Assembly: GCA_048268245.1 (NCBI GenBank) | Contig: JBLWVX010000003.1 | Span: 32,001-96,000, forward strand | Reading direction: 5' to 3' | From: Arcobacteraceae bacterium | GTDB taxonomy: Bacteria > Campylobacterota > Campylobacteria > Campylobacterales > Arcobacteraceae | Length of the DNA stretch: 64,000 nucleotides | Shown here: positions 1 through 64,000 of the stretch, piece by piece | Layout: each line of letters starts with the position of its first letter | Position numbering within the stretch: position 1 is the first letter of the stretch | Position numbers and translations under genes: made by a program | Notes under the pieces: generated by a model | Database searches by the model: none | Told to the model about the DNA's origin: nothing | Seen by the model: only the letters and a program-made list of their open reading frames with translations

Positions 1-347
1 CTGATTCAAAAGAGACATTTAAAGCAGAACTTAATGATTTAGTTTTAAATATCACTAATTCAAAAGGTAGAGAAAAACTTATGAAACTATCTTTTGCAAT
101 AAAAAGTGTAGAGCCTACAATTGCTGCATTAGTAGAAAATTATAGAGCAGAAATCATTGATGTTGTTATTAGACAAATTAGTGCAAGAAGTTCTGAAGAG
201 CTATTAACAGTTGGAGGAAAAGCTTTATTAAAAGAAGAATTAATTGAAGAGATAAATTCAGTGTTAAATGAAGCAACATCTTCAAATGAAAATATTAAAG
301 CTAATCATATTAAACAAATACTTTTTACTACTTTTGTAATAAAATAA
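1..347 (+). CDS. fliL: Flagellar basal body-associated protein FliL (5'-truncated by window edge)
   Basis: Frame is open upstream of the ORF-track ATG back to position 3 (DSKETFKAELNDLVLNI...). FliL-like C-terminus (GKALLKEELIEEIN...ILFTTFVIK); flagellar context. Confidence 0.85.
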   Translation, partial: DSKETFKAELNDLVLNITNSKGREKLMKLSFAIKSVEPTIAALVENYRAEIIDVVIRQISARSSEELLTVGGKALLKEELIEEINSVLNEATSSNENIKANHIKQILFTTFVIK

Positions 348-357
348 GAAGTTAAAA

Positions 358-783
358 ATGATAGTTGCTGTAAAAAGAAATAGAAAACAAAAACTTATAA
401 AGTTTTTGTCGCTTATTGTTGTAATTCTGATGTTTGCAGGTTATTATTGGCATATGAGTAATGAAATGCAAAAGCAACAAGAAGCTGAAATAAAAGCTAA
501 ACAAGCAGCACTTCAAGAACAAAAAGAAAAAGATGACGAGAAGAAAAAAGTTGAAGGTATTATTGTAAATGAAGTTCAAAAGGCTGTTGAACTAATAGGT
601 CAAGAAAATGTAAGACATGTTAAAATCATCGAAAATAGATTGATTTTAATTTGTGAATTAAATACTAATCTTGAACCTTTGATGGTAAGATATGGAACAA
701 TGGCATTAGTTAAAAATACTTTGAATGAAATAATCATTGCTATTGATGTTCAATATATTTTAAAAAGTAGGTTGAATGTATAA
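358..783 (+). CDS. Hypothetical bitopic membrane protein in flagellar operon
   Basis: Basic N-terminus, one TM helix (LSLIVVILMFAGYYW), Q/E/K-rich coiled coil, small C-terminal domain; overlaps flgH start. Confidence 0.75.
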   Translation: MIVAVKRNRKQKLIKFLSLIVVILMFAGYYWHMSNEMQKQQEAEIKAKQAALQEQKEKDDEKKKVEGIIVNEVQKAVELIGQENVRHVKIIENRLILICELNTNLEPLMVRYGTMALVKNTLNEIIIAIDVQYILKSRLNV

Positions 784-1471
784 ATATATTAGTCCTTTTA
801 TTGCAGTAGTTTTTTTTACTGCTTGTGCTTCTAATGAACCACAAATAAAGTTTGAGGAACCAAAAGTTCAAATACCAAAGCCTCAACCAAGCCCTAAAAA
901 AAATAAAGGTTCACTATACTCTATGGAAGGTGCTTCTTTATTTGCTGATAAAAAAGACCTTCAAGTTGGAGATATTATTCAAGTGAATATTGATGAGAAT
1001 TTAACATCTAATACAAATAATAAAAGAGAACTTTCAAATGATAGAAATAGTAGTTTAGGTGGAGGTGTCTTAGCTGGTGCTGGTTTAGGTAGTACAGCCT
1101 CTAAAATTACAGATAAATTTAATAGAAACCTTGGAGTTGATTTTTCAACGCAAAGTACAAACTCTGACTCAGGAGAAGTAAAAACTAGTTTTGCTGAGAG
1201 TTTTTCTACATCAATTTCTGCAATAATTCAACAAACATATCAAAATGGTAACTACTATATTAAGGGTTCAAAAGAGTTATTGATCGATGGACAAAAACAA
1301 GTTATAATAGTTACAGGTGTGATAAGACCATATGATATTAGTTCAGAAAACTCAATTAGCTCAAATCAAATAGCTAATTTAAAACTTATGTATGATAAAG
1401 AAGGTACAGAAGCTGATATTATGGAGACTCCATGGGGAGTAAAACTCATGAGAGCTATATGGCCTTTTTAA
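776..1471 (+). CDS. flgH: Flagellar L-ring lipoprotein FlgH
   Basis: Lipobox FTA-C; motifs GSL, LFADKK, VGDIIQVNI, GVIRPYDI, N.ISSNQIA. Confidence 0.95.
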   Translation: MYKYISPFIAVVFFTACASNEPQIKFEEPKVQIPKPQPSPKKNKGSLYSMEGASLFADKKDLQVGDIIQVNIDENLTSNTNNKRELSNDRNSSLGGGVLAGAGLGSTASKITDKFNRNLGVDFSTQSTNSDSGEVKTSFAESFSTSISAIIQQTYQNGNYYIKGSKELLIDGQKQVIIVTGVIRPYDISSENSISSNQIANLKLMYDKEGTEADIMETPWGVKLMRAIWPF

Positions 1472-1527
1472 TCTAACTTTAAGAAATGTAATGCAATAAT
1501 TAGACAATACACTAAAAAGGAGTCTCT

Positions 1528-3438
1528 ATGCTTAATACATTAAACGTTTCACAAACTGGTTTAACAGCTGCAAAAATAGCAGTTGAGAATGTTTCTAATA
1601 ATATAGCTAATGAGAATACTCCTGGTTATAAAAAAAGAGTTGTTGATATAAAAGAGCTTGAGCAAACTGACACTAGATTTACAGGTCGTGGTGTTGGTGC
1701 TGATAATGCATATAGGGTTACAAACCAGTATATGTTTGACAGACTTATGACTGAAAATACTAGAGAACAAGGTTATACAAAACTTTCAAGTATTTTAGGA
1801 AGTGTTGAAACAGCTTTTAAAGAGACTGATACAAGTGGTTTTTCTTCAGATTTAAATAGATATTTCCAAGCAGTTGAAAATTTAAGGTCAAATCCAAATT
1901 CAGAAGTATATAAAAATGGACTTATAAATGAAGGTAAACTTTTAGTTGAGTCTTTACAAAATTTATATAGAGGAATTGAAAGAGCACAAGAGTTAGAAGA
2001 ACAAGAGTTAGGTTCTAATGTAGATAAAGTAAATGACATTCTTAGTGAAATAGGTCAAATCAATGAAAAATTAGGAAAGCAATCAGAATCTACAAATGAC
2101 TTACTTGATAGAAGAGATTACTTAGAAGAACAACTATCTGCATATGTAGATATAGATGTAGACAGATCATACGGTGAATATGAATTAAAAATTGCTGGTA
2201 ATGTAGCCGTAAGATATAACACAAATGTAAGAGATGTTAGCGTACAAGAAGAACATACAGCTCAAATAGATAGATTTGCAGATAATGCAGGTACGGGAAG
2301 TAGTCTTACTTTTATTGATAATACGACAGGTGCAGTAACTAATACCCCTGAAATAGGTGATAAAATCACTTATAAGCTTAACAACGATCAAGAAGTGACT
2401 ATTACAGTAGGTAGCTCACAATATACTGATAAAGATGGAAATGCAGTTGATATTGACTTTGATGAAGATGGTATACCAGATGTTGTAGATGCAAGTAATT
2501 ATGTAAGAGCATTAGCTTATGCAATAAATGATAATCCAAGTACAAAAGGATTAATTACAGCATACAATGGTAACTATAGAGTTGATGAAGATGGGAATAA
2601 GATTGATATTGATGGAGAAGATAAATTTCTACTTATAGAATCAGATAGTCCAGGTGTAAATGGAAAATTTGAAGGAAGAATTACAATTACTGAAAGTAAT
2701 GATATAGATGGTGATGGTAATCTTGATGAAGTTAGAAATAGTTTTTACAAAGATGAATTACAAAGTAAAGATGCTGTAAGTAGAACTTACATAGCAATTT
2801 ATGATAAAGAAGTTGATTTAAAATCTGGTGTTTTAAAAGTTCAAACGGATAGTATTAGTTCGGATTCACCAAATAATAAACTTGAAATTTATAAAGATAA
2901 ACTTGATAAGTTTGCAAAAGTTTTAGCAGATGTTACTGATAAATATATAAGAACAGGTGTTGATGAGTATAAATTTGGTGAAAAAGCAATTGATGAACTT
3001 GATAGTACAGTTGGTGATACTGTTAAACTTGGATTGTTTTCAGGAACTAGTGTAAGTACTTTAAAATTTAATGAAACAGCAATTAATGATTTAGACCAAA
3101 AAGATTTAGATTATTTAGCAGAACTACAATGGAAAAAAGATTTATCTTTTACAGATGGAGCACAAGATCCAACAGATAATGATAGAACATCTTTTTCAGA
3201 GTTTTTTCAAGAAATTAGAGCAATTGTTTCAGAAGATAAAGAAAGTACAGATTTTGTTTTAGATACTCAAAAAGATATAAAAGCAGCTTTAACATCTTCA
3301 TATAATGAACTTGTAAAAGTTGATAAAGACGAAGAAATGCTTAATTTAGTTAAGTTTCAAGCAGCATATTCAGCAAATGCTAAAATTGTAACTGTAATTG
3401 ATGAAATGCTACAGACTTTATTAGGTCTTAAAAGATAA
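1528..3438 (+). CDS. flgK: Flagellar hook-associated protein FlgK
   Basis: N-terminal SNNIANENTPGYKK; C-terminal VDKDEEMLNLVKFQAAYSANAKIV; AAGGAG RBS. Confidence 0.95.
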   Translation: MLNTLNVSQTGLTAAKIAVENVSNNIANENTPGYKKRVVDIKELEQTDTRFTGRGVGADNAYRVTNQYMFDRLMTENTREQGYTKLSSILGSVETAFKETDTSGFSSDLNRYFQAVENLRSNPNSEVYKNGLINEGKLLVESLQNLYRGIERAQELEEQELGSNVDKVNDILSEIGQINEKLGKQSESTNDLLDRRDYLEEQLSAYVDIDVDRSYGEYELKIAGNVAVRYNTNVRDVSVQEEHTAQIDRFADNAGTGSSLTFIDNTTGAVTNTPEIGDKITYKLNNDQEVTITVGSSQYTDKDGNAVDIDFDEDGIPDVVDASNYVRALAYAINDNPSTKGLITAYNGNYRVDEDGNKIDIDGEDKFLLIESDSPGVNGKFEGRITITESNDIDGDGNLDEVRNSFYKDELQSKDAVSRTYIAIYDKEVDLKSGVLKVQTDSISSDSPNNKLEIYKDKLDKFAKVLADVTDKYIRTGVDEYKFGEKAIDELDSTVGDTVKLGLFSGTSVSTLKFNETAINDLDQKDLDYLAELQWKKDLSFTDGAQDPTDNDRTSFSEFFQEIRAIVSEDKESTDFVLDTQKDIKAALTSSYNELVKVDKDEEMLNLVKFQAAYSANAKIVTVIDEMLQTLLGLKR

Positions 3439-3451
3439 TAAGGAGTAAATT

Positions 3452-4810
3452 ATGGCTGAAGGAATTTTAGGACTAGGAACAGGACAATCTACTGCTTTAA
3501 ATCAAGAGTTAATTGAAAAATTAAAAGCAGCAGAAAGAAGAGCATTAGTTGAGCCTTTAGAAACAAGTTTAGAAGATATAGTAAAAGAAAAAGAGACTTT
3601 TGCTACAATTGATGCAAAAGTAAATGAATTACTTGAAACTATAAAACCTTTTGACCTTTTTGTTACAAGTGGATCAAATGCTTTTGAAGAAAAATCTGCT
3701 ACAACATCAGGAGATTCTGTTGTTTTTAATGCAACTGATTCAAAAAATGTAAATGTTGGTATTACAACAGTAGATGTAAAAGGTTTAGCACAAAAAGATG
3801 TATATCAATCAGACGCTATTAATACAGCTACTAAAGATGCTTTAGGTGATATTGGAGTTTTAACTATTGATGTTGATGGAACAACACACAACTTTGATAC
3901 ATCAACTTATAGAACATATGATGAGTTAGCAACAGCAATAAATGACACAATAGGTATTAACGCTTCTCTAGAACAAGTAGGTGATGATTCATATAGATTA
4001 GTTTTAAAAAGTGAGAGTTCTGGACTTGCAAATGCTCTAACAATTTCTGGTACAGCTAGTCAAGCTTTAGGTTATACAACTGATGGTACAACTATAAATG
4101 CAACAAATCATACACTAATAGCTCAGGATATGAGTTTAGAAGTAGATGGTGTTGCTTATACTTCTGCTGAAAATAAGATTACAGTTGATGGTTTAGATAT
4201 AACTGCAACAAAACTAGGTGTTTCTTCTATTAATGTAACAAAAGATACTTCTTTTATCGAAACACAAATTACAGATTTTATTACAAAATATAATGAACTT
4301 GTAGATTTAGTTGGTACGGAAATAGATAGTGCAGATAGTGCTATTGCTGATAAATCATCATTAAGAACAATGCTTTCTCAAATAAAAGAAAAATTCTTTG
4401 GTGAATACGGTGAGAATTCAGATAAGTCTTTATTTAATTATGGATTTGAGTTAGATAAATCAGGTAAAATATCTTTAGATTTAGTTGCTTTTAATGAAGT
4501 ATTAACTGATAATCCAGATGAACTTAAAGATATATTTGTAGGTACTGCTGCCAAAGAAGGTTTTGGTACACAGTTAAAAGCTACTTTAGATGAATTAAAC
4601 TTTACAGGTGGTTTATTAGATATTTATGAAAAAGGTATAGACTCAAGAGAAAAAACTCTTGAAAAAGAAAAAGAAAAAGCTGTAGAAAAACTAGATGACA
4701 AATATAGTCAGCTAGCAAATCAATTTGCAGCTTATACAGCACTTATTACTCAATTTGAATCGTCTTTCTCAGGTCTAAAAATGATGATTCAACAATCTAC
4801 ATCAAGTTAA
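3452..4810 (+). CDS. fliD: Flagellar filament cap protein FliD
   Basis: GLGTG...LIEKLKAAE N-terminus; FITKYNEL; C-terminal coiled coil (QFAAYTALI); followed by fliS. Confidence 0.92.
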   Translation: MAEGILGLGTGQSTALNQELIEKLKAAERRALVEPLETSLEDIVKEKETFATIDAKVNELLETIKPFDLFVTSGSNAFEEKSATTSGDSVVFNATDSKNVNVGITTVDVKGLAQKDVYQSDAINTATKDALGDIGVLTIDVDGTTHNFDTSTYRTYDELATAINDTIGINASLEQVGDDSYRLVLKSESSGLANALTISGTASQALGYTTDGTTINATNHTLIAQDMSLEVDGVAYTSAENKITVDGLDITATKLGVSSINVTKDTSFIETQITDFITKYNELVDLVGTEIDSADSAIADKSSLRTMLSQIKEKFFGEYGENSDKSLFNYGFELDKSGKISLDLVAFNEVLTDNPDELKDIFVGTAAKEGFGTQLKATLDELNFTGGLLDIYEKGIDSREKTLEKEKEKAVEKLDDKYSQLANQFAAYTALITQFESSFSGLKMMIQQSTSS

Positions 4811-4811
4811 T

Positions 4812-4840
4812 AAAAAGAGAAAATTATTTTTTCTCTTTTT
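4812..4840 (+). terminator. Intrinsic terminator after fliD
   Basis: Inverted repeat aaaaagagaaaa / ttttctcttttt immediately after the stop codon. Confidence 0.6.
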
Positions 4841-4899
4841 GTTTAAAATTAAGCAAATATATAATATACTTATTACTAGATGAATAACGGAGATACTTT

Positions 4900-5256
4900 A
4901 TGGGATTAGATGTATATAATCAACAAAATGCAGTTTCAGATGACCCTTATGTACTGATACTTAAATTATACGAAGGTATTATTAAATATCTTTCATTTGT
5001 TAAAAATGCAATGGAAGAGGGCGATATTGAAGCAAAGTTTACTTATATAAACAAAACAATTGCTATTTTTGATGAGTTAAGAAATGTACTAGACTTTGAT
5101 GGTGGTGATGTTGCTTATTATTTAGATGGATTATATTTATATCAAATAGAGACACTTTTTTCTGCTGGTATTGACGATAATATAAATGCTGTAAATCAAG
5201 TAATGAAAGTAGCACAAGGGTTAATAGAAGCATGGAAAGAAGAGACAGGTCAATAA
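4900..5256 (+). CDS. fliS: Flagellar export chaperone FliS
   Basis: P..LILKLYEG, LDFDGGDVA..L..LY, L.EAWKE motifs. Confidence 0.93.
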   Translation: MGLDVYNQQNAVSDDPYVLILKLYEGIIKYLSFVKNAMEEGDIEAKFTYINKTIAIFDELRNVLDFDGGDVAYYLDGLYLYQIETLFSAGIDDNINAVNQVMKVAQGLIEAWKEETGQ

Positions 5257-5501
5257 AGGCCTTAGAAGAACTAATTAGGATTGATTCCCTAGACTCTTAT
5301 GAAAAAGCTGATGCTCTTGTATCTTGGTATGAAGAGTATATAGGTCAAAATAGCGTAGAAGATTTTGACTTAAAGCTTGAAGAGCTTAAACAAATGGAAG
5401 AACTTTTTTTTAAAAGTATTAACTTCCTAAAAAATCAAAAAGTACAAGCAAAAGATGATTTAAATGAAACTAGAAAGATGAGAAAGTTTTTAAATAACTA
5501 A
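5232..5501 (+). CDS. Small helical protein, positional FliT-like candidate
   Basis: 89-aa helical ORF overlapping the fliS 3' end in the fliD-fliS-X arrangement. Confidence 0.6.
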   Translation: MERRDRSIKALEELIRIDSLDSYEKADALVSWYEEYIGQNSVEDFDLKLEELKQMEELFFKSINFLKNQKVQAKDDLNETRKMRKFLNN

Positions 5502-6467
5502 TCCATTTAAGTCTATGTTTTTTTCATATAAATAAAATCTTATATTTTTAGGTATTTTTTTTACTCTACATTTTTCTTTAAATTTTTTATCCATTATTAT
5601 TTTCGAATTTGGACAGATGAAAATATATTTATCTGTAATACTTACTGCAATTTTATGTGAAACTATAATTTCTTTTTGTTTTAAAATCTCTTTTCTTGAT
5701 GCTTTTGAAAGAATAAAGCCTCTTCTTTTTAAACTTTTGTCAATAACTCTAATATTTAAATTGTCATCATTTAAATTTTTATAGATTTCAAGCTCATCAA
5801 TTTTTTGTAAATGTTTATTATTTATGCATAAAGAGTTAATATCTTCTTGCAGATATTCAAAAGAGTTTATAACTCCATCTTTAAACTCATTTACAAATTT
5901 ATCACTAAAATTATGTCTAAAATAGTTTCTTTTATATTTTATATCAATATTTGTTTCATCTATAAAGTATTTTAGTTTATTTGTTTTTAGGTAATTTTCA
6001 AGCTCATCTTTTGTGATATTTAAAAGGGGTTTAAAAATTTTATAAACCTCTTTTTCTTCCCAAGTATTAAATCCTATTAGTTCACTTAATCCTGCACCTT
6101 TTGAAAACTGCATCAAAAACCATTCTAACTTGTCATTTAATTGATGAGCTGTAATTAAAGTAGTATAATTATGCTCTTTGATAAGTTCTTCAAAAAAATT
6201 ATATCTAATATCTCTTGCTTTTTTCTCAAAGTTTGAGCCACTTAAAATTACTTCTTTTATGTAAATCTTCTTATTATATTTTTTCGCAAGATCTTTTGCA
6301 TAAGCTACTTCTTCTTTTGATTGCTCTCTTAAATTATAATCAACAATGGCAATGTCAAAAGGAATATTTTCTTCAACTAAAAGAAAGAATAGTGCAGAAG
6401 AGTCTATACCTGCTGAGAAAGCAAGTAGATTTTTTGACTCTTTTATTGCACTAAAGTTTAAGTTCAT
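5490..6467 (-). CDS. tilS: tRNA(Ile)-lysidine synthetase
   Basis: PP-loop AFSAGIDS; E..AR..RY; TAHQLND; RNYFRH. Confidence 0.93.
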   Translation of the reverse strand: MNLNFSAIKESKNLLAFSAGIDSSALFFLLVEENIPFDIAIVDYNLREQSKEEVAYAKDLAKKYNKKIYIKEVILSGSNFEKKARDIRYNFFEELIKEHNYTTLITAHQLNDKLEWFLMQFSKGAGLSELIGFNTWEEKEVYKIFKPLLNITKDELENYLKTNKLKYFIDETNIDIKYKRNYFRHNFSDKFVNEFKDGVINSFEYLQEDINSLCINNKHLQKIDELEIYKNLNDDNLNIRVIDKSLKRRGFILSKASRKEILKQKEIIVSHKIAVSITDKYIFICPNSKIIMDKKFKEKCRVKKIPKNIRFYLYEKNIDLNGLVI

Positions 6468-6468
6468 G

Positions 6469-7821
6469 TTATTTAATAACAGTTGCTAGTAGTTTATCAC
6501 CTACAAGTTCAGTGATTTTTACAGTATAGATTTTTCCAAATTCTAACTGTTTCGCTTCACCTTTTTCATCTGTTAGTTCATTATCATTGATGTAAATCTC
6601 TCCATCAATATCAGGAGCCCAAATAGTTTTTCTTGCACTTAATAAGTATTCGTGTTCATCACTCTCACCATCCACATATACTTCAAAAGTTTGACCTACT
6701 TCTTTTTCAAGAGATTCTTGAGTAGTTTGGGCAATAATTTCACCTAAAATATCCGCTCTTTCATCTATGATTTCTTGCTCAACTTTTGCATCTGATTTTG
6801 AAGCTGTAGTACCTTCTTCATCAGAGTAAGAAAATACATTTGCTCTATCAAATTTATACTCTTCGATATATTTTGCTAAGGCTTCAAAATCTTCTTGTGT
6901 CTCACCTGGATGACCTGCAATAAATGTAGTTCTTATAAAAGAGTTTGGTTTTGATTTCATATGATCCATAAGTTCAATAAGTTTTTCAACACCTTTTCCT
7001 CTTTTCATGGTTTTTAACATTGAAGGAGTGATATGTTGAAGTGGCATATCAAAGTAGTTTACAAATACTTTTGAATCTGCAATTTTATCAATAAGTGATA
7101 AAGTTGTAGTTGATGGGTAAAGGTATAAAATTCTAGCAGTTTTTACACCTTCTATTTTTTCAACAGTTGAAATAAGTTGTTCTAAACCATCTTTTTCTCC
7201 TAAATCTCTTAAAAATGAAGAAGAGTCTTGAGATACAAAAGAAAAATCTGTAAAACCTTTTGAAACAAGGGATTTTACTTCTTTTTCTAGTGATATTAAA
7301 GTTCTTGAGTGGAGTTTCCCTTTGAAGCTAGGAATAGCACAGAATGAACAAACTTGATTACATCCTTCACTTAGTTTTACATAAGCGTGGTAGTTTGAAC
7401 CAGTGATTACTCTATCATTAGTTTCACTTGCTAAAAATACATCATTTGTAAAGTTTGATCTTTTAGCATTTACAAGTTCATCAATTCTATCGTAGTCACC
7501 AACCCCTGTAAATACATCAATTTCAGGTAGTTCTTTTTGTAATTCTTCTTTATATCTTTCACTTAAGCAACCAGCCATTACCAATACTGATTCTTCTTTT
7601 CTTTCATCATGTAAATTTAAAATAGTATTGATACTCTCTTCTTTTGCAGAGTCAATAAAACCACATGTATTTACAATAATAACATCTGCATTTGAAGAGT
7701 CATTTGTAAGTGTATAATCTTTTAGTTTTCCAAGCATTACTTCTGAATCAACAAGATTTTTTGTACAGCCAAGTGATACAAGATGTAATGATTTATCGGG
7801 ATTTTGAGTTGTAAATTTCAT
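6469..7821 (-). CDS. rimO: Ribosomal protein S12 methylthiotransferase RimO
   Basis: SLGCTKNLVDSE, NTCGFI, radical SAM CNQVCSFC, APDIDG, C-terminal TRAM domain. Confidence 0.96.
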   Translation of the reverse strand: MKFTTQNPDKSLHLVSLGCTKNLVDSEVMLGKLKDYTLTNDSSNADVIIVNTCGFIDSAKEESINTILNLHDERKEESVLVMAGCLSERYKEELQKELPEIDVFTGVGDYDRIDELVNAKRSNFTNDVFLASETNDRVITGSNYHAYVKLSEGCNQVCSFCAIPSFKGKLHSRTLISLEKEVKSLVSKGFTDFSFVSQDSSSFLRDLGEKDGLEQLISTVEKIEGVKTARILYLYPSTTTLSLIDKIADSKVFVNYFDMPLQHITPSMLKTMKRGKGVEKLIELMDHMKSKPNSFIRTTFIAGHPGETQEDFEALAKYIEEYKFDRANVFSYSDEEGTTASKSDAKVEQEIIDERADILGEIIAQTTQESLEKEVGQTFEVYVDGESDEHEYLLSARKTIWAPDIDGEIYINDNELTDEKGEAKQLEFGKIYTVKITELVGDKLLATVIK

Positions 7822-7910
7822 TTATTACCTATTACTTTTTTCGCAATTTTATCATAAATTTAGTAAAAGTTTAAATTTAAATAAAATATAGAAAAAAGTA
7901 AAAGATATTT

Positions 7911-8483
7911 TTAGTTAACTTTTTCTTTTATACCTTGAACATCAATTAGAAGTTTTACATTATTACTCACTGCAACACCACCCATTTCTAAGGCTTTGTT
8001 CCATTTAATACCATAGTCTTGTCTATTAATTTTTCCTTCAAGAGAAAAACCTGCTCTTTCATTTCCCCAAGGATCTTTTACTGTAGAAATTTCATTTATA
8101 TCTAAAGCAATATTTTTTGTGATACCTCTTAATGTGAAATCACCATAAGCTTTACCATTTTCAACTTTAGTAAGTTTAAATTTAATTTCTGGGAACTTTT
8201 TAGCTGCAAATAATTCTTCTTCTTTTAAGTGTTCGTCTCTTTCTTTATCTGCTGTGTTAATTGAAGCAACCTTTATTGTTGCATTTAAATTTTTTAATTT
8301 TTTAGTTTTCTCATCATAAATAAATGAACCATCAAAATTATCAAACGAACCTTTTACATTTGAAATCATCATGTGTTTTACTTGGAATCCTACGTTAGTA
8401 TGGCTTTTATCTACTTTATATGTGCCTGCAAATAAAGACCCTACTAATAAAACACTTGATAATAATAGTCTATCTAATTTCAT
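7911..8483 (-). CDS. YceI-family periplasmic lipid/isoprenoid-binding protein
   Basis: Signal peptide; Y.VDKSHT.VGF.VKHM, RDEHL, DPWGNERAGF motifs. Confidence 0.92.
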   Translation of the reverse strand: MKLDRLLLSSVLLVGSLFAGTYKVDKSHTNVGFQVKHMMISNVKGSFDNFDGSFIYDEKTKKLKNLNATIKVASINTADKERDEHLKEEELFAAKKFPEIKFKLTKVENGKAYGDFTLRGITKNIALDINEISTVKDPWGNERAGFSLEGKINRQDYGIKWNKALEMGGVAVSNNVKLLIDVQGIKEKVN

Positions 8484-8556
8484 ATATAATCCTTTTTGAT
8501 TTTAATTATCAGAATTATAAGTGCAATACGCTTAAATTATCTTGAATGATATTTTA

Positions 8557-9375
8557 TTATAACCAAATATTATCAAGAAGTCTTGTATTTCCAAATCTTG
8601 CAACTACTAGAATTACTGTATTTTTAAGCTCAATAGTTTCTATTTCATTAAACTCTTTATCAACTATTGCTACATACTCCACATCAAGACTTGACATAAC
8701 CTCATAGATTTTATCTTTTACTTTTTTTACATCAAGTTCACCTTTTGCTATAAGTGAAGCAGCATTATAAAGTGACTTTGAAATAAGTAGAGCATCTTTT
8801 CTTTGAGTTTCATCAAGATATACATTTCTTGAACTCATAGCAAGTCCATCTTTTTCTCTTATAATATCACAAGGTACTATATTTATAGGTAAGAAAAGGT
8901 TTTTAACCATTTGTTCTATAAGTGATAGTTGTTGAGCGTCTTTTTTCCCAAAGTAAGCGTTTGTTGGTTGAACTAAACCAAATAGTTTTAAAACTACTTG
9001 TAAAACACCATCAAAGTGTCCTGGTCTAGTTTTCCCTTCTAACATATAGCTTTTATTTGGAGCTTTTATTAAAATCTCTTCACTACCATACATAGTAGAT
9101 ATCTCAGGCATAAATACATAATCAACCTTGCACATTTCACAGATTTTTTTATCTGCTTCATCACGTCTAGGATATGCGTCTAAATCCTCACCTGGAAGAA
9201 ATTGTGTAGGGTTTACAAAGATAGATACTATAACTATCTCATTTTCTTCTCTTGCTTTTTTGATTAAAGAGATGTGTCCATCATGTAAAGCTCCCATTGT
9301 TGGAACAAATCCAACTGTTGAGTTAATATTTTTTCTAACTTCTTGTAACTCGTCTATAGTTTTTAAAACTTTCAA
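8557..9375 (-). CDS. panC: Pantoate--beta-alanine ligase
   Basis: VPTMGALHDGH, FVNPTQF, RPGHFDGV, GLAMSSRN, RLLDN. Confidence 0.97.
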   Translation of the reverse strand: MKVLKTIDELQEVRKNINSTVGFVPTMGALHDGHISLIKKAREENEIVIVSIFVNPTQFLPGEDLDAYPRRDEADKKICEMCKVDYVFMPEISTMYGSEEILIKAPNKSYMLEGKTRPGHFDGVLQVVLKLFGLVQPTNAYFGKKDAQQLSLIEQMVKNLFLPINIVPCDIIREKDGLAMSSRNVYLDETQRKDALLISKSLYNAASLIAKGELDVKKVKDKIYEVMSSLDVEYVAIVDKEFNEIETIELKNTVILVVARFGNTRLLDNIWL

Positions 9376-9398
9376 TTATGTTTCCTTAATTAAATTTT

Positions 9399-10358
9399 TT
9401 ATTTTCCATCATAGTTTGGGTTTAATTTTAGCAAGAATAAATCTGCTAGGATATTTCCAAGTAGTGTTAAAAACGCTCCGATGATTAATATTCCCATAAT
9501 AACAGGATAGTCATGAGCTAAAGCACTTTGAAAAAATAAAAGTCCCATTCCATCAATTGAAAAAATTGTTTCAAGTATTACTGAACCACCAATAATTCCT
9601 GGAAGTGATAATCCAAGTAGTGTAATAACTGGTGGATATAGATTTGGTAAGATATAGTATCTTAGAATTTGTTTGTTATTTAAACCTCTTGCCTTTGCAA
9701 AGAAAATATAATCTGACTTTAAAATCTCAATAGTCAATGATCTAATATATAAAGTCAAGCTTCCAATTCCACTAAATATTATGATTGAAATAGGAAGTAT
9801 TAAGTGCCATGCAAAATCTAAATAGTAAGTTAAACTTCCATCATCTGGTACGGAGTGTAAGCCTGCTATTGGTAAAACTTCAAAGTTTATAGCAAAAATT
9901 AAAACTAAAAGTAAGGCTAAATAAAAAGATGGCATAGAAAAACTAAGAAGCGATAATTGTCCTGTGAATCTATCAAAAAAACTATTTTTATTTAATGCTG
10001 CTTTTATTCCAAGATAAAGTGAAATAAAGAAGATAAATACCATTGAGATTATATTTATCGTAAGTGTGATTGGAATTCTACTTAATATCTCTTCTTTAAC
10101 TTGTGAACCACTTGCAAATGAAATACCAAAATCAAGTTGAACCATAGCTATAAGCCATGAAAAATACTGTACATATAAAGGTTTGTCTAAACCATAAATA
10201 GCTTTTAATTGAGCGATTGATTCTTCTGTGATATTAGGATTTAACTGCCCACTTGCAAAAAAAGAGTTTGGAGCTGCATTTATAGCTATAAATGAAATCA
10301 AACTAATTATAAAAAGCATGATGATAAGATATAACAGCTTTCGTATGAACAGTTTCAT
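9399..10358 (-). CDS. ABC transporter permease, DppB/OppB family
   Basis: YGLDKPLYVQY, DFGIS, DYIFFAKARGL (EAA loop), ETIFSIDGMG, DYPVIMG. Confidence 0.92.
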   Translation of the reverse strand: MKLFIRKLLYLIIMLFIISLISFIAINAAPNSFFASGQLNPNITEESIAQLKAIYGLDKPLYVQYFSWLIAMVQLDFGISFASGSQVKEEILSRIPITLTINIISMVFIFFISLYLGIKAALNKNSFFDRFTGQLSLLSFSMPSFYLALLLVLIFAINFEVLPIAGLHSVPDDGSLTYYLDFAWHLILPISIIIFSGIGSLTLYIRSLTIEILKSDYIFFAKARGLNNKQILRYYILPNLYPPVITLLGLSLPGIIGGSVILETIFSIDGMGLLFFQSALAHDYPVIMGILIIGAFLTLLGNILADLFLLKLNPNYDGK

Positions 10359-10526
10359 AAGTGTTAAATCTCCCCCATTTATAGACTTTTGAAAATAAAA
10401 ATAATTTTTTATATTGTTTTTTACTATATTTTCAATTATATCGTAAGTTTAGTAATTTAAAAATGGTATTCTAGCATTTTTTTAATATAAAGATTATAAG
10501 GGATGAGAAGATTTATAAGAGTAGTA

Positions 10527-10564
10527 ATTATTAAGAGAGATTTATTTTAGTCTCTCTTAATAAT
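10527..10564 (-). terminator. Hairpin downstream of the CsgG-like operon
   Basis: 14-bp perfect inverted repeat attattaagagaga / tctctcttaataat, about 25 nt past the last stop codon. Confidence 0.65.
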
Positions 10565-10587
10565 ATCAATAAAATGCTACAAAAAAA

Positions 10588-11253
10588 CTATTTTAGTTGT
10601 AAGTCTTTATTAAAGTTTGGTGAGTAATTTCCATATAAAATACAATCATTGCAATCTGTTGCAAATAAAATATTGTTTGCAATCATTGAAGTTTTGTATG
10701 CTTGGTCACTTGATTCGTTTACAATTTGAGTAACTACAGCACTAACTAACATACCAATTATACCACCGCCTCCATCTCCAGAAGATTTCACAAATTTAGA
10801 GTTTTTATTCCAAATAGTTTTTCCACTATGTAAATCTACTAATTTAGCTTCTAATTCTATTTCCGTTTTACTAGATAAAACAGTATAGTTATTACCATAT
10901 TTTTTAACATTTATGTAAAGTACAGAATCTGCTCCAAAAATCTCTTTTAATTTTTCTAAAGAAACATTTCTAATTTCTTTTGCTTCATATACTCCATTAT
11001 GTTTAAATGTCTCATTTACTAATGCTGGTGGGAAAACATAATAACCAGCTTCACTTAAAGGCAAAATTGAATTCGCAAGTGTAGCTGAGCTACCTTTTAT
11101 ATCTAAAGATTCATTTGTAGGTAGTACAACTAAAATAGACTTAGGCTTATTTTTAATAAAAGAGCTATAATCATATAATTCTTGATTTTTAGCACAACCT
11201 GACAAAAATATCATCACAGTGATTGAAAATATAATAGTAAAAATATTTTTCAT
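10588..11253 (-). CDS. DUF799 / GNA1162-like lipoprotein
   Basis: Lipobox LSG-C; PKSILVVLP.NES, PLSEAGYYVFP, KL.EIFGAD.VLY motifs; third gene of the csgG-like triad. Confidence 0.85.
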   Translation of the reverse strand: MKNIFTIIFSITVMIFLSGCAKNQELYDYSSFIKNKPKSILVVLPTNESLDIKGSSATLANSILPLSEAGYYVFPPALVNETFKHNGVYEAKEIRNVSLEKLKEIFGADSVLYINVKKYGNNYTVLSSKTEIELEAKLVDLHSGKTIWNKNSKFVKSSGDGGGGIIGMLVSAVVTQIVNESSDQAYKTSMIANNILFATDCNDCILYGNYSPNFNKDLQLK

Positions 11254-11609
11254 TATTTCACGCCTTTATTTTTTAAAAAAGTAATATATTGTTTTGATTC
11301 AGGAAACATTTCTATTTCTTTATTTAAATTCATTATTGATTTAGAATTATTTCCAACTTTAGAATACAAAAGTCCTAATTGTGCATATAACCCTGGAGCA
11401 ATTTTTTTCTTATTTGTATAACTATCTTGTATAATTTTTTCTAAATTAGAGATTTGTGTATTTATATCACCTTCTTCATTTATTGATTCATATACTGAAT
11501 CAATATAGGCTCTATCCCAGTGATAAATGTTTTGCTTGGCTGCACTACCACAACCAGTAAATAAAACTACTGAAATACTTATTATAAAAGTATTAATAAA
11601 GAATTTCAT
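11253..11609 (-). CDS. DUF4810-like small TPR-type lipoprotein
   Basis: Lipobox FTG-C; Y.W..Y, PGLYAQLGLLY, E..MFPES motifs. Confidence 0.85.
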   Translation of the reverse strand: MKFFINTFIISISVVLFTGCGSAAKQNIYHWDRAYIDSVYESINEEGDINTQISNLEKIIQDSYTNKKKIAPGLYAQLGLLYSKVGNNSKSIMNLNKEIEMFPESKQYITFLKNKGVK

Positions 11610-11622
11610 TTATAATACCTTC

Positions 11623-12270
11623 TTAGTGAATTTTTTTTGCTAAATTATTTACTGCTTCATTAATTGCTAAACTTAAAACTTTGTCATTTAAAGTCGCATC
11701 ATAACCAGCTGTTCCACCAAAGCCAATAATTTCTCTATTTGATAATGTAAATTCTCCTGCACCTTGAGATGAATATACTACAGCTGTACTATTAACATCA
11801 ATAACATTTAAATTAACTTTTGCATAAGCTACTTGTTTTTTACCTTTTCCAAGTATTCCAAAAAACTGGTGATCTCCCACTGTTTTTCTACCAAATTCTA
11901 CTACATCTCCTGATATAACATATTTAGCACCTTTTATATTTTGATTTACTTTTGAAAAGTTACTTTCTTGTTTTAATGCAGTTAAATTTGTTCTATCAAG
12001 AACTAAAAAATGACCACTTTGTTGTAAACTTGTAGTTAATATTGTTTGAGCTTGATTTCCTAATCTATCTTTTCCATTTGAAAATATACCATTGTTGTAT
12101 GCAGATCTATTATCAAATCTACCAATTGAAATTATCATTTTTTCACCATTATATAGTACTCTTTCGGCTTTATTTTCTGGTACTTTTATAGATTGTGAAC
12201 TTTCTGTTGCACAACCACTAAATAGTGTAATTAAAGCTGTAGTTATTAAAGCAACTTTTAATTTTGACAT
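11623..12270 (-). CDS. CsgG/HfaB-family outer-membrane lipoprotein
   Basis: Lipobox FSG-C; IGRFDNRS, L.QSGHF.VLDR, G.VVEFGRK, SSQGAGE, GYDATL. Confidence 0.88.
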   Translation of the reverse strand: MSKLKVALITTALITLFSGCATESSQSIKVPENKAERVLYNGEKMIISIGRFDNRSAYNNGIFSNGKDRLGNQAQTILTTSLQQSGHFLVLDRTNLTALKQESNFSKVNQNIKGAKYVISGDVVEFGRKTVGDHQFFGILGKGKKQVAYAKVNLNVIDVNSTAVVYSSQGAGEFTLSNREIIGFGGTAGYDATLNDKVLSLAINEAVNNLAKKIH

Positions 12271-12404
12271 TATTTTATCTCCTTGGATTATTTTATTATT
12301 TTTATTTTACCTAAAATAGAATTAATTATTGTGTAAAATAATTTGTATATAATTTATGTGAAACAACGCTATAATTATTAAATTGAATAAATAGGTTAAA
12401 AAGA

Positions 12405-12755
12405 ATGATAGGTATAGATGTAGCTTCTGTTGATAGAATAAAAAGAATGTATGAGAAGTTTGGAAGAAAGGCTTATGAAAGATTTTTAGATGATGAAGAA
12501 ATAGAACTTATAAAAAGACCTGAAAGTGCTGCTGGTTTTTGGGCTGCTAAAGAGGCTGCTTCAAAGGCTTTAGGTACAGGTATTGGTAAGAAATGTGGTT
12601 TTCATGATATTAAAATCAAAAAGTCAAAGCTTGGTGCTCCAAAAATAAAGTATAAAAAAGAAATAAGAAAAAAATATAAGATTAAAAAGTCTTATTTATC
12701 TATCACTCATGACCAAGGTTTAGCAATTGCAGTGGTTCACAACACTAAAAAATAG
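12405..12755 (+). CDS. acpS: Holo-ACP synthase
   Basis: IGIDV, WAAKEA.SKALGTGI, LSITHD. Confidence 0.96.
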   Translation: MIGIDVASVDRIKRMYEKFGRKAYERFLDDEEIELIKRPESAAGFWAAKEAASKALGTGIGKKCGFHDIKIKKSKLGAPKIKYKKEIRKKYKIKKSYLSITHDQGLAIAVVHNTKK

Positions 12756-12788
12756 AGTTTAAACTTGAAGTTTTAGAGATATTTAGTA

Positions 12789-13169
12789 TTAGTTTTTTGC
12801 TAAATATCTCTCTAGTATTATTTTTGCAGCAAGGGAGTCAACTCTTCCATCTCTTTTGTATTTGATTTCACCTTTCATCATATCTTCTGCCTCGATCGAG
12901 CTCATATTCTCTTCTTGAAATTCATAAGGTATATCAAGTTCTAGTAGTTTTACAAAGTGATTGATTCTTTTTTGCATATCTTCACTTGCACTTGGAAAGC
13001 CAACTATTAATTTCTCTATTTCCCACTCTTTTAAAAAAGCATTTACATCATTTGAGGCTTGATTTCTATTTTTTCGCAGAATTGCTTCTTGTGGTGTTAC
13101 TATGTTTGAGCTAACACAGATTGCAATTCCTATTCTTTTAAGTCCTATATCAATGCAAGCAAGTTTCAA
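12789..13169 (-). CDS. ruvX: YqgF/RuvX-family RNase H-fold nuclease (pre-16S rRNA maturation)
   Basis: IDIGLKRIGIA, VGFP, EE.MSS.EA, VDSLAA.IILE. Confidence 0.92.
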   Translation of the reverse strand: MKLACIDIGLKRIGIAICVSSNIVTPQEAILRKNRNQASNDVNAFLKEWEIEKLIVGFPSASEDMQKRINHFVKLLELDIPYEFQEENMSSIEAEDMMKGEIKYKRDGRVDSLAAKIILERYLAKN

Positions 13170-13234
13170 TCAGTTTCCTTTAGTTAATTTTAGATATTAT
13201 TATAACCTTTAAAGAATAAAACTAGGGAAAATTA

Positions 13235-13855
13235 ATGAAATTAGCTGTATTTGATTTTGATTCAACACTTATGGATGGAGAAACAATTGACTTTCTTGCA
13301 AAGCCTTTAGGATTAGAGGAAAAAGTTGCAGGAATCACTGAAAAAGCAATGGCTGGAGAGTTAGACTTTTTTGAATCTTTAATTGAAAGAGTATCTTTAC
13401 TTAAGGGTTTAGAATATTCAAAAGCTGTTGAGATTTGTAAAGATTTACCTTTAATGCCAGGTGCTTATGAAATTATTCCTGAACTTAAAAAAATGGGATA
13501 TAAGGTTGTATGTTTTTCAGGTGGGTTTAGAATAGGAACATCACCTGCTAAAGATAAACTTGGACTTGATGCAGACTTTTCAAATGTACTACATGAAAGA
13601 GATGGTATTTTAACTGGACTTGTTGGTGGAGATATGATGTTTGGATATTCAAAAGGTGATATGATTCAAAGATTACAAAATATTTTAGGTGTTTCAAAAG
13701 CTGATACTTTAGTATGTGGTGATGGTGCAAATGATTTATCAATGTTCGCTCACGCTGACACTAGAGTTGCTTTTTGTGCTAAAGAAGTATTAAAGAAAGA
13801 AGCTAATATTATAGTTGACACAAAAGATTTAACAAAAATCTTAGATAATTTATAA
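13235..13855 (+). CDS. serB: Phosphoserine phosphatase
   Basis: HAD motifs FDFDSTL, SGGF, GDGANDLSM; ITEKAMAGELDF. Confidence 0.95.
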   Translation: MKLAVFDFDSTLMDGETIDFLAKPLGLEEKVAGITEKAMAGELDFFESLIERVSLLKGLEYSKAVEICKDLPLMPGAYEIIPELKKMGYKVVCFSGGFRIGTSPAKDKLGLDADFSNVLHERDGILTGLVGGDMMFGYSKGDMIQRLQNILGVSKADTLVCGDGANDLSMFAHADTRVAFCAKEVLKKEANIIVDTKDLTKILDNL

Positions 13856-13866
13856 GGGATATAAAC

Positions 13867-14859
13867 ATGAGTTTAAAAGAAGACATTAACTACTCTTTAT
13901 GGTGTGATTTTATTGAAAGAGATTTCTTAGAAAATAGATTCCAAGAGATTATAAAAGATGAAGTAATACAAGGTGCTACTTCAAATCCTGCGATTTTTGC
14001 ATCATCTATTACTAACTCTGTTGCATATAAACAACAACTTGATATGTTACAAGCAAATAATGCAAAAACAATCTATGAAGAGTTAGCTCTAACTGATATA
14101 AAAAGAGCTGCTTGTTTACTTGATGAATTACATAAAAACGATGCTGATGATGGATTTATCTCTATTGAAGTTGACCCAACACTTTGTGACGATGCTCAAG
14201 GTACTATAGAAGAGGGTGTTAGATTACACAACTCAATTGGTGTTGATAATGTAATGATTAAAGTTCCTGCAACACAAGCTGGGTACATTGCAATGAGAGA
14301 GTTAACATCAAAGGGTATTCATGTAAATGCAACACTTATTTTCTCAGTTGAACAAGCTATTAAATGTGCACAAGCTTTAGATGAGGGAATAAAAGAATCA
14401 AACAAAGATATTAAAGCTGTAATTTCTGTATTTGTTTCAAGATTTGATAGATTGTGTGATGGTGATTTTGCTTCAAAAGGTTTAGAAACTTCAAAACTTG
14501 GAATTATAAATGCAACAAAATGTTACCATGAAGTAAATAAATTTGAAAATAAAAACATAAGAACACTATTTGCAAGTACTGGTGTAAAAGGTGATGAATT
14601 AGCACCATCTTACTATGTAGATAATTTAATCTATCCAAACTCAGTAAATACTGCTCCTTTAGCAACTATTGAAGACTGGCTACAAGTTGGAGTAAAAGAG
14701 CAATCAGATATTATGACTGAAAAACAGTGTGATGAATACTTCGAATTATTAGAAGAAAAAGGTGTTAAAATGAATGACATCTATGAGAAACTTTTAATAG
14801 AAGGACTTGATGCATTTAAAGTATCATTTAAAGAACTTCTTTCTAAATTAGTAGCATAA
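13867..14859 (+). CDS. tal: Transaldolase
   Basis: GATSNPAIF, SIEVDP, MIKVPAT, NATLIFS, ASTGVK. Confidence 0.96.
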   Translation: MSLKEDINYSLWCDFIERDFLENRFQEIIKDEVIQGATSNPAIFASSITNSVAYKQQLDMLQANNAKTIYEELALTDIKRAACLLDELHKNDADDGFISIEVDPTLCDDAQGTIEEGVRLHNSIGVDNVMIKVPATQAGYIAMRELTSKGIHVNATLIFSVEQAIKCAQALDEGIKESNKDIKAVISVFVSRFDRLCDGDFASKGLETSKLGIINATKCYHEVNKFENKNIRTLFASTGVKGDELAPSYYVDNLIYPNSVNTAPLATIEDWLQVGVKEQSDIMTEKQCDEYFELLEEKGVKMNDIYEKLLIEGLDAFKVSFKELLSKLVA

Positions 14860-14865
14860 AATTTA

Positions 14866-14890
14866 GGCATATTAGTAATTCTAATATGCC
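14866..14890 (+). terminator. Hairpin after tal
   Basis: 10-bp inverted repeat ggcatattag / ctaatatgcc; no clear U-tract. Confidence 0.55.
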
Positions 14891-15004
14891 AAACCTTACA
14901 TAAACCCCTATAGTAGTTACAATTTAGTAACAAAACAAACTTTTTTTATTAAGTATAGTTTGGATAAAATCACTTATTATTAAATAAACAACAAAGGCAA
15001 AGAA

Positions 15005-16369
15005 ATGAAAAATTGGAATCCAAGTAGTTGGAGAGATTTTCCAATCAAACAACAACCAACATATAATGACTTAGAAAAGTTAAAGAAAGTAGAGAATGAA
15101 TTAGCTTCATATCCACCTTTAATTTTTGCTGGTGAAGCTTTAAGTCTAAAAAATAAGTTAGCAGACGTTGTAAATGGAAAGGCTTTTCTTTTACAAGGAG
15201 GAGATTGTGCTGAATCATTTGCTTCATTTGATGCAAATAACATTAAAGACTTATTTAAAGTTATGATGCAAATGGCAGTAGTTTTAACTTTCTCTGGTGG
15301 ATGTCCTGTTGTAAAAGTTGGACGAGTTGCAGGTCAATTTGCAAAGCCAAGAAGTGCAGATTTTGAAGAAATAAATGGTATTTCTTTACCTTCATATAGA
15401 GGTGATATTGTAAATGATATGGACTTTACAGAAAAAGCAAGAAATCCAAAAGCTAAGAAATTACTAAAAGCTTACAATCAAAGTGCTGCAACAATGAACC
15501 TTTTAAGAGCATTCTCAAGAGGTGGTATGGCAGATTTAAATCAAGTTCAATTATGGAATTTAGGTTTCTTAAAAGACCATGAATTAGATGAAAGATATCA
15601 AGATGTATCAAATAGAATTTCAGAAGCACTTAACTTTATGAAATCATGTGGTATTACAAGTAAAAATACTGCTCAATTAAGTGAAACATCACTATTTACT
15701 TCACATGAAGCACTTTTACTTAACTATGAAGAAGCCCTTACAAGAAAAGATTCAATCACGGGTGATTGGTTTAACTGTGCTGCTCATATGTTATGGATTG
15801 GTGATAGAACAAGAGATTTAAAAGATGCTCATATTGAGTATTTTAGAGGTATTAAAAACCCAATTGGATGTAAAGTTGGCCCTTCTATGAAAGAAGATGA
15901 ATTAATTCAATTAATTGATAAATTAAATCCAGAAAATGAAGCAGGAAGATTAAATCTTATTGTTAGAATGGGTGCAAATAAAATTGAAGATCATTTCCCT
16001 AAATTATTAGCAAGAGTTAAAAAAGAAGGGAAAAATGTATTATGGTCATCTGATCCAATGCATGGAAATACAATCAAAACTGATAATGGTTATAAAACAA
16101 GAGATTTTGAAGCAATTTTAAGTGAAGTTAGAAAATTTTTCCAAATTCATAGAGCAGAGGGTACATATGCAGGGGGTATTCACTTAGAAATGACGGGACA
16201 AGATGTAACTGAATGTACAGGAAGTGCAAGTTCTGCTATTACAAAAGAAGGATTAGCAAGTAGATACCATACTCAATGTGATCCAAGATTAAATGCTGAC
16301 CAAGCTTTAGAATTAGCATTTATGATTGCTGATACACTAAAAGAAGCAAGAAAAGATATAATAGTTTAA
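15005..16369 (+). CDS. 3-deoxy-7-phosphoheptulonate (DAHP) synthase, class II
   Basis: [42 protein letters not shown]. Confidence 0.97.
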
Positions 16370-16391
16370 TTTATATCTTTTTAAAGGGCAT

Positions 16392-16428
16392 AAAAAAAGG
16401 AAAGAAGTTTAACTTCTTTCCTTTTTTT
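16392..16428. terminator. Bidirectional intrinsic terminator
   Basis: aaaaaaaggaaagaagtt-t-aacttctttccttttttt between convergent genes, with A-tract and T-tract flanks. Confidence 0.85.
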
Positions 16429-16770
16429 TTATAAAAATTTTTCTTTATATTCCTCTTCATTAAAACCAACAACTACATCATCACTTAGTTCAACTATAGG
16501 TCTTTTTAAAAGCATTGGCTCTTTACATAGCCACTCAAACTTACCTTGTTCATCAAGATTAAGCTCTTTTAACTTTAAACTTCTATATTTAGTTCCTCTA
16601 CTATTGAAAACTAAATCAATACCCGCTTTTTCAATCCAAAACTCGATAGAAGTTGAAGTAGGTGTTTCTTTTTTAGTATCAAAGAATTCTACTTCTATAT
16701 TGTTGTCCTTAAAAAACCTTAAGGCTTTTCTAACAGAGTTTCAGGTTTTAATTCCATAAACCTTAAACAT
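16429..16770 (-). CDS. ArsC/YffB/Spx-family thioredoxin-fold protein, probable selenoprotein (Sec at codon 10); absent from ORF track
   Basis: Manual translation MFKVYGIKT[TGA]NSVRKALRFFKDNNIEVEFFD...FNSRGTKYRSL...PMLLKRPIV...VVGFNEEEYKEKFL* (113 aa). AAGGA RBS; TGA (16741-16743) falls at the family Cys of YGIKxC. Confidence 0.88.
16701..16735 (-). promoter_or_regulatory. Putative bacterial SECIS hairpin
   Basis: mRNA UGA-aacucUGUUagaaaagCCUUAA-gguuuu-UUAAGGacAACA: 6-bp upper stem, G-starting apical loop 22 nt after UGA, 4-bp lower stem. Confidence 0.7.
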
Positions 16771-16787
16771 TGTTTTCCTTTTATTTA

Positions 16788-17078
16788 CTACTCAATAATC
16801 TTTGGAACTTTAAAGTATCCATCTTCTGACTCAGGAGCATTTTTTAAAATATGATTAGATAACTCTAAATCTTGTTTTGCAACATCTTCTCTTAAAGGTG
16901 TTCCACCTTCAACAGTGCTAAATGTAGCTTCAATTTTTGATACATCAATTTCATTTAAATTTTCAACAAAGTTAATAATATCAGCTAGTTCAGATTTTAA
17001 GTTCTCTTTTCTTGACTCATCAATCTCTAAACTAGAAAGTCTTGATAATTTCTCAATTAGTTTATCATCTACAGTCAT
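16788..17078 (-). CDS. gatC: Asp/Glu-tRNA amidotransferase subunit C
   Basis: L.RLSSL, L..II.FVE.L.E.D, LREDV, NAP...DGYFKVPKIIE. Confidence 0.96.
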   Translation of the reverse strand: MTVDDKLIEKLSRLSSLEIDESRKENLKSELADIINFVENLNEIDVSKIEATFSTVEGGTPLREDVAKQDLELSNHILKNAPESEDGYFKVPKIIE

Positions 17079-17299
17079 AGTTTTCCTTATTCTTGTATAT
17101 AAAGGCGATTATATCTAAAAAGAGTTTGTAGAGGCTTTAAAGAGTAGTTATGAAAGATATATAGCTAAAATACAATAATTTTGATGATAATAAATAATAA
17201 AGTTATAAAAGTTATTTATTTAATTGTAAATAATACTTTTATGATACTTTTAAGTAATACTTAAGAATATATGTGTAACAATTACAGTAACGACATATA

Positions 17300-17375
17300 T
17301 TAGTGATAGCCAAACTTATCGTGAGGTAGGGACGGAAAGCCACGGATCTTGATGAAGATAGCCGGGTTGCATTCT
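17300..17375 (+). ncRNA. c-di-GMP-I (GEMM) riboswitch aptamer
   Basis: G-CC-AAA-C, P2 cttatc/ggtagg with GUGA (GNRA) tetraloop, GACGGAAAGC, P3 with atctt/aagat tip, ATAGCCGGGTTGC. About 80 nt upstream of the pilin ATG. Confidence 0.9.
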
Positions 17376-17454
17376 TATTTATTATTTAATTAAAATTGCA
17401 ATACTGACTACTTAACTAAAATTATTTTATACTTATCAAAACAAGGAGAACAAA

Positions 17455-17649
17455 ATGTTAGATTTCTTAAAAAGAAGATTAAAAAGTGAAAAAGGTGCAA
17501 TGGATAAAATTCTTGTAACTTTATTATTAGTTATTGTTGGTGTTGGAGCAGTTGTTGGTTTAAATACTTGGGTTGATGGTGAAAAAACAAAAGTTGAAAC
17601 AGCAGCTACAAATAAAATCACTGAAGTAACTGGTTCTACTTCTGAGTAG
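17455..17649 (+). CDS. Flp-like major pilin (non-canonical N-terminus)
   Basis: 64 aa; basic leader ending EKG, hydrophobic helix ILVTLLLVIVGVGAVVGL; AAGGAG RBS; first gene of the Tad locus. Confidence 0.85.
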   Translation: MLDFLKRRLKSEKGAMDKILVTLLLVIVGVGAVVGLNTWVDGEKTKVETAATNKITEVTGSTSE

Positions 17650-17685
17650 TATTAAGTTAAAAGGCTTATGCCTTTTACTTAATAC
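17649..17685 (+). terminator. Strong stem-loop between pilin and prepilin peptidase genes
   Basis: gtattaagt-t-aaaaggc-ttat-gcctttt-acttaatac, 16 bp with one bulge. Confidence 0.7.
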
Positions 17686-17699
17686 ATGAAAAGACAAAT

Positions 17700-18128
17700 G
17701 TGTTTACAATAATCTTTTATATATTTTCTACAGTTTTATCTTATACTGACTTCAAAAAATACTTAGTACCAAATAATATTTTACTTACTATGGCAATAAT
17801 GCTTTTAATATTTGGCTTTTTTGAATCGAAAATATATATAAGTTCTATTGTTTTATCTTTAGGTGTTCTTCTTTTTTTCATTATTCTTATGCTTATAAAT
17901 AGACAAATGATACTTGGTGGTGGAGATATAAAGTATATGATGCTTGTAGCACTATTTTTAGGACTAAAACCATTTGCTATTTTTTTGATAGTTACAGGTC
18001 TTCTTCAAAGCATAGTTTTATTATTTATGCAAAAAATAAGAAAAAGAAGAGTAGCTGCTATGGTACCAGTTATGTTTGTTTCTGTTATAATAGTAGATAT
18101 ATTAAATTATTTGAATATATTTTTGTAA
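17700..18128 (+). CDS. A24 prepilin peptidase, TadV/CpaA type (no methyltransferase domain)
   Basis: Catalytic Asp motifs YTDFKKYLVPN and GGGDIK; multiple TM helices; GTG start. Confidence 0.9.
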   Translation: MFTIIFYIFSTVLSYTDFKKYLVPNNILLTMAIMLLIFGFFESKIYISSIVLSLGVLLFFIILMLINRQMILGGGDIKYMMLVALFLGLKPFAIFLIVTGLLQSIVLLFMQKIRKRRVAAMVPVMFVSVIIVDILNYLNIFL

Positions 18129-18164
18129 AGAATATAATCTTCAAAGATAAGGTTAGGAAGAAAT

Positions 18165-19754
18165 ATGACATTAGATGATTTTAAAGATAAACTTGATTCA
18201 AATAAAGAGAATAGTATTTTAAATACGCAAATCCAAGAGGCTTTAGAACTATTTGCTGATCTTGCAAACCTAGATGATATTTCGTATTATAAGTATGAGT
18301 ATGAATATAATAATTTCTTTCATAAATTAACTATTGATAAAGATGGAAATAGACTTGAAGAAAAAAGTCATAATGAACAAAAATACAGAATAACATTGAG
18401 AAAAAATAAACTTGTATATGGATATATATCTATTAATAAGCGAATAAAATCAACTTCTATTGTAAAAAAAATTCTAAATAAACTAATAAAATATCTAGAT
18501 AAGCAAAAAGAATTAGAAAAAAAACTTTTAGGTTCTGATGTATCTTTTAATATATATTTATTTCATGATGATACTTTAGATATGTTTGCCCAAAATCTAA
18601 AAGGTGGACTAGAAGGTCTTTTTAATGTTGATGTAATTGTAGATAATTCAATTGAAAAACATATATCTTCTATTCGAAGTAAAGAGACTAAGCATATAAT
18701 TGTTTATTTAATTGATGATGAAAGAAATATCAAGAAGTATGAATCTGTAATTAAGTCATTAAATGAATTAATAATAGTTTTAGGTCCAAATGACCATAAA
18801 ATATCTATGTATTGTGGGAAACTAGGAATTCAGAACTATATTTCTATAAATGAATTTAAAGCAGAAACAATAAAAGAAATAATTCTAAATACAAGAAATG
18901 AACTTCTAAATAAAAATAAATATGGGAATAAAATTATAGCTTTAAGTGGTATTTCAGGAGGTATAGGAACTACTACTATTGGTATGAATATGTCTGATTT
19001 ACTATCACAAAATTTACCTGATAAGAATATTTTATATATTGATTTATCAACTACAAAAGCTGTTAGCAATCTATTTTTACAAAAAAATCCACTTCCTAAT
19101 AAAACTATTGTTGATTTGATTAATACAAGTGAATTTCACTTGGAAAATAATCTTCAAAATGGTTTATGTAAAGTTCGTGAAAACTTTTATTGTATTACAG
19201 GAATTCAAAAACATATAGATAAAGAGTACATAGAAAAAGATGTATTTATTAGTAAACTTTTAGAGTATGTATCAAATTCAAGTGATTATTTTAATTTTAT
19301 AATTATAGATTTAGGTTTAGCAGATGCTTCAAATCTAAAGACAACTATATATGATATTGTAAATGAAATCTGGCTTTTAACAGAAATGAATCTTCCTCAT
19401 ATTTCAAAAGTAAAAACATTTTATTCTTTAATGAAAAGAGCAGGGTTAAAGGAGAAAATATCTTTTATTGTAAACAGATATGATTCTCAAAATGCAATTT
19501 CAGTGAATGATGTAACTTCAATTTTAAATATGACAAGTGGGGACAAAATACAATTTGATAATTATAAAATCCCAAATGATTATAAAACTTTAGGTAAATG
19601 TTGGAATTACTGTGAGTTAGCAAGTGTAAGTGATAAAGACTCACTATTTATAGAGAAACTTGAAGATATTTTGAAGAAAAAAGAGTTTTATCAAAGTGAA
19701 GATAAAAAAAGAAAAGAAGGATTCTTTTCATCTTTATTTAAAAAGAGTAAATAA
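18165..19754 (+). CDS. TadZ/CpaE-like protein with extra N-terminal domain
   Basis: C-terminal MinD/ParA fold (IIALSGISGGIGTTT, LYIDL, FIIIDLG, IVNRYD, IPND); central degenerate receiver-like region; directly upstream of the ATPase. Confidence 0.82.
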   Translation: MTLDDFKDKLDSNKENSILNTQIQEALELFADLANLDDISYYKYEYEYNNFFHKLTIDKDGNRLEEKSHNEQKYRITLRKNKLVYGYISINKRIKSTSIVKKILNKLIKYLDKQKELEKKLLGSDVSFNIYLFHDDTLDMFAQNLKGGLEGLFNVDVIVDNSIEKHISSIRSKETKHIIVYLIDDERNIKKYESVIKSLNELIIVLGPNDHKISMYCGKLGIQNYISINEFKAETIKEIILNTRNELLNKNKYGNKIIALSGISGGIGTTTIGMNMSDLLSQNLPDKNILYIDLSTTKAVSNLFLQKNPLPNKTIVDLINTSEFHLENNLQNGLCKVRENFYCITGIQKHIDKEYIEKDVFISKLLEYVSNSSDYFNFIIIDLGLADASNLKTTIYDIVNEIWLLTEMNLPHISKVKTFYSLMKRAGLKEKISFIVNRYDSQNAISVNDVTSILNMTSGDKIQFDNYKIPNDYKTLGKCWNYCELASVSDKDSLFIEKLEDILKKKEFYQSEDKKRKEGFFSSLFKKSK

Positions 19755-21355
19755 TGAGAAGTTTAAGAGATTTAATTGAAGATCAAGAAAAAAATAGCAT
19801 TAGTTTAGATGATAATGTTGTTGAAGAATCTACAGAAGAAGACTCTATTCTAAAAGAGACAAAAGAAAAAATCACTAAGATAAAAAAACAAGCAGTAAAT
19901 TCTTTATTACAGTTTCCTGATATTTATACAAACAAAGAGTTATATGATTTAGCTTTACGAATAAATGATAGTTTTATGATGAACTTAAAATCTGATCAGA
20001 AGATTACAGAAGAGAATCTTGAAGAAGTATTACCTGATTATATTCAATCTTATAACAAAGAAACTAGAACTTTATCTAAAGAGTATTTAGAAGATATAAA
20101 ACAAATGATTATAAATAATATTGTAGGTTATGGTCATATATCTACAATATTTGACATTGCTAAAGATGGATTAAATGATGTAATTATAAATACAAAAGAT
20201 TATGTAGATATTATTTATAAAGGTAAAACAGAACAAACCCCTTTTACTTTTAGAAGTGAAGAAGAGCTTAGAAAAATTATAGATAAAATGCTTGCTGAAA
20301 ACAATAGAAAAATTGATGAAGCACATCCTATTATTTCAAGTAAATTAAATGATGGTTCAAGGGTAGAAGTTCAAATCCCACCAATTGCTGCAAACGGTGG
20401 AAGTTGTGTGACAATTAGAAAATTCAATGAAATACCACTTTTATTAGAAATGCTAATTGATGCAGGTCAGATGGATATGAAAATGGCATATTTTCTAGTA
20501 AAAGTTTCAAAAGGAAAATGTAATATTATTGTATCTGGTGGTACATCAAGTGGTAAAACAACTTTCTTAAATGCAATGACAAGGTTTGTTGATGGAAATG
20601 AACAACTTATGGTTATTGAAGATACAAAAGAGATGCAACCTCAAATGCCTTGCCATTCAATTAGGTCTTATGAATCAAGAATGGCAAACGAAGAGGGTAA
20701 AGGTGCTATTCCTTTAGAGTATCTTTTAAGATCAGCTCTAAGATCAAGTCCAAGAAGGATTATTGTAGGTGAGTGTAGAGGACCTGAGATTGTAACAATG
20801 TTAAATGCTATGAATACAGGTCACCCAGGTTCTATGACAACTGTTCATGCAGATAGTACAAAAGAAGCTCTTGTTAGAATTGAAAATATGTACTTAGAAG
20901 CCAGACCAAGTGCTAATATTAATTTTATTAGAACTCAAATTGTTTCAGCAGTTGATTTAATCATTCAGTTAGTTAGATTTCCAGATGGTACTAGAAAATT
21001 AGTTGCTATTTCAGAGATTGAGCGAAGAATGGAAGATAATGGAGTTGTATCTTTAAATAATATCTTTGAATTTAAAAGAGATACAAGTGATCTTAAAAAA
21101 ACAAAAGGAGAGTTTCAAACTCTATCAACTCCTACTAGAACAATAGATCAAATGAATATGTTTGGTGTAGATATTGATAAAAGAGTGTTTGATCCAAATT
21201 TTGAGATGCCTAAATCAATGCTTATCGAAGCACTTGAAACAGATTTACCATCAGTTATGTGTGGTTGGAAGGATGAGTTCCTGAAAGTGTTTATTGAAAG
21301 AGATCCTCAGCTTTTTCATAAATGGCCACATTTTTTAAAGATGAAAGAAGAGTAA
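19754..21355 (+). CDS. tadA: Tad pilus ATPase TadA/CpaF
   Basis: DGSRV, TIRKF, Walker A GGTSSGKTT, IEDT.E, IIVGECRG.E, AMNTGHPGSMTTVHA. Confidence 0.95.
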   Translation: MRSLRDLIEDQEKNSISLDDNVVEESTEEDSILKETKEKITKIKKQAVNSLLQFPDIYTNKELYDLALRINDSFMMNLKSDQKITEENLEEVLPDYIQSYNKETRTLSKEYLEDIKQMIINNIVGYGHISTIFDIAKDGLNDVIINTKDYVDIIYKGKTEQTPFTFRSEEELRKIIDKMLAENNRKIDEAHPIISSKLNDGSRVEVQIPPIAANGGSCVTIRKFNEIPLLLEMLIDAGQMDMKMAYFLVKVSKGKCNIIVSGGTSSGKTTFLNAMTRFVDGNEQLMVIEDTKEMQPQMPCHSIRSYESRMANEEGKGAIPLEYLLRSALRSSPRRIIVGECRGPEIVTMLNAMNTGHPGSMTTVHADSTKEALVRIENMYLEARPSANINFIRTQIVSAVDLIIQLVRFPDGTRKLVAISEIERRMEDNGVVSLNNIFEFKRDTSDLKKTKGEFQTLSTPTRTIDQMNMFGVDIDKRVFDPNFEMPKSMLIEALETDLPSVMCGWKDEFLKVFIERDPQLFHKWPHFLKMKEE

Positions 21356-21358
21356 ATT

Positions 21359-22285
21359 ATGAGTAATTTAGTTCTATTTTTTATCATAGTAATTCCTATA
21401 CTATTTATAAGTTTTGCTTTTTATTTATACTCATTTTATGTGAAAATGAATCAGCAAAAAGTGATAATAAATACTTTAGTAAATACAAATAGTAAAATCC
21501 TAGATAATAATAGAAATGATAATGTATTCGAAGATGATACAAATTTTTTAAGAAAGAAACTTAGATTTGCAGGCTTCTCTACTCAAGGTGCTGAGTATGT
21601 TTTTTTACTTATTTGTATTGGTTTTGGACTTTTAACAAGCTTTTTTATTTTTTTAATAGCAAGTTCTAAGATCATATTTGTATGTACATTTTTTATATTT
21701 ATGGGCTTTCCTTATTTGGTTTTAGTAAATATTATAAAAGCTAGACAAGAAGAGTTTAACTTTGCATTAAAAGAGATTATTGATAAAGTTACTAGTATGA
21801 TGAGAAGTGGTGTAGGTTTTGAGCAAGCTTTAAAAAAATCAATCCTTACTTCAAAATCAAAACTTGCACAAAAAGTTCTAGGTATTTATATAAATGAAAA
21901 ATCAGTTATAGGTGAAGATAAATGTTTTGAGAAGATGTTTAAACTTATTGAGTCTAAAGAACTTAGAATTTTTTATCTTACAATTTCAATTGGTAGAAAA
22001 TCAGGTGGTAAGTTTTCAAATACTTTAGAAAAACTAAGAAAAACACTACATGACCAAGGGGAAATAAAACAAGAAATTACATCTTCAACAAAAGAGATAA
22101 AAGTGGGTACTTATATGATTATAGGGCTTATTATTTTTACATATATTATGATGAATAGTGCATTAAATGATTCTTTAAATGCTCACTTTTTTGGTAGTGA
22201 TACAGGTAAAATCCAAATGTTTTTTATTATTGTTTGGATTTCTTTTGGACTATTTGTAAATAGCTTATTAACAAAGATAAAATGA
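21359..22285 (+). CDS. tadB: Tad inner-membrane platform protein TadB
   Basis: T2SSF-like features (MRSGVGFEQAL, GGKFS..L); follows tadA. Confidence 0.87.
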   Translation: MSNLVLFFIIVIPILFISFAFYLYSFYVKMNQQKVIINTLVNTNSKILDNNRNDNVFEDDTNFLRKKLRFAGFSTQGAEYVFLLICIGFGLLTSFFIFLIASSKIIFVCTFFIFMGFPYLVLVNIIKARQEEFNFALKEIIDKVTSMMRSGVGFEQALKKSILTSKSKLAQKVLGIYINEKSVIGEDKCFEKMFKLIESKELRIFYLTISIGRKSGGKFSNTLEKLRKTLHDQGEIKQEITSSTKEIKVGTYMIIGLIIFTYIMMNSALNDSLNAHFFGSDTGKIQMFFIIVWISFGLFVNSLLTKIK

Positions 22286-23127
22286 TGGATAAAACACTTA
22301 TTGTATTTATACTAGCACCAATGTTAATAGCAGTAGCCATAATTGCAACAGTGCTAATACTTCAGAGAAAGAAACAGCAAAGAAATATTGTACTTCTTTC
22401 AAAGTTAGATAATAAAGCAATTATAGAAGAGCAAAAAAAAGGCGAAAATAAAAGTAATGATAGTTTGAATATGCAATTAATTCAAGCAGGAATTACTTAT
22501 AAAGAGTATACAGAAGCAAGACTTCTTTTTGCTTTGATTGGAATAATTATAATGGGAGTTCTACCATTTTTCTTCTCTTTTATAGTTGGAGTAATTAGTG
22601 TAATTGTAGGTATTTTATGTATTGCATTTGGAGGAAAGTTTTATTTATCAATTGCAAAGGCAGAGAGAATTGAAAAAATTGATAAAGATTTAGGGATTTT
22701 TCTTGATTTAGTAAATGTAATTCTTGAAGCAGGAGGAAGTTTAAAAAATGCCTTTTTTGAAGTTTCTAAAAGAGCCCATGGAATTATTGATGAAGAGTTA
22801 CTAAAAGAAATCTCTATTTTAGAGTACGAAATGACAAATTACTCTACAAAAGTAGCCTATGAAAATCTTAAAAATAGGGTCGATAGTAGACAACTTGATA
22901 AAATAGTGGATTTTTTGATACTTAGTGAAGAGACAGGTATTGGAGTAAAAAACATTTTTACAATGCAATCAGATGAAATGAGAAAAGAAAAGTTCTATAA
23001 AATAAAAGGGAAGGTTAATACTTTAAATATGTATTTGATGCTGATTATTTTCCTTTTTGTTTTACCAGCATTTGGAGCATTTATTGTTTTCCCTATTATG
23101 GGTGGAACACTAACAATTGGAATATAA
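22282..23127 (+). CDS. tadC: Tad inner-membrane platform protein TadC
   Basis: FLDLV...LEAG.SL..A, SEETG, LFVLPA. Confidence 0.88.
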   Translation: MMDKTLIVFILAPMLIAVAIIATVLILQRKKQQRNIVLLSKLDNKAIIEEQKKGENKSNDSLNMQLIQAGITYKEYTEARLLFALIGIIIMGVLPFFFSFIVGVISVIVGILCIAFGGKFYLSIAKAERIEKIDKDLGIFLDLVNVILEAGGSLKNAFFEVSKRAHGIIDEELLKEISILEYEMTNYSTKVAYENLKNRVDSRQLDKIVDFLILSEETGIGVKNIFTMQSDEMRKEKFYKIKGKVNTLNMYLMLIIFLFVLPAFGAFIVFPIMGGTLTIGI

Positions 23128-23145
23128 ATTTAATAAGGATTTTAC

Positions 23146-24351
23146 ATGCAAGCTAACAAACAAATAATTATAATACTAATACTAGCCTCGCTACTATTTT
23201 CAGCACTTGGGGCTGCTTTTTATTTTTTTAAAAAGAATAAACAAGCCCAAAAGAGTAATAATGAACTTGTCACAATTTATATTGCAAAAGCTGATATAAA
23301 AAAAGGAACATTAATTACTGTAGATCAAATGGCCCAAACTAAAATAGCAAAACAATTCTTATTAAATAAACCATTGATGAAAAAAGAGATTATTGGAAAA
23401 TATACTAGTGAAAAAATCTTTAAAAATGAGATGTTCTTAAAACAAAAACTATCAACACAAATTGAGAAAGAAAGAGCTAAAGTTCTTGATTTTACTAGCA
23501 GTAGTTACAACATGAAGTTTGATATGTTTGATAACCCCAATTATACTTTAGTTCAAGGGGATTTTATAAATATCATATCTGTTCTTCCAAAGGGAAAACC
23601 TGATAATAAAGGTAAATATTCAGATTTTGATGTTCAATATATAGCAAATAATATTAAAGTTTTAGGATTTATTAAAGATGGTGTAAATGAGTCTTCAAGT
23701 ATTACAAAAGAAAAAATTAAAAAAGTAATAAAGAAAAAAGTTGTAGAAGAAATAGTAAATATAAAAGCAAATGAAATGATACTTGATATAGATCCAAATG
23801 TTTTGATTTCACTTATTAAAGATTATAATAAAGGAAATCAATTATGGATGGTAAAAACTAAAGAGTCTATTCAGATTAAACCACTTGATGAAATGACAAA
23901 AGAAGAAACAAAAGAGTTTAAAAAAGAAATAAAAGAACCTTTATCAAAAGAAAATAAAAAAGTAAAAAAAGTATATAAGCCAAAGGTTTATAAGTACCAA
24001 TGGTATAAATCAAAGGTTAATACTATTACTAAAAGTGCAGTAATTGATTATACAAATGATAAAGGTGATAGTAAAACTAAAAAAAGAAGTGTAGAAATAA
24101 AAGTTGATTCACAAAGGATATGTAACTCTATAAAAGATAAGTTTATTATAGGAACATCTGCAAGGTTTTATATAAGAAATGAGCCAACAACTAGATCAAG
24201 TAAAAAAAGTATCTTAGAAAAAAATACAATTATTCCTTATGTTGAAAAATTAGACACTTGGTATAGGACTTGTGATGGACAGTTTGTAAGTTCAAAAGTT
24301 GCAAATGAGATTTCATATTCAAATGCAGTAAAAAAAGCAGGTAAAAGATGA
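23146..24351 (+). CDS. RcpC/CpaB-like protein (TM-SAF-RcpC) with C-terminal SH3-like domain
   Basis: N-terminal TM; SAF motif IYIAKADIKKGTLIT; LVQGDFINII, NIKVLG; tail YIRNEPTTRS...WYRT.DG.FVSS. Confidence 0.8.
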   Translation: MQANKQIIIILILASLLFSALGAAFYFFKKNKQAQKSNNELVTIYIAKADIKKGTLITVDQMAQTKIAKQFLLNKPLMKKEIIGKYTSEKIFKNEMFLKQKLSTQIEKERAKVLDFTSSSYNMKFDMFDNPNYTLVQGDFINIISVLPKGKPDNKGKYSDFDVQYIANNIKVLGFIKDGVNESSSITKEKIKKVIKKKVVEEIVNIKANEMILDIDPNVLISLIKDYNKGNQLWMVKTKESIQIKPLDEMTKEETKEFKKEIKEPLSKENKKVKKVYKPKVYKYQWYKSKVNTITKSAVIDYTNDKGDSKTKKRSVEIKVDSQRICNSIKDKFIIGTSARFYIRNEPTTRSSKKSILEKNTIIPYVEKLDTWYRTCDGQFVSSKVANEISYSNAVKKAGKR

Positions 24352-24791
24352 AAAATCAAACAGTAAAAAATAAACCTAATTTAAAAGATGCTGTAGTAGA
24401 GCAAATCATTTTATGGATTGTTATATTTATATCTTTTGTAAGTATTTTATTTTTTATTATTGATTATTCAAATGCACTAAAAGCTAGTGAAAATGCAGAT
24501 TCAATTGCTAATTACACAGCAAGAATGGTAGCACTAAATGAATCGGAAAGTGATATTGCTGATGGTATTAATAGAATAAAAGGTGATTATGTACAAGCAG
24601 TTACAACAGCTGGTATTTCTTGTACAGAAGATACAACTGATGCAAGTAGACAAGTAATAGTAAATGTATCTGGAACACTACCAAATAATATTATTCTAAC
24701 AGGAAGTAATAATATAAACTCAAAAGCAGTAGTTTATAATGAAAGTAGTGAATATAAAAAAGAGTGTAGTATAGCACTTAGCTTTAACTAG
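24348..24791 (+). CDS. TadE/F-like minor pilin
   Basis: Basic leader, hydrophobic helix, then A...A..TARMVAL; two Cys; inside the Tad operon. Confidence 0.7.
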   Translation: MKNQTVKNKPNLKDAVVEQIILWIVIFISFVSILFFIIDYSNALKASENADSIANYTARMVALNESESDIADGINRIKGDYVQAVTTAGISCTEDTTDASRQVIVNVSGTLPNNIILTGSNNINSKAVVYNESSEYKKECSIALSFN

Positions 24792-24800
24792 GAGAGAGTT

Positions 24801-26285
24801 ATGAAAGTAGTATTAAAAAGTTTATTTATTTTATGTATATTTTTAAGTATAGGAAATACAAATGAGCTTATAAGTAAAAATTTACATGATAAAAACATAT
24901 CCGTAAGCAAAGGTTCATTTAAAGTCTTTGAGTTTAAAAAGATGATTAAGAATATAAAAGTAAGTGATGAGTCTATGATAGATGTAGACTTTTTAGAAAA
25001 TAGTGAAAAGCCTTTGCAGGCTATAAAAGTGTTTACTAAAAAACTTGGAAATGGAAATATCCTAGTTACTTTCTATGACTCAAGTTCATTACATATAAAT
25101 ATAAATATCACTGAAAATTTAAATACTATAGTTGAAGTTGCAAATATAATAAGTCCTAAGTTAAAAGTAAAACAAACTAATGGAAAAGTAATCTTAAGTG
25201 GAAGTGTAAAGAATCAAAAACAAAAAGATAAGATTTTAGACTTATTTAAAAAAGCAGGTGTGAATCTAGAGACTGATTTAGTTGATTTAGCTACACTTGA
25301 AAATCCAGATAAGATGGTAAGAATCAAGCTTTATGCAGTTGAAGTAAATAATGATAAAGGGCTTACAATAAAGAATAATTGGTTTAGTTCAGGTAAGAAC
25401 TATATTCAAAATATTAATGATGAAGGACTTTATTATAATACTCCTTTGGATTATTCTGGAAGTACTCAAGAATATAGCGATGCAAATAATCAAAGAAATA
25501 TTTTAGTACATGATGCAATTGATAATCTTATGAAAGATGCAGTATCTCTAACAGGTGGATTAACTGGTGCTGCTAATGTATTAGGTAAATATTTTAATGT
25601 AGGAGTTACTTTAAACTACTTATCTTCAAAAGGTGTAGCTGAGGTTTTAGATGAAACAACACTTTTAACATTAGAAAACCAAGAAGCAGATTTTTTAGCA
25701 GGTGGAACTTTAAATATAAGAACACAAACTACAACTTCTCAAGGTGTACCATCAACTGAATTAAAAGAGATAAAGTATGGTTTACAACTTAATATAAAAG
25801 CTAAAAATATTGTAGATGATAAGTTTATAAAACTAAATATTGTTACAAAATCAAGTAGTGCAGATTTTGCAAATACAGTAGATGGAATCCCAAATATTAC
25901 AGAGAAATCAATCACTACAAATGTAGTAGTAGCAAATAAATCTACTATTGTTTTAGGTGGTTTAATAAATAGAAAAAATGCAAGTGATATAGAAAAAATA
26001 CCATTACTTGGGGATATTCCAGTATTAGGGTTTCTATTTACAAGTAAAGCTTTTAAAGAAGGGAAAAGTGAGCTAGTGTTTTTTATTACACCTGAAATAG
26101 TTGATCCAAAAGCAAACAACCAACAGCAAGAGTTCTTACAAAAAACAACATTTACAAAAGCCATAGATGAAAAATTTGAAAATGATAAAAAAGAAGTAGA
26201 GAAAGAAAAAAATAAAAGTTTTAATAAAAAAGAAGACTCACAAAGCTTACATGAGCAAAGAGTAAAAGAGATTTTAGGATATTAA
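24801..26285 (+). CDS. rcpA: Tad secretin RcpA/CpaC
   Basis: Signal peptide, Ig-like N domain, BON-like segment (VILSGSV), A.FLAGG, YGLQL, IPLLGDIPVLGFLF, ELVFFITP. Confidence 0.92.
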   Translation: MKVVLKSLFILCIFLSIGNTNELISKNLHDKNISVSKGSFKVFEFKKMIKNIKVSDESMIDVDFLENSEKPLQAIKVFTKKLGNGNILVTFYDSSSLHININITENLNTIVEVANIISPKLKVKQTNGKVILSGSVKNQKQKDKILDLFKKAGVNLETDLVDLATLENPDKMVRIKLYAVEVNNDKGLTIKNNWFSSGKNYIQNINDEGLYYNTPLDYSGSTQEYSDANNQRNILVHDAIDNLMKDAVSLTGGLTGAANVLGKYFNVGVTLNYLSSKGVAEVLDETTLLTLENQEADFLAGGTLNIRTQTTTSQGVPSTELKEIKYGLQLNIKAKNIVDDKFIKLNIVTKSSSADFANTVDGIPNITEKSITTNVVVANKSTIVLGGLINRKNASDIEKIPLLGDIPVLGFLFTSKAFKEGKSELVFFITPEIVDPKANNQQQEFLQKTTFTKAIDEKFENDKKEVEKEKNKSFNKKEDSQSLHEQRVKEILGY

Positions 26286-26294
26286 AAAAAGAGC

Positions 26295-27434
<1,140 letters not shown>

Positions 27435-27459
27435 TTAAAATTTCGCAATTATATCTAAA

Positions 27460-27942
27460 TTATGTTGATAGTTTTTCTTCTAGTTGTTTTTTTAAACTTT
27501 CATTCTCTTCTTTTAGAGTTTTGATTTTTAAAAGTAGTTCTTTTCTCTCATTTGCAGGTTCAATTGCTTTAGATATTGATATAATAATATTTCTAATATC
27601 AATTGGTTTGATTATGTAAGAGGTGATTCCAAGTTCTATTGCTTGTTTTAAGTAGCTTATATCTTGATGGGCAGTTGTGATTAAAACAGGAACATCTTTA
27701 TTGATTTTTTTTATTTCTTCAATCATTTCTAAGCCATCCATGTTAGGCATGGAAAGGTCTGTAACTATAATATCAATTTCTTCTTGATTCTCTATGAACT
27801 TTTCTAAACCATCCTTCCCATCAACTGCAGGGATAATCTTGGCATTTACAAGTTCTAATGTTACTATAGTATTTTGCTGTATAGCATTATCATCTTCTAC
27901 GTATAAAACTGTTATGTCTTTTAACATTTGTTCATTAATCAT
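27460..27942 (-). CDS. Response regulator: receiver domain plus short coiled coil, no DNA-binding domain
   Basis: VEDD, D.SMP.MDG, TAH, KP motifs; leucine-zipper-like tail. Confidence 0.92.
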   Translation of the reverse strand: MINEQMLKDITVLYVEDDNAIQQNTIVTLELVNAKIIPAVDGKDGLEKFIENQEEIDIIVTDLSMPNMDGLEMIEEIKKINKDVPVLITTAHQDISYLKQAIELGITSYIIKPIDIRNIIISISKAIEPANERKELLLKIKTLKEENESLKKQLEEKLST

Positions 27943-28066
27943 TATATTTAGGCCTCTTTTGATAACTTATAGTATCTATAGTTGGATAAAAAAGTTATTA
28001 AATCTTGCTTTTATTAATATTATTTAATTTTAGATATAATGATAAATATTTACACAAAGGTCATAA

Positions 28067-29467
28067 ATGAAATTACTTTTAGTTTTTATTCTAAGTATTA
28101 GTTTTTTATACTCAAAAGAGCTTAAATCAATCACACTAGAAGAAGCAATTCAAATAGCTTTAGAAAACAATAAAAGAAATAAAGTGTCTAAACTAGCTTT
28201 AGAAGTTGCAAATGCACAATATAACCAAGCATTAAGTGCAAACTATCCAACTATAAATGCAATGTTGGTTGGTATTAGAAAAGATGAAAATCCTATTTAT
28301 CAGCAAAGAGGTGAATTTACATTACCAGATGGATTAAAAAATTTGTTAGAAGGTTTAGCTAGTGCACAGGCAGGTCAGCAAGTAACTATTGACCCTACAA
28401 TTCCAGCAAATATGAATACAACAAGTTACGGTAGAGATATAGTAAAAGGTTCAATTAATGTACAATACCCAGTTTATACAGGTGGAAAAATCTCAGCTAT
28501 CATTGAGCAAGCTAAACTAAACAAACAAATTGCTTTTAATGCTATGAAAAGAGAAGAAGAGAGTGTTGTATTTGATACTAAGAAATACTTTTATGGATAT
28601 GTATTAACAAATGAGTTACATAAAATTGCTAAAGACTCTTATGAGAGAATGCAGTTTATTTCAGATTTGACTAAAAAGTTTTATGAAAGTGGTGAGTCTT
28701 TAACTGTTAAAAAAACTGATTATTTATCAGTTCAAGTTACAGTTACATTAATAGAATCAATTGTTTCAAAACTTGAAGCAAACAAAAATCTTGTAAAATC
28801 AGCTTTAATTAACTCTATGGGTTTATCATGGGATAGTGATATAAATATCTCATATACAAATAGATTAGTTCCTCCAAATTACACTCTTGCAAAATTAGTT
28901 GAAAAAGCATACTCTTCAAATAAAGATATAAATGAAATAGATATAGCTTTAAAGGTTACAAAAGAGCAAATAAAAGAGAAAAAAGCCGGACATTATCCTA
29001 CTTTAGCTTTTATGGGTGAAGTTTCAAGAACTTATAACTCATATGAGTATGGTTTTTTAAATGAAGACCAAAGAAATAGATGGAATATAGGTTTTGCAGC
29101 AAACTTACCACTATTTGATGGGTTTAAAACTACAAGTGAAGTAGAAGAAAAAATTGCTGAAAAAAAGAAAATGTATCTAATAAGAGATATGTTAAAAGAT
29201 GCAGTAGCTATGCAAGTTAAAAATGAGTTAACAAATGCACTGATTGGTTTTAAACAAATCAAAACACTTAAAAAAGCAAAAGAACTTGCTAAAGATAGTA
29301 GAGAATTAAATATAAGAGCTTATCAAATTGAAGCAGTTGAGCCAAAAGATGTAGTTCAAGCTCAATATATTGAAGCTTATGTAAAAGCAGATTATTTAAA
29401 ATATGTACATGATTATTTAATCTCATTAGCAAAAATTGATAAACTAGTTGGAAAAGAGTTAAAATAA
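28067..29467 (+). CDS. TolC-family outer-membrane protein
   Basis: Signal peptide; ITLEEAIQIALENN; two OEP repeats (YPT..., PVYTGG / PLFDG); L.KLVG end. Confidence 0.92.
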   Translation: MKLLLVFILSISFLYSKELKSITLEEAIQIALENNKRNKVSKLALEVANAQYNQALSANYPTINAMLVGIRKDENPIYQQRGEFTLPDGLKNLLEGLASAQAGQQVTIDPTIPANMNTTSYGRDIVKGSINVQYPVYTGGKISAIIEQAKLNKQIAFNAMKREEESVVFDTKKYFYGYVLTNELHKIAKDSYERMQFISDLTKKFYESGESLTVKKTDYLSVQVTVTLIESIVSKLEANKNLVKSALINSMGLSWDSDINISYTNRLVPPNYTLAKLVEKAYSSNKDINEIDIALKVTKEQIKEKKAGHYPTLAFMGEVSRTYNSYEYGFLNEDQRNRWNIGFAANLPLFDGFKTTSEVEEKIAEKKKMYLIRDMLKDAVAMQVKNELTNALIGFKQIKTLKKAKELAKDSRELNIRAYQIEAVEPKDVVQAQYIEAYVKADYLKYVHDYLISLAKIDKLVGKELK

Positions 29468-29468
29468 T

Positions 29469-31106
29469 ATGGAAACAAATTACAGTAAAAATAAGCTATT
29501 TAAAAAAGTATATGTTCTTCTTTTTTTAGGAATCACATTGATTACTATTATTTTTGCTGCAATTGGAGTGTCTTTACAGAAAAAAGCAGTTTTAGAACTT
29601 ATGCAGTCAGAAGCTAAAAGTTTAGCTCAATCTATTACTTTTGTAATCTCTAAATCTTTGTTAATTGATGATGATTCATCAATTATTGATTTTAATAAAC
29701 AATACATAAAAAAAGCAGATAAAGTTAAAAATATAATAATTTCAAAATCAAATGGAAAAGATTACTTTATAATTAGAAAAGAGTCTTGGGAACATAGACA
29801 AAATATTAGTGAAACCTTTACAAATATGCAAAAGAATATACCTACAAACTCTATGATTTATTCAGCATTTTTAAATGAAGAAGTTTTTCATTATGTATAT
29901 CCTATGCAAATATCAGGAATTACATGGGGTTGGCTTCATATTAGTTTAGATTTAAAGAAATATTATGAAAAGTTAGAACATCTTTATGCTCAATATTTAG
30001 TACTGTTTTTATCTTTTACATTTTTAGCTTTTGTAATTTCTTTTTATATAGCTAGAACTTTTGTTAGACCTATTGTAGAACTTAATAAAACAGTATCTCA
30101 AGTAAGCTCTGATAATTTAGATGTTATAAAAGTTGATAATGTTAGTAATGATGAGGTAGGAGAGTTAACGAAAGCTTTTAACTCGATGATTTCACAGTTA
30201 AGTATCTCTCAAAAAAGTCTTAAAAAATACCAAGCAGATTTAGAAAAAAGAGTACAAGAAAGAACAGCTGATTTAGAAAAAGCAAACAAAAGTTTAAATG
30301 AAAAATCAGAACAACTAGAAGAGTTAAATAGAAACCTTGATACAAAAGTAAAAAAAGAGATTGAGAAAAGAAAAGAGCAAGAAGAAATGCTTTTACAGCA
30401 ATCAAGACTTGCTGCAATGGGTGAAATGGTAGGAAATATTGCTCACCAATGGAGACAACCTTTAAATGCTTTAGGAATTATTATTCAAAATATTGATTTA
30501 TCTTATAAAATAGGTAAATTAAATGAAGAGTTTATGAAAAAATCAATTGATGAGTCTTTAGATTTAACTACTATGATGTCAAAAACTATTGATGATTTTA
30601 GAAATTTCTTTATACCAAATAAGAAAAAAGAGAATTTTTTACTTCATGAGAGTTTAAATAGCTCATTAGAGTTAATTGGTTCTACATTTAAAAACTATAA
30701 TATTAGTGTGAAAAGAGATATTGACAAAGGCTTAGAGGTTTTTGGTTTTCCAAATGAGTTTGCTCAAGCTTTACTAAATATTTTGTCAAATGCAAAAGAT
30801 GCTTTAATCGAAAAAAGAGTTGCTAAACCTGAAGTTTGTGTGAAGCTAAAAAAATATGAAGACATAGGAAAAATATTTATAAGTGATAATGCTGGTGGAA
30901 TAGATGATGAAGTAATGCTTAAAATATTTGAACCATATTTCACTACAAAAGAGCAAGGGAAAGGTACAGGAATTGGTCTTTATATGTCAAAAATGATTAT
31001 TGAACAAAATATGAAAGGTAAAATTTATGCTAGAAATATAGATAATGGTGTAAGTTTTATAATTGAAATACCTTTAAAACAAAAAGATGAAGGAAAAACT
31101 ATTTAA
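29469..31106 (+). CDS. Sensor histidine kinase (2 TM, periplasmic sensor, HAMP, HisKA, HATPase)
   Basis: DEVGEL..AFNSM (HAMP), IAHQWRQPL, N.LSNA.DA, DNAGGI, FEPYFTTK, GTGIGL. Confidence 0.95.
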   Translation: METNYSKNKLFKKVYVLLFLGITLITIIFAAIGVSLQKKAVLELMQSEAKSLAQSITFVISKSLLIDDDSSIIDFNKQYIKKADKVKNIIISKSNGKDYFIIRKESWEHRQNISETFTNMQKNIPTNSMIYSAFLNEEVFHYVYPMQISGITWGWLHISLDLKKYYEKLEHLYAQYLVLFLSFTFLAFVISFYIARTFVRPIVELNKTVSQVSSDNLDVIKVDNVSNDEVGELTKAFNSMISQLSISQKSLKKYQADLEKRVQERTADLEKANKSLNEKSEQLEELNRNLDTKVKKEIEKRKEQEEMLLQQSRLAAMGEMVGNIAHQWRQPLNALGIIIQNIDLSYKIGKLNEEFMKKSIDESLDLTTMMSKTIDDFRNFFIPNKKKENFLLHESLNSSLELIGSTFKNYNISVKRDIDKGLEVFGFPNEFAQALLNILSNAKDALIEKRVAKPEVCVKLKKYEDIGKIFISDNAGGIDDEVMLKIFEPYFTTKEQGKGTGIGLYMSKMIIEQNMKGKIYARNIDNGVSFIIEIPLKQKDEGKTI

Positions 31107-32070
31107 TTAGTTTTACTGTATCTTTTGTTTTAGTTCCTATAATTTTTAGTTGAAATTCAAATTGATCATAATCACCATTAATTTTTTTATATGTTGTACT
31201 TGGATTTGCTAAAAGTTCAACTTCTATGAATTTATTAATCAATAGATTATCAGCTGTACTTCCACACTCAAATAGTGCCATGTGCATTCTCGCACCTGTT
31301 AAATCGTAAGAGTTTTCTAAATTTTTAAAAGATTGACTTATTTGTTTTGGGTCATTATTTTGTTCCTTTGTTAAAGAATCAACCATAGGAACACAAAAGT
31401 CATTATATATATCTGTATCTAAAACCGACTGATCATTTCTTATAAAACCATCATCAGTATAAAAATATTTTATATCATTTTTAAAGTGTGACCAATTTGA
31501 ATTCCCTGATGCGGTACAAGCATTTCCTAAATCAACTCCATAAAATTCATCATAATCTGTATCTGTATATCCTCTATGACCACTTAAATTAAATGTTATT
31601 ATATTGCCTTTAAATAAATGTGAATTATCACATCCATTTATTCCAAATGGTGATAAGTCTGATGTCTCTGTTAAGTCTGCTATTATTGCTACAGAGCTTG
31701 TACTTAAATCAAAGCTTGCTAAATCAAGGAATTTATACCAAAAAGTTTCATGTGTGTAATTTGGAAGTGAAACTGTTACTGTATAAGGGTCAGATATAAA
31801 ATCCCAAGTATATGTGATTTCATCTTTTATTTGTGCACCTAATGGAGTTTGAGCTAGTATATCATTTGCAATAGTTTCAGCATTAGTTGTATCCATATCA
31901 ACATCAATATAGTACTTTGCAGCACTTAATGCAGCATTATCTGTTAAAGCTTTAAGCTTATAATATTTATTTCTAGCTTCAATATCATCTAGTATAGTCG
32001 CACCTATAATTATAAGGGTTGCAAAAAGAAAAATCCCTAACATAATTTGATCAATAAATGCTTTTTTCAT
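31099..32070 (-). CDS. TadG-like pilus protein (candidate tip adhesin)
   Basis: MKKA-F leader, hydrophobic helix, L..LTDNAALSAA (Tad domain motif), C-terminal domain with four Cys. Confidence 0.75.
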   Translation of the reverse strand: MKKAFIDQIMLGIFLFATLIIIGATILDDIEARNKYYKLKALTDNAALSAAKYYIDVDMDTTNAETIANDILAQTPLGAQIKDEITYTWDFISDPYTVTVSLPNYTHETFWYKFLDLASFDLSTSSVAIIADLTETSDLSPFGINGCDNSHLFKGNIITFNLSGHRGYTDTDYDEFYGVDLGNACTASGNSNWSHFKNDIKYFYTDDGFIRNDQSVLDTDIYNDFCVPMVDSLTKEQNNDPKQISQSFKNLENSYDLTGARMHMALFECGSTADNLLINKFIEVELLANPSTTYKKINGDYDQFEFQLKIIGTKTKDTVKLIK

Positions 32071-32258
32071 GACTATCCTTTCTTTATATATTATAGCATA
32101 TAATTATTGATTTTCTAAATATTCTAATCTATTTGATTTGTTATAAATAACTTAAGTAAAGTCATAAAAACAGAATAAATAAGTATAAATAATTTTTAGT
32201 AAAGATGATGAGTTTTTATTAAAATCTACTATTAATTTAATTAAGATATAATATCAAA

Positions 32259-33692
32259 ATGAAAAAGATATTGATAATTTTAGACGGTATTGTTGCTAAG
32301 AAATTGATGCATAGAATTGTTGAAGCTAACACAAATGAAAATGCATATGATGTAATTTACATGAGTGATTTAATACTACCTGTTCAAAAGCCTTCAAACT
32401 TTACTTTTTATAAATTTGATCCAACTTCAAAATCTAAATTATCTATGGTTTTAGATAAAAATATTCATACAGAAGTTTTAATTGCACTTAATTCAAAAGA
32501 TGAGATGATAAGTGTAATAAAAAACATTAAAGAACATAAACAAAATCTTCAAATGAATGTTCTTGACTATTGGGGTTTAGAAGTAGATGATCCTTATGTA
32601 AATATTTATAAAGGTATTGAAGTTTTAGCAAATGGAATGGTTGAAAGACTACCGAATATTCCCATTGTTGCCCAAAATATTGGTCTTAAGCAAGGTGAAA
32701 TAATGGAGATTCGAATTCCATTTGGTAGTTCTTATGCTTATAGATATATAGGTTCAATTGAGCAAAAAAAATGGAAAATTTTTGCTTTATATAGAAACCA
32801 ACAACTTCTTACTATTAAACCCTCACTTGTACTAAAACCAAATGATGTGATTTTAGTAGTTGGTAAACCTTATGTTTTAATGCAAGTATTCAATGCAATT
32901 GGTAAAAACCAAGGGCAATTCCCTATGCCGTTTGGACATAATATTTATTTATATTTAGATTTATATTTACAAACAGAACAGAGTGTAAGAAAAGCTATTT
33001 TAGAAGCTAAATTTTTGAATCAAAGATTAAAAAATAGAAATTTAATAGTAAGAATCACAAGACCTACAACTGTTGGTATTATGAACTTCATCAAAGATGA
33101 ATTAAGACATTTTCCTTCAATTACATTAAGAATTGATTATGGGAATATGGGAATCTTTAAAATACTAAGAGAAGATTTTAGAAAATATGATATAGGTATG
33201 ATTATTTTAACTCAAGAGATGTTCAAAAATAAAGAAGCAATATCTAGTTTAATTGATTTTAAAGTACCTATTTTTAAACTAGGAAAAGAGAAGTTAAAAT
33301 CTGTAAAAAGTACAGTAGTAGTTTTAAATGATACTCCATCTTATGAGCAAATATCTCCTATGGTTTTTGATGTGGCAAGTCAAGTAAAAACAAAAACAAA
33401 AATTTTTGATTTAGACCCAGTTGGTGAAGAAGAAGATAAATCAAATCTTTTAGACCATTTTGAGAATCTTGCGAAAATTTTTAATGAAAAAGTTGAGATT
33501 ATTTCAAGTAGTGAGAACCCAATAAGAAAACTAAAAAAACAAAAAAATATGCTTCAAATTTTACCATTGAAAAAAGAGATGTTTAAAAAAAGGTTCTCTT
33601 TTAAGTATATTTATACAAATTCAGACTTTATATCGTTTGATATGAACCAATATAATCAACTTCTAATTCCAGTTGTTGAAGAGCAAAATTAA
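32259..33692 (+). CDS. COG3400-type protein with TrkA-C (RCK_C) domain
   Basis: AQNIGL.QGEIME..IPFGSSYAYR, ND.ILVVG.P, GQFP.PFG. Confidence 0.8.
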   Translation: MKKILIILDGIVAKKLMHRIVEANTNENAYDVIYMSDLILPVQKPSNFTFYKFDPTSKSKLSMVLDKNIHTEVLIALNSKDEMISVIKNIKEHKQNLQMNVLDYWGLEVDDPYVNIYKGIEVLANGMVERLPNIPIVAQNIGLKQGEIMEIRIPFGSSYAYRYIGSIEQKKWKIFALYRNQQLLTIKPSLVLKPNDVILVVGKPYVLMQVFNAIGKNQGQFPMPFGHNIYLYLDLYLQTEQSVRKAILEAKFLNQRLKNRNLIVRITRPTTVGIMNFIKDELRHFPSITLRIDYGNMGIFKILREDFRKYDIGMIILTQEMFKNKEAISSLIDFKVPIFKLGKEKLKSVKSTVVVLNDTPSYEQISPMVFDVASQVKTKTKIFDLDPVGEEEDKSNLLDHFENLAKIFNEKVEIISSSENPIRKLKKQKNMLQILPLKKEMFKKRFSFKYIYTNSDFISFDMNQYNQLLIPVVEEQN

Positions 33693-33711
33693 ATTAAGGA
33701 TAAGTTTTATA

Positions 33712-34848
33712 ATGAATTTTGAAAAATACCCTTTTGAAAGGTTAAATGAACTATTAGCTGATGTAGTTCCAAATGAAGAATATGAATTATCAGCATTAAC
33801 TATAGGTGAGCCAAAGTTTGAAACACCTGGATTTATTCAAGAGACTTTAAAAGAAACAACATCTTCTTTAAAAAAATATCCTGCAAGTGCAGGTTTACCT
33901 GAGTTAAAACAAGCAATGGCAAATTTTGTAAAAGAGAGATTTGATGTTGATATTAAGCAAAGTGAAGTAATACCTACATTTGGTACAAGAGAAGCACTTT
34001 TTAATTTCCCACAATTTGCTCTTTTTGACAAAAAAAATCCAGTTATGGCGTTTACAAATCCTTTTTATCAGATTTATGAAGGAGCAGCAATTGCAAGTAG
34101 AGCTGAAGTTATTCATATAGATTTAACAAAAGAGAATAACTTTAAAGCCCAACTTAGTGATGAAGAGTTAAAAAGATGTGATTTAGTAATTTTAAATTTC
34201 CCAAATAATCCAACATCTGCTGAAATGACAAAAGAAGAGTTAGGGATATGGGTTAAAAAAGCTTTAGAGTTTGATTTTATTTTAATCAATGATGAGTGTT
34301 ATTCTGAAATATATTTTGATGAAAAAGATAAACCAGCTTCACTTTTAGAAGCAAGTATTGCAGTTGGAAATACAAGTTTTAAAAATGTACTTGTAATGAA
34401 CTCTATTTCAAAAAGAAGTTCAGCACCAGGTCTTAGATCAGGTTTTGTAGCAGGTGATGAAGAGATTTTAAAAGCTTATATGAAGTATAGAACTTATATA
34501 GGGTGTGCTTCTCCTATACCTTTACAAATAACTGCTGCAGTTGCTTGGAATAATAAAGAGCATGTTGATGAGTTTAGAGCAGTGTACAAAGAAAACTTTG
34601 AACTTGCAAAAGAGATTTTAGGAATAAACCCTCCAAAAGCAACTTTTTATATTTGGCTTGAAGTAAAAGATGAATTAGAGTTTACAAAAGAGCTTTACAG
34701 ACAAAAACATATAAAAGTTTTACCAGGAAGTTTCTTAGGAAGAAATGGTATTGGTAAAGGATATGTAAGAATTGCATTAGTTGAAAATGCGCAAAAAACT
34801 AAAGAGGTATTAACAAGATTAAAGGATTTTATTGATGGACAAAAATGA
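33712..34848 (+). CDS. dapC: Succinyldiaminopimelate transaminase (class I/II PLP aminotransferase)
   Basis: YPFERL, LTIGEP, GTREALF, NPFYQIYEGAA, SISKRSSAPGLRSG. ATG 33712 follows an AAGGA RBS. Confidence 0.88.
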   Translation: MNFEKYPFERLNELLADVVPNEEYELSALTIGEPKFETPGFIQETLKETTSSLKKYPASAGLPELKQAMANFVKERFDVDIKQSEVIPTFGTREALFNFPQFALFDKKNPVMAFTNPFYQIYEGAAIASRAEVIHIDLTKENNFKAQLSDEELKRCDLVILNFPNNPTSAEMTKEELGIWVKKALEFDFILINDECYSEIYFDEKDKPASLLEASIAVGNTSFKNVLVMNSISKRSSAPGLRSGFVAGDEEILKAYMKYRTYIGCASPIPLQITAAVAWNNKEHVDEFRAVYKENFELAKEILGINPPKATFYIWLEVKDELEFTKELYRQKHIKVLPGSFLGRNGIGKGYVRIALVENAQKTKEVLTRLKDFIDGQK

Positions 34849-35416
34849 GTTAAATGAAGCAAGAACTAACCCTGAGTTTCTAAAATATTTGGAAGAAACT
34901 AGAGTTTCATCTATGGAAAATAAAAATATTTCAGCGATGTATGAAACACTTGATTCTATGCTTGTTCTTGGTTTAGATGAAGAAAAAATAAACTCTTTAT
35001 ATGAAGTTATTTTAAGAACTGCATTTGAAAATGTAGAAAAAATAGTAAATGAGAATAAAAAACTTGATTTAGTTGATAATAACTTACTATATGTAAGAGC
35101 TTTTTATGAACATGCAATTGAGAAATGGTCATACGATAACTTTGATGGAGCAAAAGAGTTAGTTTTTGTTTTAGCTAATATTATTGATGATGAAATTTTA
35201 GAGCAAGCATTAAATGTACTTTTAGTAGTTCTTGCTAAGAAAATCTCTTTAGATGACTTTTATGAAACAGAAGTAAATTTAGATACAAACAGTTCAAATG
35301 AAAAGTATGGATATTTTTTAGTTGACTTTAAATTTATTCCAAACAAGTTCTTAGAAGAGAATAAAGAGCTTTTACAAGAGCAATATAAAAAACTACAACC
35401 TTTACTGGATGCCTAG
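34835..35416 (+). CDS. Hypothetical helical protein
   Basis: Acidic ORF translationally coupled between dapC and murC. Confidence 0.75.
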   Translation: MDKNELNEARTNPEFLKYLEETRVSSMENKNISAMYETLDSMLVLGLDEEKINSLYEVILRTAFENVEKIVNENKKLDLVDNNLLYVRAFYEHAIEKWSYDNFDGAKELVFVLANIIDDEILEQALNVLLVVLAKKISLDDFYETEVNLDTNSSNEKYGYFLVDFKFIPNKFLEENKELLQEQYKKLQPLLDA

Positions 35417-36721
35417 ATGAAAGTTCATTTTATTGGAATAGGTGGAATAGGACTTTCAGCCTTAGCTAGATTTTTAAAAAATGATGGTCATGAAGTATGT
35501 GGTTCGGATATGAAAAGTACTCCTATTACTAAAGAGTTAGAATGTGAGGGAATAAAAGTTTCATGTCCTCAGAATGCTTCAAATATTAGTGATGATTTAG
35601 ATTTAGTAATTTACTCAGCAGCAGTTACTGATGAAAATCCAGAGTTAATTGAGTCTAGACTTAAGCAAATTAGAACACTTTCAAGAAAAGAAGCCTTACC
35701 TATTATCTTAGGAGATAAAAAGAACTATTGTGTTGCAGGTGCCCATGGTAAATCAACTACGACAGCTATTTTGGCTTCTATTTTAGATAGTTCAGCATTA
35801 ATTGGTGCAATTTCAAAAGATTTTGGATCAAACTTTAGATATGTAAATGATTTAGTTACTTTTGAAGCAGATGAATCAGATGCTTCTTTTTTACTTTCAA
35901 ATCCTTACTGTTCAATTGTAACAAATGCAGAGCCTGAACATATGGAATACTATCAATATGATTATGATAAGTTTTTTCAAGCTTATGAAAAGTTTATAAA
36001 CTTAGGTGAGAGAAATGTACTAAATGGTGAAGATGAGTATATCAAAAAACTAAATATTAAAAATCCAAACTTTTTATATCCAAGTGCTGATATTAAAAAC
36101 TTATGTTTTTTACTAAAAGATGGAGAGCCTTTTACGAAATTTGATTTAAAAGACTTAGGTTCTTTTGAAGTTTGGGGTTTTGGTTATCATATTGCTTTAG
36201 ATGCTTCACTTGCTATTTTAGCAGCCCTAGAAGAGTTAGATGTAGAAACTATTAGAAAAAACCTTTTAAACTATAAAGGGATTAAAAAAAGATTTGATAT
36301 CGTTCAAAAACATGATAATATGGTAGTAATTGATGATTATGCCCATCATCCAACAGAAATCGAAGCTACTATGAAATCAGTTGAAGTTTATGACAATCTT
36401 ACAAATTTAGATAAAAGAATTGTGATTTGGCAACCTCATAAATACTCAAGAACACATGATAATTTAGAAGGTTTTAAAAGATGTTTTAGAAGATGTGATG
36501 AGTTAATAATACTTCCTATTTGGACAATTCCAGGTGAGGTTGTACTTGATATAGACTTTCAAAAAGAGTTTGCATCATACAATCCTACTTTTGTTGATAG
36601 ACTAAAAACAAGTGATGGAAAGATTGAACTTATTAAAGATGATAAGATTATTTCTGTTTTAGATGAAGGAATAATTTTAGGAGTTGGAGCAGGAGATATT
36701 ACTTATCAGTTAAGACATTGA
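35417..36721 (+). CDS. murC: UDP-N-acetylmuramate--L-alanine ligase
   Basis: HFIGIGGIG, GAHGKSTTT, EADESD, DDYAHHPTEI, QPHKYSR. Confidence 0.97.
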   Translation: MKVHFIGIGGIGLSALARFLKNDGHEVCGSDMKSTPITKELECEGIKVSCPQNASNISDDLDLVIYSAAVTDENPELIESRLKQIRTLSRKEALPIILGDKKNYCVAGAHGKSTTTAILASILDSSALIGAISKDFGSNFRYVNDLVTFEADESDASFLLSNPYCSIVTNAEPEHMEYYQYDYDKFFQAYEKFINLGERNVLNGEDEYIKKLNIKNPNFLYPSADIKNLCFLLKDGEPFTKFDLKDLGSFEVWGFGYHIALDASLAILAALEELDVETIRKNLLNYKGIKKRFDIVQKHDNMVVIDDYAHHPTEIEATMKSVEVYDNLTNLDKRIVIWQPHKYSRTHDNLEGFKRCFRRCDELIILPIWTIPGEVVLDIDFQKEFASYNPTFVDRLKTSDGKIELIKDDKIISVLDEGIILGVGAGDITYQLRH

Positions 36722-36800
36722 TTTGTTTTTTAACTAAAAATAAACATTTTTGTAATAGAATGATAACTAAAACCAACTATTTTAAAAAGGTGGAAATAAA

Positions 36801-37994
36801 ATGAAGGTTTTAGTTAGAAAATTTTTAAAAAATGAGTCTACCTCAGGTATTATATTAATGATAGTAACCTGTATTGCTTTGATTTTTAGTAATACATTTT
36901 TATCTGAATTTTATAATACCTTTTTACATACGCCAATTGTATTTAAAGTTGGTGATTTCTTAGATATATCAAAGCCCTTAATTCTTTGGGTAAATGATGG
37001 TTTAATGGCTATTTTCTTTTTACTTATTGGTTTAGAAATAAAAAGAGAGTTGATCTTAGGGCATTTATCCTCCTTTTCAAAAATAGCTCTTCCTGGTATT
37101 GCTGCAATTGGAGGGATGTTAGTTCCTGCACTATTTTTTGTTTTTTTTAATTATAATGATGATTTTGCTCTTAGGGGTTGGGCAATACCAACTGCTACAG
37201 ATATCGCTTTTGCATTGGGAATTGTAGCTCTTCTTGGAAATAGGGTACCAACTTCTCTTAAAATATTTTTGATGGCATTAGCTATATTTGATGATTTAGG
37301 TGCAATTTTAATTATTGCATTTTTCTATACTTCATCGCTATCTTTTGAATCATTGGCGTTAGCTTTATTTACTGTTGTTATTTTATATTTAATGAACAAA
37401 ATGCAAATTAAGCTTATCGGAGCATATTTAATTGTAGGTGTATTCTTATGGATATTTATTTTAAAATCAGGTGTTCATGCAACTTTAACAGGTATTATAT
37501 TAGCCTTTGCCATACCTTTAAATATGATAGATGAAGAAAAACATAAAAGAATCTCACCAGTAAAAACTTTACAACATCATATACATTTTTGGGTTGCTTT
37601 TTATGTTTTACCTATATTTGCTTTTGTAAATGCAGGAATTGATTTAAGGGATATGTCAATAGAGAAGATTTCAAATCCTGTTTCTTTAGGAATTATATTA
37701 GGTCTATTTTTAGGAAAGCAAATAGGGGTATTAACTTTTACTTATCTTGCAGTAAAACTAAAACTTGCAAAGCTTCCAAAATGTACAACTTGGATTCAAA
37801 TATATGGAATATCAGTATTAACTGGTATTGGGTTTACAATGAGTCTATTTATTGACTCACTAGCATATAGTGATTCTGATGCCTTTTTCTATACAGATAA
37901 ACTAGCTATTTTAATTGGTTCAGTTTTATCAGGAGTGTTAGGTTATTTAGTTTTAAGAATGACAAAAAGTAAAAAGCACTGTAGTGTAGACTAG
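36801..37994 (+). CDS. nhaA: Na+/H+ antiporter NhaA
   Basis: WVNDGLM, GLEIKRE, GWAIPTATDIAF, LAIFDD, SGVHAT, GIGFTMSLFI. Confidence 0.97.
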   Translation: MKVLVRKFLKNESTSGIILMIVTCIALIFSNTFLSEFYNTFLHTPIVFKVGDFLDISKPLILWVNDGLMAIFFLLIGLEIKRELILGHLSSFSKIALPGIAAIGGMLVPALFFVFFNYNDDFALRGWAIPTATDIAFALGIVALLGNRVPTSLKIFLMALAIFDDLGAILIIAFFYTSSLSFESLALALFTVVILYLMNKMQIKLIGAYLIVGVFLWIFILKSGVHATLTGIILAFAIPLNMIDEEKHKRISPVKTLQHHIHFWVAFYVLPIFAFVNAGIDLRDMSIEKISNPVSLGIILGLFLGKQIGVLTFTYLAVKLKLAKLPKCTTWIQIYGISVLTGIGFTMSLFIDSLAYSDSDAFFYTDKLAILIGSVLSGVLGYLVLRMTKSKKHCSVD

Positions 37995-38776
37995 ATAATA
38001 GCAGAGTTTTTTACTTTACTTGGAGTATAACCTACATATTTTTTAAATATTTTTATCATATGAGACTGGTCAGTAAAACCACACTCATATGCTATATGAC
38101 TAAGTGGTAAGTTTTCTTTTTGAAGTTCTCTTATTTTTACTACTTTTTTTACTTGAATATATTGATTTACAGTTAGTCCTGTATGCTTTTTAAACTCTCT
38201 TAAAAAGTGATATTTAGATAGATTAACATGTGAAGCAATATCTTCAAGTTTTAAGTCTTGTCTGTATATATTTTCTTCTATATATTTAAAAGTCTCTTCT
38301 ATTTTGTTTTTATTTAAAGTAGAATTTTTAATCTCTTCTTGTTTTATGAGTGAGTGATATTGAAGTAGATTTTCTATCAAGTTTATAAGATTACTATCAA
38401 TTAAAATTTCATTTTCATTCTCTTTATCTAAGCTTTCATATAGCTCTTTAAATAGCATAATTGTCACTTCATCTTTTATAATATTTTCTAAATTAATGTT
38501 AAAATCTATTTCTTTTTGAAGTACAATTTTTGCTGTTTGTTCAAAAATATCTTTAGGAATTATTATGTTTAAATGTGACCAGGTACTTTTTTGAGTACTG
38601 TGGTATTCAAAAGGATTGATTATTTGAAGTGAGTTCTTCTTAGCATGTAAAGTGCCTTTTTCATTTACAAAAGTATGCACTCCCTCGTATACTAAACTTA
38701 TCGTATACTCTTCATGGAAGTGCTTATGCATAGTTATATCTTTAAAATGATTGTTTATATAAAAAATCTTGGACAT
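37991..38776 (-). CDS. AraC-family transcriptional regulator (cupin sensor)
   Basis: KHFHEEY, NP.EYH; LSKYHFLR.FK; GFTDQSHM..FKK. Confidence 0.93.
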   Translation of the reverse strand: MSKIFYINNHFKDITMHKHFHEEYTISLVYEGVHTFVNEKGTLHAKKNSLQIINPFEYHSTQKSTWSHLNIIIPKDIFEQTAKIVLQKEIDFNINLENIIKDEVTIMLFKELYESLDKENENEILIDSNLINLIENLLQYHSLIKQEEIKNSTLNKNKIEETFKYIEENIYRQDLKLEDIASHVNLSKYHFLREFKKHTGLTVNQYIQVKKVVKIRELQKENLPLSHIAYECGFTDQSHMIKIFKKYVGYTPSKVKNSAII

Positions 38777-38778
38777 TT

Positions 38779-39348
38779 TTACCTTTGTAAAACTCTCTTT
38801 TTTGTATCATATACTAGTTCATAGTAATTGTTATTATTGTATTGAAATTCTTGTATTACTTCAAGTCCAAGCTTTCTTTTATGAGCTTCAAATGATCTTG
38901 GGTTTAATTTATTCACAAAAGTAACTAAGATTTCATACTTTTTTGACATATAATCAATAGCAAAATCAAATAGCTTTTCTAATACTCCTGAACCTCTTAC
39001 TTTTTTGTCTACACATACAGGACCATACTGATATGAGTTATCTACAGTAATCTTTTTGTCATTATATGTAAGGTTTGGTAAGTCTTCAATCATAAAAGCA
39101 AACATAGGCCATTTTGACCAGTACTGCCATGAAGCAGACATAACATATGCTAAAACTTCATCATTTTCATTTACTGCAATGAATATACCTTGCTCTTTAT
39201 TTATAATATCTTCTAGTTGTTCTTTAGTAAATGCAGTTGTTACAAAACCATCTTTCTTGTCATCTTCTTGTATTGAATCTATTTGATATTTATTATGTAG
39301 TTTTAAAATTGAATCAACATCTTTAATTTTGGCTACTTTTAAATGCAT
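38779..39348 (-). CDS. GNAT-family acetyltransferase
   Basis: YGPVCVDKKVRGSG acetyl-CoA motif; N.RS..AH...LG. Confidence 0.85.
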   Translation of the reverse strand: MHLKVAKIKDVDSILKLHNKYQIDSIQEDDKKDGFVTTAFTKEQLEDIINKEQGIFIAVNENDEVLAYVMSASWQYWSKWPMFAFMIEDLPNLTYNDKKITVDNSYQYGPVCVDKKVRGSGVLEKLFDFAIDYMSKKYEILVTFVNKLNPRSFEAHKRKLGLEVIQEFQYNNNNYYELVYDTKKRVLQR

Positions 39349-39415
39349 TTTAGGTCCTTAATTTTTTATGTATGATATTTAAATATAAAAAATTTATATA
39401 GTAAAATATTGCTTA

Positions 39416-40192
39416 TTATAAAACAAAAACTTTTCCATTTTTAATTTCTATTTTTCCTGATAGCTCATATTCAAAAACTTTATCATTATATTTTGCTACA
39501 GCTTCATCATATAATGGTGAACTCTGACAAAATTCCAAGAAATCATCTTTTGATGGTACTATAGAGGAAGTATTTGTAAATTCATTTATAAACTTATCTA
39601 AGTCATATATGGGTTCAATCAAACCTTTTTGAACAAGCTCTTGTGTTCCTAAGCTTTCATTTATTCTATGGGGTAGGGTATATACTTTTTTGCCCATTTC
39701 AAGTGCGTAATCAACAGAAGTAAGACTACCAGAGTTTAAATCTGCTTGTGTGACAATTAGAACTTCTCCTAAGGCTACAACTATTTCATTTCTTAGTACA
39801 AAAGTATAATTTCGTGCTTTTTGTTTTTCTTCATATGCAGATAAAACTAAACCTTTTTGTTCAATACTTGCTATTAAGTTTTTATTCACAGTAGGATATC
39901 TTATATCCAAACCATTTGCAACAACTGCTATTGTTTTATAATCTTGAGAAGCTTTATGTGCTATCGCATCAACACCCATAGCAGCACCACTTACAATAGT
40001 TGCACCATGCAAAGAGAGTTTTGAAGAGAGTTTATGAGTAAACTCTTTTGTATATGAATTGGGTTTTCTTGTACCTACTATAGAAATCATAGGAGTTTGT
40101 AGAAGTTGGGTATTTCCAATAGAAAAAAGTTGATGAGGGTACTTTTTCATATTTTTTAATTGGGGGATTTTAAAATCAATAGTTTTAATCAT
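39416..40192 (-). CDS. dprA: DNA-processing protein DprA
   Basis: SIVGTRK, VSGAAMGVDAIAH, F..RN.IV, SGSL.S. Confidence 0.94.
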   Translation of the reverse strand: MIKTIDFKIPQLKNMKKYPHQLFSIGNTQLLQTPMISIVGTRKPNSYTKEFTHKLSSKLSLHGATIVSGAAMGVDAIAHKASQDYKTIAVVANGLDIRYPTVNKNLIASIEQKGLVLSAYEEKQKARNYTFVLRNEIVVALGEVLIVTQADLNSGSLTSVDYALEMGKKVYTLPHRINESLGTQELVQKGLIEPIYDLDKFINEFTNTSSIVPSKDDFLEFCQSSPLYDEAVAKYNDKVFEYELSGKIEIKNGKVFVL

Positions 40193-40232
40193 AACAACTC
40201 TTTATAATAAAGTAAGTTATTATATCAATATT

Positions 40233-41318
40233 TTATAAATAAGGCAATTCGTTTACAAAAATTATCTCTAAGCCTTTAAGAAGATGTTTAGATTCTTTTA
40301 AAACTTTAATAGTCATAGAATGAGGATGTCCAATAGCTATTGCATAACCTCTTTTTTTGGCTATTTTAATTGCTTTTTTTAGTTGGTTTTGAATATAAGC
40401 ATACTCTTTTTTATTATCTATAAAAGTGTTTCTTACTATATAAGGCATATTGTACTTTTCAGCCATTTTTTTAGCAACCGATTTAGCAGTTGTTCTACTA
40501 TCTACAAAGATGAAATTATATTTTTTTAAAGCTCTAAATAGTTTATCCATAGCTTCTTCATTTTGTGTAAATACTGAACCTGTATGATTATTTGTAAATA
40601 TAACATTAGGGTACCATTTTCTTAAGTTTTTAACTCTTTGTTCTATTTGCTCATATGTATGAGTGATTTTTAGAGTATTTTTTTCAGGACCCTTGAATTT
40701 ACTAGATGCTTGCATAGGAAAATGAATCATATGAAAAGGTAAATCTTGAGCAATTTTTGCTGAATTAGGATGACTTTTTGTAGGAGGTAAAAATGCCATA
40801 TTAACTTTATAACCTATATCTAAGATAGCTTTTTTTTGTCTAGATGAGCTTACATCATCAATCATAATAACTATTTTTGGTTTACTTACCCCATCATATT
40901 TATATAAAGATTTTTTCAAGAACTTAGACTTATCATCTTTCTTTACTTCTTCTTTTTGTTTTATTACTTCTTTTACTAAAGGTATCTGCTCTTCTTTTTT
41001 TTCTTCAAGTTTTTCTTTAATAATTTTTATTGGCTTATCAATATGGTCTTTATTAAATTCTTGAGTATATTCTTCAAAGGCATTTTTAGGATCTTCTTCT
41101 AATTTGAAAAATTCATCAAGCTTTTTTTCTTGAAACTGTTTAACGCTTTTTTCTTCTACTATATTTTTAGGAGTATCTTTTTTTTCATTTTGCATAATAA
41201 AATAGCTAAGAGCTGAAGCTATAAATGCAAATAAAAATACTAATAAAAATATATTTATTAGTTTTACTTTTGATATATTATTTTTTTTTGGTGATTTTTT
41301 TCTAGTTTTTTTAGTCAT
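40233..41318 (-). CDS. Divergent polysaccharide deacetylase family protein, membrane-anchored
   Basis: IMIDD, HFPM, NNHTGS, FVDSRT, AIGHPH; N-terminal TM. ATG 41318 preferred because TTG 41330 abuts the ilvC terminator. Confidence 0.9.
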   Translation of the reverse strand: MTKKTRKKSPKKNNISKVKLINIFLLVFLFAFIASALSYFIMQNEKKDTPKNIVEEKSVKQFQEKKLDEFFKLEEDPKNAFEEYTQEFNKDHIDKPIKIIKEKLEEKKEEQIPLVKEVIKQKEEVKKDDKSKFLKKSLYKYDGVSKPKIVIMIDDVSSSRQKKAILDIGYKVNMAFLPPTKSHPNSAKIAQDLPFHMIHFPMQASSKFKGPEKNTLKITHTYEQIEQRVKNLRKWYPNVIFTNNHTGSVFTQNEEAMDKLFRALKKYNFIFVDSRTTAKSVAKKMAEKYNMPYIVRNTFIDNKKEYAYIQNQLKKAIKIAKKRGYAIAIGHPHSMTIKVLKESKHLLKGLEIIFVNELPYL

Positions 41319-41328
41319 AGAAGAGAGC

Positions 41329-41357
41329 AATTTAAGGAAGTGAAACTCCCTTAAATT
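41329..41357 (-). terminator. Hairpin after ilvC
   Basis: Minus-strand aatttaagggagt-ttc-acttccttaaatt stem-loop. Confidence 0.6.
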
Positions 41358-41363
41358 ATATTA

Positions 41364-42389
<1,026 letters not shown>

Positions 42390-42557
42390 TTAACCCTCAG
42401 TAAAAATTTTTGTAATTATATCAAAAAAAACTGAAAGTTTAGGAAAAGTAGAAAAAATTGACCATTTAGTCTAAATAATTACATCTTAATAACATTAATT
42501 CAATAGAAATTTAGATAAAATAAATATTAAAAATTAGAAAAATAAGGAAGCTATAAA

Positions 42558-44408
42558 TTGTATAGTTTAATATTTAAAAAAATATTACAAAATAGAAACG
42601 ATTTTACTAATGATGAGATTAATAAACTTGAAGACTTTATAAAAGAAGAGATTATCCTTACGGATAACGATAAATATTTATTAAATTCTAAATATAAAGT
42701 GGGTTTTATAAAATTACAAAATAAAAGAGCTAAATTAAAAGATTTATTCAATGAATATAAGGATATAAATTTAGATTTCGAGCATTTATCAGGTGCTTAT
42801 GATGGAGATTTTGTTTTAGCAAAAAGAGTATTTAATCCTAGAAGTAAAATAAAAGCAAAAGTATTAAGAGTTTTAGATGGTAAAGATGGAGAAGTACTTC
42901 TTTATGTAAAAGACAAAAAGTTTTATACAATAAAAGAGAATATAGAACTTGAAAATAAAGGTGCTACAAAATACGAAGAAGGAGATGTTTTATTAGTTGA
43001 TAACAAAACATTAGATTTAATAAAAAATATTGGAAATATAAAAGATCCTAAAGTAGATGAGTTTATATCTTTACACCTTTATAATGAAATAATAAGACTT
43101 GAAAAGCCTTTAGAAGTTAATGCTTTAATGGATGATGAAAAACAAAGAGTTGATTTAAGGGATTTACCATTTTGTACTATAGATCCAAATAGTGCAAAAG
43201 ACCATGATGATGCAATTTATTATGATGAAAAAGATGCAATTTTATATGTAGCGATTGCTGATGTTTCATATTTTGTAAAAGAAGGAAGTGAACTTGATAA
43301 ATTAGCTTTCAAAAAATCAACTTCTGTATATCTTCCGGGCAAAGTTTTGCCTATGCTACCAAATGAGTTAAGTGAAGATATGTGTTCATTAAAAGAAGGA
43401 GTTGATAGATACTCTTATGTTTTTAAAATGCATTTAGATTTAGAGAATAAAGATGTAAAAAAAGCAGAATTATTCGAAGCTATTATAAACTCTCACAAGA
43501 AGTTTTCATATGGAAGAATTGATAGGGTTTTAGAAGGACATCTTGATCAATATAATAATGTAGAAAAAGAAATTTTTGATTATTTACTTCCTTTATATGA
43601 GGTTACAAAAAGTTTTAGGACAAAAAGACTTGAAAAAGGTTATGATTTTAGAACAAGTGAATTTAGACTAAAACTTAAAAATGGTGAACTTTTTGGAATA
43701 GATGAAGAAGAATCAACAGCATCTCATCAATTAATAGAAGAGTGTATGCTTTTAGCAAATATTCAAGCTAGTAAAAAAGTTAATAGTATTGGAATATTTA
43801 GAATACATGAAGAACCACCTTTTAAAGCTATATCTCAATTAGTAGATGATGTAAATATTTTAGGTGTTAAAGTAAAGCTTAAAAGTGATGTTCATGACAC
43901 AATTACGCATATTCAAGAAAAAGCCTCTCATAGTGTCTTAAGTGAAGAGATTGATGAGCTTATTATTCATGCGCAAACTCAAGCAAAATATAGTTCTAGA
44001 AATTTAGGACACTTTGGTTTAGGTTTTAAGTCATACTCTCATTTTACTAGTCCTATTAGAAGATATTCAGATTTAGTTTTACATAGAATGCTAAAAACAA
44101 AAAATACACCTGAAAATATAGATGAGATTTGTGAGTATATTTCTACAAGAGAAAGAGAAGTTGATAAACTTGTTTGGGATTTTGAAGATAGAAAGTATGC
44201 TAGATGGGCAGCTAAAAATATTGGAACAGAAATAAAAGTAAAAATCATTGATATTGAAAGAAGTAAAGCTGTTTGTTATGATAAGGCTAAGGGAATGAAA
44301 GTTACTTTAGATAATTATAAAGGACAAAATTTATACACTAAATTAAGAGTTAAAATAAAAGAAGCCGATATTGTTACAAAACAAATAATTGCTTCAATTA
44401 AGTACTAA
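42558..44408 (+). CDS. rnr: RNase R / RNB-domain exoribonuclease
   Basis: TIDP.SAKDHDDA, VAIADVS, LIEECMLLAN, HFTSPIRRYSDL. Confidence 0.9.
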   Translation: MYSLIFKKILQNRNDFTNDEINKLEDFIKEEIILTDNDKYLLNSKYKVGFIKLQNKRAKLKDLFNEYKDINLDFEHLSGAYDGDFVLAKRVFNPRSKIKAKVLRVLDGKDGEVLLYVKDKKFYTIKENIELENKGATKYEEGDVLLVDNKTLDLIKNIGNIKDPKVDEFISLHLYNEIIRLEKPLEVNALMDDEKQRVDLRDLPFCTIDPNSAKDHDDAIYYDEKDAILYVAIADVSYFVKEGSELDKLAFKKSTSVYLPGKVLPMLPNELSEDMCSLKEGVDRYSYVFKMHLDLENKDVKKAELFEAIINSHKKFSYGRIDRVLEGHLDQYNNVEKEIFDYLLPLYEVTKSFRTKRLEKGYDFRTSEFRLKLKNGELFGIDEEESTASHQLIEECMLLANIQASKKVNSIGIFRIHEEPPFKAISQLVDDVNILGVKVKLKSDVHDTITHIQEKASHSVLSEEIDELIIHAQTQAKYSSRNLGHFGLGFKSYSHFTSPIRRYSDLVLHRMLKTKNTPENIDEICEYISTREREVDKLVWDFEDRKYARWAAKNIGTEIKVKIIDIERSKAVCYDKAKGMKVTLDNYKGQNLYTKLRVKIKEADIVTKQIIASIKY

Positions 44409-44409
44409 G

Positions 44410-44802
44410 TTATTCTTTAAGATTTGTAAATAATTTAGGTATTTTATCTTTTATAATATATTGGCCAATTAAATTGTGTCTTTTATTTATTAAAATTGGG
44501 GCTACAAGATTTACTATTGATTTTTCAATAGGGTCTTGAAGTACCACAGAAAAATATATATCAAAGTCTTCTCTTGATCTTATATGCATTTTCTCTAAGA
44601 TATCATCTTCAATATTGAAATCAAAAGCAGCATGTTGTAAGTACTTTATATTTACAATTGTAAAGTTAATCATATTCTCTTTATCAAGAATTAAAGTTGA
44701 GAAATATTCGTCTAGTTTTTCTAAGTTTACTTTTTTAATTTCATCAAATCCAAGTAAAGGAATAGTAATTTCGTACATTTGAAGCCTTTTTTGTAGTGAC
44801 AC
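44410..44802 (-). CDS. fliW: Flagellar assembly factor FliW
   Basis: PLLGF; S.VNL.APILIN...G.Q. Start may be the second Met (44778). Confidence 0.85.
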   Translation of the reverse strand: MSLQKRLQMYEITIPLLGFDEIKKVNLEKLDEYFSTLILDKENMINFTIVNIKYLQHAAFDFNIEDDILEKMHIRSREDFDIYFSVVLQDPIEKSIVNLVAPILINKRHNLIGQYIIKDKIPKLFTNLKE

Positions 44803-44828
44803 AATTTTATTGAAAGTATACTTAGGAT

Positions 44829-45821
44829 ATGATATATCTTATGTATAGAAACGAATTTGATAATCATTTAAAACAGAATAAAAAATTTAATGCTTATATG
44901 TTTTTTGGTCAATCAACTTTTTTAGTTGAGTATTATGCTTCTAAAGTAGCGCAACTACATGGTAATAAAGAAGATGTAGAAAAACTATATTTTGATGATT
45001 ATGATTTCAAATATGCAAAAGATAAACTTTTGCAATCCTCTTTATTTTCTGACAATAATATACTTTTAATAAAATTAGATAAAAAAAGACCTAAAAAAGA
45101 AGTTATGGAGCTAATTGAAGCTTGTAATACAAATAGTAATAGTACAGTAATCTTCTCATGTTTAGGTGATAGTGAATTTAAAACAATGGGAAGCTATTTT
45201 AGTGATAAAACAAACTCTGTTAGCATTAGAATGTTCTCACCTGCAAATCATGAAGCTATAAAAATTTTAGAGAATGAAGCTAGAGCATTAGGCATAAATT
45301 ATGAAATACCTGCTTTAAATCATTTATTTTTCATGCATAAAAATGACTTGTCACTATGTATGAATGATTTAAAAAAACTTGCAGTATTAGATGTAAAAAT
45401 TACTTCAAACATAATAAATAGTCATTGTTTTGGAATAGGTGATGTATCTTTTGAAGACTTCTTAAATGATTTAATTCAAGGAAAAGATATAAGCGATGAT
45501 TTGCAACTTTTATTAGAAGAGGGTGTAAATGAAATATATCTTTTATCTCAAGTGACTTCTTATGTTCAACAATTATTTATGATAAGCTCATATGCTAGAA
45601 CAATGGGTGCTCCAAACCCAAAAGAGATATTAGGTTTTGTTCCTCCAAAAAATATTTGGGAAAAGAAGTCAAAACTAGCAATAAATATTAAGCCAGAAGT
45701 CTTTGCTGATATGATGGAATATTTACTTGATATTGAACTAGAGTTTAAAACTTCAAAAATCACTAATCAAAACTTGTATTTACAAGCAACTCTAAGAAAG
45801 TTTACAGTTTTATTTAGATAA
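44829..45821 (+). CDS. holA: DNA polymerase III delta subunit
   Basis: L.QSSLF, L.KLA, EILG..PP; conserved position before rpsF. Confidence 0.88.
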   Translation: MIYLMYRNEFDNHLKQNKKFNAYMFFGQSTFLVEYYASKVAQLHGNKEDVEKLYFDDYDFKYAKDKLLQSSLFSDNNILLIKLDKKRPKKEVMELIEACNTNSNSTVIFSCLGDSEFKTMGSYFSDKTNSVSIRMFSPANHEAIKILENEARALGINYEIPALNHLFFMHKNDLSLCMNDLKKLAVLDVKITSNIINSHCFGIGDVSFEDFLNDLIQGKDISDDLQLLLEEGVNEIYLLSQVTSYVQQLFMISSYARTMGAPNPKEILGFVPPKNIWEKKSKLAINIKPEVFADMMEYLLDIELEFKTSKITNQNLYLQATLRKFTVLFR

Positions 45822-45845
45822 AATCACGGACTTTACAAAAATTCA

Positions 45846-45895
45846 TCCTTGCTGATATTAGGAAATGTAAAGATACCGGCACACACTATAAGGAG
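45846..45895 (+). promoter_or_regulatory. Probable S6:S18 autoregulatory leader
   Basis: 5' TCCTTGC can pair with the SD (AAGGA); internal CCG at 45876-45878; directly upstream of rpsF-ssb-rpsR. Confidence 0.55.
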
Positions 45896-45903
45896 AAAAA
45901 TAG

Positions 45904-46257
45904 ATGTCAAAATTAAAACATTACGAAACAATGTTTATTGTTAAACCTACTTTAACTGAAGAAGAGACTCAAGCTCAAATTGAAACTGTAAAAGCAAATA
46001 TTGCTAAAAATGGTGGAGAAGTTATTGCTTGTGATGATATGGGAACTAAGCAATTAGCTTACGAAATTGAAGGAAACAAAAGAGGTTATTACTATGTAAT
46101 TTACTTCAAAGGTGAACCATCAAGCATTAAAGAACTTGAAAGAAATTACAAGTTCAATGAAAATATCATTAGATTTATTTTCATTAAATATGAAAACAAA
46201 AAAGAAATCGCTGCATGGACTAAAATGAGCGACGAGGCAGCTAAAAAAGCTAACTAA
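45904..46257 (+). CDS. rpsF: 30S ribosomal protein S6
   Basis: [25 protein letters not shown]. Confidence 0.97.
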
Positions 46258-46280
46258 TAAAATAAAGACAGGAACCACTT

Positions 46281-46817
46281 ATGTATAACAAAGTAATTAT
46301 GGTTGGAAATCTTACTAGAGATATTGAACTAAGATATTTACCTTCAGGTGCAGCAATTGCTAAATCTGCTGTTGCAACTTCATATAAATATAAAACATCT
46401 ACTGGTGAACAAAAAGATGAAGTTTGTTTTTTAGATTTTAATATCTTTGGTAGATCTGCTGAAGTTGCTAATCAGTACCTAAGAAAAGGTTCTAAAGTTT
46501 TATTAGAGGGAAGACTTGTATTTGAACAATGGACTGCTCAGGATGGAACTAACAGAAATAGACACTCTTTAAGAGTTGACACTATGAAAATGTTAGATTC
46601 AAAGAGTGATTCAATGAATAATGCATCTGGGGACAACCAAGGTTATAATCCACAAGGTGGATCGTATAATCAACCAGCTGCAAATCAATACAATAATATG
46701 AATTCTCAAAATAGTAATACGCAAAACAACTATGGTGGTATGAATAATCAAGCACAACAAATGCCTGAACAAAAAATACCTGAAATAGATATAGACGAAG
46801 ATGAAATACCGTTCTAG
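46281..46817 (+). CDS. ssb: Single-stranded DNA-binding protein
   Basis: NKVI.VGNLTRD.ELRY, YL.KGS.V..EGRL, acidic tail DEDEIPF. Confidence 0.98.
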
Positions 46818-46834
46818 AAAAAAAGGATTATAAA

Positions 46835-47092
46835 ATGGCTGAAAGAAGAAAATACGGAAAAAAATATTGTAAATACACTGAAATGAAAGTTGATTTCATT
46901 GATTACAAAAATACAGATTTATTAAAAATTTCAATGTCTGAAAGAGGTAAAATTATGCCTAGAAGACTTACTGGAAACTCTAAAAACTCTCAAGAAATGG
47001 TAGAGAAAGCAATCAAAAGAGCTAGACACATGGCTTTAGTTCCTTACATTGTTGATACTAAAAACGTTACTGATGCAGCATACGCTAAATAA
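46835..47092 (+). CDS. rpsR: 30S ribosomal protein S18
   Basis: IDYKN, SERGKI.PRRLTG, AIKRAR.MAL.PY. Confidence 0.98.
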
Positions 47093-47111
47093 GTAAAAGT
47101 TTTATAAATCT

Positions 47112-47146
47112 AAAAAGGGAAGAGGTTTTACCTCTTCCCTTTTTTT
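47112..47146 (+). terminator. Intrinsic terminator of the rpsF operon
   Basis: aaaaagggaagaggt-ttt-acctcttccctttttt. Confidence 0.9.
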
Positions 47147-47153
47147 ATATATT

Positions 47154-47339
47154 ATGAAAAGTTTATTAAAAGAGGCATTACGTCTACGATTTGAGTACTA
47201 TAATCTTTATGAAAATAAAGAGGATAAATGGCATAAAAAATATAAAAATCATGAATTATATAAAGTTGTAGTTGAGAGTTTTAAATATGATTTTACTCAA
47301 ATAGCACAGAAAATGCCAGAGTTATTAAAAAAGAGTTAA
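47154..47339 (+). CDS. Small hypothetical protein
   Basis: 61-aa ORF filling the gap between two terminators; no clear RBS. Confidence 0.5.
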   Translation: MKSLLKEALRLRFEYYNLYENKEDKWHKKYKNHELYKVVVESFKYDFTQIAQKMPELLKKS

Positions 47340-47365
47340 TAAAAGAGGAGTAATCCTCTTTTATT
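47338..47365. terminator. Bidirectional terminator
   Basis: aataaaagagga-gtaa-tcctcttttatt between convergent ORFs. Confidence 0.8.
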
Positions 47366-47367
47366 TT

Positions 47368-49347
47368 TTAGTTAATTAAATGCATAAAATGCATGTGTTT
47401 TTCGTATTGATCAACAATATCACTTCTAATACTATCTTTTTCCCAAGCCATAATATCATAGTCTTGGCCACCTTCAATTAAGTGAACAATTGCACAAAAG
47501 TATAACTCGTCTTCTTCTCTTTCTTCATCATTTTTATCTTCATTTACAAAAGCAGGTTTAATTCTTGATATATTTTTTACTTGATATAAAAAGTTTTTAT
47601 TTTCACCAAAGTTAGTCTCTTCACCAAGATTTACAACTAAAGTTACTTTGTCATGAGTATCACTCATTTTTACTTCAACATCAAATTCATTTTTTCTTAA
47701 TACATTTGCAACATCTTCCATTGCTGGTTTTACAACTTTTTCTAAGAACCTTCTAACATTCTTTTTTGTTGGATAGTTTACAATATTATTAAGTCTTTTA
47801 TCCCAGTCTTCTGCATTTGTTGTTGATGTTGCCATTGTAGTAGAGTATTGTAAACTCTCCTTTTTAGCAATATCAAGTCTTAGTGCTTTTATAAGACCAT
47901 AAGTTGCAACTAATAAAACAATACTAAAAGGTAAGGCACTTGCAATAGTCATGGTTTGCAAGGCTGCTAAACCACCTGCAAGTATTAGAATAGATGCAAT
48001 AACGCCTTCTCCTACTGCCCAATAAACTCTTTGCCAAATTGGTGTATTGTCATTACCATTTGAACAAAGCATATCAATTACCATAGAACCTGAATCCGAA
48101 GATGTAACAAAGAATACAATAACCATAATTGTAGCAATTACAGAAGTAAGTGATGCAAAAGGAAAGTTCTCTAAAAATGCAAATAGTGCAACTGTAACAT
48201 CATTTGATACTGTAGTTCCAAGTTGTGTAATTCCTTTTACTAAAATTAAATCAATAGCAGAGTTACCAAAGAATGTCATCCACATTAATGTAAATCCAGT
48301 TGGTACTAATAAAACACCAAGTGTAAACTCTCTAATTGTTCTACCCCTTGAAATTCTAGCAATAAATAGACCTACAAATGGTGACCATGAAATCCACCAA
48401 GCCCAATATAAAATAGTCCATCCACCAATCCAGTCAGTTTTTTCATAAGCAAATAGATTAAAAGTACTACTTAGAATATTTGAGGCATATGAACCTATAT
48501 TTTGAACATAGGCTTGAAGTAAGAATACAGTTGGTCCTACTATTAAAATAAATAGTAAAAGTCCTACTGCTAATAAAAGATTTATTTCTGATAATCTTTT
48601 GATACCTTTATCAAGCCCTGTAGTTACAGAAAGTGTTGCAAGTGCAGTAACACCAAGAATTAAAATTACTTGTGTTGTAGGACCTACTGGAACATCCCAT
48701 AAATAGTTTAATCCTGTATTTACCTGTAAAACACCATAACCAAGTGATGTTGCAACCCCAAATAAAGTACCAATTACTGCAAAAATATCAACAGCATGAC
48801 CAATTGGTCCATAAATCTTATCCCCAATAATTGGATAAAGTGCTGATCTTAAAGTAAGTGGAAGATTATGTCTATAGCTAAAGAAGGCTAAAATAATTGC
48901 AACAATTGCATATATAGCCCATGCATGTAATCCCCAGTGAAAGAATGTAATTCTCATAGCTTCTCTTGCAGCCTCTACTGTACTTCCATCTCCAACAGGA
49001 GGATTTAAAAAATGCATTACAGGTTCTGCAACACCAAAAAACATTAAACCAATACCCATACCAGCTGAGAAAAGCATAGCAAACCAAGATAGGTTAGTAT
49101 AATCAGAGGTTGAATGATCAGGTCCTAGTTTAATATCTCCATATTTTGAAAAAGCTAAAAAAGCAACAGTTATTAAAATAATAGCAACAGTAAGAACATA
49201 GAACCAACTACCATTCTCTACTATTACTGCCTGTAAGGCTTTAAAAAAACTATCTGCTACTTTTGGAAAAACAGAAGCAAAAAGTGCTAAACATATAATT
49301 AACCCTGAGGAGACATAAAAAACAGTTTTATTTAATTTTGAAGTCAT
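47368..49347 (-). CDS. betT: BCCT-family transporter with long C-terminal tail (BetT-like choline/betaine uptake)
   Basis: SWFAMLFSAGMGIGL, FFHWGLHAW, WTILYWAWWISWSPFVG.FIARISRGRTIREF; tail EGGQDYDIM. ATG 49347 has an AAGGA RBS. Confidence 0.88.
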   Translation of the reverse strand: MTSKLNKTVFYVSSGLIICLALFASVFPKVADSFFKALQAVIVENGSWFYVLTVAIILITVAFLAFSKYGDIKLGPDHSTSDYTNLSWFAMLFSAGMGIGLMFFGVAEPVMHFLNPPVGDGSTVEAAREAMRITFFHWGLHAWAIYAIVAIILAFFSYRHNLPLTLRSALYPIIGDKIYGPIGHAVDIFAVIGTLFGVATSLGYGVLQVNTGLNYLWDVPVGPTTQVILILGVTALATLSVTTGLDKGIKRLSEINLLLAVGLLLFILIVGPTVFLLQAYVQNIGSYASNILSSTFNLFAYEKTDWIGGWTILYWAWWISWSPFVGLFIARISRGRTIREFTLGVLLVPTGFTLMWMTFFGNSAIDLILVKGITQLGTTVSNDVTVALFAFLENFPFASLTSVIATIMVIVFFVTSSDSGSMVIDMLCSNGNDNTPIWQRVYWAVGEGVIASILILAGGLAALQTMTIASALPFSIVLLVATYGLIKALRLDIAKKESLQYSTTMATSTTNAEDWDKRLNNIVNYPTKKNVRRFLEKVVKPAMEDVANVLRKNEFDVEVKMSDTHDKVTLVVNLGEETNFGENKNFLYQVKNISRIKPAFVNEDKNDEEREEDELYFCAIVHLIEGGQDYDIMAWEKDSIRSDIVDQYEKHMHFMHLIN

Positions 49348-49435
49348 TAAAATCCTTTGTATAATGTATTTGTTATTCATTATACAAAAAAAAGATAATG
49401 TTAAGTTTATATAAGTATAGTTTACTAAGTTTTTT

Positions 49436-49465
49436 AATAAAGCCTAACTTAAGTTAGGCTTTATT
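49436..49465 (-). terminator. Hairpin after cysS
   Basis: 30-bp perfect palindrome aataaagcctaactt/aagttaggctttatt overlapping the cysS stop. Confidence 0.7.
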
Positions 49466-50864
49466 GTTTTTCCCAAACAACACCATTTGGCGTGTCCATT
49501 AAATTTATGTTCATTGCTGATAATTCATCTCTAACTTTATCAGCACTTTCAAAATCTTTAGCTTTTTTAGCTTCAGCTCTTTTTAAAATAAGTTCTTCAA
49601 TTTTATTTTTTGTTTGCTCATCAATTCCAAATTGGAAGTATTCATAAGCATCGCTTCCACCAAAACCTAAAGCTTCTTCAATGAACTCTAAAGATGCTAC
49701 AAGCTCTTTTTTGAAAGCTTTATCTTTTGGATTTTCATTTAACTTTTCATTTGCATTATTGATAAACTCATCAATAACTGAAAGGGCTTTAGAAGTATTT
49801 AAGTCATCATTTAAAGCTTCAATAATTGCAGCTTTAAAATCTTTGTTTATAGCAGATTTTCCACCACCATAAACTCTTTTTTTAACTCTATAAAACTTGT
49901 CTAATCTTTTTTTAGAAGCTATTAAGTCTTCTTCATTAAAATTAAAGTTTGCTCTATAGTGAGCTGTTATAAGATAAAATCTTACAACTTCTCCTGAGTA
50001 TGCTTTTAGAATATCTTTTAAGAAAAATGAGTTTCCAAGTGATTTACTCATTTTTTCACCATTGATATTTACAAAACCATTGTGCATCCAATATTTTGCT
50101 AAATGCTGTTTTGAGTCACATCTAGTTTGAGCTGCTTCATTTTCATGATGAGGGAAAAGTAAGTCAGCTCCTCCTCCATGAATATCAATTTGATATTCAC
50201 TATCTTCATAAGCTAAATGTTTTTTAATCATAGCAGAACATTCAATATGCCATCCTGGACGACCAAGACCAAATGGTGCTTCAAAACTTACGTCATTTTC
50301 TTTTGCAAATTTCCATAAGGCAAAGTCTGATGAGTTCCTTTTTTCAGTGTTTGTTACTACTCTTGATTGAGAGTTCTCATCACTTGCCATTGATGAAATA
50401 GAACCATAAGTTTCATCTTTTGAAGTATCAAAATATATACCATCGCTAGTTTTATAAGCAACATCTTTAGATATTAGGTTATTAATCATATCTTTCATAA
50501 TTTCAAGATTTTGTGTTGCTTTTGGCTCTAATGTATTATTTAATACATTTAAAGTTTTCATATCATTTTTATAAGCATTGATATACGAAGTAGTAATATC
50601 TTCAAGTGTTCTTGATGTTATATACATCTTTTTTATAATTTTATCATCAATATCAGTAAAGTTTTTTGTCATTGTTACTTCATAGTTGTTTATTTTAAAC
50701 ATTCTATGAAGTAAGTCAAATGCAATGGCACTTCTTGCATGACCTAAGTGTGAGTCATCATAAACTGTTGGCCCACACACATATATTTTTACTTGATTTT
50801 TCTTGATAGCTTCAAATTGAACTTTTTTCTTCTTTACTGAATCAAATATATTTATAGTTTTCAT
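49461..50864 (-). CDS. cysS: Cysteine--tRNA ligase
   Basis: CGPTVYD..HLGH, GRPGWHIECS, FPHHENE, KMSKS. Confidence 0.98.
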   Translation of the reverse strand: MKTINIFDSVKKKKVQFEAIKKNQVKIYVCGPTVYDDSHLGHARSAIAFDLLHRMFKINNYEVTMTKNFTDIDDKIIKKMYITSRTLEDITTSYINAYKNDMKTLNVLNNTLEPKATQNLEIMKDMINNLISKDVAYKTSDGIYFDTSKDETYGSISSMASDENSQSRVVTNTEKRNSSDFALWKFAKENDVSFEAPFGLGRPGWHIECSAMIKKHLAYEDSEYQIDIHGGGADLLFPHHENEAAQTRCDSKQHLAKYWMHNGFVNINGEKMSKSLGNSFFLKDILKAYSGEVVRFYLITAHYRANFNFNEEDLIASKKRLDKFYRVKKRVYGGGKSAINKDFKAAIIEALNDDLNTSKALSVIDEFINNANEKLNENPKDKAFKKELVASLEFIEEALGFGGSDAYEYFQFGIDEQTKNKIEELILKRAEAKKAKDFESADKVRDELSAMNINLMDTPNGVVWEKQ

Positions 50865-50865
50865 G

Positions 50866-52038
50866 TTATTTAAATAGTGCTTCTAAAGATGAAGTATCAG
50901 TTGTTTTTTCTTCATTATGATTTGAATCCATAGATGAAGTAGGTGTTTTACCTTCTATTTCAACTAACTCAATATCATATTTTGTAAGCATTGAAGCTAA
51001 TCTAATATTTAAACCAGATTTTCCAATAGCTTTTGATTTTTGATCACTTGGGATAGTAACTGTTGCTTTACCTTTTTCATTCCCTTCAGGTGCTTTATCA
51101 ATTTTTACAGATGATATAATTGCAGGAGATAAGGCTCTTGATAAGAACATTTCAGGAACAGTTGAGTATTCAACACAGTCAATATTTTCACCATTTAATT
51201 GTTGAGAAACTGCACCAATTCTAACACCTTTAACCCCAACAACAGAACCAATTGGGTCTATTTGTGGATCAGTAGTTAAAAGTGCAATTTTAGCTCTAGA
51301 ACCAGGAATTCTAGCACTAGCTTCAATAGAGATTTTTTCATCTTTAAGTTCAGGAACTTCAAGTTTTAATAATGACTCTAAGAATTTAGGGCTTGTTCTT
51401 GAAATTTCAATAATTAAACCATTTGATTTATCAATATTTACTGATTTTACAACTGCTTTGATTGTATCACCTATTCTAAATGACTCACCTTTGATTCTAC
51501 TTTTTCTAGCTAGCATACCTTTAACTTCACCAATTTCAATAAATGTATTTTCAGATCTATCTACTCTTGTTACAGTTCCTGAAATAATTTTTCCTACTTT
51601 GCTTTTATATTTGCTAACTAAATTCTCTTCAATAAATCTTTGAATTCTATACTCAAAGTTGTTATGTAAAATTGTAGCTGCGTTTCTTCCCATGTTTTCA
51701 AACTCAAGATCATAATCTACTGTATCACCAACTTCTAAGTCTTGATCAATCTCTTTTGCTTCAGATAATTCAATAAAGTTTTCAGGGTTAAGTTTATTTC
51801 CCCATTCATCTTCACCTAAACCTAAAGTTCTATTATCACCATCAGGTACAACTTCAATTTTTTGTGAAAGTTCTAACTTTTTACTTTCTCTATCAATATT
51901 TGCATCAAAGACTAATGTTTCATCCACCATTTTTTGGGCGGTTTTGATTAATGCTTCTTTTAAAGCATTTTCAACATCTTCAATTTTTAAGCCTTTTTCA
52001 TAGGCAATTGAATCTAAAATATCTATTATTTTGTCCAT
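50866..52038 (-). CDS. nusA: Transcription factor NusA
   Basis: S1 and KH domains; LEVPE, ARIPG.RAK, G.VVGVKG.RI, AIGKSGLN.RLAS. ATG 52038 preferred. Confidence 0.96.
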   Translation of the reverse strand: MDKIIDILDSIAYEKGLKIEDVENALKEALIKTAQKMVDETLVFDANIDRESKKLELSQKIEVVPDGDNRTLGLGEDEWGNKLNPENFIELSEAKEIDQDLEVGDTVDYDLEFENMGRNAATILHNNFEYRIQRFIEENLVSKYKSKVGKIISGTVTRVDRSENTFIEIGEVKGMLARKSRIKGESFRIGDTIKAVVKSVNIDKSNGLIIEISRTSPKFLESLLKLEVPELKDEKISIEASARIPGSRAKIALLTTDPQIDPIGSVVGVKGVRIGAVSQQLNGENIDCVEYSTVPEMFLSRALSPAIISSVKIDKAPEGNEKGKATVTIPSDQKSKAIGKSGLNIRLASMLTKYDIELVEIEGKTPTSSMDSNHNEEKTTDTSSLEALFK

Positions 52039-52189
52039 TAATAACCTTTTTTGTGTTGACATTGAAATGATTTGTTTTGATTTCCAATGTAATGTAGGCA
52101 GATATTATATCTAAAACTTCTTTTATACAAATTAAAGCAATTTTAAGATAAAATGTATAGTTACATTAAAAAAGAAAAGGGCTTAATAG

Positions 52190-52432
52190 ATGGAATTATT
52201 ATTTGCTAGAAACGAGTTAAATGAAAAACCCAAAAAAGTACAATTAGATAAGATTAAAGAAGAATTACAAAAAGAGGGTGAAAAAATTTTCTATTTTGAT
52301 AGAGATAATTCTCACAAAGATATGATGGCATTAGTAGATGCTTTAGAAGATGAAGGCTTAAATGTATATTTTAGAGAAGTTAAATACGGTTTAGCTGATG
52401 AAGAATATATGTATGAGGTTCATGCACTTTAA
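52190..52432 (+). CDS. HP0268-family small nuclease-like protein
   Basis: IFYFDRDNSHKD, REV.YGL...Y.YEVH; sits upstream of miaB as in Helicobacter. Confidence 0.8.
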   Translation: MELLFARNELNEKPKKVQLDKIKEELQKEGEKIFYFDRDNSHKDMMALVDALEDEGLNVYFREVKYGLADEEYMYEVHAL

Positions 52433-52451
52433 TAGAAAGTAGTTTAGCAAA

Positions 52452-53762
52452 ATGAGTTCAAACAAAAAATTATTTATTCAAACTTTAGGGTGTCAGATGA
52501 ATGACACTGATAGTCAACACATTGCAGCTGAATTAGAAAAGCATAAAGATTATACTCAAACTGAGCAAATTGAAGATGCTGATTTAATTATAATTAATAC
52601 ATGTTCAGTAAGAGAAAAACCAGTTCAAAAACTTTTTTCTGAAATTGGTCAATTCAATAAAAAGAAAAAAGATGGAGCTAAGATTGGTGTTTGTGGATGT
52701 ACGGCAAGTCATTTAGGAAACGATATCATTAAAAGAGCTCCGTATGTTGATTTTGTAGTTGGTGCTAGAAATATCTCTAAAATTAAAGATGTTGTTGATG
52801 TAAAAGGTGCAGTTGAAATTGCAATTGACAATGATGAGTCAATGTATGAGTTTGCTGCTGCAAAAACAAATAAATACAGAGCAAGTGTAAATATTTCAGT
52901 TGGTTGTGATAAAAAATGTACTTACTGTATTGTTCCAAATACTAGAGGTGAAGAGATTTCTATTCCACCCGAAATGATTGTAAAACAAGTGCAAAATGCA
53001 GTTGATGAAGGTGCAGTTGAAGTAATGCTTTTAGGTCAAAATGTAAACTCTTATGGTAGAAGATTTTCAGATAAAAGACCTAAATACTCTTTTACTAAAC
53101 TTTTACAAGATGTTTCTAAAATTGAGGGATTAAAAAGAATTCGATTTACATCTCCTCATCCTTTACATATGGATGATGAGTTTATTGAAGAATTTGCAAA
53201 AAATGAAAAAATCTCAAGATGTATTCATATGCCATTACAAAGTGGTTCTACTTCAATTTTAAGAGCTATGAAAAGAGGATACACAAAAGAGTGGTTCTTA
53301 AATAGAGCAGCTAAAATGAGGGAATTAGTTTCAAACCTTAGAATTACAACGGATATTATTGTTGCATTCCCTGGTGAAACTAATGAAGATTTCCAAGATA
53401 CTTTAGATGTTGTAAGAAAAGTAGGATTTGATCAAATTTTTAACTTTAAATACTCACCTAGACCTGAAACAGCAGCATTAGATCTTAAAGATCAAGAAAT
53501 TCCAGATGAAATTGGAAGTGCAAGATTAACAGAGTTAATTGAACTTCATAAAAGACATCTTGAAGAAGAAATGCCAAAATTAGTTGGCTCTACTGTAAAT
53601 ATTTTAGTTGAATCTTTAAAACCTAATGGTGAGATTTCTGGATATACTGATAACTATCTTCAAGTATTTGCAAAAGGTAGTGATGAACTATTAGGTAAAT
53701 TTGTGGATGTTAAAGTAACAGATGTAACAAGAACAGCTTTAAAGGGTGAAGTTATAGCCTAA
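52452..53762 (+). CDS. miaB: tRNA-2-methylthio-N6-dimethylallyladenosine synthase
   Basis: TLGCQMN, NTCSVRE, CDKKCTYC, RFTSPHP, YSPRP, TRAM domain. Confidence 0.97.
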   Translation: MSSNKKLFIQTLGCQMNDTDSQHIAAELEKHKDYTQTEQIEDADLIIINTCSVREKPVQKLFSEIGQFNKKKKDGAKIGVCGCTASHLGNDIIKRAPYVDFVVGARNISKIKDVVDVKGAVEIAIDNDESMYEFAAAKTNKYRASVNISVGCDKKCTYCIVPNTRGEEISIPPEMIVKQVQNAVDEGAVEVMLLGQNVNSYGRRFSDKRPKYSFTKLLQDVSKIEGLKRIRFTSPHPLHMDDEFIEEFAKNEKISRCIHMPLQSGSTSILRAMKRGYTKEWFLNRAAKMRELVSNLRITTDIIVAFPGETNEDFQDTLDVVRKVGFDQIFNFKYSPRPETAALDLKDQEIPDEIGSARLTELIELHKRHLEEEMPKLVGSTVNILVESLKPNGEISGYTDNYLQVFAKGSDELLGKFVDVKVTDVTRTALKGEVIA

Positions 53763-54373
53763 TGAAGCTTTTCTTTAAACTAAAAATATTACCATACTTC
53801 TTATATTTTTTAGTTAGATTAATCTATGCTACAAACAAAAAAGTTTATCATCATCCAAAATTAGGTGATGAAGCTTTTGTTTTTGTTATGTGGCATGGAG
53901 ATCTACTTAGTCAACCTTTTAATTACAAAGCCCAAAGAGGTAATAGAGTAGTAAAAGGTATGATTAGTTTAAATAAAGATGGAGAAATACTATCTAAAGT
54001 TTTTGCACTTTTAGGAATAGAAGCATTAAGAGGTTCTTCTTCTAAAGGTGCAGCTAAAGTTTTAATTAGTACAATTAAGGAAATTAAATCAGGAAGTGAC
54101 GTAGCTATTACTCCTGATGGTCCAAGAGGGCCTAGATTTTCTGTAGCAAATGGTGTTGTAGCCATCGCTCAAAAAAGTGGTTCTAAGGTTGTTGTATTAA
54201 ACTCAAAACCAAGTAAATATTGGCAGTTTAATTCTTGGGATAAGTTTATTTTACCTAAGCCTTTTGGTAAAATAGATTTTTATATGTCAGAACCTTACGA
54301 TATTAGTAACTTACAAATGGATGAAGCAAAAGATTTTATAAAAGAAAAACTAATGGTTCATTCAATTAAATAG
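53762..54373 (+). CDS. lpxJ: DUF374 acyltransferase, likely lipid A late acyltransferase LpxJ
   Basis: WHG, S...DGE, RGSSSKG, ITPDGPRGP, SWD.F.LPKPF; coupled to miaB. Confidence 0.75.
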   Translation: MKLFFKLKILPYFLYFLVRLIYATNKKVYHHPKLGDEAFVFVMWHGDLLSQPFNYKAQRGNRVVKGMISLNKDGEILSKVFALLGIEALRGSSSKGAAKVLISTIKEIKSGSDVAITPDGPRGPRFSVANGVVAIAQKSGSKVVVLNSKPSKYWQFNSWDKFILPKPFGKIDFYMSEPYDISNLQMDEAKDFIKEKLMVHSIK

Positions 54374-54389
54374 TTTAAATAGGAAATAT

Positions 54390-55952
54390 ATGTTTAGTAA
54401 AGAGTCTTTATATATTAATGCAATTAAATATGATACTCAATTAAAGCTAGATTATAAAAAACTAGATGATGAGCAGATAATAGAAGCGAATAATTCAGTT
54501 TTTTTAGTTAAAGATGAGATTTTATCCCATGAAATTGCACACAAAATTAATGCATCTCAAAAGCAAACACCTTTAAGCTATATTTCTACTTTACTTATTA
54601 GTGATACTACAAAGTTAATTCCTAAATCAAGTAAAAGGCCAATTGATTGTGAAATAGTACATTTTAATAATGAATATGATATTGCTGTTTTAAAATCTAC
54701 TCTTTTTGAAACAGAACACTATTTTGAAAAAACAGGTATTGATTATATTTATTCTGCTTTTCACATTTTAAATCTTCATATTGAGCAAAAAGTATGTAAA
54801 AATCAGCTTTTGATTTTTTTATTTAATAATAAGGCATTTATTTTAATTCTTGATGATAAATCAAAGATTGTATATAGTAAGACAGTTGAACTTCCAACTT
54901 TTGAAAGTGTTAAAAAAACACACTTTTACGATGATGATGTAGTGGGACAAAAACTTTTTGATGAAATTTATTATTTAGAACTAAGTGAAATAATTCACAA
55001 TAATTTAAATGAGTTTTATGAGAGTGAGTCTCAAACATTTATTGATAAGATTACTATTTTATATACTTTAAAACAACTAAGCCAAGAGCAAATTGATAAT
55101 TTAAGTAATGAACTATTACTTACAATAGATTATCAACCAATAAATATTGATGAAGAAATTTTTGAATTATCAAAAGATAAACATCACAAACAAAGCTTTA
55201 TAAGCCCAAGAAGGAAAGAGAAAAAGAATAATTACTTTAGTATATTAATAGTATTATTTTTTGCACTGGCCTTTTATGGAGTTTATATTTTATTTGATGA
55301 AGTATCCCACAATAAGACTCAAGAAACTAAAACCCAAAAGAATATAAGAAGTGAAGTTAAACTTCCTGATCATGTTAATAAAAACGATAGAATAACAAAA
55401 AGGATAAAAGCTATTTTTGACTCAATTCCTTATGATGTAGTATTGAGTGAAATGGTTGTAGATGGTGATGCTTTACTTTTAAAAGCTAAATTTTTAAAAG
55501 ACGATACTTTTATAAAGTCGCTTCAACCTGAACTTGGTTCACTTTATGAAACAATAGAAGTTGAACTAGATTCTAAAGATAAAAAGCATTTTGTAGATGG
55601 TACTGTTATGGCTAAAGATTTACTTGATTTAGAGGACATTAACTATAGAAAATATAATAATAAATATATTGTTGATGAATTTTTCCCTATTTCAAGAGTG
55701 ACAGAACAATTAAAAATCTTAATGCCTGAAAATGCTATAGTAAAATTTCAATCAAGTCAAAATAAAAAAGTCACAGTTTTTAACTATTTAATTAATATTG
55801 AGATTTCTACACCTAAAGAATTTTTTGATTTGATTGACATGATAAATAATGAACTGTATTCAATTACTATCTCATATCCTATAAGTATGATAAAGAATGA
55901 TGAAGGTAAGTTAGATATTGAGTTTAATGTACAATTTAATCAACCTCAATAG
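54390..55952 (+). CDS. Bitopic membrane protein, candidate PilM-PilN-PilO-like fusion
   Basis: About 280-aa cytoplasmic domain, single TM (aa ~282-302), two periplasmic ferredoxin-like repeats; located after miaB-lpxJ. Confidence 0.6.
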   Translation: MFSKESLYINAIKYDTQLKLDYKKLDDEQIIEANNSVFLVKDEILSHEIAHKINASQKQTPLSYISTLLISDTTKLIPKSSKRPIDCEIVHFNNEYDIAVLKSTLFETEHYFEKTGIDYIYSAFHILNLHIEQKVCKNQLLIFLFNNKAFILILDDKSKIVYSKTVELPTFESVKKTHFYDDDVVGQKLFDEIYYLELSEIIHNNLNEFYESESQTFIDKITILYTLKQLSQEQIDNLSNELLLTIDYQPINIDEEIFELSKDKHHKQSFISPRRKEKKNNYFSILIVLFFALAFYGVYILFDEVSHNKTQETKTQKNIRSEVKLPDHVNKNDRITKRIKAIFDSIPYDVVLSEMVVDGDALLLKAKFLKDDTFIKSLQPELGSLYETIEVELDSKDKKHFVDGTVMAKDLLDLEDINYRKYNNKYIVDEFFPISRVTEQLKILMPENAIVKFQSSQNKKVTVFNYLINIEISTPKEFFDLIDMINNELYSITISYPISMIKNDEGKLDIEFNVQFNQPQ

Positions 55953-55973
55953 ATTTAATAAAAGAATTAAAGG

Positions 55974-57038
55974 TTAATTCCAAACCTTTAATTCATTATA
56001 AATAGAGTCTCTCTCAACTGGTGTAAATCCAGAATTTTGAATAAGTTCTACAAACTCTTTTAAAGCAACTCCACCTGCACTTGAAGCGCCTGCCGCACTT
56101 TGAATTGATTCTTTTTCAATTGTTCCATCAACATCATTAGCACCAAATTCTTGAGCTATTAAAGCTAATTTTACAGTTGATGTTGCCCAGTATGCTTTAA
56201 TATTTGAAATATTATCTAGCATAATTCTTGCAATTGCGTAAGTCTTTAAAATTTCTTGACCTGTTAATGGCTCTTCAACTTTTAAGTAATTGTTTTCTGT
56301 TTGATATACAAGAGGAATAAAAGCATTAAAACCACTTGTTTCATCTTGTAAATCTCTTAGTCTTATCATGTGATCAATTCTATGTTCTCTTTTTTCTACA
56401 TGACCAAATAACATAGTAGCATTACTTTGCATTCCTGCTTTATGCCAAAGTCTATGAATTTGTAACCATTCATCAGATTTAACTTTTCCACCACAAATTC
56501 TTTTTCTTACCTTTTCATCAAAGATTTCAGCACCACCACCTGGCATTGAATCAATTCCATGATCTTTCATCATAGAAATTAAATCTTCATAAGATACATT
56601 ATACTCTTTACTCAAAAAGTGTACTTCTGCAGCTGTCAAAGCTTTTACATGAATCGCTGGATAGTTTTCTTTTATCTTTTTAAATACATCCATGTACCAC
56701 TGTAATCCAGTATCTGGATTATGAGCAGATACAATATGAACTTCTTTTATATCATTTTTTGAAGAGTTTTTAACAATATCTAAAATCTCTTTATGACTCA
56801 TAGTCCATTGATTTGGGTTTTTTCTACTTGCACTATAAGCACAGAATTGACAAACATCTTTACAAACATTTGTTGGGTTTATGTGTCTATTAATATTAAA
56901 ATATGTTTTTTTGCCGTGCTTTTCTTCTCTAATTTTATTTGCATAATGAGCCAAAGTAAATAAGTCTAAATCAAAAAGTTCTACACCATCTTCATAGCTT
57001 AGTCTTTGCCCACTTTCTAGTTTCTCAATAATACTCAT
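55974..57038 (-). CDS. mqnE: Aminodeoxyfutalosine synthase MqnE
   Basis: NRHINPTNVC...C.FCA, SMPGGGAEIF, NATMLFGH, NIKAYW, D.DGTI..E.I. Confidence 0.92.
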   Translation of the reverse strand: MSIIEKLESGQRLSYEDGVELFDLDLFTLAHYANKIREEKHGKKTYFNINRHINPTNVCKDVCQFCAYSASRKNPNQWTMSHKEILDIVKNSSKNDIKEVHIVSAHNPDTGLQWYMDVFKKIKENYPAIHVKALTAAEVHFLSKEYNVSYEDLISMMKDHGIDSMPGGGAEIFDEKVRKRICGGKVKSDEWLQIHRLWHKAGMQSNATMLFGHVEKREHRIDHMIRLRDLQDETSGFNAFIPLVYQTENNYLKVEEPLTGQEILKTYAIARIMLDNISNIKAYWATSTVKLALIAQEFGANDVDGTIEKESIQSAAGASSAGGVALKEFVELIQNSGFTPVERDSIYNELKVWN

Positions 57039-57045
57039 AATTTTC

Positions 57046-57366
57046 CTATTTACAGTCTAAATCTTTACTGAACTCTTCATTTCTTCCAATATGAATAAAA
57101 CCAATACAAGTTTTACTTAGATTACTATCAAAGAATCTTACTTTATATACTGTACTTTTATATCTAGTCTTAGTATCTTCTACCCTTAATTTATTAATCA
57201 CTTCCATACTATTTACATTTTTGTGTCCTAAAGTAGCAAGTATTTCAACCATTTTTTTCTCTTTTAAGTCTTTTAATACTAAAAATATAGCAAATGCAAT
57301 TGCTACTATAATTGTTATAATAATAACAGTTTTTTTAGGTAATCTTCTTATTTCGGTTTCACTCAT
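57046..57366 (-). CDS. Hypothetical membrane-anchored protein
   Basis: N-terminal TM, two Cys in the soluble part; RBS present; in operon. Confidence 0.75.
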   Translation of the reverse strand: MSETEIRRLPKKTVIIITIIVAIAFAIFLVLKDLKEKKMVEILATLGHKNVNSMEVINKLRVEDTKTRYKSTVYKVRFFDSNLSKTCIGFIHIGRNEEFSKDLDCK

Positions 57367-57374
57367 ATTTTTTC

Positions 57375-58031
57375 CTAATCTTCTATTTTCATTTCTCTTA
57401 GTGGTTTAAACTGTTTCTCTTTTTTGTCTAAATAATCAATCTCTCCATTTTGTACATCATAATGCCATCCATGAATTTCTAAACTACCATCTTCAACCTT
57501 TTGTTTTACATCAGGGTAAGTTAAAAGATTTTTTAATTGCTGTTTAATAGAATTTCTCTCAGTGATTCTATACATTTCTTCTTCTGTAGTAAACTTTTTA
57601 TCTGCTAATGTTTTTTCTTTTGCAGCCATTCCAAGTTTTAACCATGTTTTTACATGAACTAAAGAAGTAGTATCTGGAATTTGATCATATTCATATAAGC
57701 TTTTACATGCACCACAGTGAGTGTGTCCACATACAATAATGTGTTTTACACCAAGAACAGCAACAGCATATTCAATAGCTGCTGCACTACCATGGAAATC
57801 TTCATCATGTTTAAATGGAGGAATAAAGTTTCCAACATTTCTTAAAATAAACATGTCCCCTGGTTTTGTATTTAACATTATATCAGGTGTTAATCTACTA
57901 TCTGAACATCCAACAAATAGTACTTCTGGCTTTTGACCATTTAAAACTAATTCATTTAGTTCTTCTTGCCATTTTGGAACCTTGCATTCTTGAAAACTTT
58001 TGTGACCTTTGATTAATTGTTTTAAAATCAT
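57375..58031 (-). CDS. Beta-class carbonic anhydrase
   Basis: CSDSR, RNVGN, EYAV..L, GHTHCG. Confidence 0.96.
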   Translation of the reverse strand: MILKQLIKGHKSFQECKVPKWQEELNELVLNGQKPEVLFVGCSDSRLTPDIMLNTKPGDMFILRNVGNFIPPFKHDEDFHGSAAAIEYAVAVLGVKHIIVCGHTHCGACKSLYEYDQIPDTTSLVHVKTWLKLGMAAKEKTLADKKFTTEEEMYRITERNSIKQQLKNLLTYPDVKQKVEDGSLEIHGWHYDVQNGEIDYLDKKEKQFKPLREMKIED

Positions 58032-58270
58032 TTTATTTTACTCTTATCCATTATTATTTTTTTATCATTTACAGTTAATGCTGTAATTTTATTTATATTG
58101 TCTTTCTCTTCATCATCTTCGAGTTTATATTCAATAATATAATCCATTTTATGACAAGATACCAAAACTGTATACCTAGATAATTGAATCTTCTCACATT
58201 TTTTGATATTTTCAATTTCATTTGAAAAAGTAAATGTAAAAAGTGTAATTAACAAAGTAACTATTTTCAT
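58028..58270 (-). CDS. Small secreted hypothetical protein
   Basis: Signal-peptide-like N-terminus, two Cys; overlaps both neighbours by 4 nt. Confidence 0.65.
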   Translation of the reverse strand: MKIVTLLITLFTFTFSNEIENIKKCEKIQLSRYTVLVSCHKMDYIIEYKLEDDEEKDNINKITALTVNDKKIIMDKSKIK

Positions 58271-59373
58271 ATAAGTTCCTTTATTAAATTACATACATTT
58301 CTTAAATCCTCTTCTGATACATCTATTTTTGCAATAAGTCTAATTATGGCTATTTTTACAGTTGGTTGCCTAATGGCTCCAACTATATAACCTTTTTCTT
58401 GAAGTTGTTTTTGAATTTCTTTAACTTTTTTATTATCTGCAATTTCAATTGGAATAATTAGACTTTCAGAAGATATATTTAGAATTTCCTTAACGATTTT
58501 TAAATTTCTATTTATGTTTTCTTTTAGTTTGTGTTTATTATTTACTATAAAATTTAATGATTCTAAACCCATTGCAATATCAAAAAGTGATGGTGCAGTA
58601 GAGTAAATAATAGGTTTAGCTCTATTTTGTAAAAATTCTATAGTTTCATTGGAAGCTAATATGTAGGCCCCGTATGAACCATATGCTTTCCCTAATGTAC
58701 CCATTTTTATATGCTTTTTATTAGGTTTAATTTTATAATAATCAAAAATTCCTAGTAAATTATCTCCTAAAACACCAGAACTATGAGCTTCATCTACAAT
58801 TAACAAAGTATCATAACTCTTTGAGAGGTGAAAAATCTCTTCTTTAGCTACATCTCCACCCATTGAATAAACACCTTCAATAGCAACTATTTTTCTACCT
58901 TTTCTTTTACAAGATTTAAGTTTTTCTTCTAAGTCTTTCTCATCATTATGACTAAAAACAATAACTTGTTCATCTTTTAAAAATTTAGTAGCTAAAATAC
59001 CACTTGCATGATAATCTTCATCAATAAATAGGGTGTCATTTTTTCTACATAGAGCTTCAATCATAGAAATATTAGCTAAAAAACCAGAACCTACACATAC
59101 AGCAGCTTCAAATTTATTTACTTCACAAAGTTTTTCTTCAAACTCTTTATGAATAGAATTGTATCCATTTACAAGCATTGAAGCTTTAGGTGAGTAGTAC
59201 TTTTGTTTAAGTACTCTTTCATATGCATTTTGAAAAATATTTACATTGGAAGCAAGACCTAAATAGTCGTTTGAAGCTAAATCAATTAAGCTTTCATCGA
59301 ATATATCTCTAGTTCTAAATCGATTTGATTTTTTAATTGAAAGTAGTTCTTTTGAATACAAAAAATTCTCCAT
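58267..59373 (-). CDS. bioF: 8-amino-7-oxononanoate synthase
   Basis: ASNDYLGL, SGFLAN, HAS, EGVYSMGGD, VDEAH, GTLGKA, AIR.PTV. Confidence 0.88.
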   Translation of the reverse strand: MENFLYSKELLSIKKSNRFRTRDIFDESLIDLASNDYLGLASNVNIFQNAYERVLKQKYYSPKASMLVNGYNSIHKEFEEKLCEVNKFEAAVCVGSGFLANISMIEALCRKNDTLFIDEDYHASGILATKFLKDEQVIVFSHNDEKDLEEKLKSCKRKGRKIVAIEGVYSMGGDVAKEEIFHLSKSYDTLLIVDEAHSSGVLGDNLLGIFDYYKIKPNKKHIKMGTLGKAYGSYGAYILASNETIEFLQNRAKPIIYSTAPSLFDIAMGLESLNFIVNNKHKLKENINRNLKIVKEILNISSESLIIPIEIADNKKVKEIQKQLQEKGYIVGAIRQPTVKIAIIRLIAKIDVSEEDLRNVCNLIKELI

Positions 59374-59501
59374 AAGTGTTTGTGTATATTAACTAAAAAA
59401 CTATAAAAAATAGTTGAATAATTTTAGAATCATTTTGATGCTAGTTTAATGCTATTTTCAGTTGGTATACTTTCAATACTAATTTTATATACGTCATTTA
59501 A

Positions 59502-59535
59502 AAAGATGAATGTACCGCTCATTACATTCATCTTT
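59502..59535. repeat. 13-bp perfect inverted repeat in the bioF-araC divergent spacer
   Basis: aaagatgaatgta-ccgctcat-tacattcatcttt. Confidence 0.8.
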
Positions 59536-59594
59536 CTAATAAAAAAGCAATATTTTACAAGACTTTTAACAAACAATTATGTATTATCTTTACT

Positions 59595-60407
59595 ATGAAT
59601 AACAAAATATTAAAAATCAAAGACTTAGACTATTTAGAGTTAAAATATTCAAAAAGTTTTCATGAATGTTCTCAAAAACATTACCATAATTTAATATGCT
59701 TCTTAGGACTAAAAAAAGGTGAAGCAAAAATAGTAATAAATGATAAAACAATTATTTTAGATGAGAATACTCTAGTAGTAATAAATCCAAATGAGGTTCA
59801 TTACTCACAAAATGCCAATTTTAATAAAGACTATTATGTTATTTATATTGACAGAACATGGTATAAAAACTTACAAAACTTAACATATAAAACCAATGAT
59901 ATTTTTCTTTTACCAAATGAAATTAGAAATAAAGAATATATAAATGATTTCTTTAAACTATTTGACTTTTTAAATACATCTAATGAAAGTATAAAGAAAG
60001 AACTAATGTTATTAGAGTTTTTAAAAAAGATATTTAATGAATTTATTAAGAAACATGAGTTTCTGAAGTTAGATAATACAACTCAAATTGCAAAAGATTT
60101 TAAAGAATATATTGAAAATAACATTTCTTCAAAACTAACTTTATCAAAAATTGCAAGTGAATTAGGATATAGCCCATATCACATAATTAGAGTTTGTAAT
60201 CAAGACTTTGGTTTATCGGCTAATGCATATATTGTAAATAAGAGAGTTCATAGAGCAAAGAAGCTTATATCTGATGGCTTTGAGATAAGTCATGCTGCTG
60301 TAGAAGTTGGTTTTTATGATCAAAGTCATTTAACAAATGTATTTAAAAAAGTATTTGCGATAACTCCAAAAGCATATCAAAAGGAAATAGAAAAAAATGA
60401 AAATTAA
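59595..60407 (+). CDS. AraC-family transcriptional regulator (cupin sensor)
   Basis: KHYH, INPNEVH; SPYHIIR; GFYDQSHL...FKK..TP..Y. Confidence 0.93.
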   Translation: MNNKILKIKDLDYLELKYSKSFHECSQKHYHNLICFLGLKKGEAKIVINDKTIILDENTLVVINPNEVHYSQNANFNKDYYVIYIDRTWYKNLQNLTYKTNDIFLLPNEIRNKEYINDFFKLFDFLNTSNESIKKELMLLEFLKKIFNEFIKKHEFLKLDNTTQIAKDFKEYIENNISSKLTLSKIASELGYSPYHIIRVCNQDFGLSANAYIVNKRVHRAKKLISDGFEISHAAVEVGFYDQSHLTNVFKKVFAITPKAYQKEIEKNEN

Positions 60408-61572
60408 TTTACTTGACAAAAATAACAATTTTAATATCTTACTTGCAGGAATTATCGGACTTTTTATAGGTGTTGGTGTTGCAAGGTTTTCATATACCTC
60501 TTTACTTCCTGCAATGCTTGAGGATGAAGCTTTATCTTTAACCTTTTCTGGAATATTAGCTTCAATAAACTATGTGGGCTATTTAAGTGGGGCTATTTTT
60601 GCGATATTTATAAAAGATATTGATACAAAAGTAAAGTATTTTAGAATAGGAATAGTTTTATGTATTTTAACTACTTTAATTTTGGGTATTACTACAAATG
60701 AAATTTTATGGTTTATTTCAAGAATTCTTGCAGGTTTTGCTGCTGCTATGGCATTAATTGTTGGTGCTGCAATTGTAATGGTAAAACTTGATTTTGAAGA
60801 TAAAACAAAAGCTATGGGAATATATTTTTCAGGAATAGGTATAGCATTAGCAAGTTCTGATATTATAAGTAGATATGTTTTATCTTATTCATCTTGGGAA
60901 AATTCATGGATTGTACTTACTCTTAGTGCTGCTCTTGTTTGCTTTTATCCTTTATATATTCTATCTTTTGATAAAAAAATAGCAAGCAATAATGAAAAAC
61001 ATCCCTTTAACAAAGCAATTTTTTCTCCTTTTGTTGTTATTTTGATTGCTGCTTATTTTACTGAAGGAGTTGGTTTTGTAGTTCAAGGAACTTTTCTTCC
61101 AACTATTTTAAAATCAATTGAGGGACTTGAAGATATTGCTGCTTTATCTTGGCTTTTAGTAGGTCTTGCTGGGATTCCTTCTTCAATTATTTGGATGAGA
61201 TTAGCTTACAAGTATGGAAGTGTAAATATAATTATTCTTGCTATGAGTTTACAGGTTGTTGGTATTTTAATTCCAACACTTACAACAAATATGTATTTAA
61301 ACCTTTTTTGTGGGGTTTTATATGGAGGAACATTTGTAGGTTTAGTTGCTTTATTTATGAATCTTGGTGGACAACTTGCAAAGAAAAATCCTGTTATGTT
61401 AATGGGTGCTTTAACTACATCATATGGAATAGGGCAAGTTACAGCTCCTTTATATGCGGTTAGTTTAACACAGCTTACAGGTAACTATAATTATGCACTT
61501 TATTTAACAGCTGCTATAGTTTCTTTTGGAGTTTTGATTTTATTGTTTTCTAAAAAAGTAATAAATAAATAG
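60397..61572 (+). CDS. YbfB/YjiJ-family MFS transporter
   Basis: GVARFSYT.LLP.M, LAS.NY.GYL.G, YGIGQ..P; about 12 TM helices. Confidence 0.9.
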   Translation: MKINLLDKNNNFNILLAGIIGLFIGVGVARFSYTSLLPAMLEDEALSLTFSGILASINYVGYLSGAIFAIFIKDIDTKVKYFRIGIVLCILTTLILGITTNEILWFISRILAGFAAAMALIVGAAIVMVKLDFEDKTKAMGIYFSGIGIALASSDIISRYVLSYSSWENSWIVLTLSAALVCFYPLYILSFDKKIASNNEKHPFNKAIFSPFVVILIAAYFTEGVGFVVQGTFLPTILKSIEGLEDIAALSWLLVGLAGIPSSIIWMRLAYKYGSVNIIILAMSLQVVGILIPTLTTNMYLNLFCGVLYGGTFVGLVALFMNLGGQLAKKNPVMLMGALTTSYGIGQVTAPLYAVSLTQLTGNYNYALYLTAAIVSFGVLILLFSKKVINK

Positions 61573-61623
61573 CTTTAAAAGTTGTGAAAGATACGAATAG
61601 TAAAGAGTTTAAAGGTAAATAGC

Positions 61624-63219
61624 CTATAAACTCTTTTTTACAAGAAGGGATGCTATTTTATTATGAGCATGTACAAAGTTATCAATGTCTAAATCTTCAA
61701 ACTCTCTTTTTTCATTAAAGTTATTGATTTTTAAAACAATATTTGAGTTTGGTTTATACTTTAATATTGCATCACAAATCAATCTTTTTTTTGCAACATT
61801 ATCTAAAGTTATTATAATACTTGAAGCTTCATCCGCTTTAAGGGATTCTAATACTTGTACTTTCTCTAAGTGACCAAAGTATGCCATATGACCACTTTTT
61901 CTTGCATTTAAAACATGTCTTAAGTTATCTGTGATTATTACAAAAGGAATGCCTTTTTCATTTAATTTACTTGCAACTCTTCTTCCAAGTGCAGAATATC
62001 CACAAACTATAATATGATTCTTTTTATCAATAGGTGTAATTTTATCTGATTCAAAATACTCTTGTGCAAAAAATGATGCAATTTTATATATGTTATTTAC
62101 AATAAATGGAGTTATTATCATAGATAAAACTGTAACTAAAATCAAAAATTTACTTAATGTTTCATCTAAAATACCATTTGCAGAAGCAAGGGCAAAAACA
62201 GCAAATGAAAACTCACCTATTTGACATAAAGCAAGGGCTGCTTTTACTGAGTCATTTTTATTTGCTTTTCTTCTAATCAAAAAGTAAATTACTATAGCTT
62301 TTAATAAAAGAATAGCTATAAAAACTAGAACAATATAAACAATATTTTGCATCAAATATATAAGGTCAATTTTAGTTCCTACTGTAAAGAAGAAAGTCCC
62401 TAATAATAGATCTTTATAGGAAGCAATATCTGATTCAACTTTTATATGATATTTAGTCTCAGCTATAATCATACCTGCAATAAATGCACCAAGGGAATAT
62501 GTAAACCCTAATTCATGAGCCAAAATAGAAGCTCCAAAAACTATAGATAAAACTGAACCTATAAATAGCTCTTCAAGTCTTGCTTTTGTTGAAAATTGCA
62601 GTAGCCAATTTACAATCTTTTTACCAATTGTAAACATAAAAATAATAATAGCAATAGCTGCTAAGGTTGTTTTCAAAATAATATCTTGTAATTCTAAAGT
62701 ATCATTTGATAAAAAGCTTATAAGTAAAAGTATTGGAATTACTGCTAAGTCTTGGAAAATCAATATAGCAGTTGTTTTTTCTCCATATGGAGTATAAATA
62801 TCTTTTGATTGTTTTAAGTATGTTAAAACAATTGCAGTTGAAGATAAAGAAAATGCAAGGGATACTATAATAGCTGATACTGTATCAATAGAAAATACTA
62901 ACTTGGCTATTGCGAATATTAAAACGGCACTAATTGCTACTTGAAAAAAACCATTTACAAATAAAAGCTCTTTTATTTTTTTTAGTTTATTTACAGACAT
63001 TTCAAGTCCAATAGTAAACATTAAAAATACTATACCAAACTCTGCTATTAGGTTTAGTGCGTCTAAATTATGGTTTTTGCTTAGGTTAAAAATAGAGGTA
63101 ATTATTATACCTGTGATTATATATCCAATAATATGAGAAATTTCATATTTCTTTAAAATAATATTCAATATTGATGATATTGCTAGTGATAAAAATAGTA
63201 TAAATAGTATTGATTCCAT
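61624..63219 (-). CDS. CPA2 cation:proton antiporter with TrkA-N domain (KefB/KefC-like)
   Basis: AEFGIVFLMFTIGLE, LSSTAIV, LIFQD, LGAFIAG, QIGEFSF, IIVCGY..LG. Confidence 0.93.
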   Translation of the reverse strand: MESILFILFLSLAISSILNIILKKYEISHIIGYIITGIIITSIFNLSKNHNLDALNLIAEFGIVFLMFTIGLEMSVNKLKKIKELLFVNGFFQVAISAVLIFAIAKLVFSIDTVSAIIVSLAFSLSSTAIVLTYLKQSKDIYTPYGEKTTAILIFQDLAVIPILLLISFLSNDTLELQDIILKTTLAAIAIIIFMFTIGKKIVNWLLQFSTKARLEELFIGSVLSIVFGASILAHELGFTYSLGAFIAGMIIAETKYHIKVESDIASYKDLLLGTFFFTVGTKIDLIYLMQNIVYIVLVFIAILLLKAIVIYFLIRRKANKNDSVKAALALCQIGEFSFAVFALASANGILDETLSKFLILVTVLSMIITPFIVNNIYKIASFFAQEYFESDKITPIDKKNHIIVCGYSALGRRVASKLNEKGIPFVIITDNLRHVLNARKSGHMAYFGHLEKVQVLESLKADEASSIIITLDNVAKKRLICDAILKYKPNSNIVLKINNFNEKREFEDLDIDNFVHAHNKIASLLVKKSL

Positions 63220-63274
63220 GTATATATTTTATCCTAAAGTATATTTTTTAACAAGATAAAACTGTTTATTTATT

Positions 63275-63607
63275 TTACAAAGTAATATTTTCTAGATGTT
63301 CTATTTGCTCATCACAAACTATTATTGCATCTATACAAAATATAGGATTTATTTTTTTTGTTTGTATATAGTAATCTATACTTCTTTTTAATTTTGAGAG
63401 TTTATTTTTGTGTATATTATTTATAGCAGTTTCATAATCAGGGGCTGATTTTACTTCACAGAAGTGATAAACATTATCTTTTTTACAAATAATATCTATC
63501 TCTCCTAGTTTTTTTGCATAGAAGTTTTGCTCAACTATTTTAAAACCTCTATCTTCAAGGAAACTAAGTGCTTTTTTTTCAGCAAAATCTCCTTTTTGTT
63601 TACTCAT
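63275..63607 (-). CDS. YraN (UPF0102) PD-(D/E)XK family protein
   Basis: G..AE..A..FL...G, GEIDII, F.EVK. Confidence 0.92.
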   Translation of the reverse strand: MSKQKGDFAEKKALSFLEDRGFKIVEQNFYAKKLGEIDIICKKDNVYHFCEVKSAPDYETAINNIHKNKLSKLKRSIDYYIQTKKINPIFCIDAIIVCDEQIEHLENITL

Positions 63608-63613
63608 AAAAAA

Positions 63614-63814
63614 TCATCCACCACCAACAAATTGAAGTAATTCAATTTTGTCATCTTCTTTTGGCTTGAAATTACTCCAATTGTCTTTTTTTACAATTTC
63701 CATATTTACAGCAGCAGCCATAACTTTGTCTTCAATTTTTAATGATGTAATAATATCTTGTAAGCTTGAATTTCCATCAAAATTTTTTGTTTCACCATTT
63801 ACTATTAAATTCAT
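63614..63814 (-). CDS. thiS: Sulfur carrier protein ThiS
   Basis: VNGE, A.AVN.EIV, C-terminal FVGGG; ATG 63814. Confidence 0.92.
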   Translation of the reverse strand: MNLIVNGETKNFDGNSSLQDIITSLKIEDKVMAAAVNMEIVKKDNWSNFKPKEDDKIELLQFVGGG

Positions 63815-63815
63815 A

Positions 63816-64000
63816 TTAAACCTTTTCTTTCTCATATTCAATCATATATCCAACACCTCTAACATTTGTTATAAAATCTTCTTTTAAAGATTTTTTGACT
63901 CTATTAACTTCTGCTCTAATTGTAGCATTATCAATTTCATCACTCCAAACAAACTCTCTAAACGTGTCATATTTTACAACTGAGTTTTTAAACTTTGTTA
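63816..64000 (-). CDS. OmpR-family response regulator, C-terminal winged helix (truncated by window edge); absent from ORF track
   Basis: Manual translation ...NSVVKYDTFREFVWSDEIDNATIRAEVNRVKKSLKEDFITNVRGVGYMIEYEKEKV*. Confidence 0.88.
   Translation of the reverse strand, partial: TKFKNSVVKYDTFREFVWSDEIDNATIRAEVNRVKKSLKEDFITNVRGVGYMIEYEKEKV

Follow-up and report, generated by a model that had tools for sequence, protein, structure and literature searches.

A YffB-like gene of Arcobacteraceae with an in-frame UGA predicted to encode selenocysteine and a covarying candidate SECIS hairpin

Does a single in-frame TGA near the start of a small gene mark a dead reading frame, or is it read as selenocysteine (Sec)? 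The question is raised by a locus in a stretch of 64,000 nucleotides from an Arcobacteraceae bacterium (Campylobacterota; contig JBLWVX010000003.1 of assembly GCA_048268245.1), referred to below as the window. The original prediction, made from the letters of the window alone, held that a minus-strand frame of this locus is a hidden selenoprotein gene of the ArsC/YffB type, in which UGA takes the place of the catalytic Cys codon and is followed by a SECIS-like hairpin. The comparative analyses presented here indicate that this is very probably so: the gene would be a genuine selenoprotein gene, with UGA codon 10 as the predicted Sec codon followed by a credible, covarying SECIS element.

The frame begins with ATG at 16770, ends with TAA at 16431–16429 of the minus strand and contains 113 sense codons (Table 1). 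It had been described as complete with ribosome-binding site, start, stop and terminator, and all these elements were recovered; its sole interruption is the TGA at codon 10, in the context YGIKT-U-NSVRKA. The terminator, a 17-bp hairpin followed by U's, is located 3' of the stop codon. It was not detected by a simple pattern scan because its stem extends into A/U tracts, but was recovered by folding, and none of 200 shuffles equalled its stability. The gene is present in a single copy in the genome from which the window derives (one match). Its ATG is separated from the stop codon of gatC by 17 nt, and in 84 of 86 orthologous loci the gene is likewise directly preceded by the 3' end of gatC. 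Among the Sec forms described below, the distance to gatC does not exceed 19 nt in 29 of 31 cases and is approximately 120 nt in the remaining two. Both the neighbourhood and the shared transcript had been proposed earlier; the former is a conserved feature of the locus, and the two genes are probably co-transcribed. Beyond gatC, the plus strand carries three ORFs of 64, 142 and 529 aa (17455–19754 of the window). The first encodes a hydrophobic pilin-like N-terminus and the second a membrane protein, and by eye only these ORFs resemble a Flp/Tad-type pilus cluster.

Table 1. Features of the YffB-like locus; positions are those of the window.
Feature	Position	Strand	Basis or remark
Coding sequence of the predicted 113-residue ArsC/YffB-like selenoprotein, TAA stop included	16429..16770	(-)	PF03960, TIGR01617, AlphaFold model
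UGA codon 10, predicted selenocysteine	16741..16743	(-)	Aligned to Cys of 2m46, 1rw1 and 2kok; TGA in relatives
Ribosome-binding site AAGGA	16776..16780	(-)	Direct reading of the sequence; 5 nt ahead of ATG
Intrinsic terminator, hairpin and U run	16392..16428	(-)	-19.3 kcal/mol, z -7.03
gatC, upstream gene	16788..17078	(-)	PF02686, 4.2e-19; probably same transcript
SECIS upper hairpin (candidate)	16707..16724	(-)	98.2% of cells paired; two compensatory pairs; 25/5000 recodings as stable
Possible lower stem, 5' arm UGUU	16732..16735	(-)	93.8% paired, no covariation; weak
Possible lower stem, 3' arm AACA	16701..16704	(-)	The C of this arm ends codon 23

The encoded protein belongs to the ArsC/Spx thioredoxin-fold superfamily and is YffB-like. 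Membership of the superfamily follows from the match to PF03960 (7.1e-19; 68.3 bits versus a gathering threshold of 24), and it also exceeded the cut-off of TIGR01617, arsC_related (92.9 versus 75.05 bits). The more specific models all remained below their cut-offs: the YffB equivalog NF008107 (65.9 versus 121 bits), TIGR00014 for ArsC with UxxS (42.7 versus 106.05), NF041106 with UxxC (30 versus 85; the residue at +3 is Val), and the Spx models NF002459 (33.1 versus 123) and NF009210 (28.1 versus 159), there being no CXXC in the protein (U-N-S-V). Solved relatives were found by sequence in 2m46 (1.2e-17), 1rw1 (9.9e-14) and 2kok (3.1e-13). The UGA is aligned to the Cys of each of them, YffB (1rw1) included, which bears out the claim that it occupies the conserved Cys position. 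An AlphaFold model built from 28 sequences (pLDDT 89.6, pTM 0.81) points to the same family: the top fold match is YffB 1rw1 (TM 0.90, E 1.7e-9), and those listed among the 24 PDB matches at E ≤ 0.001 are all ArsC, Spx or YffB proteins. In this model, residue 10 opens the helix 11–22, which follows the strand 2–6. No Cys is found at +3 and Cys 82 is variable among the Sec forms, so the chemistry must rest on one selenol.

The original prediction implied a machinery for Sec insertion, and the genome, 99.3% complete, carries all four genes: selC, selA, selB and selD were each found above the curated cut-off. The tRNA-Sec reached 48.6 bits, above the Rfam cut-off, and was called SeC with the anticodon tca by ARAGORN; the scores of selA, selB and selD were 571, 293 and 356 bits, respectively. 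An in-frame TGA is also present in the genome's own selD and fdhA (the latter encoding the formate dehydrogenase alpha subunit). All Sec genes of this genome lie inside approximately 24 kb of one contig. This selenium gene island (contig C15 of G000, ~8.9–32.5 kb; L001, L009, L010, L018 and L109) contains fdhA with its in-frame TGA, selD with the TGA in the context KAAG-U-AAKMG, tRNA-Sec, selA and selB.

In the family as a whole, 28 of the 31 genomes with the TGA have selA, versus 80 of the 153 other genomes. The three exceptions (G057, G147 and G173) yielded no selA, selB, selD or tRNA-Sec above the cut-off, and pending closed genomes they count against the selenoprotein reading. Their assemblies consist of 200–250 contigs each, with completeness of 94, 74 and 90%, respectively. 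Since the Sec genes are clustered in the genome of the window, one lost contig could hide all of them.

The distribution of the in-frame TGA was analysed in a set of 184 family genomes, 170 of which contain an ortholog (match at E ≤ 1e-10). The census of in-frame stops covered the 150 matches listed of 198 and revealed, among these, at least 31 genomes from 11 genera with exactly one in-frame TGA; the remaining listed matches had no in-frame stop, save one late TAA. The latter belongs to a Cys form (L068 in G092:C2), in which the TAA is located near codon 104, some 10 codons before the usual end; this form is a truncated variant or else a gene in decay. The 86 orthologs fetched comprise 31 Sec forms and 55 Cys forms. 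TGA occupies codon 10 in 30 of the Sec forms and codon 11 in one (G161), while the Cys forms have TGT (45) or TGC (10) at codon 10, and the nine codons 5' of the TGA are conserved at the protein level in both classes. Hence the TGA is not private to this assembly but alternates with TGT/TGC across the family, as would be expected from the original prediction. The form with TGA at codon 11 (L060 in G161:C13, at a contig end) reads TGC-TGA (K-S-C-U-G-V) where its relatives have TGA-GGA-AGT (K-S-U-G-S-V), and thus contains a vicinal Cys-Sec pair; the hairpin lies 3 nt nearer to the UGA, the frame and the hairpin are intact, and G161 has selA.

An order-wide sample of 251 genomes gave matches in 144 genomes outside the family. 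None of the other-family matches listed (20 further matches lie outside the list) had an in-frame stop, which suggests that the Sec form arose inside Arcobacteraceae. Inside the family it is widespread but patchy.

Contigs assembled in three other studies (X3, X9 and X15) also contain the locus, and the TGA is identical in all of them. All 901 bases are found in one piece in X3, with seven substitutions and an insertion, whereas X9 covers the stretch with several pieces, one of which runs across the TGA. The third, X15, comes from a metatranscriptome library; it is a contig of 300 nt that corresponds to 16621–16920, from the end of gatC through the TGA and the hairpin, and has one difference, at 16788. 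Parts of the gene are covered by contigs from RNA libraries. The hint that such contigs give of co-transcription with gatC is weak, because contigs show presence only and not transcription. In public protein collections, Sec forms appear with position 10 given as W (P0002–P0008, P0013, P0026, P0041 and P0057), devoid of name or accession, and a cluster look-up of these W-bearing proteins returned no public name and no accession. They look like gene calls made on short contigs under the code in which TGA is Trp (code 4).

The candidate SECIS element, announced as a hairpin CCUUAA-GGUUUU-UUAAGG with a G-first loop 17 nt after the UGA, was found exactly so at 16724–16707. It can be drawn with six pairs and the loop GGUUUU, or with seven pairs (CCUUAAG/UUUAAGG) and the loop GUUU. 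The onset lies 17 nt past the UGA, or 14 nt in one variant and 18 nt in another, and a G is present at the junction of stem and loop in all 31 Sec forms. Covariation was assessed by aligning the 31 Sec forms (24 distinct sequences) without gaps; in this alignment the seven-pair helix is almost completely paired (Table 1). None of 500 column shuffles matched the covariation score, and sliding the partner by 1–3 columns brought the pairing down to 39–61%. The compensatory changes that the original prediction led one to look for among relatives occur at two pairs: at pair 27-42, 21 distinct sequences have CG and 3 have UA, and at pair 30-39, 19 have AU and 4 have GC. All of them are synonymous (GCC/GCT with AAG/AAA; TTA/TTG with TTT/TTC), and they appear in differing combinations, in at least two lineages each. 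The lone row with a broken pair belongs to G102 and is mis-registered. In this Sec form (L035), codons 15–18 have undergone a compensated 1-nt shift that turns the peptide KALR into NSLK, and the hairpin CCUUAA/UUAAGG is kept, with a 5-nt loop and an onset 18 nt after the UGA.

The comparison of the two classes and the choice of codons also bear on the hairpin. All seven pairs are formed in 30 of 31 Sec forms, the hairpin of G102 being present but shifted by 1 nt, versus 17 of 55 Cys forms, and on average the hairpin is more stable in Sec forms (-5.4 kcal/mol) than in Cys forms (-2.0 kcal/mol). The 25 equally stable hairpins among 5000 synonymous recodings were obtained with the codon usage of the window, for which 37 of its long ORFs served as the reference. 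By this reference the codons of the arms are rare: GCC accounts for 58 of 917 Ala codons, AGG for 31 of 437 Arg codons and AAG for 188 of 1436 Lys codons. Codon 16 is GCC in 21 of 25 distinct Sec forms versus 12 of 55 Cys forms, and codon 21 is AAG in 21 of 25 versus 7 of 53. For the additional lower stem UGUU/AACA, the proposal stood in part: the arms can pair, but they do not covary, and this extension of the hairpin is weakly supported. All 23 distinct Sec forms compared have AAC as codon 23, whose third base falls in the 3' arm of this stem, versus 21 of 47 Cys forms.

Other properties of the hairpin are less telling or point the other way. Folded in isolation, the 71-nt segment reaches -5.3 kcal/mol with a z-score of -0.15, and 73 of 200 dinucleotide shuffles fold equally well. 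The peptide L-[KRS]-F-F-K is palindromic in DNA, and 1159 of 5000 synonymous recodings retain all seven pairs. The synonymous diversity of the Sec forms is 0.51 bits in the hairpin zone, 0.60 bits downstream and 0.42 bits upstream; as there is no clear dip in the hairpin zone, synonymous diversity was not counted as support. The hairpins of selD and fdhA have G-first loops (GGG and GGGGU) that start 18–19 nt after the UGA, and the loop of the YffB-like gene starts 23 nt after it, which is 3–5 nt further. An Rfam scan of 16380–17100 (E ≤ 10) found no SECIS family, and the only matches were chance ones on the terminator. An 8-bp hairpin, GAAAAGCC/GGUUUUUU, was also considered and was rejected because it shows no covariation and is broken in 10 of the 24 distinct sequences; among the 31 Sec forms, 18 have it as their minimum-free-energy fold.

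Some Cys forms contain the full Sec-type hairpin, including its G-C pairs. They are L025 (G002) and L069, L072, L074, L076 and L078 (g21), and all are close kin of Sec forms, G002 belonging to the same genus and the other five being g21 genomes. Such an exact hairpin kept in Cys kin of Sec forms fits fossil SECIS elements, and these genes are probably recent reversions from Sec to Cys. SECIS remnants of this kind are described in the accessible part of PMC1794560. A different case is that of the g2 Cys forms L081, L082, L086, L090 and L106, which carry CUUUGAAAUUUUUCAAAG, a seven-pair hairpin in the same register with an energy of -5.5 kcal/mol and a G-C pair (TTG with TTC). Either this is a SECIS fossil of greater age, or it indicates that the hairpin has another use.

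How else could the locus be explained? If the TGA were a recent nonsense mutation or a sequencing error, translation would end after nine residues and the gene would be a pseudogene. Standard gene callers would indeed stop at the TGA, and the premature late TAA of G092 indicates that decay does occur in this gene. A pseudogene is nonetheless barely credible when the TGA stands at the same codon in 30 genomes from 11 genera, in frames that are intact and conserved on both sides of it, recurs in the contigs of three other studies, and interrupts the only copy of the gene in a genome that possesses the Sec machinery. Only slightly less improbable is that the codon is decoded without Sec, i.e., that UGA is read through as near-cognate Trp or Cys, that TGA means Trp, or that termination prevails and leaves a regulated variant of low output. 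The public proteins with W at position 10 would agree with such decoding, and so would the three TGA-bearing assemblies without detectable Sec genes. However, the W calls come without the name of a source and resemble guesses made under code 4 on short contigs, and the three assemblies are fragmented to a degree at which one missing contig could hide the clustered Sec genes. Moreover, the residue is Cys in 55 of 55 fetched non-TGA orthologs and in the solved relatives, 28 of the 31 TGA forms occur in genomes with selA, and plain read-through needs no covarying hairpin.

The last alternative accepts Sec at codon 10 but regards the hairpin as a by-product of the encoded peptide, the true SelB signal being another nearby structure. 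To this reading we likewise assign a very small probability. The low stability of the hairpin, its presence in 17 of 55 Cys forms, the prevalence of GAAAAGCC/GGUUUUUU as the minimum-free-energy fold and the distance from the UGA, larger than in selD and fdhA, speak for this alternative. A by-product would hardly account for compensatory synonymous changes at two pairs, for rare G/C-ending codons on both arms, or for the retention of the hairpin across the local frameshift in G102; in addition, the alternative fold lacks covariation and is broken in 10 of the 24 distinct sequences, and where Cys forms retain the exact hairpin they are closely related to Sec forms, as fossils would be. Recoding of the UGA as Sec, which the original prediction preferred to a pseudogene, is thus the reading supported by the machinery, the conserved TGA, the alternation of Sec and Cys, and the covariation of the hairpin.

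Under this preferred reading, the events at the locus may be outlined as follows. The gene would be transcribed together with gatC, and SelB-GTP carrying Sec-tRNASec would sit on the hairpin 17–34 nt downstream of the UGA, so that at codon 10 Sec would be delivered instead of release factor 2 terminating translation. The product would be a mono-selenol reductase acting on some thiol or oxyanion substrate, with the predicted selenocysteine as the single nucleophilic residue at the start of helix 1, and its recycling would probably depend on thioredoxin or another thiol, not on glutathione.

Precedents for ArsC-type selenoproteins, to which the original prediction appealed, do exist. As far as the accessible parts of the papers go, ArsC-like selenoproteins were reported in 2006 (PMC1794560), 'ArsC 1' (pfam03960, UxxS) and 'ArsC 2' (UxxC) were distinguished in ocean metagenomes (PMC2398784), and a 2026 review lists an 'arsenate reductase' family (TIGR00014, UxxS) and an 'arsenate reductase-like' family (NF041106, UxxC) (PMC13188914). 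The accessible part of this review does not mention TIGR01617, Spx, YffB or Arcobacter. With the 'arsenate reductase' family ('ArsC 1'), the Arcobacteraceae protein shares the PF03960 fold and Sec at the catalytic Cys position; unlike that family, it has U-x-S-V and not UxxS, and the structures of E. coli ArsC match it at a TM of 0.73. The 'arsenate reductase-like' proteins (NF041106 ArsC_rel_Se_1, 'ArsC 2') are likewise small, of the ArsC/Spx fold, with an N-terminal Sec, and are usually truncated by gene callers. Since there is no Cys at +3, the U-x-x-C redox pair of the NF041106 family is absent from the protein described here. The RNA-polymerase-binding regulators Spx and MgsR are also related, in that TIGR01617 is passed and Spx structures match at a TM of 0.72–0.81; unlike Spx, the protein is without CXXC, fails the Spx-specific models, and matches Spx chains by sequence with an E-value of 2e-4. 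It fits neither of the catalogued ArsC selenoprotein models and is a YffB-type case.

Equal in length and closest in fold are the YffB proteins (PA3664, PDB 1rw1; Brucella YffB, 2kok; the ArsC-YffB subfamily). The motif GX3(C/U)X3(K/R) with one nucleophile is common to YffB and the Arcobacteraceae protein, a motif of this type being described for YffB in the accessible part of PMC3169414. The differences lie in Sec instead of Cys, an identity of approximately 28%, and the failure to pass NF008107. According to the same part of that paper, YffB proteins are proposed, not demonstrated, to be glutathione-dependent thiol reductases. In contrast to the proposed use of glutathione by YffB, the Arcobacteraceae genome has no match to gshA, and its best match to gshB reaches 70 bits versus a cut-off of 299; with no canonical gshA/gshB, recycling would therefore more likely involve thioredoxin or another thiol than glutathione. 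In the literature on selenoproteins of Arcobacter and Campylobacterota, no description of the protein was found. Arcobacter genomes were among those scanned by the authors of BSepDB.

The history of the gene can be read in outline. The Sec form looks derived from a Cys ancestor within the family, and some lineages look to have gone back to Cys with a fossil hairpin. The best tree of the 86 proteins contains eight changes between Sec and Cys, of which well-supported branches force only one. In this tree, the g2, g3 and g16 Sec forms, together with two from g21, cluster with the Sec forms of g1 and g10, with low support in this short protein. These Sec forms, which group outside their own genus, are L036 (G022, g2), L033 (G057, g3), L054 (G147, g16), and L028 and L029 (both g21). 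One explanation could be that the gene was laterally replaced at the gatC locus, another that contigs were mis-binned; two of the genomes concerned, G057 and G147, are also without Sec genes above the cut-off. Tentatively, and with less than even confidence, one may go further and regard the protein as a third, YffB-type branch of ArsC-superfamily selenoproteins, which was derived from a Cys form in Arcobacteraceae and experienced repeated reversion to Cys, with fossil SECIS elements left behind, and moves between genera by replacement at the gatC locus; the grouping of Sec forms across genera speaks for this view. Were this true, the locus would offer a compact natural system for studying the birth of a SECIS element inside a coding sequence.

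Gene callers truncate the gene at codon 10 or render the UGA as Trp, and in 31 or more species of Arcobacteraceae a conserved gene therefore carries a wrongly annotated active site. With the 31 Sec and 55 Cys orthologs, a data set both small and clean is at hand for following how a SECIS element is fitted into a coding sequence and how it decays there, with compensatory synonymous changes, a preserved hairpin in a shifted frame and fossil hairpins among its members. A form with Sec at this position speaks for the conserved residue of YffB as a true redox nucleophile. For the bacteria themselves, the predicted protein would add a redox selenoprotein to a group in which the Epsilonproteobacteria selenoproteome study, in its accessible part, listed only Fdh, SelD, SelW, thioredoxin and a thiol peroxidase (PMC4607533).

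Follow-up and report, generated by a model that had tools for sequence, protein, structure and literature searches.

Organization of the locus

Within the window, by which we mean the whole stretch of 64,000 nucleotides analysed here, gatC (16788-17078, minus strand) and tgt (26295-27428, minus strand) flank a single block of co-oriented, overlapping Tad genes that is led by a c-di-GMP-I riboswitch. Downstream from the riboswitch follow the genes for a pilin of 64 residues, an A24 peptidase, TadZ, the secretion ATPase TadA/CpaF, TadB, TadC, an RcpC/CpaB-like protein, a pseudopilin-like protein and a secretin; consecutive genes overlap at three junctions (19754, 22282-22285 and 24348-24351). 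A TadG-like gene lies on the other side of tgt, the intervening region (26295-31106) being occupied by tgt itself and by genes for a response regulator, a TolC-like protein and a histidine kinase, all unrelated to the Tad system.

The sequence-only reading had described one co-oriented, tightly coupled block between gatC and tgt, in which all ORFs look intact and rcpC and rcpA are placed after tadC. The ORF list and Pfam confirmed the block and its two flanking genes, and the gene order was recovered from Pfam, fold matches and related loci. The reading frames of all ten Tad genes are open, and their lengths are those of the relatives. For the locus itself it also held that TadD and RcpB, which are accessory components in the TFF-SF model, are not recognizable: the ORF list of the locus contained no TadD- or RcpB-like gene in the block. 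NCBIfam profiles gave a score above cut-off for none of the Tad components. In the leader and between 26000 and 32400, promoter-like consensus sites were no more common than in shuffled sequences, and the scans found zero terminators.

Assembly machinery of the block

The ATPase gene (19754..21355, plus strand) codes for a TadA/CpaF protein of 533 residues with a T2SSE domain (E 1e-44). Its score was 239 bits to solved CpaF versus 110 bits to archaeal GspE/FlaI, which places it with the CpaF/TadA type, and the ATPase motifs are intact, the Walker A motif reading GGTSSGKTT in the sequence. The next two genes, adjacent to each other, each code for a platform protein with a single T2SSF domain, as expected for TadB (21359..22285, plus strand; E 6.6e-08) and TadC (22282..23127, plus strand; E 5.6e-08). 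The prepilin peptidase of the TadV/CpaA type (17700..18128, plus strand; 142 residues) consists of the Peptidase_A24 domain alone (E 2.7e-13, profile positions 1-103 of 104), without a methyltransferase domain, and is thus a short peptidase of the kind found in Tad systems.

The TadZ/CpaE-like protein of 529 residues (18165..19754, plus strand) was assigned from an AlphaFold2 model (pLDDT 77.9) searched with Foldseek, its matches at the sequence level being weak (Pfam AAA_31/CbiA). Three domains were distinguished in the model: an N-terminal alpha-beta4-alpha domain (residues 1-121), a receiver-like domain (128-249) and a ParA-like domain (256-505). The predicted structure therefore contains both the receiver-like and the ParA/MinD-like domain that define TadZ, and the best match was the two-domain structure 3fkq (E 2e-12, 405 columns), which we take to be TadZ of Eubacterium rectale. 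For the fold of residues 1-121 Foldseek gave no identifying match, because ParA hits fill the list. Homologues from the sister family are 397 residues long and can be aligned only from residue ~161 onwards.

A protein of 401 residues (23146..24351, plus strand) resembles RcpC/CpaB (SAF/CpaB-like) and carries in addition a lysine-rich linker and, at its C-terminus, an SH3b domain (residues ~330-400). Together with the secretin it forms the RcpC/CpaB-secretin pair of a Tad locus, of which the RcpC part is the weaker: TIGR03177 scored 25.8 bits, below its cut-off, and the best Foldseek match, RcpC 9gzr (E 1e-3, prob 1.0, TM 0.37 on the target), is borderline. The C-terminus matched the SH3b domains of 2krs (TMt 0.65) and 9ovi (TMt 0.70); the model has a pLDDT of 67.8 overall and of 80-94 in the SH3b part. 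The secretin, in the role of RcpA/CpaC (24801..26285, plus strand; 494 residues), contains Secretin (E 4.5e-40) and BON (E 2.3e-05) domains and scored 68.7 bits to solved RcpA 8odn, a value similar to those for PilQ and GspD.

Pilin and pilin-like proteins

The putative major pilin (17455..17649, plus strand) has a Flp-like leader ending at Gly14, with AMDKILV as the predicted mature N-terminus. In an alignment with three annotated Flp pilins the glycine of the cleavage site is invariant. Glu5-Tyr6 of the Flp motif G/XXXXEY is absent from the protein, and the N-terminus as it stands is nearly invariant across relatives. No pilin family of Pfam or NCBIfam matched the 64-residue protein at E<=5; Flp_Fap is absent from it, the best E value for this family genome-wide being 0.54. 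Homologues of the pilin form 373 clusters; for the 120 of these that were listed, no Pfam domain is precomputed.

Immediately downstream, between the pilin and peptidase genes, a strong stem-loop is predicted (17649..17686, plus strand; -19.9 kcal/mol, z -5.0, with 0 of 200 shuffled sequences as stable), and no U tract follows it on the 3' side. This structure probably keeps the output of pilin high relative to that of the machinery. Stem-loops after the pilin gene were also seen by eye in two related loci (L042 and L046).

The block contains only one gene for a small pseudopilin, a TadE-like candidate of 147 residues (24348..24791, plus strand) with the N-terminal motif KDA-VVEQI and a transmembrane helix. 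The same motif and helix are common to this protein, the pilin and the TadG-like protein of 323 residues. The major pilin, the pseudopilin, the TadG-like protein and an orphan paralogue all have an acidic residue at +3. No Pfam or NCBIfam family, TadE included, matched the 147-residue protein. Its nearest ESM-Atlas clusters are annotated "pilus assembly protein" (0.95), and in one at 0.93 TadE occurs in 37% of the members; for the TadE-like and TadG-like calls such language-model neighbours serve as leads only.

The TadG-like protein, a candidate minor pilin or adhesin, is encoded on the minus strand (31099..32070) at ~5 kb from the block. We count this gene as a member of the Tad system because a homologue sits inside the operon, between the peptidase gene and tadZ, in nine of ten related loci. 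The protein had no Pfam match; in the ESM Atlas its closest neighbours are clusters with PF13400 Tad (score 0.96, 25 of 30 hits). These neighbours and the homologues in related operons agree with the sequence-only reading, which had noted a TadG-like gene 5 kb away. The gene is single-copy in the genome. Across the family the N-terminal ~135 residues can be aligned and are conserved, and the C-terminus is hypervariable: in two related loci (L028 and L029) the homologue reaches ~795 residues, and that of L029 contains Big_9, He_PIG and Cadherin-like domains (Pfam). An extended -10-like sequence, TGnTATAAT, is found 20 nt before the 323-residue gene, as a consensus match only.

A c-di-GMP-I riboswitch precedes the pilin gene

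The aptamer of a c-di-GMP-I (GEMM-I) riboswitch (17299..17374, plus strand) matched RF01051 over model positions 1-87 with 58.1 bits against a gathering threshold of 35, in agreement with the earlier description of the block as riboswitch-led. Vc2 of Vibrio cholerae is the type example of GEMM-I, and in its numbering the ligand contacts are presumably G20, A47 and C92. In the cmscan alignment the canonical ligand-contacting nucleotides are present (the G before the GC pair, the A after GGACGG and the GC after the second helix), and they are likewise kept in 12 of 12 leaders. The discriminating position is A (GGACGG-A-AAGCC), that is, of the canonical type. Assignment to the c-di-GMP-I-GGC variant RF03167 was rejected, the score being 57.5 against a cut-off of 59 and the window having A at position 37, where the consensus has G; the aptamers of relatives score 59.7-61.2 on this model, yet they read A too.

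A candidate expression platform was located at 17355..17413 (plus strand), where UUGCAAUACUGACUACUU, downstream of the aptamer, is complementary to the aptamer 3' strand, AAGAUAGCCGGGUUGCA, and can pair with it. RNAduplex gave -11.2 kcal/mol for this pairing versus -5.5±1.6 kcal/mol for shuffled sequences. Nine of 12 leaders have a comparable complement; z lies between -3.1 and -4.1 in seven of the 12, and the remaining five have no significant complement. Compensatory changes in the alternative pairing were found in L042 and L046. The alternative hairpin of the window, folded alone, was no better than shuffled sequences (z -0.38, 57 of 200 shuffles as good), so that the evidence for it in this genome comes from the duplex test and the relatives. 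A search of the window leader for a canonical terminator found none, and in a MAFFT alignment of nine leaders the 3' partner is out of register.

A riboswitch at the equivalent place was found in 13 of the 151 genomes searched, and also in locus L024. Six of 11 Arcobacter-type loci and all four sister-family loci lack it, and it is therefore not integral to the Tad system. The genome itself has 44 GGDEF matches. No sequencing run matched half of the sequence words searched. Assembly from four runs gave contigs in an oyster metatranscriptome without differences within tadZ and tadA, and one further contig that spans aptamer to pilin but has another leader; contigs of an RNA library are no proof of transcription, and neither expression nor habitat is read from them. 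The link between this riboswitch class and Tad genes is already known and is not new: GEMM elements before cpaA and pilus genes are given in Table 2 of Weinberg et al. 2007 (PMC1950547).

The system forms a separate Tad clade

TadA orthologues at least 68% identical were present in 60 of 184 genomes of the Arcobacter family, covering 13 of its 22 genera, and orthologues at 55-59% identity were found in one sister family of Campylobacterota. Among full-length TadA representatives at 50% identity, from 1.84 billion proteins, one was close (64%) and the rest were at most 44% identical. In the TadA tree the window protein falls among CpaF-family representatives, within a clade of the Arcobacter family and family f7 that has a support of 100 and a stem of 1.80 substitutions per site. 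An unusual amino-acid composition was flagged in this tree for the window and for five of the six other Arcobacter-type rows.

The gene order of the window is identical in 13 related loci, and a 14th, partial locus agrees over its extent. Specific to the clade are the order tadZABC-rcpC-pseudopilin-secretin and a pilin with a Flp-like leader and without Glu5-Tyr6; the Arcobacter-type family has in addition the extra N-terminal domain of TadZ and the SH3b domain fused to RcpC. The proposal that this is a lineage-specific Tad subtype is borne out by the supported clade and by the identities of at most 44% outside it, and the phylogeny sets the clade apart from the canonical Tad ATPases of Campylobacterota. 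Judged by these comparisons, the system is a strongly divergent, distinct Tad clade which, as far as searched, occurs in two Campylobacterota families.

Proposed function of the tad block

Quite likely the block encodes a complete pilus machine of the Tad type (type IVc), one that is functional and belongs to a divergent Campylobacterota clade. In the proposed mechanism the short prepilin would be cut after Gly14 by the A24 peptidase and polymerized by TadA acting on the TadB/TadC platform, with TadZ positioning the machine. The RcpC-like protein and the secretin would form the outer-membrane conduit, which in the Arcobacter-type RcpC may be linked to peptidoglycan by the SH3b domain, and the TadE-like protein and the TadG-like protein with its variable C-terminus may prime or tip the fibre. 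Transcription would begin with the c-di-GMP-I riboswitch. As an ON switch, c-di-GMP would lock the aptamer and block the alternative hairpin, so that the pilin operon is expressed and pili are made in the sessile, high-c-di-GMP state.

For the direction of the switch we lean only slightly towards ON. With the machine unchanged, an OFF switch, in which bound c-di-GMP frees the downstream complement to mask the ribosome binding site or cause termination, so that pili are made at low c-di-GMP, is possible although less probable. For OFF, inspection shows partial complementarity between the purine-rich Shine-Dalgarno region (AAGGAG / GGAGAUA) and the 3' partner once it is freed (CUACUU / CUAUCU), and a clean terminator is absent 3' of the alternative hairpin. 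Against OFF, between 33 and 222 nt of leader follow the aptamer in the different loci, unlike what a fixed Shine-Dalgarno pairing would give; L047 has a U7 run after the hairpin and L030 a separate hairpin and U run right after the aptamer; and high c-di-GMP generally favours adhesins. The control by c-di-GMP, which suits attachment, also bears on what the filament is for. A mainly non-adhesive filament with another type IV function, such as DNA uptake or secretion, has a precedent in Micrococcus luteus, where Tad-type pili drive transformation according to two papers (PMC4322843, PMC6370729). We regard such a function as unlikely here, given the Ig/cadherin-type adhesin domains of the TadG-like component in L029 and the hypervariable C-terminus of its family, which is expected of a binding module.

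The absence of TadD and RcpB from the locus, the loss of Glu5-Tyr6 and the NCBIfam scores, all below cut-offs, could instead be taken as signs of a decaying or non-assembling remnant. The ten open genes, with lengths kept in relatives across 13 genera, the almost invariant N-terminus of the pilin and the intact ATPase motifs make decay very improbable; moreover, the deviations are common to the whole clade, which argues for a working design. Least credible of all is that an ordinary canonical Tad locus merely looks odd through AT-rich drift. The composition flagged in the TadA tree fits such drift and can lengthen branches, but other Campylobacterota hold Tad loci of canonical order whose TadA groups with Photobacterium CpaF (support 99), and composition does not account for the N-terminal domain of TadZ, the SH3b domain or the gene order. 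The divergent pilus machine is the preferred reading.

Significance

Full-text literature searches yielded no characterized pilus of the Arcobacter family and no characterized Tad/Flp pilus in Campylobacterota, in line with what the sequence-only reading had stated; there is one passing genomic mention of Tad in a Sulfurospirillum epibiont, and PMC9952011 mentions only FlpA of C. jejuni. Searches for an Arcobacter c-di-GMP riboswitch, or for a c-di-GMP riboswitch with a Flp pilus, returned nothing on the present system. Tentatively, and with more doubt than confidence, we suggest an unnamed Tad-derived subtype in which the pilin gave up Glu5-Tyr6, an SH3b tie to the cell wall replaces the pilotin and RcpB, and the adhesin tip is exchangeable (from 323 to ~800 residues, with Ig/cadherin modules in some species). 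Since the pilin and the minor components lie outside the family models, standard pilus detectors may under-call the system.

Members of the Arcobacter family live attached to animals, shellfish, sewage biofilms and marine surfaces, and their number includes emerging food-borne pathogens. The locus, carried by roughly one in three of the species genomes examined, is a candidate for their attachment organelle, with a putative role in adhesion or biofilm as the sequence-only reading had proposed; if the subtype reading is true, it could be the main such organelle of these host- and biofilm-associated bacteria. To the type IV filament field it offers a natural Tad variant with a pilin without Glu5-Tyr6, an RcpC-SH3b fusion in a system without recognizable pilotin, and a TadG-like protein whose C-terminal module is swappable. 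Campylobacter and Helicobacter, which are the best studied of their phylum, reportedly make little use of c-di-GMP signalling, and in this phylum the riboswitch offers a simple link between c-di-GMP and pilus expression.

Comparison with known systems

Canonical Tad/Cpa loci are represented by Aggregatibacter tad and Caulobacter cpa; those examined here were on the Photobacterium damselae plasmid pdp3 (L050) and the Ralstonia solanacearum megaplasmid (L051). The window shares with them a small pilin with the glycine site, a short A24 peptidase, RcpC/CpaB, a secretin, TadZ, a CpaF-type ATPase, TadB, TadC and pseudopilin-type proteins. It differs in that rcpC and the secretin gene lie after tadC, whereas they precede tadZ in the canonical loci; local permutation of Tad gene order has already been described. 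In addition, the pilin has neither Glu5-Tyr6 nor a Flp_Fap match, the locus lacks TadD and RcpB and has a single small pseudopilin, TadZ has an extra N-terminal domain and RcpC is fused to SH3b. The window TadA shares 35.0% identity with CpaF of Photobacterium and 37.0% with that of Ralstonia, and has 533 residues versus ~430-450.

Compared with 3fkq, the window TadZ has 120 more residues, forming the N-terminal domain, and compared with RcpC 9gzr of the Tad alignment complex the window RcpC has in addition the C-terminal linker and SH3b. The aptamer is a full-length GEMM-I (RF01051) with canonical pocket nucleotides, in a pilus-operon leader as in PMC1950547; its platform differs in having no canonical terminator, and part of the loci of the clade lack the switch.

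Other Campylobacterota (families f2 and f3; L036-L039) have Tad loci which also code for a CpaF-type ATPase and a secretin. Their TadA is 39-42% identical to that of the window, has 422-439 residues and clusters with Photobacterium CpaF, and the secretin gene lies upstream of tadA. By sequence comparison, the f2 and f3 loci are a separate Tad lineage.

Gene content of the Tad block

The ORF listing and Pfam searches placed nine plus-strand genes between gatC (16788-17078, minus strand) and tgt (26295-27428, minus strand), confirming the co-oriented block of the sequence-only reading. A pilin-like gene of 64 aa (17455-17649), found in the ORF listing, is followed by genes for an A24 peptidase of 142 aa (17700-18128), a ParA-like protein of 529 aa (18165-19754), a T2SSE ATPase of 533 aa (19754-21355), two single-domain T2SSF proteins (21359-22285 and 22282-23127), a SAF/CpaB-like protein of 401 aa (23146-24351), a 147-aa protein with no family match (24348-24791) and a Secretin+BON protein of 494 aa (24801-26285). 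Adjacent genes overlap at three junctions, and every frame is intact; the window is AT-rich (GC 0.24-0.31), without a compositional break at the block. The Tad block is a real, intact and conserved system. Its genes encode the machinery of the Tad family and predict a Tad-pilus-like mode of working; the locus lacks the Flp-pilin motif and the accessory TadD and RcpB.

The ATPase scored 239 bits against solved CpaF versus 110 against archaeal GspE/FlaI and 88 against VirB11, and is referred to here as TadA. A structural model of the 529-aa protein, built from 13 sequences (pLDDT 77.9), contains a receiver-like domain (residues 128-249), a ParA-like domain (256-505) and, at residues 1-121, a further alpha-beta4-alpha domain. 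Its top Foldseek match was the two-domain entry 3fkq (E 2e-12), which we take to be TadZ of Eubacterium rectale. The model of the 401-aa protein (pLDDT 67.8) had as its best match 9gzr, RcpC of the Tad alignment complex, at an E value of only 1e-3; its final 70 residues or so (pLDDT 80-94) matched bacterial SH3 domains (2krs, TMt 0.65; 9ovi, TMt 0.70). No Pfam or NCBIfam match above noise was found for the 147-aa and 323-aa proteins. Their ESM-Atlas neighbours, to be taken as leads only, were 'pilus assembly protein' clusters (0.95) and one 0.93 cluster in which 37% of the members have TadE for the former, and clusters with PF13400 Tad, a TadG-like N-terminus, for the latter (0.96; 25 of 30 hits).

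TadZ and RcpC carry additions specific to the family. In the sister family f7, TadZ has 397 aa and its alignment starts only at residue 161-178, approximately, of the window's protein; RcpC has about 300 aa and stops before the linker and the SH3b domain. The RcpC-like protein of one same-family locus (L030, 12657-14087, plus strand) is 476 aa long and ends in two SH3b-like copies. The usual ligand of SH3b domains is peptidoglycan. In this system, which has no recognisable TadD or RcpB, it is an attractive idea that the domain might anchor the alignment complex to the wall.

The displaced TadG-like gene

Stretches of 20 kb around TadA orthologues were fetched and the window's proteins were mapped onto them. 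In nine of the ten same-family loci (L023-L031), the homologue of the 323-aa protein is encoded between the peptidase gene and tadZ. The gene at 31099-32070 (minus strand), which the sequence-only reading had counted with the Tad system from 5 kb away, is therefore a member of it. In the tenth locus, L022, from a species of the window's genus (TadA 98% identical), the homologue lies elsewhere, as in the window; the peptidase-tadZ gap is about 20 nt there, and likewise in the window by the ORF calls. The 323-aa gene occurs only once in the genome. Between it and tgt, at 27460-31106, lie genes for a response regulator (minus strand), a TolC-like protein and a histidine kinase with HAMP. The same trio follows tgt in L022 and in L023, a locus with the 323-aa homologue inside the operon; as far as can be told, these three genes form a conserved neighbourhood with no relation to the pilus genes.

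In the alignment of the family, the N-terminal 135 residues or so are conserved and the rest is hypervariable. Two related species encode a homologue of about 795 aa (L028, 12267-14660, minus strand; L029, 4852-7236, plus strand), and that of L029 has Big_9, He_PIG and Cadherin-like (Ig) domains. This build, as read from the sequences, would be that of a pilin-anchored adhesin. Locus L029 also has two pilin genes in tandem.

The pilin

Residues 1-37 of the pilin are nearly invariant across the family. In an alignment that included three annotated Flp pilins, the pilin matched them in its basic/acidic leader and in the position of the Gly cleavage site, and we infer that it is cleaved after Gly14. 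The residues after the Gly differ: (V/A)TAIEY in Flp pilins, AMDKIL in the window's clade and MSGVLV in f7. No pilin model matched the 64-aa protein at E<=5, and the Flp_Fap search of the whole genome gave no match (best E 0.54). The homologues fall into 373 clusters, of which the 120 listed are all without a precomputed Pfam domain. Where these carry names, they are called 'hypothetical protein' and come from Poseidonibacter, Arcobacter and Aliarcobacter; in one JGI record the name is Flp.

Assuming the cut after Gly14, the pilin has an acidic residue at position +3 (AMD), as read from the sequences; counted after Ala, so do the 147-aa TadE-like pseudopilin candidate (VVE) and the 323-aa protein (FID). 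An orphan 64-aa Tad pilin paralogue (L053, 4060-4254, plus strand; G000:C2:148559-148753), 40% identical, has the leader ...KNQKG followed by AIENILV, hence AIE. Its gene is remote from the operon and is flanked by a 181-aa gene and one for a 450-aa putative lipoprotein, with no riboswitch nearby.

The c-di-GMP riboswitch and its leader

The riboswitch proposed to head the block was borne out by Rfam: a c-di-GMP-I aptamer lies at 17299-17374 (plus strand; 58.1 bits, gathering score 35). The score of the sibling model c-di-GMP-I-GGC differed little (window 57.5; L022-L024 59.7-61.2). This variant was rejected, as the window, like each of the 12 leaders examined, has A at the defining position (GGACGG-A-AAGCC). 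The pocket is that of canonical c-di-GMP-I, with positions G20/A47/C92 in Vc2 numbering. The genome has 44 GGDEF matches, and the ligand is therefore expected to be available.

RF01051 gave 84 matches in 51 of the 151 family genomes searched. Thirteen genomes have one match that shares strand and contig with tadA and is located 2.4-5 kb upstream of it; L024 adds a 14th. At the gathering score none was found in six of 11 Arcobacter-type loci (L025-L029, L031) or in any of the four f7 loci, and the riboswitch is thus an accessory of the locus, outside the definition of the subtype. In five Tad-bearing genomes (G181, G086, G103, G105 and G134) the only RF01051 matches lie on the contig of tadA, at a distance of at least 100 kb from it. 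Table 2 of Weinberg et al. 2007 (PMC1950547) includes cpaA in its list of GEMM-regulated gene families. The link between riboswitch and Tad genes is thus already known; the riboswitch is genuine but ordinary.

The 3' strand of the aptamer (AAGAUAGCCGGGUUGCA) has a complement 5-47 nt downstream in nine of 12 leaders. The energy of this duplex, compared with mononucleotide shuffles, was -3.1 to -4.1 sd in seven leaders, weaker in two and non-significant in three. By inspection, the hairpin is maintained through changes on both sides in L042 (GUUGUA / UACAAC) and L046 (UACAAAA / UUUUGUA). Since it directly uses aptamer nucleotides, ligand binding should block it; if the alternative hairpin stops expression, the ligand-bound aptamer would switch the operon on. 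We lean, with some reserve, towards such an ON switch. Against it count the lack of a canonical terminator in the leader, the restriction of clear U-rich tails to L041 and L047 (L030 has a separate hairpin and U run), and the unremarkable folding of the window's alternative hairpin taken alone (z -0.38). A stem-loop in the pilin-peptidase gap (17649-17686; -19.9 kcal/mol, z -5.0) is much stronger than the leader hairpin and probably separates expression of the pilin from that of the machinery.

Contigs from one oyster metatranscriptome run match tadZ and tadA with no differences (18251-18421, 20369-20550 and 20656-20906). In a fourth contig of this run, the aptamer end and the pilin start are joined by a 102-nt leader that differs from the window's; this contig therefore comes from a relative. 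Upstream of the block, a perfect 15-bp hairpin (16395-16425) after the DAHP synthase gene is probably a terminator; a miRNA model matched it by chance (27.7 bits versus 70).

The genome has a second c-di-GMP-I riboswitch (62.8 bits; L049, 6078-6155, minus strand; G000:C5:32577-32654) just downstream of a TetR-family gene, pointing at the 3' end of an AAA/DUF2201 operon that converges on it. The sole same-strand ORF downstream of it is a 64-aa frame within the opposite gene, so that it may be an orphan or act in antisense. In L026, a Guanidine-II riboswitch match (3862-3904, minus strand; 37.5 bits, gathering score 32) lies about 2 kb from the relative's Tad operon.

Distribution and comparison with known Tad systems

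Of 184 genomes of the family, 60 encode a TadA orthologue with at least 68% identity; they represent 13 of 22 genera, with a patchy spread (8/44 genomes in genus g2 versus 19/25 in g10). In an even sample of 401 genomes across the phylum, the long form of TadA (about 520 aa, 55-59% identical) was found outside the family in f7 only (5/34 genomes). The families f2 (6/118) and f3 (2/158) have a different CpaF of about 430 aa, 36-42% identical to the window's TadA. Among 1.84 billion 50%-identity representatives, the only close full-length protein was P0001 (64%), all others being at most 44% identical; named plasmid CpaFs reached at most 43%.

A FastTree tree of TadA was computed with 103 rows and a midpoint root, its representatives bearing no taxon labels; 85 representatives of 400-640 aa were retained, and multi-stretch or fragment rows (P0002-P0010, P0012, P0013) were left out. 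Seven Arcobacter-type rows, four f7 rows and P0001 form a single clade with support 100, on a stem of 1.80 substitutions per site versus a median tip of 0.72. The unusual-composition flag was raised for the window and five of the six other Arcobacter-type rows. Four canonical Campylobacterota rows join the Photobacterium CpaF (support 99). The lineage-specific Tad subtype that had been proposed is upheld by this clade and by the low identity of outside representatives: the clade is well separated, with its own gene order and domain additions.

That Tad pili are not a characterised feature of Campylobacterota also agrees with the literature search, which returned no study of them in Arcobacter or other Campylobacterota; the published distribution data of Denise et al. 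may list such systems, and a Sulfurospirillum epibiont genome is stated to have a TAD pilus cluster (PMC10470745).

The clade order (pilin, peptidase, TadG-like gene where present, tadZ, tadA, tadB, tadC, rcpC, pseudopilin, secretin) is the same in 13 related loci as in the window, and the partial locus L035 agrees to its end. In L026 an insertion may have interrupted the operon: about 1.6 kb separate tadB from tadC (11480-13133), and tadC begins at a point corresponding to about residue 25 in the window's TadC. In L024, from a genome 81% complete, the tadB and rcpC-like frames are shortened to 208 and 263 aa (8136-8762 and 6130-6921, minus strand), which could be due to frameshifts or assembly errors.

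Gene order alone is weak novelty, because local permutations of Tad loci are already described by Denise et al. (10.1101/576694). In f7 the pilin gene follows the secretin gene, and other genes lie between peptidase and tadZ. In the annotated loci of Photobacterium damselae pdp3 and the Ralstonia solanacearum megaplasmid, as well as in the canonical Campylobacterota ones, the secretin stands ahead of tadZ, unlike in the window's clade, and the Tad locus of S. meliloti pSymA presents still another permutation.

Follow-up and report, generated by a model that had tools for sequence, protein, structure and literature searches.

The window analysed here, a 64,000-nt stretch of JBLWVX010000003.1 from the 2.68-Mb genome of an Arcobacteraceae bacterium, contains what we consider, with a probability of roughly two in three, to be a bacterial Tad (type IVc) locus whose filament subunits carry a class III signal peptide of archaeal-like rather than Flp type. 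Three of the encoded proteins, i.e., a major pilin, a TadE-like protein and a TadG-like protein, have in common the N-terminal pattern [K/R]-x-[G/A]↓x-hydrophobic-[D/E]-[K/Q]-Ile, followed by a hydrophobic helix (↓, inferred cleavage site). In each of them, the acid comes three positions after a small residue and is itself followed by Lys or Gln, and Ile occupies position +5. The genes of the locus are compiled in Table 1.

Table 1. Features of the Tad locus, with positions counted from the first base of the window.
Feature	Position	Strand	Basis or remark
c-di-GMP-I riboswitch aptamer RF01051	17299..17374	+	5' leader of the pilin gene; covariance-model score
Major pilin precursor, 64 aa	17455..17649	+	...KSEKG↓AMDKILV; no Pfam/NCBIfam family
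Short TadV/CpaA-type A24 prepilin peptidase, 142 aa	17700..18128	+	PF01478 2.7e-13
TadZ/CpaE-like ParA/MinD-family ATPase	18165..19754	+	weak AAA_31/MinD-type matches below cut-off; conserved position in orthologous loci
CpaF/TadA-type assembly ATPase	19754..21355	+	PF00437 1e-44
TadB-like platform protein, one T2SSF domain	21359..22285	+	PF00482 6.6e-8
TadC-like platform protein, one T2SSF domain	22282..23127	+	PF00482 5.6e-8
CpaB/RcpC-like periplasmic protein, SAF domain	23146..24351	+	TIGR03177 5.5e-6, SAF 0.0045, both below cut-off; synteny
TadE-like minor pilin, 147 aa	24348..24791	+	...NLKDA↓VVEQIILW
RcpA/CpaC-type secretin with BON domain	24801..26285	+	PF00263 4.5e-40
TadG-like large minor pilin, 323 aa	31099..32070	-	MKKA↓FIDQIML

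Judged by its sequence, the machinery encoded at the locus is a bacterial Tad (type IVc) system. The assembly ATPase matched Caulobacter CpaF at 8.9e-70, compared with 7e-31 for archaeal GspE and 1.6e-30 for FlaI, and the platform is split between two adjacent ORFs, each with a single PF00482 domain above the cut-off. The A24 peptidase, whose ORF begins 50 bases downstream of the pilin ORF, contains both catalytic Asp residues (D17 and D76, the latter within GGGD) and no methyltransferase domain; D17 and D76 were invariant in the 13 orthologues aligned. The TadZ-like and CpaB-like products scored below the cut-offs of their models (AAA_31, 25.1 bits vs 27; TIGR03177, 25.8 vs 71), and their position and length are constant across orthologous loci. 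The start of the TadE-like gene overlaps the stop of the CpaB-like gene by 4 bases. At least 18 related loci were confirmed in a locus search with a narrow alignment, and the pilin gene adjoins the A24 peptidase and complete Tad machinery in all 14 full Arcobacteraceae loci. A second, longer A24 peptidase is encoded on another contig of the same genome (C16). Modelling of the peptidase together with the prepilin, each supplied as an alignment, gave no answer (score 0.02; mark 0.32) and is not evidence either way.

With regard to the N-terminal motif, the starts and reading of the three ORFs were confirmed, and so was the shared pattern that an earlier note on this DNA had described in them. 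As a chance control, a six-frame scan was run over the whole genome (15,828 segments between stops, each 40 aa or longer) with the pattern [GA]xx[DE][KQ][ILVM]3, then 16 or more hydrophobic or small residues out of 17, and with a start codon at most 40 codons upstream. Exactly three matches were retrieved, namely the pilin and the TadE-like and TadG-like proteins; since the pattern was built from these very proteins, the informative part of this result is that there was no further match. When the pattern was relaxed, one orphan pilin paralogue was added (KG↓AIENILV, contig C2). The same genome also contains four canonical pilin-like ORFs with the motif [AG]↓F-[ST]-x-x-E, i.e., with Glu at +5, which, together with the second A24 peptidase, indicates that the +5 rule is kept elsewhere in this organism. 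The TadG-like gene lies about 4.8 kb away from the operon, and is relocated here, while in other Arcobacteraceae genera its orthologues sit between the peptidase and TadZ genes. Motif and synteny thus tie this detached gene to the locus, as had been claimed from the motif.

The motif is strongly conserved among relatives. G-A-M-D-K was found in all 120 pilins among the matches listed, out of 373, and the 58 TadE-like proteins all showed [A/G]-x-x-[D/E]-Q (57 with Ala and one with Gly; 42 with Asp and 16 with Glu). In the TadG-like proteins, Ala (35) or Gly (1) preceded the aligned acid position by three residues in 36 out of 36 sequences, and that position was occupied by Asp in 34, Glu in one and Ser in one, an acid thus being present in 35 of 36; as for TadG-like orthologues without the acid, one has Asn and one has Ser. 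Gly and Ala interchange at -1 in orthologues (MKRG↓FVD, MKRA↓LVD, MKKA↓FID). Among 1.84 billion representatives, the pilin family as a whole amounts to 124 clusters (50% identity). It is small but widespread, being found in Arcobacteraceae, with relatives named Poseidonibacter and Halarcobacter among the hits, and in Sulfurimonas-type genomes, and 25 of these clusters have G-x-[S/N/T]-[G/P] in place of the acid. The acid is shared by the pilin and the TadE-like protein in 14 out of 14 Arcobacteraceae loci and missing from the two proteins in all five Sulfurimonas-type loci, a co-variation that represents two lineages, i.e., one independent contrast. No third independent lineage emerged from 401 genomes of the phylum, in which a profile of the acid-free pilins led to the same lineages. 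The acid at the predicted +3 position is, in consequence of this distribution, lineage-specific. Conservation of the D/E in orthologues, on which the earlier note had made its claim depend, and a co-variation of the acid between major and minor subunits held up. The refuting outcome that the note had named, orthologues that do not keep the acid, does apply at greater distance, in about a fifth of the clusters (G↓xS[G/P]).

The position of the acid depends on where the peptidase cuts. With the acid at +3, the residue at -1 is Gly or Ala in all 214 proteins. A cut two residues earlier, which would restore the acid at +5, would instead leave Glu, Gln or Asp at -1 in 118 of 118 anchored pilins, Lys in the 58 TadE-like proteins and Lys or Arg in the 36 TadG-like proteins, the leader of the latter shrinking to MK. 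For this reason, +3 is the better reading: no other register than the one with Gly or Ala at -1 and the acid at +3 would provide all families with a peptidase-compatible -1 residue. Furthermore, in the hhalign comparison the Gly of the family profile pairs with that of archaeal-type KG↓ISPILATLLL pilins, and the deposited chain of the archaeal Iho670 pilin begins VSPVIATLLL, directly after that Gly, which gives a homology anchor for the predicted site. The leaders of the three families vary in length and are positively charged. Cleavage at another bond, either two residues earlier or, in the pilin, one residue later (KGA↓MDK, acid at +2), is in our estimation quite improbable. The site is a predicted one, and in the MAFFT and hhalign alignments the Ala of the Arcobacteraceae pilins has no counterpart in KG↓MSG of the sister lineage or in KG↓ISP, so that KGA↓MDK would line up its Met with that of KG↓MSG; Ala would also be acceptable at -1, as it is in both minor pilins. 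However, the later cut breaks the spacing common to the three families and shifts the conserved pilin Lys from -2 to -3, while the earlier one, named in the earlier note, is disfavoured by the charged or amide residues it would leave at -1.

A further question is whether the pilin is a modified Flp protein or an archaeal-type one. In line with what had been anticipated for Flp models, standard models miss these proteins: neither PF04964 (Flp) nor PF07811 (TadE) matched any window protein at E≤1, and PF04964 found none of 201 Campylobacterales genomes, with a positive Caulobacter control. The window pilin (G↓AMDKILV) has no Glu5-Tyr6-Gly7, i.e., no Flp motif; in canonical controls taken from plasmid Tad loci, the corresponding stretch is G↓ATAIEYG, G↓VALTEY or G↓VAAVEF. 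In profile comparisons, hhalign gave 96.9% (E=1.9e-10, 56 columns) against archaeal-type pilins and 0.8%, with the leader alone aligned, against canonical Flp; these values are indicative and uncalibrated, because the archaeal-type set was picked from the weak hits of the family profile itself and the Flp set consisted of two sequences. The alignment with the archaeal-type pilins ran through and past the hydrophobic helix, including a ...TW... stretch. As an independent check, the best PDB match of the pilin was the archaeal Iho670 filament (E=0.0067), and the Caulobacter Tad pilin chain was not found at E≤10 in the same search. The archaeal-type comparison set itself matches the archaeal pili 8fk7 (6e-11) and 5kyh (1.3e-6); two of the archaeal-type profile hits are labelled 'flagellin-like protein' by JGI. 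The archaeal Pilin_N model (PF07790) did not match the window pilin at E≤1, and distant family members reached just 0.0017 to 0.055, below the cut-off. The nearest named clusters in the ESM Atlas were Flp1_like (0.86) and Class_IIIsignal (0.85), both scores lying below 0.9 and thus serving as leads only.

These observations also bear on two other explanations. In the first, which corresponds to the shifted charge register that had been suggested for the three subunits, they would be Flp, TadE and TadG proteins with the canonical G↓xxxxE[Y/F] motif shortened by two residues, the charge moving from +5 to +3 with co-adaptation of peptidase and packing. The Tad-type machinery, the G↓xxxxE of canonical Tad subunits, relative to which the local spacing is two residues shorter, and weak, sub-threshold matches of the TadE-like family to PF13400 (12 of 33 sequences, best 0.0027) and PF07811 (2 of 33) would fit such an origin. 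We nevertheless rate it as improbable, given that the profile and PDB comparisons above align the pilin with archaeal-type proteins rather than with Flp, that Tyr6 and Gly7 are missing along with Glu5, and that the mere loss of two residues would not account for the acid-free sister lineage. The TadE-like copy in the window matched neither PF07811 nor PF13400, and the same two models matched none of 25 TadG-like family members. In the second explanation, the three proteins would not be processed filament subunits at all but small bitopic membrane proteins, whose N-termini are alike only through membrane-insertion constraints. It is true that no family model recognises them and that fold searches were unspecific: Foldseek on the PDB returned nothing at E≤0.001 for the TadE-like and TadG-like models, and a wide VIA-align search with the TadE-like model reached a best Z of 5.6 with unrelated folds, the type IV pilin PilJ (Z 4.1) being among many ties. 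The AF2 models as such, in which a long N-terminal helix precedes a four-stranded sheet in the TadE-like protein (pLDDT 80.8) and a helix at residues 2-56 an alpha/beta domain in the TadG-like protein (pLDDT 83.3), suggest a pilin-like architecture for both. The constant neighbourhood of the pilin gene, the invariant small residue whose spacing from the helix is fixed, the positively charged leaders of variable length, the uniqueness of the motif in the genome and the profile similarity to solved archaeal pilins make the bitopic alternative highly improbable.

Upstream of the pilin gene, RF01051 scored 58.1 bits (its gathering score is 35), with a match to the full-length model, 80 bases before the pilin ATG and on the same strand; the region also scored 57.5 bits with RF03167, the GGC variant, for which the gathering score is 59. 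RNA-library contigs begin at around 17307-17310 and cover 17307-17604, i.e., into the pilin ORF, which is not a measure of expression level; they do not span the downstream genes, and the uncovered parts are uninformative. Among seven related loci searched with Rfam, a c-di-GMP-I riboswitch preceded the pilin in one only (L053), and three others (L049, L050 and L051) gave no Rfam match at E≤0.001; the riboswitch thus does not accompany the family throughout.

Under the favoured reading, that of archaeal-like signal peptides served by a Tad machine, the adjacent A24 aspartyl peptidase would most likely cut after [K/R]-x-[G/A], so that the pilin would lose its leader MLDFLKRRLKSEKG and yield a mature protein of about 50 aa beginning with AMDKILV and devoid of a globular domain. 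Mature subunits would then start with x-hydrophobic-[D/E]-[K/Q]-Ile, with a buried acid at +3 and without the Glu5/Tyr6/Gly7 motif. The major pilin would form the filament, with the TadE-like and TadG-like proteins as minor pilins. Owing to their common N-terminal code, the latter could be processed by the same peptidase and fit into the helical core of the filament, where their place would probably be the tip or a priming complex. The acid at +3 probably takes over the role of Glu5, neutralising the N-terminal amine or Lys4 within the hydrophobic core or during membrane extraction; it would not be essential to this type of machine, because the Sulfurimonas-type sister lineage lacks it in either subunit. 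The c-di-GMP-I riboswitch would gate pilin expression, which would fit a role in adhesion or biofilm formation.

One study treats Glu5 as the only polar residue that never varies among bacterial type IV pilins, and Tyr6 as a hallmark of Tad pilins (PMC10710030). The Tad loci described here break both rules, with an acid at the predicted +3 or, in the sister lineage, with none, and therefore represent a natural experiment on the N-terminal acid in a Tad machine, for which peptidase recognition, membrane extraction and charge neutralisation in the core are candidate roles. Because current models for Flp, TadE and TadG miss these subunits, which stay annotated as 'hypothetical', Tad loci of Campylobacterota seem to be pilin-less. 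In the literature outside subscription journals, we found no paper on Tad pilins of Arcobacteraceae or Sulfurimonas, or on bacterial Tad pilins without Glu5; one report mentions a Tad cluster in a Sulfurospirillum epibiont, its pilins not being discussed in that connection (PMC10470745). The finding is also relevant to the archaeal origin that has been proposed for Tad pili. Together, the loci of Arcobacteraceae and of the Sulfurimonas type might be a Tad lineage in which ancestral, archaeal-type pilins have remained in use, the Flp motif having arisen after bacteria acquired the machine, a scenario that we put forward tentatively and regard as rather unlikely. If true, they would be a living intermediate between archaeal type IV pili and bacterial Flp pili, and a natural proof that a CpaF/secretin machine is able to build filaments from subunits that lack Glu5, whether these have an acid at +3 or no acid at all.

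Compared with known systems, the locus shares with the Tad/Flp system (type IVc, Caulobacter CpaA-F/PilA) a CpaF-type ATPase, split TadB/TadC proteins, a short A24 peptidase that has no methyltransferase domain, a putative CpaB-like protein and a secretin. Common to both are also minor subunits of the TadE-like and TadG-like kind and a major pilin that measures about 50 aa and has no globular domain. The locus differs in that Glu5 and Tyr6 are missing and a putative +3 acid is followed by Lys or Gln, and in that the Flp, TadE and Tad Pfam models remain below the cut-off. A class III signal, consisting of a basic leader and a small -1 residue, is likewise present in the T4a/T2SS-type pilins that this genome also encodes (A↓F-S/T-x-x-E, N_methyl-type), and the TadG-like leader MKKA↓F is the same as theirs up to +1. 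However, the acid of the Tad-locus subunits stands two residues earlier, and the T4a/T2SS-type pilins are presumably served by the longer A24 peptidase. The Sulfurimonas-type loci (family f15; L048, L069, L086, L087 and L089) have the same machine and gene set, a homologous pilin and TadE-like protein and the KG↓ context, but their pilin (G↓MSGVLV) and TadE-like protein (G↓[LMF][PAG]QIMA) are each one residue shorter and acid-free, and the pilin gene comes after the secretin. Archaeal pilins and adhesion filaments (Iho670, PDB 5kyh/3j1r; PF07790) likewise combine a [K/R]-G cleavage context and no requirement for Glu5 with the helix ...[IV]L[AV]TLLL[IV]VI[AG]V... and a subsequent ...TW.... In contrast to them, the window pilin belongs to a bacterial host with a secretin-bearing, CpaF-driven Tad machine and has no C-terminal Ig-like domain, and its predicted mature N-terminus is one residue longer, with Asp-Lys where the archaeal pilins have Ser-Pro.

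The + strand gene row is a complete Tad-type set, and its machinery was shown to belong to the Tad pilus system. The ATPase matched Caulobacter CpaF (8.9e-70) much more closely than it matched archaeal GspE or FlaI (approximately 1e-30). The region is low in GC (approximately 27%), the genome is of Arcobacteraceae type, and protein matches for the region named Poseidonibacter, Arcobacter and Aliarcobacter. The stop of the CpaB-like gene and the start codon of the TadE-like gene share 4 bases (ATGA), and the TadB/TadC and TadZ/TadA pairs also overlap or abut, a layout that fits translational coupling of the operon genes.

Features in the window and, with a locus handle (L), in other loci
Feature	Position	Strand	Remarks
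c-di-GMP-I riboswitch aptamer, RF01051	17299-17374	+	80 bases upstream of pilin start
Pilin ORF, 64 aa	17455-17649	+	first of gene row
A24 peptidase, 142 aa		+	second; PF01478, 2.7e-13
TadZ candidate, ParA/MinD-like		+	third
T2SSE ATPase		+	fourth
Two platform genes, single T2SSF each		+	fifth and sixth
CpaB-like gene, SAF domain		+	seventh
TadE-like ORF, 147 aa	24348-24791	+	eighth
Secretin gene		+	ninth
TadZ/TadA junction	19754
TadB/TadC junction	22282-22285
CpaB-like/TadE-like overlap	24348-24351
Genes between secretin and TadG-like gene	26295-31106
TadG-like ORF, 323 aa	31099-32070	-	apart from the + strand row
Orphan pilin, same genome, contig C2	L002:1489-1683	+
590-aa ORF, Sulfurimonas-type locus	L048:4950-6722
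Riboswitch before pilin, related locus	L053:9811-9892
Large TadG-like gene	L057:10639-13032
Large TadG-like gene	L064:10627-13011
Large TadG-like gene	L065:10897-13338
Large TadG-like gene	L068:2644-4998

The earlier note had described a shared N-terminal motif in the pilin, TadE-like and TadG-like proteins, with an acidic residue at +3 and no Glu+5, and all three sequences, re-read from the window, were as written. A six-frame scan of the complete genome (15,828 segments, each 40 aa or longer) for [GA]xx[DE][KQ] followed by three aliphatic residues and a hydrophobic tail, with a start codon nearby, matched exactly these three proteins; the pattern was built from the proteins themselves, and the informative part is that nothing else matched. 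With regard to homologues, G-A-M-D-K was present in all 120 pilins listed (of 373 at E<=0.01), [A/G]-x-x-[D/E]-Q-I in 58/58 TadE-like proteins and [A/G]-x-x-[D/E]-Q in 35 of 36 TadG-like proteins, with Ser in the remaining one; one further TadG-like orthologue, seen in a locus, carries Asn instead of the acid. The three subunit-like proteins were thereby shown to share a single, conserved N-terminal code that nothing else in the genome matches, which confirms the observation of the note.

An orphan pilin paralogue of this family on contig C2 (KG↓AIENILV, 40% identical; ↓, inferred cleavage site) lies outside any Tad locus; the 450-aa ORF after it ends in an HGCVRL motif, which we take to be L,D-transpeptidase-like, and pilins similar to this paralogue occur elsewhere in a protein cluster (P0221). 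Because the same genome also harbors four ORFs for canonical pilins or pseudopilins, which read [A/G]↓F-[S/T]-x-x-E (contigs C21, C24 with two, and C50), and a second, longer A24 peptidase (contig C16, 265-aa open frame), the Glu+5 rule holds for another system of this cell, and a standard Glu5 system runs beside the Tad-like one.

In the register with the acid at +3, Gly occupies position -1 in each of the 118 pilins that could be anchored inside their first 50 residues, and Ala or Gly does so in 58/58 TadE-like and 36/36 TadG-like proteins; Gly and Ala also swap there among orthologues (MKRG↓FVD, MKRA↓LVD, MKKA↓FID). A cut two residues earlier, restoring the acid at +5, which the note had named as a refuting outcome, is the less likely reading, since it would give the pilin Glu, Gln or Asp at -1 and the minor proteins Lys (or Arg), and would shrink the TadG-like leader to two residues. 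The interchange at a single position, together with the -1 tallies, therefore favors the +3 register as the best predicted cut; for the pilin, cleavage one residue later (KGA↓MDK) is possible.

No Pfam or NCBIfam model recognised the window pilin, and the Flp model matched in none of 201 Campylobacterales genomes, though the Caulobacter control rang. Searching 1.84 billion representative proteins with a profile (E<=0.001) recovered only 124 clusters, 88 of them with the acid third after a small residue (25 of these being gene calls that start at an internal Met), 25 with G-x-[S/N/T]-[G/P] and without the acid, and 11 outside both patterns, in about five of which the acid can be made out by eye. 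The weakest matches were archaeal-type pilins (KG↓ISPILATLLL...), a set that matched the solved archaeal pili 8fk7 (6e-11) and Iho670 (1.3e-6), an adhesion filament whose chain starts at VSPVIATLLL. Iho670 was also the best solved match of the Arcobacteraceae profile alone (E=0.0067), to which the Caulobacter Tad pilin gave no match at E<=10. In hhalign, the archaeal-type set, itself drawn from the family's own matches, gave 96.9% over 56 columns, with Gly on Gly, Asp opposite Ser and Lys opposite Pro, versus 0.8% for a small set of two canonical Flp pilins, encoded in plasmid Tad loci of Rhizobium and Ralstonia; the motifs in those loci are G↓ATAIEY and G↓VALTEY, with G↓VAAVEF as the TadE-type form. 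Judged from these comparisons, the pilins do not pass the tests that define the Flp family, and their N-termini resemble those of archaeal-type pilins. The interpretation in the note was partly supported: it stood for the register and for the tie of the TadG-like gene to the locus, but not for a Flp motif with its charge shifted.

As regards that tie, gene order in other Arcobacteraceae genera is pilin(s), peptidase, TadG-like, TadZ, TadA, TadB, TadC, CpaB, TadE-like, secretin, and in the MAG locus L055 the TadG-like gene lies just past the secretin on the opposite strand, a layout midway to that of the window; both support the claim that the detached gene belongs to the Tad locus. In the window, tgt, a stand-alone response regulator, a TolC-like outer-membrane gene and a HAMP histidine kinase intervene. 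Since tgt also comes after the secretin in another genome (G007, locus L050), the insertion seems to consist of the two-component and TolC genes. AlphaFold models of the TadE-like and TadG-like proteins (pLDDT 80.8 and 83.3) displayed a long helix at the N-terminus and, after it, a domain that contains a sheet, and fold searches with both gave unspecific matches. TadG-like proteins reach 784-813 aa in Halarcobacter-type loci and the Campylobacterota MAG L068, versus 323 aa in the window, and other relatives carry C-terminal DUF4114 or RTX repeats. This suggests a constant pilin-like N-terminus with a putative variable, adhesin-like tip module.

Sulfurimonas-type loci (family f15) encode the same machinery, with the pilin KG↓MSGVLVALLL and the TadE-like ...G↓[L/M/F][P/A/G]QIMA; both lack the acid and are shorter by one residue than their Arcobacteraceae counterparts. 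The acid was present in both proteins in 14/14 Arcobacteraceae loci with both genes and in neither in 5/5 f15 loci; this co-variation of major and minor subunits is clean, yet it counts as one independent contrast. In a sample of 401 genomes of the class, the family occurred in 3/23 other Arcobacteraceae and 5/34 f15 genomes; the sole further match, in family f11 (E=0.004, 290-aa frame), was doubtful. A second sample, searched with a no-acid profile, pointed to the same lineages and added a single weak f18 match (8.5e-4, inside a 559-aa frame). In the Sulfurimonas-type locus L048, the slot between peptidase and TadZ, where the TadG-like gene lies in Arcobacteraceae, is taken by a 590-aa ORF whose N-terminus is of Sec type and which shows no similarity to the TadG-like protein.

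The riboswitch aptamer scored 58.1 bits (gathering score 35), and the GGC variant RF03167 scored 57.5 bits on the same element (gathering score 59). Among seven related loci, one has this element before its pilin, and a more sensitive search of three of the others found none. Contigs of four metatranscriptome libraries (oyster, salt marsh and estuary; three or more studies) run from approximately 17307-17310 through the pilin ORF to approximately 17604, several starting at 17307-17310 beside adapter sequence, while RNA contigs of relatives match 17310-17370 and the ORF and differ in the spacer between. These contigs, which are no measure of level, give a weak hint that leader and pilin are transcribed together.

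We propose that c-di-GMP, through the riboswitch, would switch pilin production on or off, that the adjacent A24 peptidase would cut after [K/R]-x-[G/A], and that the 50-aa pilin would polymerise via its hydrophobic helix. The TadE-like and TadG-like proteins may be built into the same core, as minor subunits or at the tip, with Asp/Glu at +3 replacing Glu5 in charge neutralisation. On this prediction of cleavage and filament, the family works like a Tad pilus.

Our literature search found no description of Tad loci with such non-Flp, archaeal-like pilins; a passage in Denise et al. (2019; PMC6668835) derives Tad from archaeal Epd-like pili. Compared with the Tad pilus, the machinery described here is a member of the system, whereas the pilins differ from those that pass the Flp tests; compared with archaeal-type pilins, the pilin N-termini are similar.
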